The notes below the pieces were generated by a model, which was not told where the DNA came from, searched no databases, and saw nothing but the letters and a program-made list of their open reading frames with translations. The translations under genes were made by a program, and so were the position numbers. A stretch of DNA of 52,646 nt. Origin: a bacterium (GTDB taxonomy: Bacteria > SAR324 > NAC60-12). Positions 1-52,646 of the stretch are shown one piece after another. How positions within the stretch are numbered: the first letter of the stretch is position 1; every line of letters begins with the position of its first letter. The DNA lies in NCBI GenBank assembly GCA_965233585.1, contig CBDDTI010000328.1:1-52646 (forward strand), read 5' to 3'.

Positions 1-1927
1 ATGCCCTCGAAGGGGTCAATTTTTTTAAAGTTGATCTTGGGGTCAGGCCATTCCTTCCTGGGGAGTTGAGAGAATGGCGGTCCCTTCTGCCACAGATCAC
101 CCATCAGCTCTTCCGGAGTACATCCCCTACTGGCTATGTCGGCGCTGTTCTCTTTGGTATTGATATAAGAGAAGGGATACCCTGAGTGCTGGATTTTCTC
201 CACCCTGTTCGCCACGAACGGGATAAGCATCTCGGGCCTTTTCTTTATCCACCACAGAGTTATCTCCGAATCAGACCAGCAAAAGATCTTCTCCTGGGGG
301 ACCTCCAATTCATTTTGGATCATCTGTCCCACCTTGGTACAAAGTAAGGCCACGGTGAGTTTCAGGCGCGGAACCGTCAACTCCTTTTTGGGGTTGATCT
401 TAGACTTGGCATAGAGGAATTGGGAATGATACTTACCATTTTCCTTCACCGGTTCGAGAGGAGTCCTGACGTAAACGACTACCCCATATCCCATGGTGGC
501 GGAGGCATCGCCGAATATGTGGTATTCCGATTCGTCGTTGTTCAGGACGTAGAGAGGGTACCGGACTTGAGACAACCGTTTGGTCATCTCTACCCAGTCA
601 TGCCATTCAGGCATAAGTGGCTCCGGTATCTTGTCCTTCCATCCGAGTCCTAGTATGTGGGTCTCTTTCATCACCCGCCGAGCGAGTAATACAAAGGGAG
701 CCAACCCTCCTAAGGGGTCGAATGGAGTGGCCAACAAGCTTGCCACCGCCGTTTTCGTGTCATCATTCTTCTCGTGGATCTACCCGTAACAGTCATAGAC
801 AATGTCATCTGTTTGGGGGTCCCACCTGACACCCAACGACGAGGTAGCCTCGCTGATGGTTGTAGGTCCTGCGCGCTCGATGATCTCCTTAGTCGGCGCG
901 CATTCTTCCGCCGGAATGTGTTGCAGGAGTTCCTTCGAATTCGTAGCCCACTTACGAATCTTGAACCCAGCCGCTCCCAACATCGACGTCATGCCCTCGT
1001 ACACCGCTAGGGCCTCATTGACGTCTTTACCCCCTGTGGTGATGTCATCAACATAGGTGTCGTGCTTAATGGTGGAGCAAACCAATTTCTCCACCTCGGT
1101 GATGTTGGGGTCGGCCATCTTGTCCTTGACAAGACGCTGCAAACTTGATATGGCCAGGAAAGGAGCATCGGTGGTTCCAAGGCTAACGTGGTGAATCTGC
1201 AGACCTTTGGTTCCGCCTGTATGTCCGTTGGATCTTTCCACAAGAACCTGAGGTAATCCCGATCCTGGACTTCCACCCCTATTTGGAGGAACATCTTTTG
1301 ACAATCCCCCACCAATGCCACTTTCCGAGTACGGAATGTAAGCTCTACAGCCGCGATGTTTTGCTGTAGAGCTGGCCCCGCCAAGAGACAATCGTTTAAC
1401 GACTTACCATTACCCGACTTGGCGGAGGCATCAAAAACCACCCTACATTTCGTGGTGGCCCTCTCGGGATCAAATACTTCCCGATGGGGAAGGTAGAACC
1501 TATCCTCTCGATTCGGATCTTGGAGTTCCTCCGGAGTTTCCCCTTAAACTTCTTCGGCGACCTTAGCCTTGATAAATTCTTCAACGGCCTCGGTGTACGC
1601 CTTACGAAGTTCGGTATTCCTCCAGAGCTTTCTCATCAGAGTTTCGAAGCGGGCTCTTGCGGACTTGTAGTTGTTCCTCAGTTGGGGTTTGTCCCTCCAC
1701 ATGAGCCCTGTGATGAAGCGTCCGGTCCTTTCATCTCGCTTGAGTTTTTCTTCGACATTCTGCACTGCTAAGACTTCATCTCTCGTAATGGATCCTAGAA
1801 TGTTGTCCAACGGCAGTTCTTCTGCCTTCAACATCCTCTCGACTGACGGGTTCAGTCTTTCCAGGTTCGTCACGTACACCGCTGATTCCCTCGTCGCCAT
1901 GTCCCCATTACGTCCACACGGAACCAA
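1..1927 (-). pseudogene. Pao-type reverse transcriptase and RNase H (Peptidase_A17-like) region, split by frameshifts
   Basis: ORFs 1544-1927, 1007-1441 (VFDASAK, SLNDCLLAGPALQ, GDCQKMFLQI, DRDYLRFLW) and 780-1391 (TYVDD, GFKIRKWATNS, LGVRWDP). Further downstream I translate FDPLG, IFGDAS, TVPRLKL, WSDSEITLWWI and NSADIASRG. Confidence 0.9.
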
Positions 1928-3064
1928 TCCGGAAAACGGTGTTTAAAACATAGAAATCTCTGCCTACCTTCTCCTTTATCCCCTTAAAGACCCTAAAGAC
2001 CGCGGAGACTCCAAGGAGTATGTCTACTGATCCAGCGGGTCTCGGGAACCCTTCGTTCAGTTCTAATTTTTGCATACGTGCACGGACTACGGGGTCCGGA
2101 TGTTCGTCGCAATACTTTGTGTCAAAAATACGCTCGGTAACGACGGCCGTGAAGCGCAAATTCTTCCTAATGGCCTTATCCTGATGATACAGGTTAAAAT
2201 CTACCTCCTCCATATCCACCATCTTAGTCCCCCCCAGGGTATTCAATTCAACTCGTACATCTCTTTTATCTCCTACCAATCTCATCCTATTACTGGCACT
2301 TACCGAGACGAAGGATGTAGTTGAAGCGGAGTCGAGAAGCACGCGAACATTCATGGGACGGCCTTTCTTGTCCCATGTCCGAGCCGACAGCACTGGTGGG
2401 ATCGAATACTCTTCTCCCCGAGGTGGCGGGTTCCCTTTGGGCTTCTTGTATCCAGCCACAGTGGTAGCTGAAACAAGGTTTTCAAAATTAGTGCACGTAT
2501 GTTTTACAGTATTTGTAGTGTTAGTGAGGTTAGTAACATCTACAGATTTATCAATTATTTCATTAAGAGTGTCTATCTCTTCGGGCTTAGCTTCCTTTTT
2601 CGTGTCTTTTTTCACGTCCACTAACCCGTTTTTGGGGTTCACTACGGAGGCACATAAGTCACTATCTTTTTCCCGGGGGAATCCCCAGGTTTGCTCCGCT
2701 CTCCCTTCTGGGTCTCTATCCCTGGGGACCCCACTCCCTCTCACTCGCTCTTCAAGTGCAACCACCAATGATGCTTCTTTTGGCACCCACTCTCGCCGCA
2801 CGGACCTTTCATGCAGTTCTTGACAAAATGCCCCCACCTGAGACAATTGATGCAAAGACCATCCTTTTTGGCCAATTGCAACATCTCCTTGGGGGCCTTT
2901 TTCTTTTTGCATTTAAAGGCCGGGTGACTGGTGGTGCCACAGAAACAGCATTTCTTTGGTCGCTCCCCGGTCGGCGCCGTCGCTTTCTTCCCCTCTCCCT
3001 TCTTTCCCACGTGAGTCGCCGCGTTCATCTCCGTTGAAGTGGCAGCAGCTTCGGGTTCTTTCAC
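1908..3064 (-). pseudogene. Gag zinc knuckles and aspartic protease of the BEL/Pao element, frameshifted
   Basis: CCFCGTTSHPAFKC, CINCLRWGHFVKNC and CGESGCQKKHHWWLH in ORF 2741-3064; VRVLLDSASTTSFVS and VDILLG in ORF 1908-2912. Confidence 0.88.
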
Positions 3065-3214
3065 CGAAACGGTTTCAGTCGCGAAGTTGGACGCAGTTTT
3101 CTTGTGTCCTCCGTTCCTTCCGTTCCCGTTCCCTCCTCCGTTGCGATTGGAGGAGTTCCCGTTGCCGTTGCCATTTCCTTGCTGATTCCATTTCCGTGGG
3201 TCAGCTCCGTGTTG

Positions 3215-4610
3215 CTAGAGCTTCATCTTAAGCTCTGCCTCCATGAAGTCAATCAACAACGTCAACTTCTTAGCGTCTCCCGGTTGGTCGAGAGGGACCT
3301 TGTGAAGGGTACAGTGACGGTACCAGTTTTCCATCACTAGGTCGGGTAGTTTCCGCTCGATGTCCCGGATCACCATCCCCGGATCCTTGAAGAGGGAATG
3401 ATGGTGAAGGGACAGCTGACGGAGCCAGTTGTTGGTGGCCTGAACGAGCTCTTGGAATTTCACGAAGTCATGGTCCCGACACTTCGGTAGTCTTCTGAAG
3501 GTTTCCGTAGCCGCGTTCAGTATGTTATCCGCCGACCCGTAGTAGCTTTCCAGGGTTTTCTTGGCAAGCTCGTAATTGGCCTCATTGAAGTGAATCCCTT
3601 GGATCGCTCTAAATGCTGGAACCTTGCAAGCAGTTCTGAGCTTGTGAAACTTGCTGATGGTGGACAGTCGGGTGTTCTTGTCCACCAAGGCCGAGAAGAT
3701 TGCCCAAAAGTTGGTCCATTGGGCGAGGTCCCCGTGATAGTCCGGCAGGGTCAGGTCTTTTGTCGAATCGACCTTGTCCGGCTTGGTGATCTTTCCGATG
3801 GCCTCGATGAGGCCCACCAGATCAACCCCAGCACCCTGTTGGAATCCGCTCAAGGAGTTCCTCAAATCTCTCATGGTCTTCTTCCTTTTTTCCTCGACAT
3901 CTTCCGGCTCCTCCTTAATTGGCAACTCCCCGAATTTCTTCTTTAAATAATCGCTCGCATTCGCCTTCTTCTCCTTCTTCTTCTTCTTTTTCTTTTTTTC
4001 TCCTGTCGTCAGATTCCGAAGATGATAAGTCTGAAGGATCGGTAGGATCTTCGTCAGGTGGTCCACCTCCTGGTGGTCCGCCCCAGCCCCCTGCCCCTCC
4101 TGAAGGTTGCCACCTTCCAGGAGGTTGATTGGGCCGGTCCTGATCGTCTCCCCTTCGACGCGAGCGACCTCTGCGGGGGTCGTTGTCTCCTGGGTCTCCG
4201 CCGCCACCTGCCGCTCCTCCAACTGTCTGTTGTTGACCGGGTAAGTCGCGAGCTGCCGTCCAGGACGGATTAGCCGTGAGCATGTCGTGGATCTTCAAGG
4301 CTGTTTTCTCCTCCATCCTTTTTATTAAGTCCTTCTGTTGGCGTTCAAAGTTTTCCACCAACTGGTTGATGTTGCGTGCCAATCGCTCCTCTCCTCCGGT
4401 TGGCGAAATCCCATATCTGGCCAAGAACTCTGTGGTTGCCCTCTTTTCCTGCCGAATTTCTTCCCTGATTTGTTCTTCCGTATTAAGAGCTGAACGATAG
4501 GGAAGGGTGTTTTCTTCTTGGATTGGCTGGAAGGGAGATTGGAAGTTCATCCTCCCAGCCGCTCCTCCGGCAGGTTCCGGCACCGCACTGGCGATCGGGG
4601 AGAGTGCCAC
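3215..4610 (-). pseudogene. Gag (DUF1759-like capsid region) with low-complexity N-terminal part, frameshifted
   Basis: ORF 3215-4222 has LPDYHGDLAQWTNFWAIFSALVD..ISKFHKLR..NYELAKKTLESYYG. It overlaps the G/P/S-rich ORF 3915-4610. Confidence 0.82.
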
Positions 4611-4697
4611 GTCTCCTCTCTGCGGTGCGGCGGTCCGCGGGGTGGTCTTCGGTCCTCGTCAGTCGGGCTCCCGTACTGAGTAGGGGGCCCTCCAATC

Positions 4698-6122
4698 CTA
4701 GTGGGGATCGATTACCCTCCTCTTGTCCTTTGGGGTTTGAGGTTCCTTGACCCTGGGCACCGGATTGGTGATGGAGGGATCGTCAAGTCTCCGTAGCTTA
4801 GCAGCTTTCGGAGCTACTGTTGTTACTGTGGTTGTAGCCGTTGTCAGGATTTGGGAAGAGGGTTCCAACTGCAGCTTTGGAAGTGACTCCGGCCTGGCCT
4901 CCAAGGCTATCTGACCCAGAGCCTTCCTGATGGCCTCGATGGGGATCGGGTCCGCCTCCGGTTTCTTGATTCTCACCATGTGCGTCTGTTGGGGGTCCTG
5001 GATGGTGGTGATTTGACGTTCCCTCTGCTCCTCCCTAAGTCTCTCTTGCTCAAGGACTCTGTTGGCCAACGTTTTCCGTTCTGCGTGGTAACGTGCCTGG
5101 TCCCGTGCACGTAGAAAATAGTCTCGGTGGAGTAGAGGGACATGCAATCCAGCCTGGTGCATTAACTCTACACACTGCAGCATGACACGGACAGGGGCGT
5201 GAGGTGTTTCCACCAATTTCATCTCTCGGTCCCGGACGAAATGTTCAAAGTTGCCGGGATGTCCGAGAACCGCCAGGATACACGAGATGACTCCCTCGAA
5301 GAAGAGGGTTCTGGCCAGACCTGTATATCTTGTCATGAACCTTTGAAGCTGTTCCGGGTTGCCTCCGGCTAGGGTCATGGATTCCCTGAGTTGGGCGAGG
5401 AACGTGTCGAGTGTTCCCCACATCTCTGTCCTCCTCCGGTACCAGTCGTCGATCCGGAACTCCCTGCGTTTCAGCATCTCCATCCCCACTTCCACGGCCA
5501 TGTAGTAGTACAGGTCTTTGTCTTCTCTCAAGTAAACTCGTACTACCTGGGGTATTCTGATGTTCTGGTCCATCCGTGCCAGCAGGATCATCCTTTCCCG
5601 AGCGAGGCTGTCGTCGAGGAGAGGTGACAGAATCGCCTCTTGTTCCGGCCCTGCGAGTCTGAAATTGACGCTTTGGTCGGCGGCCGACTTCACTAAAGCG
5701 TTGGCGTTGTCAAGGACAAAAGCTTCCAACACTGAACGATTCCAGTGTGTTGGGTTCCTCATTGCCTTGTCCCGCTCCGTCGTCATTCGCTCCGTGAGGT
5801 CGACTAACCTACCGTTTCCCTCAATAGATCGCCGGATCCTGACTTCAGTCTGTAATTCCTTGTCGGCGCTTTCCCGCTCGGAATTTGACCCTTGACTAGA
5901 GTAGTGCGGCTGTTGCCTGTGTTGTAGATGTTGTTCCGACAGACTCGGACTTTCCCTCACCGTCGGTCTGGCGATCCCCGTAGGGGCCGTTGCCGGTCGC
6001 GGCGTTTCGGTCTCCCGGACCATGGTGACATCTCTGTCCAATAACCGGGTTTCCTCCACGGCGGTGACCATGTTGGCGTCTTCCTCGCCCTGACTTTCAA
6101 CTACCTTGAGTCTTTGATCCAT
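4698..6122 (-). CDS. Uncharacterised ORF directly downstream of the PBS; probable long N-terminal extension of Gag
   Basis: Open for about 475 codons from MDQRLKV on the element's coding strand. No motif recognised. Confidence 0.5.
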   Translation of the reverse strand: MDQRLKVVESQGEEDANMVTAVEETRLLDRDVTMVRETETPRPATAPTGIARPTVRESPSLSEQHLQHRQQPHYSSQGSNSERESADKELQTEVRIRRSIEGNGRLVDLTERMTTERDKAMRNPTHWNRSVLEAFVLDNANALVKSAADQSVNFRLAGPEQEAILSPLLDDSLARERMILLARMDQNIRIPQVVRVYLREDKDLYYYMAVEVGMEMLKRREFRIDDWYRRRTEMWGTLDTFLAQLRESMTLAGGNPEQLQRFMTRYTGLARTLFFEGVISCILAVLGHPGNFEHFVRDREMKLVETPHAPVRVMLQCVELMHQAGLHVPLLHRDYFLRARDQARYHAERKTLANRVLEQERLREEQRERQITTIQDPQQTHMVRIKKPEADPIPIEAIRKALGQIALEARPESLPKLQLEPSSQILTTATTTVTTVAPKAAKLRRLDDPSITNPVPRVKEPQTPKDKRRVIDPH

Positions 6123-6269
6123 TGTAATTTTGACTGTCTTTGATTGTCTGTAAAATACTAACACTAATAAAAAGTTTTATCACTAACGCTAATTACTATA
6201 CACTCTATATACAACGACTCTAGATCCTGAGCTCTTCTGCATCGTTGGTAGTCCGGGAGGTTTATGCGC

Positions 6270-6287
6270 TTCCCGGACGATGCACCA
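6270..6287 (-). promoter_or_regulatory. Primer-binding site complementary to the tRNA-Gly(GCC) 3' end
   Basis: + strand TTCCCGGACGATGCACCA matches the invertebrate tRNA-Gly 3' end as I recall it (TTCCCGGCCGATGCA-CCA) with one mismatch. It lies 1 nt from the LTR boundary. Confidence 0.8.
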
Positions 6288-6288
6288 A

Positions 6289-6986
6289 TGTTGAAAGTCT
6301 GGCGGACGCTTCTTCGACAAAGCGGACCAGACGATCAAACAGCCTTCACTTTAATGACCGAAGGTAGTCAAACGAGAACTAGCCGAATTCGAAGAGACTA
6401 TAACCAGAGATCTTTTTAACAGAGCCAGCCTTGTATTTTTGAGAGCGAGAATAGATTAGAGTTATCACAAACTATAAGGACGGATATACGAGTGAAAACC
6501 TCGGACCAGTTAACACCATGGTTCCTAGAATACAAGTGTGAGTCTTGTTTCCAAACCCAAAGAGAAGCTAAGTCGGAAACCGTTACCCCTCGAAAGACCT
6601 GGTATTTCACAACGCATTTTATGATTGTTTTCTCACAAACAGTTTCCAGTTTCCAACCCTTTGGGGATGGGGAAAGTCCCGTTTACTATTCATCTCTTAT
6701 TGAGAGAAATGTCTCGACCTAACGGTCAGACGGAAACATCTGCCTGTTAATGATGCAGTTTTCCTTGGGGTCGTAAACGAAACTTCTAATCCGTCCAGGC
6801 GGGGGTGACGATTCCCGACTGGACAACAAAACTGCAAGCCATAAACAAGAGAATTGGGCACACCTGAGGGACAACAATTCGATTCACCAAAACCGTTATC
6901 CATGAATTTGGGTAGAGAACATTCTGAAAGATTGGTAAAGAATAATTTTCGAGATTGAAGCGATTCAATCTCGAAAATTTTCCACA
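6289..6986 (-). repeat. 5' LTR of the BEL/Pao element (~700 bp)
   Basis: Bounded by TG..CA with imperfect terminal inverted repeat TGTTGAAA / TTTCCACA. It abuts the PBS and is followed by an abrupt change to AT-rich flank. The partner LTR is not in the window. Confidence 0.7.
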
Positions 6987-7249
6987 CAAAGAAAAGGAAA
7001 AAAGTTGTTACAAAATTAAGAATTAAAAAGAAATAAGAGATTTACTTAATTGATGAAATTACTTGAAATCATCATTTTTTTTTGGTGCTTCAGTTTTTTA
7101 AGGGGCTGAATGCCTCTCCCCTCCGCAGGAGCTTGCAGAAATCCACCCAGAGGGCGGGGTATCAGCTATTTTGTTATAAGTAGTTCAGAGATAAATCTGC
7201 AACAGTAAAGGGTATTCCCTAAACCAAAAAAAATATATGTAATTCCTCA

Positions 7250-7553
7250 AGGATGTGTGGATAGCTCAGTGGTAGAGCATCAGCTTCGTGCCCCCTGGAC
7301 CCGGGTTCAACTCCCGGTCCAGGAGCCAAGGTAAGTATGAGCTGATGCTTTTTTGAGCTAGACCACATCCTTAGGGGGGAGGTTGGCAACTCCTGTAATT
7401 CTTGCAACTGAGAACACAACCTGCTGGTCAAGGGTGAGGTAAAGACTACAGCGCATATCTGAGACAAGATATGTGCTGTCATCGCTCTGAGAGCCATGAG
7501 CACCATTGGAGCTCGCTCGAGGGAATATCCCAGCGATCAATATAACAATAACA
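7250..7553 (+). mobile_element. tRNA-derived SINE
   Basis: A box TAGCTCAGTGG, B box GGTTCAACTCC and an A-rich (AAC/AAT) tail. Perfect 15-bp target-site duplication ATATGTAATTCCTCA at 7235-7249 and 7554-7568. Confidence 0.88.
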
Positions 7554-8699
7554 ATATGTAATTCCTCATAATCATCGGGCTTGCTGAGGAATTGAAATAG
7601 TCTCAAGTAACAAAAAGGTGTAAAATAAAAGATGGATTGTATGATACATATAGAGTTGTCATTATAAAAGCTGGTATGGAGGGGAAGTTGTCACTTTAAA
7701 AATTTACTTAACAATAAGAGGTTATGTGACAACTTACTTATTTTTCCTACTGGCATCGAAGCAGGTGTTGACAAAAAAATATAGAAAGGCATCATCACTT
7801 TTAAGGAAGTTGGAAGAAAAGATTTTTGTATTGGAAAAAATGTGTATTTCATCTCTCTCAACCAGTAAAAAAGGAGGAAGGTAAATCAAATAAAAATTTT
7901 ACACCCGAAACTTCTAATGTTGCCCTTGTCATCCTGCCAAAGATCATTTCTGTTTGCGTCCCTAGCCCTCTAACATGAAAAATCAAAGCTGTTGGACTTA
8001 AAGGTGGGAACAAAGTTGTTTGTGTTTCTTCTCAGAGGGAGAGGGATGGGAATAGAAATAGCTTTAGGGAGGCTGACAAGGGTAAAATTTTAAGATCTGG
8101 GGGTTTATACTATCCATTTATCTCTCTCATTTTTTTGGGTTATCTTACCTAGCTTCAAGAGAGAGCTCCTGATCTTTTTTATCTGTTTTTTTCTACCACT
8201 GATTCACTTACTAACTGTTTTTCTATTTTCTGGAACCTACTTGGGTGGCAAATGGCTGTCAAAACCTGGGGGCTATAACCCAAGAATTATTTGTCTCAAA
8301 TCATAGCTCCAATAGGAGAAATTTTATTAACTATACATTTATTTAGTGGTGAGGTGGTTTATGGGACAATTTCAAGTACTGAAGCCATAGAGATTGTTTT
8401 TCTTTTCCAAGACAGGTAGTTCACAACACAAAAAAGGTGGAAAAATTGAAAGAATTCTACTTGAATAAAAAAAATCTTTGTTTGTTGTGTCCACCTTTCC
8501 CTATTTTGGCACTTGCAATTGGAGTATAGACGTGGGTCGTTGGAAATTCCGCATTTTTGGGTAGTGCGCATCCCTTAATACGTTTTTAGTGGTCTAAGCT
8601 TTGACTGATGTTTGTTGCAAACGGTGAGCTTATTGAGTTGACTTTACAAAATAAAATTTTATACAAAAAACCCTAATTTTCCAGAACCTAAAATAAATT

Positions 8700-8866
8700 G
8701 GAAGATTTAAAGCCAAATATACTTAAATAATCACTTTTTTCAAATTATCAGAAAGGTTGCATAATTCTTCCATTGACCTCAGGAAGATTTAAAGCCAAAT
8801 AAACTTAAATAATAACTTTTTTTAAAATTATCAGAAAGGTTGCATAATCCGTCCATTGATCTCAGG
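8700..8866. repeat. Tandem duplication of an ~82-bp unit
   Basis: GGAAGATTTAAAGCCAAATA..AAATTATCAGAAAGGTTGCATAAT..TCCATTGA.CTCAGG occurs twice. Confidence 0.85.
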
Positions 8867-9431
8867 CCACATTTTTCTCATTTTTTCTCACCACTATCTA
8901 GACAAAAACATTGATTCACAGCTCCTGCACTTCCTGTACAAATTGCCAAAAAGGTTGAAAAAAGGAATCCTTAAAAATCCCAGCCATCATTGCAGTTTAG
9001 AGCCTAAAATATCCTTGGAATGATAAAACTTCTTCTATTCTTTAAATATATACTAAAACTTTTGAATATTTTAAAGTTTTAAGTGAATATTTTAACCTTC
9101 AAAATTGATGTGAATGTGTCAAATTTTTGGACAGGAAATAGAAGCTTAGCAATAATCCCTTTTTTCGCATTGAAGATCAAAATAAAAACAAAAATTGCAT
9201 GAAAACCTGTATCATGGTGGACAATGGTGGCTCAAATTCATTGCTGCATAACCAAAAACATTCAGCCCCATCTCACTCTTGCCTTTATTTAATGTATCAA
9301 GTAACAAAGAAATTAAATTTTTAGCTTAATTTGAGTTTATTTTAGGGTGTTTTCATCTAGTCAGGGTAAATTTTGGCAACGTTGGAGAGATATCCTCAAA
9401 AATGGTTTGCTAGCAGACCCCCAGTGATTTT

Positions 9432-9617
9432 CAGGGAGCAAGACAGTGATAACGGTGCACAAACAACCCTAAGTTAGGTTATATATCTATATTCTAATGT
9501 TAATATATACTATAATGATATAACCTAACCTAACCCGACCTACCCGACCTTACCTAACCTAACCTAACCCTTATATAGCGGGTCCTTTGTGTATTTTTAT
9601 CACCGTCTTGCTCCCTG
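9432..9617. mobile_element. MITE with 21-bp terminal inverted repeats and internal (TAACC)n
   Basis: CAGGGAGCAAGACAGTGATAA ... TTATCACCGTCTTGCTCCCTG (1 mismatch), flanked by TTT on both sides, with internal TAACC/CGACC pentamers. Confidence 0.8.
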
Positions 9618-9864
9618 TTTCCCTTGCATGCATATCATCCCTCATTTTATGCCATGCAGATATCTTACCCACATTGCCTAAATTTTACCCTCTGTGATAA
9701 TATCTGCCCTGGAGCGAAAAATACACCCCAGACATTTATTTTTCTCCTGGGGTAAAAATTACCCTGTTTTTTATTTTGGGGAAATTGCAACTCAATTGAC
9801 AAATAAACATTTCAAGAATGATATTACTAAAAGAATTTAAACAGAGTTTTGACTGAAAAGGAAA

Positions 9865-10355
9865 GTCCAATGCTTTTGGAAGGTTGATGGCTATCATGGT
9901 TGCAATTGAGGACAAGGTCATCAAGGAAGCTATGTTATTGTCATCAATGTCAAAAAGGACAAAGGCCATAGGCTTTTGGATGGTTGAAAATTCTCTATTC
10001 CGTCATGAAGGTCCTGCTGGCCGCATCATGAGCAGTGAACTATGTTTTCCTGGAAACTTGAATCATCTTGGAATCTCAGCTGCATCCAGTTGTCAAAGAT
10101 GGGTTGACCTTGTGTAGAGAAGATGCTTTTTTTGCAAGGGAGCAGCAAGACCATCATCGTAGCGGTTGAGGTCAAGGAAGCTATGTCATTGCCAAGAATG
10201 TCAAAAAGGACAAGGGCCATGTGCTTTTGGAAGGTTGAAGATTCTCCATTCCATCATGAAGATCCAGCTGGTCACATGCAGATCAGCCAGAAAATGATAA
10301 AATGGTGGAGGTGAAGCTGTGGACAATAGTTTCCTAGAGAATTCTAACATCTTGG
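9865..10355. repeat. Diverged direct duplication (~250-bp period)
   Basis: TCAAGGAAGCTATGT.ATTG..A..AATGTCAAAAAGGACAA.GGCCAT..GCTTTTGGA.GGTTGAA.ATTCTC.ATTCC.TCATGAAG at ~9921 and ~10172. Confidence 0.75.
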
Positions 10356-12057
10356 AAATAATACATAATGCAAAAGTAATGGAAATAATTAGTGATGGGT
10401 CCGATCTTTACTCGTACTCGATACCTGCCCGCTCGCACTAAATAAGGGTTGACGTTAGAAAATGTTTGATCTCAATTTCTTCCTGACGAGAATGCTCATT
10501 ACCCTCTCGATTTTTTGAAATACTCGATGGGTATTTTCGAGTATTTTAGAGCATTTAAGTGGCAAAAAAATAAAACATTCCAAAAAAATTGCTGGGATTA
10601 TAAGAATATTTTTGGCGTAGGGTGAGCAAAGCAAAGAGGTTATAGTACTAGAGGACTGGTTTATACGATACAGAAACAGTAGCACACAAAGAAACAGACA
10701 CTATGTATAACAGTGATTTTGAGATTAGGAGAGCTAGTCAAAATATGATTACTCTCATCTCAGCTGTTTGAAAAAAGGGAGGAAAGTAAAATAAAAATAT
10801 TGATCCTCAAAATCTGTCTATGTGAATCTGAACAGCCTGCCTGCAAATTTTTTGTTTGGAAGGAGCGAAAACTTCATCCAAATTGACTGATGTAATAGAA
10901 TTATCCTTCTAATTATCCTTCTTGCAAAGAATTTTATTTCAAACCATAAAACATTATTGAAGAATTCTGATCTGTAGCAGCACCAAAAAAACTTTAATAA
11001 ATGATAGAGGGCTACCACTTGAAACAGCAATTGTCTAGGCTTTCCCCAGGCAGGCTTGCTGGGGCAACACTAGATGTTAATGAGAATGAAATTTTAATTT
11101 TACTCCTGTCCAATCTCTTTCACCACCTGTTAAATTCAAGAGAAAGTGAAGGAACACAAACGTTGTGATCAAGAATAACCCTCTGAGAAGTACTCTGCAT
11201 CCTTTTTAGACCCTGATTGAATGTAGAAATTCTTGCAGAGAACAATTTTATTCTTCTATAGATCATGCCAACTTTCAAAACTAATTTCTTAAAGCTAATC
11301 TTGCTATTATAGGAGAGAGGCAGTCTTTGGGATGAGGTAAGAAGAGGACATTTTAGTACTTAGACCCTAAGGATGGGGTCAGAAATGGCCTGACAGGTAG
11401 GCAGTCTAGAGTCTAATTGAATGATTTTGAGAATCTTCATTTTTATTTTATTTTCCTCTCTTTTTCCAATAACCACTAAGTGGAGAGATTTGGATCATAA
11501 TTTGCCTTGCTCTCCAATCAGCAAATTCTCTCTACATACATAGTGTTTGTTTCTCTATCTGTGTTACCATTCCTGTATGATATGAATCAGTCCTCTGGTA
11601 CAATACTCTCTTTTGGTATAAACCCTAGATGGATGCCATGCACAGAACTTTGTTCTCTCTCTTAACTAATATAAGCTCTAAAACACTACACAATAGGATT
11701 GCAAGTTTCTGTGTTAGACGGCAACGTTTGTTCAAAGATTTTGGAGAAATTCATAATCAACAAAAATAGCAAAAGTATTGGTAGTAGCCACTTATGTAGT
11801 AAAAAGGAATATTTCCACCCTTACAGAATTTGCTTTATTTAGTACCATTGTGTAATTTTTCTTGGTGAACAGCTGTCAATGCTAAAACTTGCATGAAACT
11901 GATTTGACTCTCCTACCACTAATATATGATGTAGTCGGTTTCCCTAACTTACATGAGCGCACAAAAACATGCAAACAACAAGAATAATCATAAATAAAGC
12001 CAAAAATTAGCACTATCTATCTATTTTGCACAGGGCATTCAAAAATCATCAAAAAAA

Positions 12058-12157
12058 ATGATTGTCAATCACAATCACAATCATCGCCAAAAAGTGATTG
12101 AAAATCACAATCACAATCACAATATTAAGTTTGATTGTCAATCACAATCACAATCAT
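12058..12157. repeat. Short array of AATCAC hexamers, probably a fragment of a dispersed repeat
   Basis: Three clusters of AATCACAATCACAAT. Confidence 0.6.
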
Positions 12158-12889
12158 TTTTCTAGTGTCTTAACCTTATAGATCAATATGTACTTGAGAT
12201 CATCTTTTAACATCTTTAATTATGACAAAGCTTTGTCTACAAATAAAATATAATATTGTCTTGCTTGTTGCAATGTGTGTGTAGTATGATTATTTAGTTT
12301 CATGCTGCCACATTGTTATTTTGCATCACCTTTTACCGCTGGAGCGCGCCAGTTTCCGTTTCTATATTCTCCCACTGATTTTCTCCCCATCCAAAGCCGA
12401 TCAATAAAGCCAGTCTTTTCAAGATATCAGACTTCAACTTCATACCCTTACAGTGGGTATTGTAAATTTTTAAGAATTATTTCAGTGATATGCCTGCAAT
12501 GGGGAAGGATATTTTGTAAACCAATAAAATGAAATAATTATATGGTACCCCATAATCATTCCATTTGCTGAGGAATATTCTGATATAGCAATGGGTAAAA
12601 ACTAAAAGATGAATGAATTGATATGATAAATAAAGAGTATTCTTAACTGAAGAACGTGTGTTTTTGTATAATTGCATGGCAAAATATTGTCACTTCATCC
12701 ATCAACAGCATCATTATCACCACAAATCCACCTGTCATTCGACAGGGCAGAAGTCTCCCCAGAGCTTTTCTCTTCACATGAATCGATTCTATGTTTAACT
12801 GCAATACAATAACGATGGATGGAAGTACAATTAAACTAGTGAACCGTTCCGGCCTAGCCGGCAGTTACCTGATGTACCCGTTCGACGAG

Positions 12890-13516
12890 TGTGGAAGTTT
12901 CCAAACGAAGTCGAATCCGAAGAAACCAGACAAGTATCAAGCGGAGAAATGAACGTGTGTATTCCTTTCAATGGTTTCTTACAGACTACTAGAGACATGG
13001 TTTCATTCAAACATGCAATCATTGTGAAAAGGGAAGATGAGCAATGGCAATGCCATAAAAGGAGATTCACAGAGGGTTCCTTGAATCAAAGAAGGTTTCT
13101 TGGTCTTCTGGTTCAACTTGCCCCCCCTCGAATTGTGAGGTTGCGAGATCGCGACCTCACGTGAGAGGTTGTTTGATTCTTGAACAAAGGTTCCTCTTCT
13201 TCCTTGCATTCCACTACTCAAATTTTCTTATCCTTTTCCGGAAAAAGGGTTCTAAGTGCACAACAATTTAAAATCTTGATTAATTGATTCCGAGTCTCCT
13301 TAAAACACTACACTTGGTCACTACATGAAGTCTGTGTGTTTCTACCAGCTCAAAGGCTTTCACAAGCGATGCTTAATGGTTTCCCCGATTGGCCCAGTGG
13401 GGAGTAGTGCATCTGGCGTCCCACGAGGGACGGCTGGCCGAGGTCGATTGGTCTCCAGAGCACTGATGGTGGCAATGGGAGCTACGGGGACTGAGTGTGG
13501 AGTAATGTCCCTACAT
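12890..13516 (+). mobile_element. Putative LTR (12890-13312) plus start of internal region of a second retroelement, interrupted by the Polinton
   Basis: Starts TGTGGAA (as does the other LTR read on its coding strand) and ends CTACA, followed after 2 nt by TGGTCACTAC and a GC-richer tract. No tRNA match identified. Confidence 0.3.
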
Positions 13517-13683
13517 CACTCTCATTCGAGCTTGTTACGCTCTAAAATCACCTTAAAACGTTCTCAAAACACCTTAAAACAGGCTGAAACCGTCTTTCAA
13601 CCATCCGTTTACCGATAAAAACCATCTTGATGCGCTCTCAAAACACCTTGATGGCATCTACATTGAGCCTGTTTCAACCTGAA

Positions 13684-13975
13684 ATCGGCTTGTAATCGTC
13701 TGCAACCGGCTTGTTTTCGTCTGCAATCGGCTTGCAACAACCTCAATCGAGCCTGCAATCGGCTTGTTTTCGTCTGCAATCGGCTTGCAACAACCTCAAT
13801 CGAGCCTGTAATCGGCTTGTTTTCGTCTGCAATCGGCTTGCAACAGGCTCAATCGAGCCTGCAATCGGCTTGTTTTCGTCTGCAATCGGCTTGCAACAGG
13901 CTCAATCGAGCCTGTAATCGGCTTGTTTTCGTCTGCAATCGGCCTGTTGCAAGCCGATTGCAAGCCGTTTGCAAC
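13684..13975. repeat. Subterminal 53-bp tandem repeat array ending in an inverted partial unit
   Basis: Unit AATCGGCTTGTTTTCGTCTGCAATCGGCTTGCAACAGGCTCAATCGAGCCTGT, about 4-5 copies, ending with TGTTGCAAGCCGATTGCA (reverse complement of part of the unit). Confidence 0.9.
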
Positions 13976-15605
13976 CTCAATTTTTCCCACTTTCCACGTT
14001 TTGAATCAGTTCGGGGGCGCGAAGAAAGGTTCTGAGAACGAAAAACGTCTTTTTCCGTGCGGTTTGACTCAAATATTCTTTCATGTTCAAACTTTATTTC
14101 TTTAAAATTAAAGCAACTCGCGCGCCAACGCGTTTTAAATTTCAATTCGCGCCGTAAGCAAAGATTTAGGCTCAAATTTTAATCACGTTAGGGGAAGGGG
14201 TGTCCAAATGCTTTTCCTCAACATTGATGTAACTAATTTCACAGTCAATTTCGATCAATTCAAAATTCAACACGTATCAAGAAATTCGGCACTTACCTTA
14301 CAATTTCGTGGCAGTCCTGAGAATCTCCAAATTTCTAATTTATTTTGGATTTTCACGAATACCACATCTTTGTGAGCAAGCAACAACCAAATATTTTAAA
14401 AGTGATAAAAGAAAAAAACTGTTAGGTTTCATGCTTTTATTGTTTGGCTTGGAGGTTCGAAAGTTCCCGGAAAAATAATTTGGATCTCCAACAAACGATA
14501 AAATTATGATCAACCATCATCAACTCCCATCTAAACACACATCCTCAAGTCAGAAAAATTACAACGTTTCATGTTTTTTAGTGAATATGAAGGGTTTAAA
14601 TGTTTAACAAATTTATTTAGATTTTTCATAATCACTTTAAAACGTCGAACAATCTACAATTTTGCTTTAATTTATAATTATTATTTTTTTGTTGCCAAGA
14701 TTATTATTCACGATTTTTTGGTCCTTGTGTACATTTTAGAATGAGTTTGGAATTTCTCAGTCTATTTTGTATGCAAAAAACCAGAAAATCACAAACAGCG
14801 GAATATCTTCATCCTAATTGTCAAGAACATTTTCTCTCACGCTTTTTTGACCTTTGTGTAGCTGCTAAATTATTTTATTAAGCTCTACCCAAGGGCCGAT
14901 AAATCATGAGAAGGCACTTCAAATACTCCGCCGAATAAAATTTTATAAAATGTGACATGTCGATTTAATTTGTAAGTGGTTTCTTCATCATCCATCAAGA
15001 ATACCGTTCTTTACACTCTTTTGGCAGTATGTGAAGCTCAAATTTTTTCCATAAATTATTTGCGTTTTACAAACGCCTTAAGATTGTAAATAATCCGCCA
15101 CATCGTCATTAAGAAGATTATTCTCTCAGGTTTTTTCGCCGTTGATTATTTGCTTAAATTTTATTTTATTAAGCAAATACTCTACGGTTTATAAACCATG
15201 AGAAGTTACTTCAAATACTACGTCGAATACGTGTTTATTATTAATAAATTGTGCTATAATATTTTATTAGTGAATGCGTTTGTGATTGTTTTCATCATTA
15301 ATTGTGAACATCGGCTTCTCGTTCTTTTGGTAATTGTACGGCTCAAATTTTTAAAAAATAATTTGAGCCCTACAAACGCCTTAAGATTGGAAGCAATCTA
15401 CATCGTCGGAAGCACATCCAAGCGCAAGACTTCATTGTCAAGAACATTGGTCATGCTTTTTAAATTCCTGTACGACGGCTCGATTTTAATTTATCAAGCC
15501 ACGTGCAAGAATTTTAAAATTGTGACAAATCACGTCGGAAATTTCGAGCGCGCTTTTAATATTTATTAGAAATGTCTGTGTAATATGTCGTTTCAGTTGT
15601 GCATC

Positions 15606-16007
15606 ATGAGTGGTCAAGACAACAAGCAGTCAAAATCATCATCGTCGCACAATTCCGACTGGGGAGAGGAATATACCGGTCCTGATGTTACCGGTATTTA
15701 TGATACTTCCGACCCGAACCGCGTTGTGCATCATTCTTTGCGTCGCATGTGCGCGCATCTTCGTAAAATCAACGAAGCATTGGAATCTTTGGACAGTGAA
15801 TTGGTGCAGTACAGGGCTTGCATCAAAGACAAACTTCTTGGCAAACTCAATAATTCACGCGACTCCGATACCAAATTGTGGTGGCATCGTGAAATTTCAA
15901 ATGAAATGAAAGTGTTTCATTTTTATGCGTCATTTTGCATGAAATTGTTGTGTAAAGATTTCTGTTTAGAACATTATCCAATTCGTGAAGAAGTAGTAGA
16001 AGTATGA
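15606..16007 (+). CDS. Hypothetical protein (133 aa), helical, Cys/His-containing
   Basis: ORF nearly identical in copy 2 (35848-36249). ATG preceded by TTTCAG. Confidence 0.65.
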   Translation: MSGQDNKQSKSSSSHNSDWGEEYTGPDVTGIYDTSDPNRVVHHSLRRMCAHLRKINEALESLDSELVQYRACIKDKLLGKLNNSRDSDTKLWWHREISNEMKVFHFYASFCMKLLCKDFCLEHYPIREEVVEV

Positions 16008-16309
16008 GCGTCTCTTTGCGCCGAACGACAAGCTCTGACCGAGATAAAAAATCTTGTTTCAAAGAAGTAGATCAAGATACGTTTCATCAAGATTTGCAAT
16101 CTCCTGATCTTTGTCCTAGAAACGATTGCTGTAGCGTGTGCGCGATGTTTTTATCAATTTTTGTGATTACTTCCGTTTTTCTTTGGTTAATGTACGGACT
16201 AACTTATAACGGTTTAAAGGCGCTTAATCTTGCGAATCAAACTTTAGTAGATATTTCTTTATTAAATCTCACCAATAATTCGTTATTTTCAAATAAATTG
16301 TTTTATTGA
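16004..16309 (+). CDS. Hypothetical single-pass membrane protein (101 aa)
   Basis: ATGA overlap with previous ORF; hydrophobic MFLSIFVITSVFLWLMYGL preceded by a Cys cluster and followed by N-x-S/T sequons; conserved in copy 2. Confidence 0.6.
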   Translation: MSVSLRRTTSSDRDKKSCFKEVDQDTFHQDLQSPDLCPRNDCCSVCAMFLSIFVITSVFLWLMYGLTYNGLKALNLANQTLVDISLLNLTNNSLFSNKLFY

Positions 16310-16317
16310 AATATAAT

Positions 16318-18057
16318 TTAAATTGGATTTTTAATTACAATGTTTAAAATTACTCTTCGATCGTCGTTAAATTCAATCAAATTTCCGTCTAATCTCCTGA
16401 GCTCGATCTTCATGTCGTCTAAATAATCAACATTGCATCTTATGAATTCTAAATTTTCGAAATGGATAGAACAGTAGTCATTTTGTGTGGATTGACCGAT
16501 TGTTGGTATAACTCTAAATATTGGGTAAAATTTGTCTCCAATAATGGAATGTTGAACAAAATTTGCATAACATATCATAACACCGGGATATAATTTGTAA
16601 ACGTCCATTGGTTTTGGTGCTTCAAAAAATCTTTCCTTAGTCACTGCAAGCGTGACGTAATCACCTCGTTCCTCAATTCTTGCAAATTCTTTCTCCGAGT
16701 AATCGTACATTCCTAAAAACGGGCAAAAGTTTTTGGGAATGCTTATTGAAAAAGGTTTATCTGTTTTAGCCACAATCCTAAAGAATCCATTAAAGTTCTC
16801 AAAATGTAAAATTTCCTTTAGTTCTTCAGATAACAGACGGTTTATTGATGTTGTTAGATCATCAGAGTTGCAGAAATAAAGGTTTGGTATTTCCACGACG
16901 TGTTTTTTTGTTTCGTTTTGGTTCATCAACACATTAAAGATAAACGGATTCCTTCCAATTGATTCTGGAATGCTACATATGGTGTTGGGAAAAGATATAT
17001 CCATCAAGGCTATTTTCGCGTTTTGATTCAAACTTATCGGATGTTTTAAGTGTGCCCAAAAACTACTATTTGTATTTTCGTAGTTCAATTTGGTATCTAC
17101 TTGTGAATCGATTCGTACGTGCGTTAATTCGTAATCCATATTTTTATCTTTTTCTTTTAAATGAAAATGCACTATAGACGGCTGACCTTCGTTTAAACTT
17201 AAAAGATTCCCAAAAGAATCTATAAATTGAGTGTTTATCGTTTCAATATTGGATTGTCGCACTTGATAATATCTGATATTTTTTACATTATGGTAAAAAT
17301 AATGACCTTCCATTTGATTCGGCAAAGTCGTTGTAAACATAATTGTGGAATAACTATTTCCGCTGGGAACGTCAGAAATAATATTTGATTTTATTTGAAC
17401 CAGACCGGGTTTTAAAACGGAATACACTTTAATTGCTGTAGTTAGAAGCGCAAAATTTTTCTTTACAGAAAAATACACATATTCGTTGTCGAAAAACTTG
17501 ATTGATTTTGCTTGGGAGGATACAAAACCGTTTTGGTAATATTTTAAATTTAAAATTTTTATTAAATGTTTATGTATCAAAAAATATCTATTATAATTGT
17601 AATTTACATTTTCCATTTCTTTTTTCGGATTTTCATCTATTACGTAAGCTTTTTCATCTTTACCCCCCGATTTGGGTTCAAAATTATACAATCTCATTCC
17701 TTCCTTGTAAATATATTGCATCAAGTTTTGCATCAGTCTATGCACTGTCAATACATCTTCATCTAAATTAGGCAAAACCCAAATGGATTTTGTCTGGTCT
17801 AAAATTTCGGACTTTATGTCTTCTTCCGAAGAATTTATAGATGTTAATTCGTTTTTTAGCGTGATGAAACAAGGTTGGCCTTTTGACAAAGTCATTTGGT
17901 TGTAATTGTAATGTAATCCAATAGACACTACCCCAATTTCCCATTCTCTATTTTTCAAGTCTAAACTTTGTGGAAATAAATTGGTAAAAGAATTCAAAGT
18001 ATTTTTGTCATCCGTATCGGAACTAGCGTTTGACACGCAATAAATATTATAATCCAT
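16318..18057 (-). CDS. Minor capsid (penton-like) protein with two tandem single-jelly-roll domains
   Basis: SNAS..NTLNSFTNLFPQSLDL..WEIGVVSI is the Polinton mCP N-terminal pattern. It recurs from Met307 (NTNSSFWAHLKHPISL..KIALMDI) and the protein ends SIIGD..PIFRVIP..IELRRLDGNLIEF. Confidence 0.8.
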   Translation of the reverse strand: MDYNIYCVSNASSDTDDKNTLNSFTNLFPQSLDLKNREWEIGVVSIGLHYNYNQMTLSKGQPCFITLKNELTSINSSEEDIKSEILDQTKSIWVLPNLDEDVLTVHRLMQNLMQYIYKEGMRLYNFEPKSGGKDEKAYVIDENPKKEMENVNYNYNRYFLIHKHLIKILNLKYYQNGFVSSQAKSIKFFDNEYVYFSVKKNFALLTTAIKVYSVLKPGLVQIKSNIISDVPSGNSYSTIMFTTTLPNQMEGHYFYHNVKNIRYYQVRQSNIETINTQFIDSFGNLLSLNEGQPSIVHFHLKEKDKNMDYELTHVRIDSQVDTKLNYENTNSSFWAHLKHPISLNQNAKIALMDISFPNTICSIPESIGRNPFIFNVLMNQNETKKHVVEIPNLYFCNSDDLTTSINRLLSEELKEILHFENFNGFFRIVAKTDKPFSISIPKNFCPFLGMYDYSEKEFARIEERGDYVTLAVTKERFFEAPKPMDVYKLYPGVMICYANFVQHSIIGDKFYPIFRVIPTIGQSTQNDYCSIHFENLEFIRCNVDYLDDMKIELRRLDGNLIEFNDDRRVILNIVIKNPI

Positions 18058-18063
18058 TCCGCG

Positions 18064-19152
18064 TTATTGTGGTATATCGACTATGTCTTTTTCGTATGTC
18101 CAACTAGGGTTTTTATACCCTTTCCATTTTATTAAAGCCATTTTTTCTCCGGTTTTTTTATCTTTTTTGGTCCGGAGAATCTTTTCGATGGCAAATACTT
18201 CCGGCTCATCTACGGGTGTAAGTTCACTCTCATAAAAATTTCCTTCCAAAGTTTCATCTTGTTCCAAAGTCTCTAACTCATAAGTGGGTTTTGGCAAACG
18301 TGTAGAAATTGATTTTATTTTAAAAATTTCTTCTTTGAATTGCGGTGTAAATCCTCTGTCGAATTTTCCCTTCATAATGCTAATACGCACGGTTTGGCCG
18401 ATTTTGTATTTTGGTTTCGTTCTTTTAATCTTGGAATAAACCAATTCTTGTTTTCTTCTAATGTGATAGGTTCTTCCGGGGAGTTCTGCTTCGGCGGGTG
18501 ACATTCCGATCATGCGATGTTTACGATTGTTGTAGGTATGGACAAGAAAGGGTAACGCGTCAATGTACCTGTCGGTATTTTCGTGAGTCATGTATCTAAA
18601 CAATAAGTTTTTTAAAGTTCGGTTAAATCTTTCCACAAAGGGGGCGTGCACAAAATTATTGCTGTGTAACAGAAGAATGTTATTGTTTTTGCAGTAGGCT
18701 TGAAACAATTTATTCTTAATTTCCGCTCCTTTATCGGCTAAAATTCTACGCGGAAATTGTTTTGCTCTTTTCATAATAGATTCAAACCCTTCCATAAATG
18801 TTTTTGCCATTTTATTTTTTAGTGGTTCTACAAAGGCAAATCGTGTAAAAATATCAATGGCTGTCAAAAGGTATCTATTAGAATCATTTTGTTCAGCCAA
18901 ATTTCCTAAATCTATAAGGTCAATTTGAAACTGATACCGTTTTCGATAAGCAAATGTCGGATTTCTCGGTCTGGGAAATTTAGGCTGTTTGTGTAATGTG
19001 TAGGAGTCTGTTCCTTTTAGCCACTCCTCGATTAACGTCAAAGGGATTTGTTTTTTATAATAATGATAGATTAGGGCGGGAGACGCAAAAGCTATTGGCG
19101 AACCCGGTTTCGCGTATTCTTTTAAAAAAGTCTCTTTTGTCGTTGTCGACAT
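18064..19152 (-). CDS. Retroviral-type (rve) integrase with C-terminal chromodomain
   Basis: YTLHK, FQIDLID, YLLTAIDIFTRFA, ADKGAE, VERFNRTLK (DDE triad intact), YNNRKHRMIGMSP, FYESEL, IEKIL..IKWKGY..SW. Confidence 0.95.
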   Translation of the reverse strand: MSTTTKETFLKEYAKPGSPIAFASPALIYHYYKKQIPLTLIEEWLKGTDSYTLHKQPKFPRPRNPTFAYRKRYQFQIDLIDLGNLAEQNDSNRYLLTAIDIFTRFAFVEPLKNKMAKTFMEGFESIMKRAKQFPRRILADKGAEIKNKLFQAYCKNNNILLLHSNNFVHAPFVERFNRTLKNLLFRYMTHENTDRYIDALPFLVHTYNNRKHRMIGMSPAEAELPGRTYHIRRKQELVYSKIKRTKPKYKIGQTVRISIMKGKFDRGFTPQFKEEIFKIKSISTRLPKPTYELETLEQDETLEGNFYESELTPVDEPEVFAIEKILRTKKDKKTGEKMALIKWKGYKNPSWTYEKDIVDIPQ

Positions 19153-19554
19153 TTAAAACAGAGGTTCTTTCGATATTTTGCGCCTTTTTTTCCTAGATTG
19201 CGTAATTGACGAGGGTTTTCTTTTTCTGTTCGAATTTTGAGTTCGATAGTCGTCGTTGCTATCGGCTTGTCGGGCAGCGTTAAGCAAAATACCTCGTGTA
19301 GCGGATTTTAAACGTTGTTTTGCTTTTCTGCCCACCGGTTGACCCTCCAAAGCTTCTATCGCCGTTTCTACAGCCGCTCTTGTCGCTTCTTTTTTTAAAG
19401 CTTTTCCTACAGATTTTATCGGGGCGCTTTTGGCTACACGTCCAATAGTTTTTATCGTTGATTTTGCTACCGGCATTAATCCGCGAAAAATTCCGGAAAA
19501 AAGCGATCCAATTCCCGAACCTCGTTGCCAATGTAAACCGCTGTGGTAATTCAT
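19153..19554 (-). CDS. Basic virion core-type protein with QRGxG motif
   Basis: QRGSGIGSLFSGIFR amphipathic N-terminus and Lys/Arg-rich tail, typical of small Polinton proteins that are putative adenain substrates. Confidence 0.75.
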   Translation of the reverse strand: MNYHSGLHWQRGSGIGSLFSGIFRGLMPVAKSTIKTIGRVAKSAPIKSVGKALKKEATRAAVETAIEALEGQPVGRKAKQRLKSATRGILLNAARQADSNDDYRTQNSNRKRKPSSITQSRKKRRKISKEPLF

Positions 19555-19563
19555 ATATGTATA

Positions 19564-20322
19564 TTATTGATTTAGACTTTTACGACATCTGTACAACGAC
19601 ATAACACTGACGCCTAAAATGTGAGCCATATTTTTGACGCTTAAATATCGCAATTTGGATTCTTTTAAAAAGGCATAAGCGCATGCGGCTAATAAAGTTC
19701 TTGGAGCAAAAGAACTATTTTCATTTTTTTTTAATATTTGTTCAATGGACGTCATTTCTTGATAATTTAACTGCAGCGGCTGTAAAAAATATTCTTTCAT
19801 ATCTTTCGCTTTTATGTAATTGTCTAATTTATTCATGTCAGTCAAATCCCGTCTGTATAATTTCATCCAACGCCACACTATCTTTGGATTAACGCCGACT
19901 TCTTGACACAAATGACTTATCGGGCGGGGAATTTTTTCTTTTATCAAACCTTGATATAACGTCATAACCACCAGTCCTTTAGCATCTATTTTAATTTTTC
20001 CACCTTTTCGATGATGCCACGCTACTATATCTGACCATAGATTAAAAATAACATTTGTAACATCATTATTTAAATGTAATTTATTGCATAAAATTTTTAA
20101 AATATTTTTTTCTTTCTCTAAATGCCGGTTTTTTTGTTTAATTTCTTCATCAAATGTTTTTATTTTGTCCAATTTTGTTTCCAAATTTGATTTTGTTAAA
20201 TTATAGCAATATATTTTATCAATAACTAATCCGCACTCGGTACACACCACGTCCCCTTGCCTGGTGTCTTCTACTGGATATTCATGATTGCATATTTTAG
20301 TATAATCTACTTTCTCGCGCAT
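19564..20322 (-). CDS. TFIIB-like transcription initiation factor (252 aa)
   Basis: Zn ribbon CNH..VEDTRQGDVVCTECGLVID, then two cyclin-fold repeats (LCNKLHL..LYQGLIKEKIPRPISHLC; APRTLLAACAY..VKNMAHILGVS). Start assigned from copy 2. Confidence 0.88.
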   Translation of the reverse strand: MREKVDYTKICNHEYPVEDTRQGDVVCTECGLVIDKIYCYNLTKSNLETKLDKIKTFDEEIKQKNRHLEKEKNILKILCNKLHLNNDVTNVIFNLWSDIVAWHHRKGGKIKIDAKGLVVMTLYQGLIKEKIPRPISHLCQEVGVNPKIVWRWMKLYRRDLTDMNKLDNYIKAKDMKEYFLQPLQLNYQEMTSIEQILKKNENSSFAPRTLLAACAYAFLKESKLRYLSVKNMAHILGVSVMSLYRCRKSLNQ

Positions 20323-20378
20323 AATTTTGATGTTTATTGTATAAATATTAAAACTCAACTAAATAAACATTATTCACA

Positions 20379-20921
20379 TCATTCGATTTTATATTTTTTT
20401 AATAATTTAATAATAATTTTTATTCCATGTTTAGCATCTTCTTCGCTGGAGGCTCCAATTATAACTATTTTTCCCGACGAAAATATTAAAGCTGAACACT
20501 TTTTTATTTTTAAAAATACGCCTGGGAATTTTTCTGGGTCGTATCTCTTATAAATGATTTCAAAGTCTTCATTCAATTTTAAATGGTTGTAAAATCTCGA
20601 TAATTTGATCTCTTCTTTTGATTGATACAAACAAGTCATGTTTTCTACTTTAAATATTTTAACAACAAATTCGCTACTTATAACAAGTTTTAGTTCGTCT
20701 AATGCTTTTGCAATATGTTCTGTAGAGGGAATTTTTGTAATGTTTACATGAAAATGTCGATTTTGTTTTGTTTTGGTAAATATAATAAAGGAATATTTTT
20801 TTCTTATTACAACAAAATTATTATAACGTTTTATTGTATTATCGGTATTAAAAGAAATTTCGTCGCTGTTAATAAGATGAACTTTACAACTAATTTTTAC
20901 ATTGCTGACCAGCACTTCCAT
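20379..20921 (-). CDS. TATA-binding protein (TBP)-like (180 aa)
   Basis: Two repeats starting VSNVK and VENMT. The second has YDPEKFPGVFLKI..SALIFSSGKIVIIGASSEEDA, closely matching the TBP signature. Confidence 0.92.
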   Translation of the reverse strand: MEVLVSNVKISCKVHLINSDEISFNTDNTIKRYNNFVVIRKKYSFIIFTKTKQNRHFHVNITKIPSTEHIAKALDELKLVISSEFVVKIFKVENMTCLYQSKEEIKLSRFYNHLKLNEDFEIIYKRYDPEKFPGVFLKIKKCSALIFSSGKIVIIGASSEEDAKHGIKIIIKLLKKYKIE

Positions 20922-20927
20922 CTTGTT

Positions 20928-22271
20928 ATGGGCGTACCTGAAAAAAGCGGAATTGCCGGATTGGCCGTTGAACAAAACGACGGCACTGAAAGTGGTTTAG
21001 CGCTTCACTCACCGTTAGAAGTAGAAACAGGTTTATTAGACGGGGCTCACGTTATTTACAATAGCGTGGCTTCTATCACCAACACCGGACCGGTCGAATT
21101 TCTTGTTCCTCGCGATAACGAATGCTCTTTTATACTAAATCAAACCAGACTTAGCGGCTATTTTGTAGTGACAAATGACGATGGTGCTCAGGTAAAAAAT
21201 GATACTAAAGTCACACTGGCTAATCATTTTGCCGCTTGTTTATTCAGCCAAGTAGAAGTGTACTTAAACGGGGTCCAAGTAGCTGATTTAAGTTCGGCGG
21301 TCACTTATCCTTGGAGAATGTTCATACAATCATTTCTAAGTTACAATTCGGAGGTGAAAAAAACTTATCTGGCTGCCGAAGGATACTATCCCGAAAATGC
21401 TGACGAAGTTGATACCATAAATGTTACAACCGCCACACCGTCTTTGAATAAAAGAAAGCAGTTAATTACGGATGGTAAAAAAGTGTATTTTAATACGCGC
21501 TTAGCCGTTGATCTGTTTGACACCGACAGATTTTTACCTCCGAATGTGGACATCAAAATTAAGCTAGTTAGATCCGCTGAAAAGTTTGGTTTGCTTCAAG
21601 ACGCTGCGGCAGAAAAACCTTTTAAAATTGTTTTAAAAGATGTCAAATTACATATGAGAAAGGTGTTGCCCACATTATTGCTACGGGAAAGTTTTAAAAA
21701 CAAACTGTTAAAAGAACCGTGCTACCTGCCTTTTAGCGCCACACGTTTAAGACATTATGTTATTCCTCAAGGCGTGTCGTCCTTTAACATCGCCAATATC
21801 GCTAATGGTACTTTGCCGAAACAAGTGTTTTTTGTGATGGTTCACAATCAAGCCATGTCACACGCCCCGGACAAAAACCCTTTTAATTTTCAACATTTTA
21901 ATCTGTCTACTTTTAATTTAAAAAAGAACGGACAATGCGTATTTCCCAGACCATTTCAACCTAATATAAATGAGGGGGACGCCATTGACTTGTATCGGCA
22001 TTTATACGACAGTATTGGCATTTCGCACGGCAATCAATCCATCGGTTTAACGTATGAACAATATTTAAAGGGAAGATTTTTTCTAGCGGCTGATTTAACA
22101 CCGGATCAATGTAATTCGTTCCACGTACATCCGGAAAATTACGGAAATTTAGATTTAGAATTGGCTTTTTCCGTAATAACTCCTCATCCTATATACGTTC
22201 TGGCTTTTTCTGTTTTTAACTCCGGCATTAAAATAGATCAATTCCAACAAGTCATAAAAGGAACAAATTAA
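20928..22271 (+). CDS. Major capsid protein (double jelly roll, hexon-like), 447 aa
   Basis: GPVEFLVP, LFSQVEVYLNG, YPWRMFIQSFLSY, DRFLPPNVDIKIKL, GTLPKQV, NPFNFQHF, DLTPD, GNLDLELAF. The 71 upstream in-frame codons are antisense to TBP and probably not translated. Confidence 0.92.
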   Translation: MGVPEKSGIAGLAVEQNDGTESGLALHSPLEVETGLLDGAHVIYNSVASITNTGPVEFLVPRDNECSFILNQTRLSGYFVVTNDDGAQVKNDTKVTLANHFAACLFSQVEVYLNGVQVADLSSAVTYPWRMFIQSFLSYNSEVKKTYLAAEGYYPENADEVDTINVTTATPSLNKRKQLITDGKKVYFNTRLAVDLFDTDRFLPPNVDIKIKLVRSAEKFGLLQDAAAEKPFKIVLKDVKLHMRKVLPTLLLRESFKNKLLKEPCYLPFSATRLRHYVIPQGVSSFNIANIANGTLPKQVFFVMVHNQAMSHAPDKNPFNFQHFNLSTFNLKKNGQCVFPRPFQPNINEGDAIDLYRHLYDSIGISHGNQSIGLTYEQYLKGRFFLAADLTPDQCNSFHVHPENYGNLDLELAFSVITPHPIYVLAFSVFNSGIKIDQFQQVIKGTN

Positions 22272-22274
22272 ATT

Positions 22275-22757
22275 ATGGAAAACGGATTATCAAATATCTT
22301 TTTATCCAATTATATTCGACCAAGATGTAAATATTTTATCGGGGTTTTTTCAAGCGATAATTTGCCGTCCGATTCGCTCGAGTTGCCTTGTTGCTTAATC
22401 ACCAACTTATCCAAAAAAAATCAAAAAGGATCACATTTCATAGCGATGTATATCAACGGAAAAAATCAACTCTATTATTTTGATTCATTCGGTTTTTTAC
22501 CGCCAATATGGAATCAATGTTTAATGAAGTTCTTACGGCCTTGGATAGAAAAAAACTCATTCAAAACAATTCTGTCTTATTCCGTTCAGGATTTTCGTTC
22601 TTTGTTTTGCGGCTGGTACGTGACCGCTTTTTGTTTATCCGTGGGCAACAATTTAATGTCTCCTCAACAATTTGTTAAAATATTTGTAAAAAAACCCAAA
22701 ATAAAAAATGATGAAATTGTAACTCATTTTATAAAAAAACTTGAAAATAAACGATGA
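22275..22757 (+). CDS. Adenain-like cysteine maturation protease
   Basis: FIGVFSSD, GSHFIA (His), YFDSFG (Asp), VQD..SLFCGWY (Gln, Cys). Confidence 0.93.
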   Translation: MENGLSNIFLSNYIRPRCKYFIGVFSSDNLPSDSLELPCCLITNLSKKNQKGSHFIAMYINGKNQLYYFDSFGFLPPIWNQCLMKFLRPWIEKNSFKTILSYSVQDFRSLFCGWYVTAFCLSVGNNLMSPQQFVKIFVKKPKIKNDEIVTHFIKKLENKR

Positions 22758-22774
22758 CATATATTTTACTTTCA

Positions 22775-23620
22775 TTATAATTTCGGGTATTTTCCCGGAA
22801 AAAGTAGTTTTTTTTTAACAGCATCTGCATCAGTTGTTGAAAGTTTTTTTGATTTAGATCTAGTTTGTACGGGAGAAATAGTAAAAGTTTTCTTTTTCGC
22901 ACCTCCTGATCCTGTTTTGAGGGATGACGTTGAAGCCGAAGGGGATTTTGATGCTTGTGAAGAGACCGAGGCTATATCTTTACCAATTTTTTCTGTGTCA
23001 AAGATGGACAATTCTTTCATATGATCTCTTACAAGGTGTTTGCCGAATTGCGCATCGTCAACATACTGCTTCCCGCATGCGCTAAAAGGACAAACTATTT
23101 TGCCGTCTGAATTTTTTTGTGTCAATGCCTTTATAACAGGCGAATTTCGCCATTCTGGCACGTCAGGAGTTGAAGTATCGTCCTTGCTTTTTGGTCTTGA
23201 AGCGGTATAAAACAAGTCTGGATCGGGTTCCCTCTCCATAACGGGAGTAGTGGGCAAAAACTGAGCGGTATTTTCTTTTTGTTGGGGAGTTTGAGCGGTT
23301 GTTGATCTTGAAATAGATTGATACGTACGACCCGTACTGCTATCGAGTTGTACTGGCGGCATAACATTTGATATATTATCAGAACCAAAACGGTACAATT
23401 TATCACCGCTTTGATTCATTTTTTGCCTGTCTTGTAAATTTTTAAAATTAATGGCATTTTCAATGTAATTAGACGTGTTTGGTTTTTCATTCATAGAAAT
23501 AAGTTCTTTTTTTGTTTCATTATCTTCTATATTTTTTATTAAAGAATGATATAGCCTTTTGGGGACTAAAAACATGGAGTATATTTCATCATTTAATTTT
23601 CTTTTCACGGCTGAACTCAT
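22775..23620 (-). CDS. Hypothetical protein with one C2H2 zinc finger and basic S/T-rich tail
   Basis: MFLVP N-terminal motif; CPFSACGKQY..FGKHLVRDH; conserved in copy 2. Confidence 0.75.
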   Translation of the reverse strand: MSSAVKRKLNDEIYSMFLVPKRLYHSLIKNIEDNETKKELISMNEKPNTSNYIENAINFKNLQDRQKMNQSGDKLYRFGSDNISNVMPPVQLDSSTGRTYQSISRSTTAQTPQQKENTAQFLPTTPVMEREPDPDLFYTASRPKSKDDTSTPDVPEWRNSPVIKALTQKNSDGKIVCPFSACGKQYVDDAQFGKHLVRDHMKELSIFDTEKIGKDIASVSSQASKSPSASTSSLKTGSGGAKKKTFTISPVQTRSKSKKLSTTDADAVKKKLLFPGKYPKL

Positions 23621-23623
23621 CCT

Positions 23624-23998
23624 TTAACGACGACGTTGTAGGCTCTTTTTTGCAATAATTTGAGCCAAAATAGGGACGATAATGCTGGCAATTGCCGATA
23701 AAGTTCCTAAAATTCCGCCCCTTTGTAGTATTGTTCTTTTTTTTGAAATGTCGGAAGAGCGACGAGGCGGCGTGGCAAGACGTCTGAACTCCCCTAAATG
23801 AGCTCTAATTTTTTTCTGAAGTCGTGTTCGCACTTCGCCATGTAAGGGCAATTCGCCGTTCAAAACGTAATGTAAAATACGACAAAGCAATTCAACGCCG
23901 CGATCGTCCAAATAATTTAAAAAATTAGCGCAATCTTTATGTTTTAATTTTTTTATTGCATTAAAAAGCGAATTAGCTTTTTCTAATTTTTTTGACAT
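23624..23998 (-). CDS. Conserved small Polinton protein with LQRGG site and hydrophobic C-terminal helix (putative membrane-active virion protein)
   Basis: LLCRILHYVLNGELPL..KKRTILQRGGILGTLSAIASIIVPIL, next to the ATPase. Confidence 0.75.
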   Translation of the reverse strand: MSKKLEKANSLFNAIKKLKHKDCANFLNYLDDRGVELLCRILHYVLNGELPLHGEVRTRLQKKIRAHLGEFRRLATPPRRSSDISKKRTILQRGGILGTLSAIASIIVPILAQIIAKKSLQRRR

Positions 23999-24044
23999 TT
24001 TAACAGTAATTATTTTTAATTTTTCTTAAATAGATATGAAATTT

Positions 24045-24740
24045 TTAAACAGTAACGTAGGCTTTCATTAATCCTTCATAAGAAAAGATGTTACTTCGAA
24101 TTCTGACTTTATCATCTTGCTGTTGATGAAAATCTAGAAGAAGATATCCGTGACTTCGACCGTTAACTGCTTCTCTATACGCTTTATTTAAGATTCCAAC
24201 ACGACCGGGAAAAATTTGTTTTGCCAAATGTGTGACGGCGCTTCTGTCCCGCGGATTATTAAAAAGGATCATGTATTGCGTATTTATGCTTAATGTCCGT
24301 AAATCGCCTTTTTTGTCAAATAAATTTTGACAAAGAAAAATGGTGAAACAATTGTAATGATGGGTCAAAACCGTAAAAAAATGTTTTAATATTTGCCCAA
24401 CATCGTCTAAATAATCGTCAAAAACAATCAATTTGGGCATTTTTCTCGGATATAATTCTAAAATATCTTTCAACTCTTCAATTGAATTTGGAATATTTTT
24501 GAATTTACGAAAAGACGGAAATTGTGTGTCAGAACCTCTGCCCTCGTTCATGTCGTCTTCCATGTACTGATATGCTTTTTGCGGTTCTTTGTAAAACAAC
24601 AACATTGTTTCAGGCGGAGTTGCGAAATATTCGTGCCGACGAAGCACTAAATGTTTTAGCCACGTTGTTTTTCCGCTTGATGTTGGACCAACAACCAACA
24701 TGTTGGACGGAATATTAAACCTCAAATCAAAACCGTTCAT
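24045..24740 (-). CDS. A32-like (FtsK-HerA) DNA packaging ATPase, 231 aa
   Basis: Walker A GPTSSGKT, Walker B LIVFDD, HHYNCFTIFLCQNLF, RTLSINTQY, NPRD, GYLLLD. Confidence 0.93.
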   Translation of the reverse strand: MNGFDLRFNIPSNMLVVGPTSSGKTTWLKHLVLRRHEYFATPPETMLLFYKEPQKAYQYMEDDMNEGRGSDTQFPSFRKFKNIPNSIEELKDILELYPRKMPKLIVFDDYLDDVGQILKHFFTVLTHHYNCFTIFLCQNLFDKKGDLRTLSINTQYMILFNNPRDRSAVTHLAKQIFPGRVGILNKAYREAVNGRSHGYLLLDFHQQQDDKVRIRSNIFSYEGLMKAYVTV

Positions 24741-24807
24741 TTTATTAATTTTAAAAAAGAAATTACAAAATTTTCTTTTAAATAAAAGTAATGATTTAAT
24801 TATTTTT

Positions 24808-27800
24808 TTATTTACAAATTTGACATTTAGACATTTTGTTGTTAACAATAAGACTATTTCCTAACGATAAAGTGTGACATCCGCAATTTAAAACATATCT
24901 TTTGGAATCCATTGCCGACAACGCAATTTTTCTTTGAAAACACGTCCGGATTTTGTGATTCTTTGATCTTAAATTTTTAAAAGATTTGTAAATTACAACA
25001 GTTTGCTTTAAGCACTTTTTGTAATCTGCATAAGTTAATTGCTTTTTTATACTAGATTTTTTTAAACCTTTGCATACTTTTTTCTCATCAGTTTTGTTTT
25101 TGTCCAAAAAATCGACTATTTTCATAGAATAACATTTTGGACGTAAGCCTATAAAATCAGTAATAGCCGCTCTACCTTTTAATTCATCTTTGAAATAAAA
25201 AAGTTGATTGGCTTTACTGTCGTCAAAAAGTGGATGTTGTTTAGGGTACTTTGAAAAATCAAACATGTGTTTCAATCTCTCCATTTCCCTTTCCAAATTG
25301 TTGCATTTAACTTTTAAAAGAAAAGAATCCGTGTCCGAAAAACACAAAGATACATTGTCTTTGCCAAAATGTTTTTGAATGGTGTCATAGTATGATCTGT
25401 ACATAAACAACTTGGACAACTCTAGAATGGAAAATCCGACGGCTAAAGGCTTTCTCAGCTCTATCATTGCCGGCTTCTTGTTGACAGCCACCAAATTCTC
25501 ATTAATGATTTGAAAATTGTTGATGTGTTGACCAAGACTGGCTTTCCTCAAGCTTTTTTCATCTCCACAAAGGACCACTTCGATGTAATTTCGAACATTT
25601 TCTGAAAAATATAAAATTAAATAAATATTTTATAAAGAATACAACATTTTTTAAAAAATTCATTATAAAGTGTTTAGGAGTTTGGAGATTTATTTTTTAA
25701 AAACTTCCTAAAACCATGTGGCAATTTTCAAAACAAACTTTCAAAACAAAAAGAGGACAGTGATGATGATGATGATGACGATGATGAAGAGGGGATACAT
25801 GAGGTTGAAGGATGAGGAGGACGACGACGAGCAGTGGCTGCTGAAGGAGGAGAAGGAGAAGGAGGAGAAAAAGAACCGGAGACCGGGGGGCGTAATCGGA
25901 CGGATCCGGTCGGCCGTGGCCGGCATTTTTGATGCTCCGCCGCCCGCGGCCGCCTCCGCGTGGCTGGGATTTTCGATGCTCCGCCGCCCGCTGCCGCCTC
26001 CGCCACCGCCAGCGCCGCTGCCGTTGCACTCTCTGTTAGCGTTGCTGTACTCGCCGCCAGCGGCGCTGGCGGCGGCGGAGGCGGCAGCGGTCGCCGAGGC
26101 CTTCAAAACGAAAATTTTATTGCGCCTGACGTCCCCACCGACATTCTTGTTGACCTCCCCACCAACGTCCCCACCGAGGTGCCCACCGAGGTCCCCACCG
26201 AGTCCCCCATCGAGATGCTCATCGAGGCCCCCACCGAGTCCCCCATCGAGATGCTCATCGAGGCCCCCACCGAGTCCCCCATCGAAATGCTCATCGAGGC
26301 CCCCATCGAAGTCACCACCGCCGAAATTCCCTCCAATGTCCCCACCGATGTGCTCATTGACGTTTCCGTCCCCATCGAGGTGCCCACCGAGACCCCCACC
26401 GAGTTCCCCACCGAGGCCTTTGTCGAATTCCCCGTCGATATCCCCACTGACGACCCCATCGAGGCTCCCATCCCCATTAGACTCCCCGCCGACGACAGAT
26501 CTTTTGCCGCCAGACGTCGGGCGACGGAGATTGTCCGCCTGGCTAAAATCCGGGCAGCGGCAAACCGAATGGCCGATTTCGACGGCGAGGTCGTCACTGT
26601 GGAGGCCGAGGTTCACGCGCCTCCCAATGACATTGAAGATGTAGATGAGCGTGTGGTGTGTACTGCCAATACATTTTGCACTAAATATTGGCAGTACCAC
26701 CACACGCTTGTGCAAATATAAAAATACAAAAAAGATTCTAAATCCGGGTATTTACTTACCGATAAACTTTCCAAAAGTAGAGTTGGCAAAAAGCTTAAAA
26801 AGCCGAAGTTCAAAATCGTTGCGAGCGTTTGATCGTAGCATCGTGACCTTTTCAATAAACTCCTTCAAAAAAGCTTTTTGCCGAAACTTTACGGCTCTTC
26901 TTATCCTCAGCAGCTTCATGCCTTTTTTCAAGTAATATTGCAGGTTTTCCAGATGCACAACGTACTTTTTTCGATCATAAAAAGTGCTCAACAGTTTCTT
27001 GCTTCGGTATCTTTTGTTCTTATAATCTCGAGGGTTAAGATGTTTTAGTAAACGGCGATTATAAGGAGACAGATGTTTGTAAGAAACCGTGTCTGTATAC
27101 GGAGCCAGCGGAAATTGATCATGTGTCTGTAAATATTTTACCGTTTATCAAAATGCAAAAACGTGTTAAAAAGATCAGATTTACCGGGTGAAGATGAGAA
27201 GGGTAATGCAAATCAACTTCAAATGCGTAGCCGGTCTCGTCTTGAGAAGAAATCTTGATAATATCTTTGGCAGTCCATTTTTCAAGATCTTTTTTTGCAA
27301 CCCACTCGAAATCAGAAACTGGCAATTTTAAAGTCTCCATGCTCCCGTACAAATTGTTTGCTAAAAAGTCACCGATTTTAAATAAATAGATTAATCAAAC
27401 GATGCAGTATAAAATTACCGTCAATGTAAAGTAAATGATCGCCGCTTTTTCTCGGATTGCTGTTTCCTTTTGCATAACGCTGAGAGATAAAGCTTTGTCC
27501 GCCTCTGATACCCTTTGTAAAAAACTGCTCCATTTCAGGATCGGAATAGATATCCAGAGATCCTGGAGGTTTGGAAGATTCACCCGCGAGGTTATCTTTT
27601 GTTGTTGTAGCTCGTTCAGAGTTTTGATAAAACATAAGCATAACATCAAAACTTAGTCCAGGAATTCCTAAAATTATACGAAATAAAATTTATATTCAAA
27701 CTTTGTATGTCAAGCAACAGAAAAGGAAATTTACCTAAGTAATAGATCGGATCCAATTGAAAGTGTTCCATAACCATTTTCCTGTATTGAAGAAACGCTT

Positions 27801-29548
27801 CACATAGCAGGATGACATCCAAAGAACAATAAAGCATCATGTAATCCGCCACATTCTTGCACTTGAACAGTTTGAAGACTTCTTGCGCATGAGAATAATC
27901 CGTTTCCGAGATGTGTTCTTCATTCAATTCGGAATAAAAAGCATCTTTGGTTGGTAGGTTTCGACTTTTTTTCATTTCTTGTAATGATTGAAAATGCTCG
28001 TAACAAAAAATGCCTTTTCTTTTTAAAAGTTTAAAAGCTTTTGATTTTTGACGGATAGGAATTTTTTGAAATCTTTTCATCTGTTGTAAAATAGGGAAAG
28101 AAAAGTTTGAAGTTTGATTTAAATCTTGGACAAGTGCGTCTAAGCTGGCAGATATGTGCTCTAATGAATCTTGGATTTTAAATTTGCCCAATGTAAGAGT
28201 GCGAAACTTTTCACTGTTTCTAGCCAAGACTTCTGGCATTCTCTTGAATCGGCGAATGTTTAACTCTTCTATGATTAAATGCAAATCGTATCTGAAACAT
28301 TCAATTTGTTAAAAAATTAATTAAAAAAATAAAGTTAATAAAAAATTTTTACCCTTGAGCGTTGTGGAAAAAAATTGGCGTGTGATAGGGTCCGGATCTT
28401 GTCAAATTACACAGCGAATGAGCCGCACCCATTATTTTTCCTGTGACATGATCGTGATCCAAAACTTTTCTATACTTTTTAGGATGGGTAGCAAATCGGA
28501 GACCGCATATATGACAAACGGTTGCTTTTCGAAACATTTGCCATTCCTCATGGGTGGCTTGAGTTTTGAGAACATCTCTAAATTTTTGTTTTCTTTCTTC
28601 AACCACTTTTTCGTAGAGAGGTATCCGATCCAAAAAACGTTTGGCCGCATCCTCTCCTAAATATTCTTCTTGAAAAAATACTTCATTTTCGGAGTCCACA
28701 AAAATCAGGCTGTAGCCTACCGGTCTATGCACATTTATGTCGTCACTTGTGGGAAAAGCACACAAGCATTCCAATTTAGAACAAAGTCGACATTTAGATC
28801 GTTCCTTGTTTCTTTGAAGCACACTTTCAAAATCACAAAATCCCACAACAGGTGCTTTAAACTTATGTTTGTGGTTAGAAAAACTTATAGCGGCATTTTT
28901 GCCGGGATAGATGGTGCGTTGCTTATCGTAGCAAATCCGCTCATGCTTTTCTTTTTTGGATTTTGATCGGAAACGCAGCAGACATTTTTCACAGTGAATG
29001 TACTTCTGTTGACCCGCTTTGTTAAACGACAACAGTCCGGCCCGATTATTCAAAAAACCTTGGAGTTTTGTAATTTTAAAGAAATGATGTTGTTGATTTA
29101 AATCTTTGATTTTTTTAGGAAACTTGGAAGGAAAACTCGATTTTTTAGGGTGGGAATTACTCAAAGTTTTATCGGAAGAGATTTTGGGATCATGTTTTAT
29201 CATTAACAAATGGAGAGTATTTTCTCTAATATCGTTGTTTTTGTTAGTAATAAACCCTAAATTTGAAACGTGACCTTCACTCTCATAAAGTACGGAAATT
29301 GAAATTGGTAAATGACGATTTCTACGCAAAAATTTTTTTATGTCACAAAATTGAAGAGGAAACGTAAAACCTTTTATGTTAAATTTTTTAAGATATTTTA
29401 TTGGCATTTGACGAAAATCTGTAATGGAAGCAATTTCTGGAAAAAGATGTCTAATGTACAGATAAAGAAAGTTAAATTTATCATATCGAGTATTCCATTC
29501 CAAGCAGTTAGATCTTTTTATATCTCGTGTAATTTCTATAAAATCCAT
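24808..29548 (-). CDS. Protein-primed family B DNA polymerase, 6 exons (29548-28353, 28291-27735, 27667-27419, 27360-27185, 27126-26760, 25601-24808), 1112 aa
   Basis: GT-AG splicing restores motifs across junctions: HNAQG/YD, YLG/IPGLSFD, YID/ANNLYG, LHP/THDQFPLAP, FGKFIE/NVR. Also DFES (ExoI), YCSLD (ExoIII), KLFANSTFGK, SDTDS and an endonuclease VII-like insert (CHIC..DHDHVTG..AHSLCN). Exon total is 3339 nt, a multiple of 3. Confidence 0.92.
25762..26721 (+). pseudogene. GC-rich P/E/T/I-repeat protein gene nested antisense in pPolB intron 5; frameshifted in this copy
   Basis: Orthologous to intact 46008-46928. A 44-nt duplication (25915-25958 / 25959-26002) shifts the frame. Confidence 0.6.
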
Positions 29549-29598
29549 TTCCAAAGCTTACTTGAATTTTTCATATACAACAAAATAAGTCCTTAAAA

Positions 29599-30360
29599 TC
29601 AAATATTGGTAATTTGGATGTCGCTAAAAGACAGAGATTCAAATCTCCATCCGGAACCTCTCATCAACAAATCCTCTTCTCGACTTATTAAATTGTTTAA
29701 TAATTTTTGAACTTTACCTTTTAACGAGCGAGAAGAATCAAAAGACGTAAATTGAATATAGCCGGTTCTTAAAGCAAAGACATCTCGATCGCTAGGCATT
29801 AATTCATGTGACGACTGATCAAAACTTTTTTCAGTCGAATCATCAATGTTGCTAACAACCGTTTGAGGCTGTGATGAAGTATTATCAACAACAGCTTCCG
29901 TCTCAGTGTCTTTGTCTTTTGTAGCTGAATTCAAATCAGGAATCTGATACGCCGCTGATAAAATTAAAGCAACTTTTACTGTAAAGGTTTTACTCAATTC
30001 ATGACGAATGACATCAACAATTTCTTGCCTATTTGCTCTATTGACGACAAAGGCGTGAAGCGTTTCTGTAGAAAAAATATGTTTCCGAAAAATTTTAATT
30101 TTACCATTCAGAGCAGATTTAAAAAGTGAATAATTTAAGTCTTCTAAATGAGAGGAATCGATGTGAGAGACCAAATCACTTCTTGATTTAAAGGGACTTA
30201 ATTCATTCTTACAAAACGGGCACTGAAGCGATTGATTTAACGGAGTCCGATTTCGGAATTTTGATGTTGTTTCACGATGACGAAACAATTCATGTTTGTC
30301 TCGGGAAGATTTTCTAGTAAACGATTTTTGACATTCGCGGCAGACGTAGGATTTTGGCAT
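29599..30360 (-). CDS. Stand-alone pPolB N-terminal (terminal-protein-like) ORF with two C2H2 zinc fingers
   Basis: CRECQKSF..HELFRH and CPFC..HIDSSH; C-terminal MRGSGWRFESL, the GSGW motif normally found in the N-terminal part of Polinton pPolB. Stop conserved in both copies. Confidence 0.72.
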   Translation of the reverse strand: MPKSYVCRECQKSFTRKSSRDKHELFRHRETTSKFRNRTPLNQSLQCPFCKNELSPFKSRSDLVSHIDSSHLEDLNYSLFKSALNGKIKIFRKHIFSTETLHAFVVNRANRQEIVDVIRHELSKTFTVKVALILSAAYQIPDLNSATKDKDTETEAVVDNTSSQPQTVVSNIDDSTEKSFDQSSHELMPSDRDVFALRTGYIQFTSFDSSRSLKGKVQKLLNNLISREEDLLMRGSGWRFESLSFSDIQITNI

Positions 30361-30460
30361 TTCTGTTAAAATTCTGAAACAAAATTTATTGACGCGTGAA
30401 ATTTGGAAATAATATATACAAACACATTAAAACTATATAGCTCAGACTAATTAATACAAA

Positions 30461-31291
30461 TCATTCTTGTCTAAAATGACGCAACAATCTTTGATATTGA
30501 GCACGTAAGCGTTCGCGTTCACGCTCAAGCGTTTGAATGCGTTGACGCAATACGTACTCAGCATAACGATTGAACAAATCATAAGGTGAGCCTCCTTCTA
30601 CATCAATTAAATCAAGAATGAAAGAGGCTAAACGACCGTCACTCGATCTTTCTAAATTTGAGGGTGCGGGGAAATAATTTTCCTCTTCTATTTCTTCTTC
30701 TGCTGATCGAGTTGGACGTTGATAAGGAGAAGAATATCTTCCACCCCTACCAACACCGCGTCTGACCTCTCGTCCAATCGAGGCTGAAGTCGTTTGATTG
30801 AAGGGGCGAGAAATATTTTGACCCCGACCAACGCCACGACCAGCGAACGAATTACTCGAGGTGTTGCGCTCAGCAAAAATTCTTTGAAACATGGGACTCG
30901 ATGTTGAATCATCGACAGCGTTGTTTGATGATGGCGATGTTAATTCATCGGCGGAGTTATTGGTCGATGTTGAATCATCGGCTAAATTGCTATTGATCCG
31001 AACCATAATTCCAAATCCTTCGGGGTTTACAACTATCGGTTCAGATACTCGACCCCGTTGATTAAACGAGGAAGATGTTGTTTGGCCCCGACCAACACCA
31101 CGAGCGGGGAGAGAAGAACTTGAGCCATCATTTGACCTCAAATCTCCTCGACCTCGTCCAATTGGCACAACCGGTGGTGATGGCGGTGATGTTAAATCAT
31201 CAGCGTTTCTTAGATGAAATCTTATTCTTAACCCTGCAGGGCCAAGAAAAACTTGGCGAGGGTTGTTGGAGTCATTTGGTAAATTAGACAT
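30461..31291 (-). CDS. RG-rich disordered protein with C-terminal coiled coil
   Basis: GRGRG and three RGVGRG motifs, ADD(L/S)TS repeats, LRQRIQTLERERERLRAQYQRLL. Frame kept in copy 2 with a 3-nt indel. Confidence 0.72.
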   Translation of the reverse strand: MSNLPNDSNNPRQVFLGPAGLRIRFHLRNADDLTSPPSPPVVPIGRGRGDLRSNDGSSSSLPARGVGRGQTTSSSFNQRGRVSEPIVVNPEGFGIMVRINSNLADDSTSTNNSADELTSPSSNNAVDDSTSSPMFQRIFAERNTSSNSFAGRGVGRGQNISRPFNQTTSASIGREVRRGVGRGGRYSSPYQRPTRSAEEEIEEENYFPAPSNLERSSDGRLASFILDLIDVEGGSPYDLFNRYAEYVLRQRIQTLERERERLRAQYQRLLRHFRQE

Positions 31292-32052
31292 TTTAGTTAC
31301 CTTTGATAGCGAATGGCAGAAGATCTTCTTTCAACGAATGTTCAAACTTATAATGAATGAATTTGAAAATATGACCGCGTTTTTATACAATTTTTGGTGG
31401 GAAATAGTTTGGCGCATTTACGAGCCAATTGCACGAGAAAAAATTAATGATAAATTAAGCACAAAAAAATTAAAGATATCCACAGCAAATTACAAATCTT
31501 GAGCATGAGAAACATTAAGTACTTAGAAAAATTAATGGTGATTTGATCGAGTTTTGACAAATATAATTTGTTACAAATATGAACTAGTTGAATGAGAAAA
31601 ATTGATGGAAAATACACGCACACACACACGCACTCACACACACCATGAGCACTCATTTTCCGTAATTTTCTTGAACCATTGTTTAATTCACAATTTAACA
31701 TGTTCAAAAACACAAATTATCCGTAATTTCCTTGGGGCATTGTCTGTTAACGACTTGACGCGTTATAATTTAGGATGAACCAAAAACATTAATAAGAATT
31801 GACCTCAAACGCGTTCAGCATCGTTAAAATTTACAACCATTAGCGTCATAGCTTATTTATGCTGTGTAACCAATTAAAATCGATGAAACTTATCAGCTAC
31901 TTGCCCGCGCATGTGGAATCGAGAGCCCCTTAGAACATTGCCATACTGACACTCCCTTAAACTCAAGAAGGTTTAAAAAGAACCTACATTCGATGACAAA
32001 CGTCAGTGCAGATTTATTGTCGGAATAAATCACCCGCATTTAAAGCAATAAA

Positions 32053-33272
<1,220 letters not shown>

Positions 33273-33376
33273 AATAAAACGAGCAAAAATGTACATAGGC
33301 ATGAATGTATTTTGAGAAATAAAATGAAATGCGCATTTATTTTATTCAAATAAAAATAAAAACTAGATTATATGTA

Positions 33377-33749
33377 TTATACGGGAGTAGACAAATTTAG
33401 CCTGGTAGAAAGAGGAGGGTCAACGGTTGTTGAAGAATCCGCTGCAGGTTCCGTCCGAGGCATGTTGAATAACGGAGGAATCATGCTTGAAAAGTACGGC
33501 CGTCTATGATAAACCTAAAAAATAATTTATATATAATAAGCGATTTAAAAATAATAATAAATTTCCTACCGTATACTCGGTGTTGGTCGCTTGATCTACT
33601 TTTTCGGGAATTGGCAAAAAAGTAGTTGCATCGGACGGCAACGCCGATGCAGTTGACTCAAACGGCAAAATTTCGACGCTTGATTCTTCCACAGCCTCGT
33701 CGTTTGCCGATGAATCTGCAGCAGCTTGTATTGAAATCATTTCAATAGG
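33377..33749 (-). CDS. Spliced low-complexity protein, 3' exons (33749-33570, 33514-33377); 5' end uncertain, possibly truncated by copy 2
   Basis: A 55-nt GT-AG intron joins ..ATNTEYT/VYHRRPYF..STPV*. A strong T-rich acceptor lies just upstream of 33749. Confidence 0.55.
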
Positions 33750-33952
33750 CTAAAAAAAAATAGAATAGACAAAATATTTTATAAACACTCTCATTCGAGC
33801 TTGTTACGCTCTCAAAACACCTTAAAACGTTCTCAAAACACCTTAAAACAGGCTGAAACCGTCTTTCAACCATCCGTTTACCGATAAAAACCATCTTGAT
33901 GCGCTCTCAAAACACCTTGATGGCATCTACATTGAGCCTGTTTCAACCTGAA

Positions 33953-34244
33953 ATCGGCTTGTAATCGTCTGCAACCGGCTTGTTTTCGTCTGCAATCGGC
34001 TTGCAACAACCTCAATCGAGCCTGCAATCGGCTTGTTTTCGTCTGCAATCGGCTTGCAACAACCTCAATCGAGCCTGTAATCGGCTTGTTTTCGTCTGCA
34101 ATCGGCTTGCAACAGGCTCAATCGAGCCTGTAATCGGCTTGTTTTCGTCTGCAATCGGCTTGCAACAGGCTCAATCGAGCCTGTAATCGGCTTGTTTTCG
34201 TCTGCAATCGGCCTGTTGCAAGCCGATTGCAAGCCGTTTGCAAC
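33953..34244. repeat. Subterminal 53-bp tandem repeat array, copy 2
   Basis: Near-identical to 13684-13975. Confidence 0.9.
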
Positions 34245-35847
34245 CTCAATTTTTTCACTTTCCACGTCTTGAATCAGTTCGGGGGCGCGAAGAAAGGTTC
34301 TGAGAACGAAAAACGTCAATTTCCGTGCGGTTTGATTGTTCGTCAAATATATCCTTTCATGTCCAAACTTCATGTCTTTAAAATTAAACCAACTCGCGCG
34401 CCAACGCGTTTTAAATTTCAATTCGCGCCGTAAGCAAAGATTTAGGCTCAAATTTTAATCACGTTAGGGGAAGGGGTGTCCAAATGCTTTTCCTCAACAT
34501 TGATGTAACTGATTTCACAGTCAATTTTGATCAATCCAAAATTCAACACGTATCAAGAAATTCGGCACTTACCTTACAATTTCGTGGCAATCCTGAGAAT
34601 CTCCAAATTTTTAATTTATTTTGGATTTTCACGAATGCCACAACATTGTGAGCAAGCAACAACCAAATATTTTAAAAGTGATAAAAGAAAAAACTGTTAG
34701 GTTTCATGCTTTTATTGTTTGGCTGCGTGGTCTGAAATTCCCCAAAAAATAATTCGGATCTCCAACAAACGATAAAATTATGATCAACCATCATCCCATC
34801 TAAACACACATCCTCAAGTCAGAAAAAATTACAACGTTTCATGTTTTTTAGTGAATATGAAGGGTTTAAATTTTTATCGAATTTATTTAGATTTTTCATA
34901 ATCACTTTAAAACGTCAAACAATCTACAATTTTGTTTTAATTTCAAAATCATTATTTTTCTGTTGCCAAGATTGTTATTCACGATTTTTTGGTCCTTGTG
35001 TACATTTTAGAATGAGTTTGGAATTTCTCAGTCTATTTTGTACGCAAAAAACCAGAAAATCATAAACAACGGAATATCTTCATCCTAATTGTCAAGAACA
35101 TTTTCTCTCACGCTTTTTTGACCTTTGTGTAGCTGCTAAATTATTTTATTAAGCTCTACCCAAGGGCCGATAAATCATGAGAAGGCACTTCAAATACTCC
35201 ACCGAATAAAATTTTATAAAATGTGACATGTCGATTTAATTTGTGAGTGGTTTCTTCATCATCCATCAAGAATACCGTTCTTTACACTCTTTTGGCAGTA
35301 TGTGAAGCTCAAATTTTTTCCATAAATTATTTGCGTTTTACAAACGCCTTAAGATTGTAAATAATCCGCCACATCGTCATTAAGAAGATTATTCTCTCAG
35401 GTTTTTTCGCCGTCGATTATTTGCTTAAATTTTATTTTATCAAGCAAATACTCTACGGTTTATAAACCATGAGAAGTTACTTCGAATACTCCGCCGAATA
35501 TGTGTTAATATTAGCAAATGCGTTTGTGATTGTTTTCATCATTAATTGTGAACATCGGCTTCTCGTTCTTTTGGTAATTGTACAGCTCAAATTTTTTAAA
35601 AATAATTTGAGCCCTACAAATGCCTTAAGATTGGAAGCAATCTACATCGTCGGAAGCACATTCAAGCGCAAGACTTCATTGACAAGAACATTGGTCATGC
35701 TTTTTAAATTCCTGTACGACGGCTCGATTTTAATTTATCAAGTCACGTGCAAGAATTTGAAAATTGTGACAACCACGTCGGAACTTCGAGCGCGCTTTTA
35801 ATATTTATTAGAAATGTCTGTGTAACATATCGTTTCAGTTGTGCATC

Positions 35848-36249
35848 ATGAGTGGTCAAGACAACAAGCAGTCAAAATCATCATCGTCGCACAATTCCGA
35901 CTGGGGAGACGAATATACCGGTCCTGATGTTACCGGTATTTATGATACTTCAGACCCGAACCGCGTTGTGCATCATTCTTTGCGTCGTATGTGCGCGCAT
36001 CTTCGTAAAATCAACGAAGCATTGGAATCTTTGGACAGTGAATTAGTGCAGTACAGGGCTTGCATCAAAGACAAACTTCTTGGCAAACTCAATAATTCAC
36101 GCGACTCCGATACCAAATTGTGGTGGCATCGTGAAATTTCAAATGAAATGAAAGTGTTTCATTTTTATGCGTCATTTTGCATGAAATTGTTGTGTAAAGA
36201 TTTCTGTTTAGAACATTATCCAATTCGTGAAGAAGTAGTAGAAGTATGA
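35848..36249 (+). CDS. Hypothetical protein (copy of 15606-16007)
   Basis: Near-identical translation. Confidence 0.65.
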   Translation: MSGQDNKQSKSSSSHNSDWGDEYTGPDVTGIYDTSDPNRVVHHSLRRMCAHLRKINEALESLDSELVQYRACIKDKLLGKLNNSRDSDTKLWWHREISNEMKVFHFYASFCMKLLCKDFCLEHYPIREEVVEV

Positions 36250-36551
36250 GCGTCTCTTTGCGCCAAACGACGAGCTCTGACCGAGATAAAAAATCTCGTT
36301 TCGAAGAAGTAGACCAAGATACGTTTCATCAAGATTTGCAATCTCCTGATCTCTGTCCAAAAAACGATTGCTGTAGCGTGTGCGCGATGTTTTTATCAAT
36401 TTTTGTGATTACTTCCGTTTTTCTTTGGTTAATGTACGGACTAACTTATAACGGTTTAAAGGCGCTTAATCTTGCGAATCAGACTTTAGTAGATATTTCT
36501 TTATTAAATCTCACCAATAATTCGTTATTTTCAAATAAATTGTTTTATTGA
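36246..36551 (+). CDS. Hypothetical membrane protein (copy of 16004-16309)
   Basis: Near-identical translation with the same hydrophobic segment. Confidence 0.6.
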   Translation: MSVSLRQTTSSDRDKKSRFEEVDQDTFHQDLQSPDLCPKNDCCSVCAMFLSIFVITSVFLWLMYGLTYNGLKALNLANQTLVDISLLNLTNNSLFSNKLFY

Positions 36552-36559
36552 AATATAAT

Positions 36560-38299
36560 TTAAATTGGATTTTTAATTACAATGTTTAAAATTACTCTTC
36601 GATCGTCGTTAAATTCAATCAAATTTCCGTCTAATCTCCTGAGTTCGATCTTTATGTCGTCTAAATAATCAACATTGCATCTTATGAATTCTAAATGTTC
36701 GAAATGGATAGAACAGTAGTCATTTTGTGTGGATTGACCGATTGTTGGTATAACTCTAAATATTGGGTAAAATTTGTCTCCAATAATGGAATGTTGAACA
36801 AAATTTGCATAACATATCATAACTCCAGGATATAATTTGTAAACGTCCATTGGTTTTGGTGCTTCAAAAAATCTTTCCTTAGCCACTGCAAGCGTGACGT
36901 AATCACCTCGTTCCTCAATTCTTGCAAGTTCTCTCTCCGAGTAATCGTACATTCCTAAAAACGGGCAAAAGTTTTTGGGAATGCTTATTGAAAAAGGTTT
37001 ATTTGTTTTAGCCACAATCCTAAAGAACCCATTAAAATTTTCAAAATGTAAAATTTTCTTTAGTTCTTCGGATAACAGGCGGTTCATTGATGTTGTTAAA
37101 TCATCGGAGTTGCAGAAATAAAGTTCTGGTATTTCCACGACGTGTCTTTTTGTTTCGTTCTGGTTTATCAACACATTTAAGATAAACGGATTCCTTCCAA
37201 TTGATTTTGGAATGCTACATATGGTGTTGGGAAAAGATATATCCATCAAGGCTATTTTTGCGTTTTGATTTAAACTTATCGGATGTTTTAAGTGTGCCCA
37301 AAAACTACTATTTGTATTTTCGTAGTTCAATTTGGTATCTACTTGTGAATCGATTCGTACGTGCGTTAATTCGTAATCCATATTTTTGTCTTTTTCTTTT
37401 AAATGAAAATGCACTATAGACGGCTGACCTTCGTTTAAACTTAAAAGATTCCCAAAAGAATCTGTAAATTGAGTGTTTATCGTTTCAATATTAGATTGTC
37501 GCACTTGATAATATCTGATATTTTTTACATTATGGTAAAAATAATGACCTTCCATTTGATTTGGCAAAGTCGTTGTAAACATAATTGTGGAGTAACTATT
37601 TCCGCTGGGAACGTCAGAAATAATATTTGATTTTATTTGAACCAGACCGGGTTTCAAAACGGAATACACTTTAATTGCTGTAGTTAGAAGCGCAAAATTT
37701 TTCTTTACAGAAAAATAGACATATTCGTTGTCGAAAAACTTGATTGATTTTGCTTGGGAGGATACAAAACCGTTTTGGTAGTATTTTAAATTTAAAATTT
37801 TTATAAAATGTTTATGTATCAAAAAATATCTATTATAATTGTAATTTTCATTTTCCATTTCTTTTTTCGGGTTTTCATCTATTACGTAAGCTTTTTCATC
37901 TTTACCCCCTGATTTGGGTTCAAAATTATACAATCTCATTCCTTCCTTGTAAATATATTGCATCAAATTTTGCATCAGTCTATGCACTGTCAAATCCTCT
38001 TCATCTAAATTAGGCAAAACCCAAATGGATTTTGTCTGGTCTAAAATTTCGGACCTTATGTCTTCTTCCGAAGAATGTATAGATGTTAATTCGTTTTTTA
38101 GCGTGATGAAACAAGGTTGGCCTTTTGACAAAGTCAATTGGTTGTAGTTGTAATGTAATCCAATAGACACTACCCCAATTTCCCATTCTCTATTTTTCAA
38201 GTCTAAACTTTGTGGAAATAAATTGGTAAAAGAATTCAAAGTATTTTTGTCATCCGTATCGGAACTAGCGTTTGACACGCAATAAATATTATAATCCAT
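36560..38299 (-). CDS. Tandem two-domain minor capsid protein, copy 2
   Basis: 579 aa, same motifs as 16318-18057. Confidence 0.8.
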   Translation of the reverse strand: MDYNIYCVSNASSDTDDKNTLNSFTNLFPQSLDLKNREWEIGVVSIGLHYNYNQLTLSKGQPCFITLKNELTSIHSSEEDIRSEILDQTKSIWVLPNLDEEDLTVHRLMQNLMQYIYKEGMRLYNFEPKSGGKDEKAYVIDENPKKEMENENYNYNRYFLIHKHFIKILNLKYYQNGFVSSQAKSIKFFDNEYVYFSVKKNFALLTTAIKVYSVLKPGLVQIKSNIISDVPSGNSYSTIMFTTTLPNQMEGHYFYHNVKNIRYYQVRQSNIETINTQFTDSFGNLLSLNEGQPSIVHFHLKEKDKNMDYELTHVRIDSQVDTKLNYENTNSSFWAHLKHPISLNQNAKIALMDISFPNTICSIPKSIGRNPFILNVLINQNETKRHVVEIPELYFCNSDDLTTSMNRLLSEELKKILHFENFNGFFRIVAKTNKPFSISIPKNFCPFLGMYDYSERELARIEERGDYVTLAVAKERFFEAPKPMDVYKLYPGVMICYANFVQHSIIGDKFYPIFRVIPTIGQSTQNDYCSIHFEHLEFIRCNVDYLDDIKIELRRLDGNLIEFNDDRRVILNIVIKNPI

Positions 38300-38305
38300 T
38301 CCGTG

Positions 38306-39394
38306 TTATTGTGGCATATCAACTATGTCTTTTTCGTATGTCCAACTAGGGTTTTTATACCCTTTCCATTTTATTAAAGCCATTTTTTCTCCGGTTTTTT
38401 TATCTTTTTTTGTCCGAAGAATTTTTTCGATGGCAAATACTTCTGGCTCATCTACGGGTGTAAGTTCACTCTCATAAAAATTTCCTTCTAAAGTTTCATC
38501 CTGTTCTAAAGTCTCCAACTCATAAGTGGGTTTTGGCAAACGTGTAGAAATTGATTTTATTTTAAAAATTTCTTCTTTGAATTGTGGTGTAAATCCTCTG
38601 TCAAATTTTCCCTTCATAATGCTAATACGCACGGTTTGGCCGATTTTGTATTTTGGTTTCATTCTTTTAATCTTTGAATAAACCAATTCTTGTTTTCTTC
38701 TAATTTGATAGGTTTTTCCGGGGAGTTCTGCTTCAGCGGGTGTCATTCCAATCATGCGATGTTTACGATTGTTGTAGGTATGGACAAGAAATGGTAACGC
38801 GTCAATGTACCTGTCAGTATTTTCGTGAGTCATGTATTTGAACAACAGGTTTTTTAAAGTTCGGTTAAATCTTTCCACAAAGGGGGCGTGCACAAAATTA
38901 TTGCTGTGTAACAAAAGAATGTTATTGTTTTTGCAGTAGGCTTGAAATAATTTATTCTTAATTTCCGCTCCTTTATCGGCTAAAATTCTACGCGGAAATT
39001 GTTTTGCTCTTTTCATAATAGATTCAAACCCTTCCATAAATGTTTTTGCCGTTTTATTAATAAGTGGTTCTACAAAGGCGAATCGTGTAAAAATATCGAT
39101 GGCTGTCAAAAGGTATCTATTAGAATCATTTTGTTCAGCCAAATTTCCTAAATCTATAAGGTCAATTTGAAACTGATACCGTTTCCGATAAGCAAATGTT
39201 GGATTTCTCGGTCTGGGAAATTTAGCCTGTTTGTGTAATGTGTAAGAGTCTGTTCCTTTTAGCCACTCCTCGATTAACGTCAGAGGGATTTTTTTCTCAT
39301 AATAATGATAAATTAGCGCGGGAGACGCAAAAGCTATTGGTGAACCCGGTTTCGCGTATTCTTTTAAAAAAGTCTCTTTCGTTGTTATCGACAT
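38306..39394 (-). CDS. rve integrase with chromodomain, copy 2
   Basis: DDE motifs intact. Confidence 0.95.
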   Translation of the reverse strand: MSITTKETFLKEYAKPGSPIAFASPALIYHYYEKKIPLTLIEEWLKGTDSYTLHKQAKFPRPRNPTFAYRKRYQFQIDLIDLGNLAEQNDSNRYLLTAIDIFTRFAFVEPLINKTAKTFMEGFESIMKRAKQFPRRILADKGAEIKNKLFQAYCKNNNILLLHSNNFVHAPFVERFNRTLKNLLFKYMTHENTDRYIDALPFLVHTYNNRKHRMIGMTPAEAELPGKTYQIRRKQELVYSKIKRMKPKYKIGQTVRISIMKGKFDRGFTPQFKEEIFKIKSISTRLPKPTYELETLEQDETLEGNFYESELTPVDEPEVFAIEKILRTKKDKKTGEKMALIKWKGYKNPSWTYEKDIVDMPQ

Positions 39395-39796
39395 TTAAAA
39401 CAGAGGTTCTTTAGAAATTTTGCGCCTTTTTTTCCTAGATTGCGTGATTGACGAGGATTTCCTTTTTTTGTTTGAATTTTGAGTTCGATAATCGTCGTTG
39501 CTATCGGCTTGTCGGGCAGCGTTAAGCAAAATACCTCGCGTAGCGGATTTCAAACGTTGTTTTGCTTTTCTGCCCACCGGTTGACCCTCCAAAGCTTCTA
39601 TTGCCGTTTCTACAGCCGCTCTTGTCGCTTCTTTCTTTAAAGCTTTTCCTACAGATTTTATCGGGGCGCTTTTAGCTACACGTCCAATAGTTTTTATCGT
39701 TGATTTCGCTACCGGCATTAATCCGCGAAAAATTCCGGAAAAAAGCGATCCAATTCCCGAACCTCGTTGCCAATGTAAACCGCTGTGGTAATTCAT
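39395..39796 (-). CDS. Basic QRGxG core-type protein, copy 2
   Basis: As 19153-19554. Confidence 0.75.
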   Translation of the reverse strand: MNYHSGLHWQRGSGIGSLFSGIFRGLMPVAKSTIKTIGRVAKSAPIKSVGKALKKEATRAAVETAIEALEGQPVGRKAKQRLKSATRGILLNAARQADSNDDYRTQNSNKKRKSSSITQSRKKRRKISKEPLF

Positions 39797-39805
39797 ATAT
39801 GTATT

Positions 39806-40564
39806 TTATTGATTTAGACTTTTACGACATCTGTACAACGACATAACACTGACGCCTAAAATGTGAGCCATATTTTTGACGCTTAAATACCTCAATTTGG
39901 ATTCTTTTAAAAAGGCATAAGCGCATGCAGCTAATAAAGTTCTTGGAGCAAAAGAACTATTTTCATTTTTTTTTAATATTTGTTCAACGGACGTCATTTC
40001 TTGATAATTTAACTGCAGCGGCTGTAAAAAATATTCTTTCATATCTTTTGCCTTTATGTAATTGTCTAATTTATTCATGTCAGTCAAATCCCGTCTGTAT
40101 AATTTCATCCAACGCCACACTATCTTTGGATTAATGCCGACTTCTTGACACAAATGACTTATCGGGCGGGGAATTTTTTCTTTTATTAACCCCTGATACA
40201 ACGTCATTACCACCAATCCTTTAGCATCCATTTTAATTTTTCCGCCTTTTTGATAATGCCACGCTGCTATATCTGACCATAGATTTAAAATAACATTTGT
40301 AACATCATTATTTAAATGTAATTTATTACATAAAATTTTTAAAATATTTTTTTCTTTCTCTAAATGCTGGTTTTTTTGTTTAATTTCTTTATCAAATGTT
40401 TTTATTTTGTCCCATTCTGTTTCCAAATTTGATTTTGTTAAATTATAACAATATATTTTATCAATAACTAATCCACACTCGGTACACACCACGTCTCCTT
40501 GCCTGGTGTCTTCTACTGGATATTGATGATTGCATATTTTAGTATAATCTACTTTCTCGTGCAT
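39806..40564 (-). CDS. TFIIB-like protein, copy 2
   Basis: Zn ribbon plus two cyclin repeats, intact. Confidence 0.88.
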   Translation of the reverse strand: MHEKVDYTKICNHQYPVEDTRQGDVVCTECGLVIDKIYCYNLTKSNLETEWDKIKTFDKEIKQKNQHLEKEKNILKILCNKLHLNNDVTNVILNLWSDIAAWHYQKGGKIKMDAKGLVVMTLYQGLIKEKIPRPISHLCQEVGINPKIVWRWMKLYRRDLTDMNKLDNYIKAKDMKEYFLQPLQLNYQEMTSVEQILKKNENSSFAPRTLLAACAYAFLKESKLRYLSVKNMAHILGVSVMSLYRCRKSLNQ

Positions 40565-40620
40565 GATTTCAATGTTTATTGTATAGATATCAAAACTCGA
40601 CTAAATAAACATTATTCACA

Positions 40621-41163
40621 TCATTCAATTTTATATTTTTTTAATAATTTAATAATAATTTTTATTCCTTGTTTAGCATCTTCTTCGCTGGAGGCTCCAA
40701 TTATAACTATTTTTCCTGACGAAAATATTAAAGCTGAACATTTTTTTATTTTTAAAAATACGCCTGGGAATTTTTCTGGATCATATCTCTTAAGAATAAT
40801 TTCAAAATCTTTATTCGATTTTAAATGGTTGTATAATTTTAATAATTTAATCTCTTCTTTTGATTGATACAAACAAGTCATGTTTTCTACTTTAAATATT
40901 TCAACAACAAATTCGTTACTTATAATAAATTTTAGTTCGTCTAATGCTTTCGCAATGTGTTCTGTAGAGGGGATTTTTGTAATGTTTACGTGAAAATGAC
41001 GATTTTGCTTTGTTTTGGTAAATATAATAAAGGAATATTTTTTTCTTATTACAACAAAATTATTATAACGTTTTATTGTATTATCAGTATTAAAAGAGAT
41101 TTCGTCGCTGTTGATAAGATGAACTTTACAACTAATTTTTACATTGCTGACCAACACTTCCAT
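40621..41163 (-). CDS. TBP-like protein, copy 2
   Basis: YDPEKFPG..LIFSSGKIVIIGA intact. Confidence 0.92.
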   Translation of the reverse strand: MEVLVSNVKISCKVHLINSDEISFNTDNTIKRYNNFVVIRKKYSFIIFTKTKQNRHFHVNITKIPSTEHIAKALDELKFIISNEFVVEIFKVENMTCLYQSKEEIKLLKLYNHLKSNKDFEIILKRYDPEKFPGVFLKIKKCSALIFSSGKIVIIGASSEEDAKQGIKIIIKLLKKYKIE

Positions 41164-41169
41164 TTTGTT

Positions 41170-42513
41170 ATGGGCGTACCTGAAAAAAGTGGAATTGCCG
41201 GATTGGCCGTTGAACAAAACGACGGCACCGAAAGTGGTTTAGCGCTTCACTCACCGTTAGAAGTAGAAACGGGTTTATTAGATGGAGCTCACGTTATTTA
41301 CAATAGCGTGGCTTCTATCACCAATACCGGACCGGTCGAATTTCTTGTTCCTCGCGATAACGAATGCTCTTTTATACTGAATCAAACCAGACTTAGCGGC
41401 TATTTTGTAGTGACAAATGACGATGGTGAACAGGTAAAAAATGATACTAAAGCCACACTGGCTAATCATTTTGCCGCTTGTTTATTCAGCCAAGTAGAAG
41501 TATATTTAAACGGGGTCCAAGTAGCTGATTTAAGTTCAGCGGTCACTTATCCTTGGAGAATGTTCATACAATCATTTTTAAGTTACAATTCAGAGGTGAA
41601 AAAAACTTATCTGGCTGCTGAAGGGTATTATCCCGAAAATGCTGACGAAGTTGATACCATAAATCTTACAGCCGCCACACCTTCTTTGAATAAAAGAAAG
41701 CAGTTAATTATGGACGGTAAAAAAGTGTATTTTAATACGCGCTTAGCCGTTGATCTGTTTGACACCGACAGATTTTTACCCCCAAATGTGGATATCAAAA
41801 TCAAGCTGGTTAGATCCGCTGAAAAGTTTGGTTTGCTTCAAGATGCTGCGGCAGAAAAACCTTTTAAAATTGTTTTAAAAGATGTTAAACTACATATGAG
41901 AAAAGTGTTGCCCACATTATTGCTGCGAGAAAGTTTTAAAAACAAACTTTTAAAAGAACCGTGCTACCTACCTTTTAGCGCTACACGTTTAAGACATTAT
42001 GTTATTCCTCAAGGTGTGTCGTCCTTCAACATCGCTAATATCGCTAATGGTACTTTACCGAAACAAGTGTTTTTTGTGATGGTTCACAATCAAGCCATGT
42101 CACACGCCCCGGACAAAAACCCTTTCAACTTTCAACATTTTAATCTGTCTACTTTTAATTTAAAAAAGAACGGTCAATGCGTATTTCCCAGACCATTTCA
42201 ACCTAATATAAACGAGGGGGATGCCATTGACTTGTATCGGCATTTATACGACAGTATTGGCATTTCGCACGGCAATCAATCCATCGGTTTAACGTATGAA
42301 CAATATTTAAAAGGAAGATTTTTTCTAGCGGCCGATTTAACACCGGATCAATGTAATTCGTTCCACGTGCATCCAGAAAATTACGGAAATTTAGATTTAG
42401 AATTGGCTTTTTCCGTAATAACTCCTCATCCTATATACGTTCTGGCTTTTTCTGTTTTCAACTCCGGCATCAAAATAGATCAATTCCAACAAGTTATAAA
42501 AGGAACAAATTAA
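41170..42513 (+). CDS. Major capsid protein, copy 2
   Basis: I count 5 amino-acid differences from copy 1. Confidence 0.92.
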   Translation: MGVPEKSGIAGLAVEQNDGTESGLALHSPLEVETGLLDGAHVIYNSVASITNTGPVEFLVPRDNECSFILNQTRLSGYFVVTNDDGEQVKNDTKATLANHFAACLFSQVEVYLNGVQVADLSSAVTYPWRMFIQSFLSYNSEVKKTYLAAEGYYPENADEVDTINLTAATPSLNKRKQLIMDGKKVYFNTRLAVDLFDTDRFLPPNVDIKIKLVRSAEKFGLLQDAAAEKPFKIVLKDVKLHMRKVLPTLLLRESFKNKLLKEPCYLPFSATRLRHYVIPQGVSSFNIANIANGTLPKQVFFVMVHNQAMSHAPDKNPFNFQHFNLSTFNLKKNGQCVFPRPFQPNINEGDAIDLYRHLYDSIGISHGNQSIGLTYEQYLKGRFFLAADLTPDQCNSFHVHPENYGNLDLELAFSVITPHPIYVLAFSVFNSGIKIDQFQQVIKGTN

Positions 42514-42516
42514 ATC

Positions 42517-42999
42517 ATGGAAAACGGATTATCAAATATCTTTTTATCCAATTATATTCAACCAAGATGTAAATATTTCATCGGGGTTTTTTCAAGCGAT
42601 AATTTGCCGTCTGATTCGCTTAAGTTGCCTTGTTGCTTAATCACTAACTTATCCAAAAAAAATCAAAAAGGATCACATTTCATAGCGATGTATATTAACG
42701 GAAAAAATCAACTCTATTATTTTGATTCATTCGGTTTTTTACCGCCGATATGGAATCGATCTTTAATGAAGTTTTTACGACCTTGGATAGAAAAAAACTC
42801 ATTCAAAACAATTCTGTCTTACTCCATTCAGGATTTTCATTCATTGTTTTGCGGCTGGTACGTGACCGCTTTTTGTTTATCCGTGGGCAACAATTTAATG
42901 TCTCCTCAACAATTTGTTAAAATATTTGTAAAAAAACCCAAAATAAAAAATGATGAAATTGTAACTCATTTTATAAAAAAACTTGAAAATAAACGATGA
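42517..42999 (+). CDS. Adenain-like protease, copy 2
   Basis: His/Asp/Gln/Cys motifs intact. Confidence 0.93.
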   Translation: MENGLSNIFLSNYIQPRCKYFIGVFSSDNLPSDSLKLPCCLITNLSKKNQKGSHFIAMYINGKNQLYYFDSFGFLPPIWNRSLMKFLRPWIEKNSFKTILSYSIQDFHSLFCGWYVTAFCLSVGNNLMSPQQFVKIFVKKPKIKNDEIVTHFIKKLENKR

Positions 43000-43016
43000 T
43001 ATATATTTTACTTTTA

Positions 43017-43862
43017 TTATAATTTTGGGTATTTTCCCGGAAAAAGTAATTTTTTTTTAACAGCATCTGCATCAGTTTTTGAAAGTTTTTTTGATTTAGA
43101 TCTAGTTTGTACGGGAGAAATAGTAAAAGTTTTCTTTTTTGCACCTCCTGATCCTGTTTTGAGGGATGATATTGAAGCCGAAGGGGACTTTGATGCTTGT
43201 GAAGAGACCGAGGCTATATCTTTACCGATTTTTTCTGTGTCAAATATAGACAATTCTTTCATATGATCTCTTACAAGGTGTTTGCCGAATTGCGCATCGT
43301 CAACATACTGCTTCCCGCATGCGCTAAAAGGACAAACTATTTTGCCGTCTGAATTTTTTTGTGTCAAAGCCTTTATGATAGGCGAATTTCGCCATTCTGG
43401 CACGTCAGAACTTAAAGTATCGTCCTTGCTTTTTGGTTTTGAAGCGGTATAAAACAAGTCTGGATCGGGTTCTCTTTCCATAACGGGAGTAGTGGGTGAA
43501 AACTGAGCGGTATTTTCTTTTTGTTGGGGAGTTTGAGCGGTTGTTGATCTTGAAATAGATTGGTACGTGCGACCTGCACTGCTATCGATTTGTACTGGCG
43601 GCATAACATTCGATATATTATCAGAACCAAAACGATACAATTTATCGCCGCTTTGATTCATTTTTTGCCTGTCTTGTAAATTTTTAAAATTAATGGCATT
43701 TTCAATGTAATTGGTCGTATTTGGTTTTTCATTCATAGAAATAAGTTCTTTTTTTGTTTCATTATCTTCTATATTTTTTATTAAAGAATGATATAGTCTT
43801 TTGGGGACTAAAAACATTGAGTATATTTCATCATTTGTTTTTCTTTTCACGCCTGAACTCAT
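43017..43862 (-). CDS. C2H2 zinc-finger hypothetical protein, copy 2
   Basis: As 22775-23620. Confidence 0.75.
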   Translation of the reverse strand: MSSGVKRKTNDEIYSMFLVPKRLYHSLIKNIEDNETKKELISMNEKPNTTNYIENAINFKNLQDRQKMNQSGDKLYRFGSDNISNVMPPVQIDSSAGRTYQSISRSTTAQTPQQKENTAQFSPTTPVMEREPDPDLFYTASKPKSKDDTLSSDVPEWRNSPIIKALTQKNSDGKIVCPFSACGKQYVDDAQFGKHLVRDHMKELSIFDTEKIGKDIASVSSQASKSPSASISSLKTGSGGAKKKTFTISPVQTRSKSKKLSKTDADAVKKKLLFPGKYPKL

Positions 43863-43865
43863 CCT

Positions 43866-44240
43866 TTAACGACGACGTTGCAAGCTCTTTTTTGCAATAA
43901 TTTGAGCTAAAATAGGGACGATAATGCTGGCAATTGTTGATAAAGTTCCTAAAATTCCGCCCCTTTGTAGTATTATTCTTTTTTTTGAAATGTCGGAAGA
44001 GCGACGAGGCGGCGTGGCAAGACGTCTAAACTCCCCTAAATGAGCTCTTATTTTTTTCTGAAGTCGTGTTCGCACTTCGCCATGTAAGGGCAATTCACCG
44101 TTCAAAACGTAATGTAAAATACGACAAAGCAATTCAACGCCGCGATCGTCCAAATAATTTAAAAAATTTGCGCAATCTTGATGTTTTAATTTTTTTATTG
44201 CATTAAAAAGCGAACTAGCTTTTTCTAATTTTTTTGACAT
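43866..44240 (-). CDS. Small LQRGG protein, copy 2
   Basis: As 23624-23998. Confidence 0.75.
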   Translation of the reverse strand: MSKKLEKASSLFNAIKKLKHQDCANFLNYLDDRGVELLCRILHYVLNGELPLHGEVRTRLQKKIRAHLGEFRRLATPPRRSSDISKKRIILQRGGILGTLSTIASIIVPILAQIIAKKSLQRRR

Positions 44241-44285
44241 TTTAACAGTAATTGTTTTTAATTTTTCTTAAATAGATATGAAATT

Positions 44286-44981
44286 TTAAACAGTAACGTA
44301 GGCTTTCATTAATCCTTCATAAGAAAAGATGTTACTTCGAATTCTGACTTTATCGTCTTGCTGTTGATGGAAATCTAGAAGAAGATATCCGTGACTTCGG
44401 CCGTTAACTGCTTCTCTATATGCCTTATTTAAAATTCCAACACGACCGGGAAAAATTTGTTTTGCCAAATGTGTGATGGCGCTTCTGTCCCGTGGATTGT
44501 TAAAAAGGATCATGTATTGCGTATTTATGCTCAATGTCCGTAAATCGCCTTTTTTGTCAAATAAATTTTGGCAAAGAAAAACGGTGAAACAATTGTAATG
44601 ATGAGTCAAAACCGTAAAAAAATGTTTTAATATTTGCCCAACATCGTCTAAATAATCGTCAAAAACAATCAATTTGGGCATTTTTCTCGGATATAATTCT
44701 AAAATATCTTTCAACTCTTCAATTGAATTTGGAATATTTTTGAATTTACGAAAAGACGGAAATTGCGTGTCAGAACCTTTGCCCTCGTTCATGTCATCTT
44801 CCATGTACTGATATGCTTTTTGTGGCTCCTTGTAAAACAACAACATTGTTTCAGGCGGAGTTGCAAAATACTCGTGTCGACGAAGCACTAAATGTTTTAA
44901 CCACGTTGTTTTTCCGCTTGATGTTGGACCGACAACCAACATGTTGGACGGAATATTAAACCTCAAATCAAAACCGTTCAT
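44286..44981 (-). CDS. A32-like packaging ATPase, copy 2
   Basis: Walker A and B intact. Confidence 0.93.
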   Translation of the reverse strand: MNGFDLRFNIPSNMLVVGPTSSGKTTWLKHLVLRRHEYFATPPETMLLFYKEPQKAYQYMEDDMNEGKGSDTQFPSFRKFKNIPNSIEELKDILELYPRKMPKLIVFDDYLDDVGQILKHFFTVLTHHYNCFTVFLCQNLFDKKGDLRTLSINTQYMILFNNPRDRSAITHLAKQIFPGRVGILNKAYREAVNGRSHGYLLLDFHQQQDDKVRIRSNIFSYEGLMKAYVTV

Positions 44982-45038
44982 TTTTTTAATTTTAAAAAAG
45001 AAACTACAAAATTTTCTTTTAAATAAAAGTAATGATTT

Positions 45039-48000
45039 TTATTTACAAATTTGGCATTTAGACATTTTGTTGTTAACAATAAGGCAATTTCCTAGCGATA
45101 AAGTGTGACATCCACAATTTAAAACATATCTTTTAGAATCCATTGCCGACAACGCAATTTTTCTTTGAAAACACGTTCGGATTTTGTGATTTTTTGATCT
45201 TAAATTTTTAAAAGATTTGTAAATTACAACAGTTTGCTTTAAGCACTTTTTGTAATCTGCATAAGTTAATTGCTTTTTTATACTAGATTTTTTTAAACCT
45301 TTGCATACTTTTTTCTCATCAGTTTTGTTTTTGTCCAAAAAATCGACTATTTTCATGGAATAACATTTTGGACGTAAGCCTATAAAATCAGTAATAGCCG
45401 CTCTACCTTTTAATTCATCTTTGAAATAAAAAAGTTGATTGGCTTTACTGTCGTCAAAAAGTGGATGTTGTTTAGGGTACTTTGAAAAATCAAACATGTG
45501 TTTCAATCTTTTCATTTCCCTTTCCAAATTGTTGCATTTTACTTTTAAAAGAAAAGAATCCGTGTCCGAAAAACACAAAGATACATTGTCTTTGCCGAAA
45601 TGTTTTTGAATGGTGTCATAGTATGATCTGTACATAAACAACTTGGACAACTCTAGAATGGAAAATCCGACGGCTAAAGGCTTTCTAAGTTCTATCATTG
45701 CCGGCTTCTTGTTGACAGCCACCAAATTCTCATTAATGATTTGAAAATTGTTGATGTGTTGACCAAGACTGGCTTTCCTCAAGCTTTTTTCATCTCCACA
45801 AAGGACCACTTCGATGTAATTTCGAACATTTTCTGAAAAATATAAAATAAAATAAATATTCTATAAAGAATTCAACATTTTTATAAAAATTCATTATTTA
45901 GTGTGTAGGAGTTTAGAGATTTGTTTTTTAAAAACTTCCCAAAACCATGTGGTAATTTTCAAAACAAACTTCAAACAAGAAGAGGAGGAGGAAGAAGAAA
46001 AGAAAAAATGATGATGATGGAGATGAGGAGGGGGTACAGGAGGTTAAGGGATGAAAGAGAGGAAGATGAAGAGCAGCTTTTGACAGTGAAGAAGGAGGTG
46101 GAGGAGAAGAGAAAGAACCGGAGACCGGGCCTGATCCGGAGGATCCGGTCGGTCGTGGCTGGGATTTTCGATGCTCCGCCGTCCGCTGCCGCCTCCGCCA
46201 CCGCCAGCGCCGCTGCCGCTGCACTCTCTGTTGGCGTTGCTGTGCTTGCCGCTAGCGGCGCTGGCGGTGGCGGAGGCGGCAGCGGTCGCGCTGTCCGAGG
46301 CCTTCAAAACGAAAATTTTATTGAGCCTGACGTCCCCACCGGCATTCTTGTTGACCTCCCCACCAACAACATCTCCTTCAACGTCCCCACCGAAGTGCCC
46401 ACCGAGTCTCCCATCGAGGTGCTCATCGAGGCCCCCACCCAGCCCCCCATCGAGATGCTCATTGAGGCCCCCACCGAGTCCCCCATCGAGATGCTCATCG
46501 AGGCCCCCATCGAAGTCCCCACCACTGAAATTTCCTCCAATGTGCCTACCGATGTGCTCATTGAAGTCCCCGTCCCCATCGAGATGCCCACCGAGACCCC
46601 CACCGAGTTCCCCACCGAGGCGTTTATTGAGTTCCCCATCGAGATCCCCACTGACGATCCCATCGACGCTCCCATCCCCTTTAGACTCCCCGCCGACGAC
46701 AGATCTTTTGCCATTAGACGGCAGGCGACGGAGATTGTCCGCCTGGCAAAAATCCGGGCGGCGGCAAACCGGATGGCGGATTTTGACGGGGAGGTCATCA
46801 CCGTGGAGGCTGAGGTTCACGCGCCCCCCGACGACGACATTGAAGATGCGAATGAGCGTGTGGTGTGTACTGCCAACACATTTTGCACGAAATATTGGCA
46901 GTACCACCACACGCTTGTGCAAATATAAAAATTTAAAAAAATTTAAATCCGGGTATTTACTTACCGATAAACTTTCCAAAAGTAGAGTTGGCAAAAAGCT
47001 TAAAAAGTCGAAGTTCAAAATCGTTGCGGGCGTTTGATCGTAGCATCGTGACCTTTTCAATAAACTCCTTCAAAAAAGCTTTTTGCCGAAACTTCACAGC
47101 TCTTCTTATCCTCAACAGTTTCATGCCTTTTTTCAAGTAATATTGTAGATTTTCCAGATGCACCACGTACTTTTTTCGATCATAAAAAGTGCTCAACAGT
47201 TTCTTGCTTCGGTATCTTTTGTTCTTATAATCTCGAGGGTTAAGATGTTTTAGTAAACGGCGATTATAAGGAGACAGATGTTTGTAAGAAACCGTGTCTG
47301 TATACGGAGCCAGCGGAAATTGATCATGTGTCTGTAAATATTTTACCGTTTATCAAAATGCAAAACGTGTTAAAAAGATCAGATTTACCGGGTGAAGATG
47401 AGGAGGATAATGCAAATCAACTTCGAATGCGTACCCGGTCTCGTCTTGAGAAGGAATCTTGATAATATCTTTGGCAGTCCATTTTTCAAGATCTTTTTTT
47501 GCAACCCACTCGAAATCAGAAACTGGCAATTTTAAAGTTTCCATGCTCCCGTACAAGTTGTTTGCTAAAAAGTCACCGATTTAAAATAAATAGATTAATC
47601 AAACGATGCAGTATAAAATTACCGTCAATGTAAAGTAAATGATCGCCGCTTTTTCTCGGATTGCTGTTTCCTTTTGCATATCGTTGAGAGATAAAGCTTT
47701 GTCCGCCTCTGATACCCTTTGTGAAAAAGTGCTCCATTTCAGGATCGGAATAGATATCCAGAGATCCTAGAGGTTTGGAAGATTCACCCGCGAGGTTATC
47801 TTTTGTTGTTGTAGCTCGTTCAGAGTTTTGATAGAACATAAGCATAACATCAAAACTTAGTCCAGGAATTCCTGAAATTATACAAAATAAATTTTATATT
47901 CAAACTTTATATGTCAAGCAACAGAAAAAGAAATTTACCTAAGTAATAGATCGGATCCAATTGAAAGTGATCCATAACCATTTTTCTGTATTGAAGAAAC

Positions 48001-49749
48001 GCTTCACATAGCAGGATAACATCCAAAGAACAATAAAGCATCATGTAATCCGCCACATTCTTGCACTTGAACAGTTTGAAGACTTCTTGCGCATGAGAAT
48101 AATCCGTTTCTGAGATGTGTTCTTCATTTAATTCAGAATAAAAAGCATTTTTGGTTGGGAGGTTTCGACTCTTTTTCATTTCTTGTAATGATTGAAAATG
48201 CTCGTAACAAAAAATGCCTTTTCTTTTTAAAAGTTTAAAAGCTTTTGATTTTTGACGGATAGGAATTTTTTTGAATCTTTCCATCTGTTGTAAAATAGGG
48301 AAAGAAAAGTTTGAAGTTTGATTTAAATCTTGGACAAGAGCGTCTAAGCTGGCAGATATGTGCTCTAATGAATCCTGAATTTTGAATCTGCCTAATGTAA
48401 GAGTGCGGAATTTCTCACTGTTTCTAGCCAAGACTTCCGGCATTCTCTTGAATCGGCGAATGTTTAACTCTTCTATGATCAGATGCAAATCGTATCTGAA
48501 ACGTTTAATTTGTAAAATTGATTGGAAAAAATAAAATAAATAAAAAATTTTACCCTTGAGCGTTGTGAAAAAAAATTGGCGTATGATAGGGTCCGGATCT
48601 TGTCAAATTGCACAGCGAATGAGCCGCACCCATTATTTTTCCTGTGACATGATCGTGATCCAAAACCTTTCTATACTTTTTAGGATGGGTAGCAAATCGA
48701 AGACCGCATATATGACAAACGGTTGCTTTTCGAAACATTTGCCATTCCTCCTGGGTGGCTTGAGTTTTGAGAACATCTCTGAATTTTTGTTTTCTTTCTT
48801 CAACAACTTTTTCGTAGAGAGGTATCCGATCCAAAAAACGTTTAGCCGCATCCTCTCCTAAATATTCTTCTTGAAAGAATACTTCATTTTCGGAGTCCAC
48901 AAAAATCAGGCTGTAGCCTACCGGTCTATGCACATTTATATCGTCACTTGTGGGAAAAGCACATAAGCATTCCAATTTAGAACAAAGTCGACATTTAGAT
49001 CGTTCCTTGTTTCTTTGAAGTACACTTTCAAAATCACAAAATCCCACAACAGGCGCTTTAAACTTATGTTTGTGGTTAGAAAAACTTATAGCAGCATTTT
49101 TGCCGGGATAAATGGTGCGTTGCTTATCGTAGCAAATCCGCTCATGCTTTTCTTTCTTGGATTTTGATCGGAAACGCAGCAGACATTTTTCACAGTGGAT
49201 GTACTTCTGTTGACCCGCTTTGTTAATCGACAACAGTCCGGCCCGATTATTCAAAAAACCTTGGAGTTTTGTAATTTTAAAGAAATGATGCTGTTGATTT
49301 AAATCTTTGATTTTTTTAGGAAACTTGGAAGGAAAACTCGATTTTTTGGGACGGGAATTACTAGAAATTTTATCGGAAGAGATTTTAGGATCGTGTTTTA
49401 TCATTAACAAATGTAGAGTATTTTCTCTCCTATCGTTGTTTTTGTTAGTAATAAACCCTAACTTTGAAACGTGACCTTCACTCTCATAAAGTACGGAAAT
49501 TGAAATTGGTAAATGACGATTTCTATACAAAAATTTTTTTATGTCACAAAATTGAAGAGGAAACGTAAAACCTTTTATGTTAAATTTTTTAAGATATTTT
49601 ACTGGTATTTGACGAAAATCTGTAATGGAAGCAGTTTCTGGAAAAAGATGTCTAATGTACAGATAAAGAAAGTTGAATTTATCATATCGAGTATTCCATT
49701 CCAAGCAGTTAGATCTTTTTAAATTTCGCGGAATTTCTATAAAATCCAT
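45039..49749 (-). CDS. pPolB copy 2, 6 exons (49749-48554, 48495-47939, 47871-47623, 47564-47389, 47331-46965, 45832-45039)
   Basis: All five GT-AG junctions conserved; exon lengths equal copy 1, with indels confined to introns. Confidence 0.92.
46008..46928 (+). CDS. GC-rich P/E/T/I-repeat protein (~306 aa) nested antisense in pPolB intron 5
   Basis: Uninterrupted ORF with strong C/G third-position bias. Charged N-terminus, Ala/Gly tract, IEAPTESPIEML repeats, C-terminal VVCTANTFCTKYWQYHH. Confidence 0.65.
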   Translation: MMMMEMRRGYRRLRDEREEDEEQLLTVKKEVEEKRKNRRPGLIRRIRSVVAGIFDAPPSAAASATASAAAAALSVGVAVLAASGAGGGGGGSGRAVRGLQNENFIEPDVPTGILVDLPTNNISFNVPTEVPTESPIEVLIEAPTQPPIEMLIEAPTESPIEMLIEAPIEVPTTEISSNVPTDVLIEVPVPIEMPTETPTEFPTEAFIEFPIEIPTDDPIDAPIPFRLPADDRSFAIRRQATEIVRLAKIRAAANRMADFDGEVITVEAEVHAPPDDDIEDANERVVCTANTFCTKYWQYHHTLVQI

Positions 49750-49799
49750 TTCCAAAGCTTATTTGAATTTTCTATATACAACAAAATAAGTCCTTTAAA

Positions 49800-50555
49800 T
49801 CAAATATTGGTAATTTGGATGTCACTAAAAGACAGAGATTCAAATCTCCATCCGGAACCTCTCATCAACAAATCCTCTTCTCGACTTATTAAATTGTTTA
49901 ATAATTTTTGAACTTTACCTTTTAACGAGCGAGAAGAATCAAAAGACGTAAATTGGATATAGCCGGTTCTTAAAGCAAAGACATCTCGATCGCTAGGCAT
50001 TAATTCATGTGACGACTGATCAAGACTTTTTTCAGTTGAATTATCAATGTTGCTAACAACCGTTTGAGGCTGTGTTGAAGTATTATCAACAGCGGTTTCC
50101 GTCTCAGTGTCTTTTGTAGCTGAATTTAAATCAGGAATTTGATACGCCGCTGATAAAATTAAAGCAACTTTTACTGTAAAGGTTTTACTCAATTCATGAC
50201 GAATAACATCAACAATTTCTTGTCTATTTGCTCTATTAACAACAAAGGCGTGAAGCGTTTCTGTAGAAAATATATGTTTCCGAAAAATTTTAATTTTACC
50301 GTTCAAAGCAGATTTAAAAAGAGAATAATTTAAATCTTCTAAATGAGAGGAATCAATGTGAGAGACCAAATCTTTTCTTGATTTAAAGGAACTTAATTCA
50401 TTCTTACAAAACGGACACTGAAGCGATTGATTTAATGGAGTCCGATTTTGGAATTTTGACGATGTTTCACGATGACGAAACGATTCATGTTTGTCTCGGG
50501 AAGATTTTCTAGCAAACGATTTTTGACATTCGCGGCAGACGTAGGATTTTGGCAT
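49800..50555 (-). CDS. Stand-alone terminal-protein-like ORF with C2H2 fingers, copy 2
   Basis: Ends RGSGWRFESLSFSDIQITNI*, as in copy 1. Confidence 0.72.
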   Translation of the reverse strand: MPKSYVCRECQKSFARKSSRDKHESFRHRETSSKFQNRTPLNQSLQCPFCKNELSSFKSRKDLVSHIDSSHLEDLNYSLFKSALNGKIKIFRKHIFSTETLHAFVVNRANRQEIVDVIRHELSKTFTVKVALILSAAYQIPDLNSATKDTETETAVDNTSTQPQTVVSNIDNSTEKSLDQSSHELMPSDRDVFALRTGYIQFTSFDSSRSLKGKVQKLLNNLISREEDLLMRGSGWRFESLSFSDIQITNI

Positions 50556-50670
50556 TTCTGTTAAAATTCTGAAACAAAATTTATTGACGCATGAATTTTG
50601 GAAATAATATATACAAACACATTAAAACTATATAGCTCAGACAAAATATAAACAAATTACTTAATACGAA

Positions 50671-51498
50671 TCATTCTTGTCTAAAATGACGCAACAATCT
50701 TTGATATTGAGCACGTAAGCGTTCGCGTTCACGCTCAAGCGTTTGAATGCGTTGACGCAATACGTATTCAGCATAACGATTGAACAAATCATAAGGTGAG
50801 CCTCCTTCAGCATCGATTAAATCGAGAATGAAAGAGGCTAAACGACCGTCACTCGATCTTTCTAAATTTGAGGGTGCGGGGAAATAATTTTCCTCTTCTA
50901 TTTCTTCTGCTGATCGATTTGGACGTTGATAAGGAGAAGAATATCTTCCGGCCCTACCAACACCACGTCTGACCTCTCGTCCAATCGAGGGTGAAGTCGT
51001 TTGATTAAAGGGGCGATAAATATTTTGTCCCCGACCAACACCACGACCAACGACCGAAGTGTTTGAGGTGTTGCGCTCAGCAAAAATTCTTTGAGACATG
51101 GGACTCGATGTTGAATCATCGACAGCGTTGTTTGATGATGGCGATGTTAAATCATCGGCGGAGTTATTGGTCGATGTTAAATCATCGGCTGGATTGTTAT
51201 TGATTTGAACCATAACTCCAAATCCTTCGGGGTTTACAACTATCGGTTCAGATACTCGACCCCGTTGATTAAACGAGGAAGATGTTGTCTGGCCTCGACC
51301 AACACCGCGAGCAGGAAGAGAGGAACTTGGGCCATCATTTGACCTTAAATCTCCTCGACCTCGTCCAATTGGCACAACCGGTGGAGATGGTGGTGATGTT
51401 AAATCATCAGCGTTTCTTAGATGAAATCTTATTCTTAACCCTGCAGGGCCAAGAAAAACTTGGCGAGGGTTGTTTGAATCATTTGGTGAATTAGACAT
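50671..51498 (-). CDS. RG-rich coiled-coil protein, copy 2
   Basis: As 30461-31291. Confidence 0.72.
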   Translation of the reverse strand: MSNSPNDSNNPRQVFLGPAGLRIRFHLRNADDLTSPPSPPVVPIGRGRGDLRSNDGPSSSLPARGVGRGQTTSSSFNQRGRVSEPIVVNPEGFGVMVQINNNPADDLTSTNNSADDLTSPSSNNAVDDSTSSPMSQRIFAERNTSNTSVVGRGVGRGQNIYRPFNQTTSPSIGREVRRGVGRAGRYSSPYQRPNRSAEEIEEENYFPAPSNLERSSDGRLASFILDLIDAEGGSPYDLFNRYAEYVLRQRIQTLERERERLRAQYQRLLRHFRQE

Positions 51499-52239
51499 TT
51501 TAATTACCTTTGATAACGAACGGCAGAAGATCTTCTTTCAACGAATGTTCAAACTTATAATGGATGAATTTGAAAATATGACCACGTTTTTATACAATTT
51601 TTGGTGGGAAATAGTTTGGCGCATTTACGAGCCAATCGCATGAGAAAAAATTAATGACAAATTAAGCACAAAAAAATTAAGGATATCCACAGCAAATTAC
51701 AAATCTTGAGCATGAGAAACATTAAGTACTTAGAAAAATTAATGGTGATTTGATCGAGTTTTGACAAATATAATTTGTTACAAATATTAACTAGTCGAAT
51801 GTGAAAAATTAATGGAAAATACACGCACACAAAGAGCACTCATTTTCCGTAATTTTCTTGAACCATTGTTTAATTCACAATTTAACATGTTCAAAAACAA
51901 AAATTATCCATAATTTCCTTAGGGCATTGTCTGTTAACGACTTGACGCGTTATAATTTAGAATGAACCAAAAACATTAATAAGAATTGACCTTAAACGCG
52001 TTCAGCATCGTTAAAATTTACAACCATCAGCGCCATAGCTTATTTATGCTGTGTAACCAATCAAAATTGATGAAACTTATCAGCTACTTGCCCGCGCATG
52101 TGGAATTGAGAGCCCCTTAGAACATTGCCATACTGACACTCCCTTAAACTCAAGAAAGTTTAAAAAGAACCTACATTCGATGACAAACGTCAGTACAGAT
52201 TTATTGTCAGAATAAATCACCCGCATTTAAAGCAATAAG

Positions 52240-52646
52240 ATGAAGAAATCACCAGCAAAAAAGAAAAAGCCTAACACAGTCAATAAAAATGGCAAATCGC
52301 AAGAGATTGATAATAAAGCCATTGATGATGAGAAGAAAAAAAAGGCTGAAAATACGTCAGAGGCGGAAAAGAAAAATAAAAAGACTAATAAAAAGAAGAT
52401 TGGTAATGGAAAATCCAAGAAGAATACAAATAAAAAACATAAATTGAAATCAGGTAATTTTAATTTTAAGTCGGTTTTTTACACGCTTTACAATTAATTA
52501 AAAATTTTATAATTAAAGGAAAAAAACAAAAAAGAAACCACGACATTTCGTCATCAGAACCGGAGTCTGTGAATGAAGAAACGGAAGAAGAATCAGAGTC
52601 AGAAATTTCGACTGTTCAATCTGATGATGATGATGATGTTTCAACC
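52240..52646 (+). CDS. Lys-rich/acidic spliced gene, copy 2 (exon 1 52240-52453, exon 2 from 52519; cut by window end)
   Basis: Same intron position as copy 1. Confidence 0.7.

Follow-up and report, generated by a model that had tools for sequence, protein, structure and literature searches.

A predicted stand-alone terminal protein and a Cys-less vOTU domain in a Polinton lineage

The element found in the DNA analysed here (the window, 52,646 nt in length) is a Polinton/Maverick of the adintovirus type, and it very probably belongs to a lineage in which the polymerase gene was split at the linker between the terminal protein (TP) and the vOTU domain, leaving a free TP and a dead vOTU. Alignments, fold predictions, sequence conservation and a tree support both fission from a fused ancestor and the position of the break in the TP-vOTU linker, which the preliminary description of this DNA had taken to be the cleavage linker. 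According to this explanation, an ancestral polyprotein gene with the order ZnF-ZnF-TP-vOTU-polymerase would have been split within the short linker that follows the final TP strand, which is the region where the vOTU is thought to cut. The TP would then be made from its own ORF and would most likely use Ser236 to prime replication in trans from the terminal repeats, with the inherited fingers perhaps helping to bring it to the DNA. Without a substrate to cleave, the vOTU nucleophile would have been replaced by Asn, and the domain would have been kept at the N-terminus of the polymerase as a pseudo-protease with a structural or binding role.

Two units of about 20 kb lie head-to-tail from about position 13496 of the window. 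The first, Polinton copy 1 (13496..33785), carries the TP and polymerase genes. Its left terminal repeat lies at about 13496-14044 (~550 nt), and it has no right repeat of its own, its right end being replaced by copy 2, which begins at 33786. As the sequence at 13496-14044 was found inverted past the TP end in sibling contigs (e.g. C284, C437 and C670), this left ~550 nt can be read as the terminal inverted repeat. Copy 1 also has capsid-like ORFs, an integrase, a packaging ATPase and a C5-like protease, as well as TBP and TFIIB-like ORFs. The rve integrase, which carries a chromodomain, scored above the Pfam cut-off, and the matches of the packaging ATPase ORF to Pox_A32 (E 0.0023) and of the adenain-type protease ORF to Peptidase_C5 (E 0.031) were below it. 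The capsid-sized ORFs of 464 and 579 aa had no Pfam match; from their sequence patterns, they are putative major and minor jelly-roll capsid proteins. Of the features that define a Polinton/Maverick, the pPolB motifs, the rve integrase, the packaging ATPase, the adenain-type protease and the terminal inverted repeats were found. The introns, together with a retrotransposon-like stretch at positions 1-6100 of the window, presumably of the BEL/Pao type, suggest that the host is an animal.

The TP gene of copy 1 is located at 29599..30360 on the minus strand and was identified from ORF, profile and model evidence. It encodes 253 aa, with the C-terminus GSGWRFESLSFSDIQITNI directly before the stop codon. 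The first exon of the polymerase (28353..29548, minus strand) starts from an ATG at 29548 (MDFIEI), so that the ORF containing GSGW stops at 29599 and the polymerase restarts 50 nt further on, just as first described. The spacer between them (29549..29598, minus strand) contains stops in all three frames. The same arrangement had been reported for copy 2, and there it holds as well: the TP gene (49800..50555, minus strand, 251 aa) is followed by a polymerase first exon (48554..49749, minus strand) in which the catalytic position is again Asn, and the spacer is likewise interrupted by stops in all three frames. Many genes of the element are spaced 0-9 nt apart, therefore a TP-polymerase spacer is ordinary for this element.

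When the assembly was searched with the TP by tblastn, 41 matches were found, 39 of which extended to the C-terminus. A stop was present before the polymerase ORF in all of these 39 copies, even though their TPs ranged from 100% down to 23% identity to the window copy, and the GSxW Ser, the Asn at the catalytic position and the vOTU His were each present in 39/39. Because every copy stops before the polymerase and keeps both Asn and His, the split cannot readily be put down to chance or decay. The spacers were 2 nt (eight copies), 3 nt (one), 18 nt (two), 20 nt (one), 49 nt (three), 50 nt (eight), 52 nt (seven), 53 nt (seven) and 79 nt (two) long, covering all three phases even between near-identical copies (49/50, 52/53 and 2/3 nt).

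This variation bears on whether the two ORFs could be joined by recoding. A stop read-through or frameshift would produce a complete TP-vOTU-polymerase, which would remain attached to the end of the genome without being cleaved. This has been proposed for bidnaviruses, which pair a fused TP with an inactive vOTU. In three copies both ORFs are indeed in-frame behind a single TAA (spacers of 3 and 18 nt), and a 104-aa database fragment, P0015, is continuous from the end of the TP into the start of an Asn-type polymerase. However, the window spacer is closed in all three frames and, as the phase of the spacer varies among near-identical copies, recoding is highly improbable.

On the preferred reading, TP and polymerase would be translated separately. 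The downstream polymerase ORF could be expressed from an internal promoter, by reinitiation or through a spliced leader; an upstream ATG lies inside 14/39 spacers, which counts against this reading. In the E2B unit of adenoviruses, a shared leader is spliced to both TP and polymerase. For such a leader, no conserved acceptor was found before the polymerase ATG in the subfamilies of this assembly, and acceptor-like sites are present upstream of the TP ATG in several of them.

Within the first exon of the polymerase, about aa 1-170 correspond to the Cys-less vOTU; the exon also encodes zinc-binding motifs, Exo I (DFES), an endonuclease VII/HNH-like insert (aa 332-383) and the start of Exo II. 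The remainder of the gene (24808..28352, minus strand), with its exonuclease and palm motifs, is predicted from splice contexts and phase arithmetic to contain five candidate GT-AG introns (28352-28292, 27734-27668, 27418-27361, 27184-27127 and 26759-25602, all on the minus strand). The pPolB motifs DFES, HNAQG/YD, QDS, Y..LD, YID/NNLYG, K...N..FGK, DTDS and RPKCY fall in phase-compatible exons, and the polymerase profile matches fused polinton pPolB. PF03175 gave no match on the exon fragments of the window and does match the relative P0060. Across the copies, intron 1 is 58-88 nt long, with the donors GG/GTAAGA and GG/GTAAAA.

Splicing could also bridge the gap between TP and polymerase. The preliminary description had noted no conserved donor that would do so, and this was only partly borne out. 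In a scan of the 39 copies that paired donors in the TP ORF with acceptors as far as the vOTU motif, a candidate in-frame GT/GC-AG junction from a donor at 29717 in the TP ORF to an acceptor at 29535 in the polymerase ORF (29535..29717, minus strand, 182 nt skipped) was present in 25/25 copies belonging to the two closest subfamilies (GT in 11, GC in 14), but it was missing from the other 14, of which five had no candidate and nine an unrelated one. If it were used in the window subfamily, the polymerase would include the fingers together with the first part of the TP fold, the unspliced mRNA would still give the full TP as a separate priming protein, and a single unit would yield TP and polymerase as alternative products. 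The resemblance of this donor to those of intron 1 and the high conservation of the spacer (40/50 nt of the copy 1 spacer are identical with that of a 76%-identical subfamily) are in its favour. Against it, donor and acceptor lie within conserved codons (KGK and MDFIE) and could have arisen passively, more sequence would be skipped (181-185 nt) than in intron 1, and the junction, with its donor 59 nt upstream of the GSGW codons, would remove the priming loop of the TP, deleting the invariant residues D230, L231, S236 and F240. In addition, proteins across the wider clade open with a Met 24-34 residues ahead of the catalytic position. A spliced partial fusion is therefore unlikely. No splice candidate that would restore a priming-competent fusion was found across the family, and no spacer-skipping joint was present among the joints listed for four contig-only runs of unspecified kind, possibly from the source sample.

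The identity of the upstream ORF as a terminal protein is supported by sequence comparison and by structure prediction. It consists of two C2H2-type fingers (about aa 5-71) followed by a core of the PRD1/adenovirus type (aa 78-252) with a variable acidic insert at about aa 150-190. The structure prediction that had been proposed for this ORF gave an AlphaFold model (49 rows, pLDDT 79) with strands at 78-83, 88-97, 127-139, 192-205 and 239-252 and helices at 108-122 and 210-232, which is the four- to five-stranded sheet with two helices expected of a PRD1/adenovirus-like TP. The closest solved structures were little-finger/PAD domains of Y-family polymerases (Z 8.2-8.6, rmsd 2.6-3.1, 95-106 residues aligned), the ancestry proposed for PRD1-like TPs in PMC11161782. 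The fold and the rule for the linking residue, a Ser or Tyr next to Gly or Pro and between helix 2 and the last strand, are taken from section 6 of Krupovic 2024 (bioRxiv 10.1101/2024.03.18.585575). Ser236 in GSGW (codon 29653..29655, minus strand) fits this rule, as it lies in the loop that joins helix 210-232 to strand 239-252, and it is invariant in 49/49 aligned rows; it is the predicted priming residue. No usable match for the TP core was found in the ESM Atlas, and the PDB sequence search gave zinc-finger matches only.

The TP profile also matched the N-termini of fused, Cys-bearing polymerases. In hhalign it covered the first 195-205 residues of P0051 and P0034 over its full length (98%, E 5e-14 and 1e-13), and for the distant fused polymerase of C492 there was no match outside the GSxW region (probability 2.4%). 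A database search with the same profile, restricted to proteins of 115-443 aa, found 73 further matches. A GSxW-like motif was present in 50 of the best 69 of these, and the 50 proteins end 11-59 residues past the start of the motif, mostly 20-33, although under this size limit their length does not prove a stand-alone state.

The two C2H2 fingers had been described as a feature of the free TP. Their presence holds up, with C7, C10, H23, C47, C50 and H66 invariant in a nine-row TP alignment, and their Pfam matches are weak and below the gathering cut-offs. They do not appear to have been gained by the free protein, however. P0034 and P0051 open with the same two fingers, and since fused sister polymerases begin in this way, the fingers should predate the split. 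An innovation of the free TP was rejected on the same grounds, as at least one finger is present in 9/12 fused sister rows, and two in 8/12.

At the N-terminus of the polymerase, an OTU fold with a Cys-to-Asn replacement at the catalytic position is supported by both alignment and model. The MAFFT and hhalign alignments with three fused polinton polymerases of this assembly need no gap to pair Asn26 of DKFNFLY (codon 29471..29473, minus strand) with their Cys (DDECFRW, DNKCFKY and DNHCLRW), in agreement with the replacement first proposed by eye. Of the residues that mark an active vOTU, the catalytic Cys in helix 1 is absent (Asn in 39/39, with only synonymous AAC/AAT variation in the codon) and the catalytic His in the last strand is present. 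This is His155 (codon 29084-29086, minus strand), invariant with the fused relatives; Asp23 (codon 29480-29482, minus strand) is also retained in the vOTU alignment. The vOTU model (72 rows) had a pLDDT of 89.6, and the first 22 structural matches in VIA-align were OTU-type deubiquitinases by title (Z 4.2-6.5), bearing out the OTU fold that had been anticipated. The best of them is middling (Z 6.5, below 8; rmsd 3.9, 107 residues aligned), and in Foldseek against the PDB no match reached E<=0.001, with OTUs leading the rows. The top viral structural match was the same for the TP and vOTU models, a 560-aa protein of Drosophila-associated adintovirus 2 (E 3.6e-7 and 1.5e-5 for the two halves), as would be expected of two halves of one ancestral polypeptide.

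Loss of vOTU activity would follow from this replacement, unless the domain is still a protease that uses another nucleophile. The retention of Asp23 and His155 would fit such a role, and some subfamilies have a Cys four residues past the Asn (NFLYC), but in the window family this residue is Leu, and no Cys is conserved within aa 1-170 of nine rows. Cys15 in SNCLEW, which had been named as an alternative catalytic residue, was rejected because its column in the nine-row alignment is not invariant. Equally, the split could be a decay lesion that was spread by copying, but both ORFs are under purifying selection and the split is kept at the most divergent TP identities. In five between-subfamily pairs, dN/dS was 0.12-0.19 for the TP and 0.11-0.26 for the vOTU (aa 1-170); between the two window copies it was 0.17 and, based on few changes, 0.43-0.72, respectively. 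An active protease or a decay lesion is thus very improbable. The purifying selection also indicates that the vOTU domain is maintained and not dispensable as a whole. Of the earlier proposal that gene fission made the protease dispensable, the fission is therefore supported, whereas the apparently dead domain has been kept.

Beyond the assembly, HMMER against 1.84 billion representatives gave 349 matches. Of these, 150 were listed, 133 of them spanning the catalytic site; the search profile came from the Asn family, which makes this a biased sample. Where more than 45 residues precede the site, Cys was present in 81/82 of the listed proteins, the sole exception being the fragment P0015. Where the N-terminus is short, Cys was missing from 27/51 of the listed matches, its place being taken by Asn in 19, Gln in four, Ser in two and Ala and Val in one each, and 24/51 had it, many of the latter resembling internal-Met calls of fused types. 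For most of these database proteins the split state is read from gene-caller starts, with DNA context coming from this assembly and one metagenomic locus, L013. Longer homologues of the vOTU region were missed by a word-based search, where HMMER found many, and no relative was found in viral-contig scans and one metagenome scan. A second metagenome scan gave five loci, with a full-length match only in L013. This locus has a separate TP ORF with three fingers (1122-1826), a 73-nt spacer and a polymerase that starts 24 residues before an intact Cys and also keeps the His.

An unrooted tree was calculated with IQ-TREE from 52 rows of the vOTU-to-Exo II region, leaving out P0104 and P0149 (divergent, with Ser at the site), short fragments, and Cys-bearing matches whose short N-terminus resembles an internal-Met call. 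The 20 split or N-terminal-start rows lie on one side of a branch with 92/90 support (not starred), and together with 12 fused Cys-bearing rows they form a 100/100 group. Cys-bearing split members are nested inside the split group, and the Cys state changes three times on the tree, with at least two of the changes forced by starred branches. A single loss of Cys, with the 17 non-Cys rows placed together, was rejected by the AU test (p 0.0049, an optimistic value as the group was named post hoc). The split therefore probably arose once, and the Cys appears to have been lost several times, or lost and regained. As split relatives that retain the Cys exist, the fission would have preceded the Cys change. 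What is new is a single clade that appears to show the fused state with Cys, the split state with Cys (verified on one metagenomic contig) and the split state with Asn, Gln, Ala or Val.

Among the closest known systems are the adenoviruses. Both they and the element have a separate gene for a PRD1-like TP whose helix 2-strand 4 loop contains a Ser, and both have a vOTU-like domain with a replaced catalytic residue at the N-terminus of the polymerase. In contrast to Adenoviridae, the element has an rve integrase and terminal repeats (adenoviruses have no integrase according to PMC8502044), a TP of only 253 aa with C2H2 fingers and without the large helical insertion, an endonuclease VII/HNH-like insert and introns in the polymerase, and the TP directly upstream of the polymerase. 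Neither the large pTP with a helical insertion nor the lack of an integrase, which together characterise Adenoviridae, was found here.

It could be argued that the split and the dead vOTU are shared with adenoviruses by descent, as Krupovic et al. (PMC11161782) suggest that adenovirids may derive from polintons whose TP had already become separate, and an adenovirus polymerase fragment is weakly placed among the viral structural matches (rank 10, E 0.25). Yet the split rows adjoin fused, finger-bearing, HNH-containing polinton polymerases (the 100/100 branch), the TP is small and has no adenovirus-type large helical insertion between strand 1 and helix 1, and the nested Cys-bearing members also speak against common descent, for which there is very little probability. 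Convergence and independence from adenoviruses are inferred because fused polintons are the sisters of the element, on a tree whose rows exclude adenovirus sequences.

In fused polinton pPolB (TP-vOTU-Exo-Palm; C492, P0034 and P0051), the TP and vOTU patterns, the Asp, the His and the HNH-like insert are the same as here, but these are single ORFs with a catalytic Cys, which lies ~47-55 residues past the GSxW Ser in most sister rows, whereas the linker of the window element is interrupted by a stop and a spacer, and the reading frame restarts there at a new Met. Bidnaviridae pPolB likewise has an inactivated vOTU, with the TP fused there and in a separate ORF here. The Stylophora pistillata polinton (Stylophora coral adintovirus, StCAV), which we compared by description only, also has a separate TP gene and a vOTU fused to the polymerase, but that vOTU is reported to be catalytically active, in contrast to the Cys-to-Asn change in our element; L013 shows this StCAV-like state of split and Cys within the clade. 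In Krupovic et al. 2024 (PMC11161782), the catalytic Cys and His are given as conserved in polintons and inactivated in adenovirids and bidnavirids, one coral polinton is listed with a separate TP and an active vOTU, and the dead adenovirus domain is suggested to mediate TP binding. A polinton with both a split TP and an inactive vOTU was not found described in a literature search of mostly open-access papers, nor in the parts consulted of PMC8502044, 10.1101/2023.08.22.554363, PMC8363768 and PMC12721341.

Adenoviruses were the only case that we found described of a split combined with a dead vOTU, and the clade described here would be an apparently independent case in which the intermediate state also exists. 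Detachment of the TP has been proposed to make the polymerase vOTU protease obsolete (Krupovic et al., PMC11161782), and the clade supports two linked hypotheses: that the job of the vOTU is to release the TP, and that fission precedes inactivation. A more tentative reading, to which we give considerably less weight, is that this clade naturally repeats the step proposed to have given rise to adenoviruses, with its intermediates still extant, and that the dead vOTU was repurposed as a non-catalytic binding module. Such a role would fit the repeated occupation of the catalytic position by Asn or Gln with Asp and His retained, and the module may dock the free TP or trap ubiquitin at the replication complex. 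ORF-based annotation would call this TP a zinc-finger protein and miss the intron-split polymerase. The small free TP, together with natural active and dead vOTU homologues, would be useful for biochemistry.

Copy 1 of the Polinton lacks approximately 1.9 kb and the right terminal repeat that are present in C284, a sibling contig from the same assembly. It meets copy 2 at 33785/33786, with copy 2 beginning about 21 nt inside the left repeat, and tandem sub-repeats of 21/32 nt with a 53-nt period were seen within the terminal repeat at 13517-13946.

Neighbouring TBP- and TFIIB-like ORFs (TBP Pfam E-value 3.7e-19) were located on the minus strand at 19564-20921 in copy 1 and 39806-41163 in copy 2, and the pair was also present in many sibling contigs. 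A literature search combining TBP and TFIIB-like terms found no paper.

Directly upstream of the terminal-protein (TP) gene is a 276-aa low-complexity ORF (30461-31291, minus strand), rich in GRG/RGVGRG repeats and with a coiled-coil-like stretch at its C-terminal end, for which a Pfam search returned no family match. In L013, a metagenomic relative with a separate TP ORF, the spacer between the TP stop and the polymerase ATG (1827-1899) resembles a 65-nt GT-AG intron that follows the stop codon. In both L013 and the window (30363-30374), an acceptor-like site lies 5' of the TP ATG. Together, this intron-like spacer and the acceptor-like sites hint at spliced leaders.

In the part of the polymerase gene at 24808-28352 (minus strand), five candidate spliceosomal introns were identified, four of them 58-67 nt long, and catalytic motifs adjoin several of the five. 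Inside the last candidate (1158 nt; 25602-26759), the opposite strand has repetitive, GC-rich ORFs with IEAPTESP-like repeats (26215-26721; 46008-46928 in copy 2). P0104, a database protein matched by the polymerase N-terminal profile, appears to have a vOTU-like domain repeated three times in tandem, with Ser occupying the catalytic position in every repeat.

The polymerase also carries an endonuclease VII/HNH-like insert (28400-28555, minus strand; Pfam 25 bits against a cut-off of 23.6), as do relatives with TP, vOTU and polymerase fused in one ORF. A preprint describes the HNH insert as unique to nematode and oomycete pPolB2 (10.1101/2023.08.22.554363). Judging from the window polymerase and its fused relatives, the HNH-like insert seems to be more widely spread than that.
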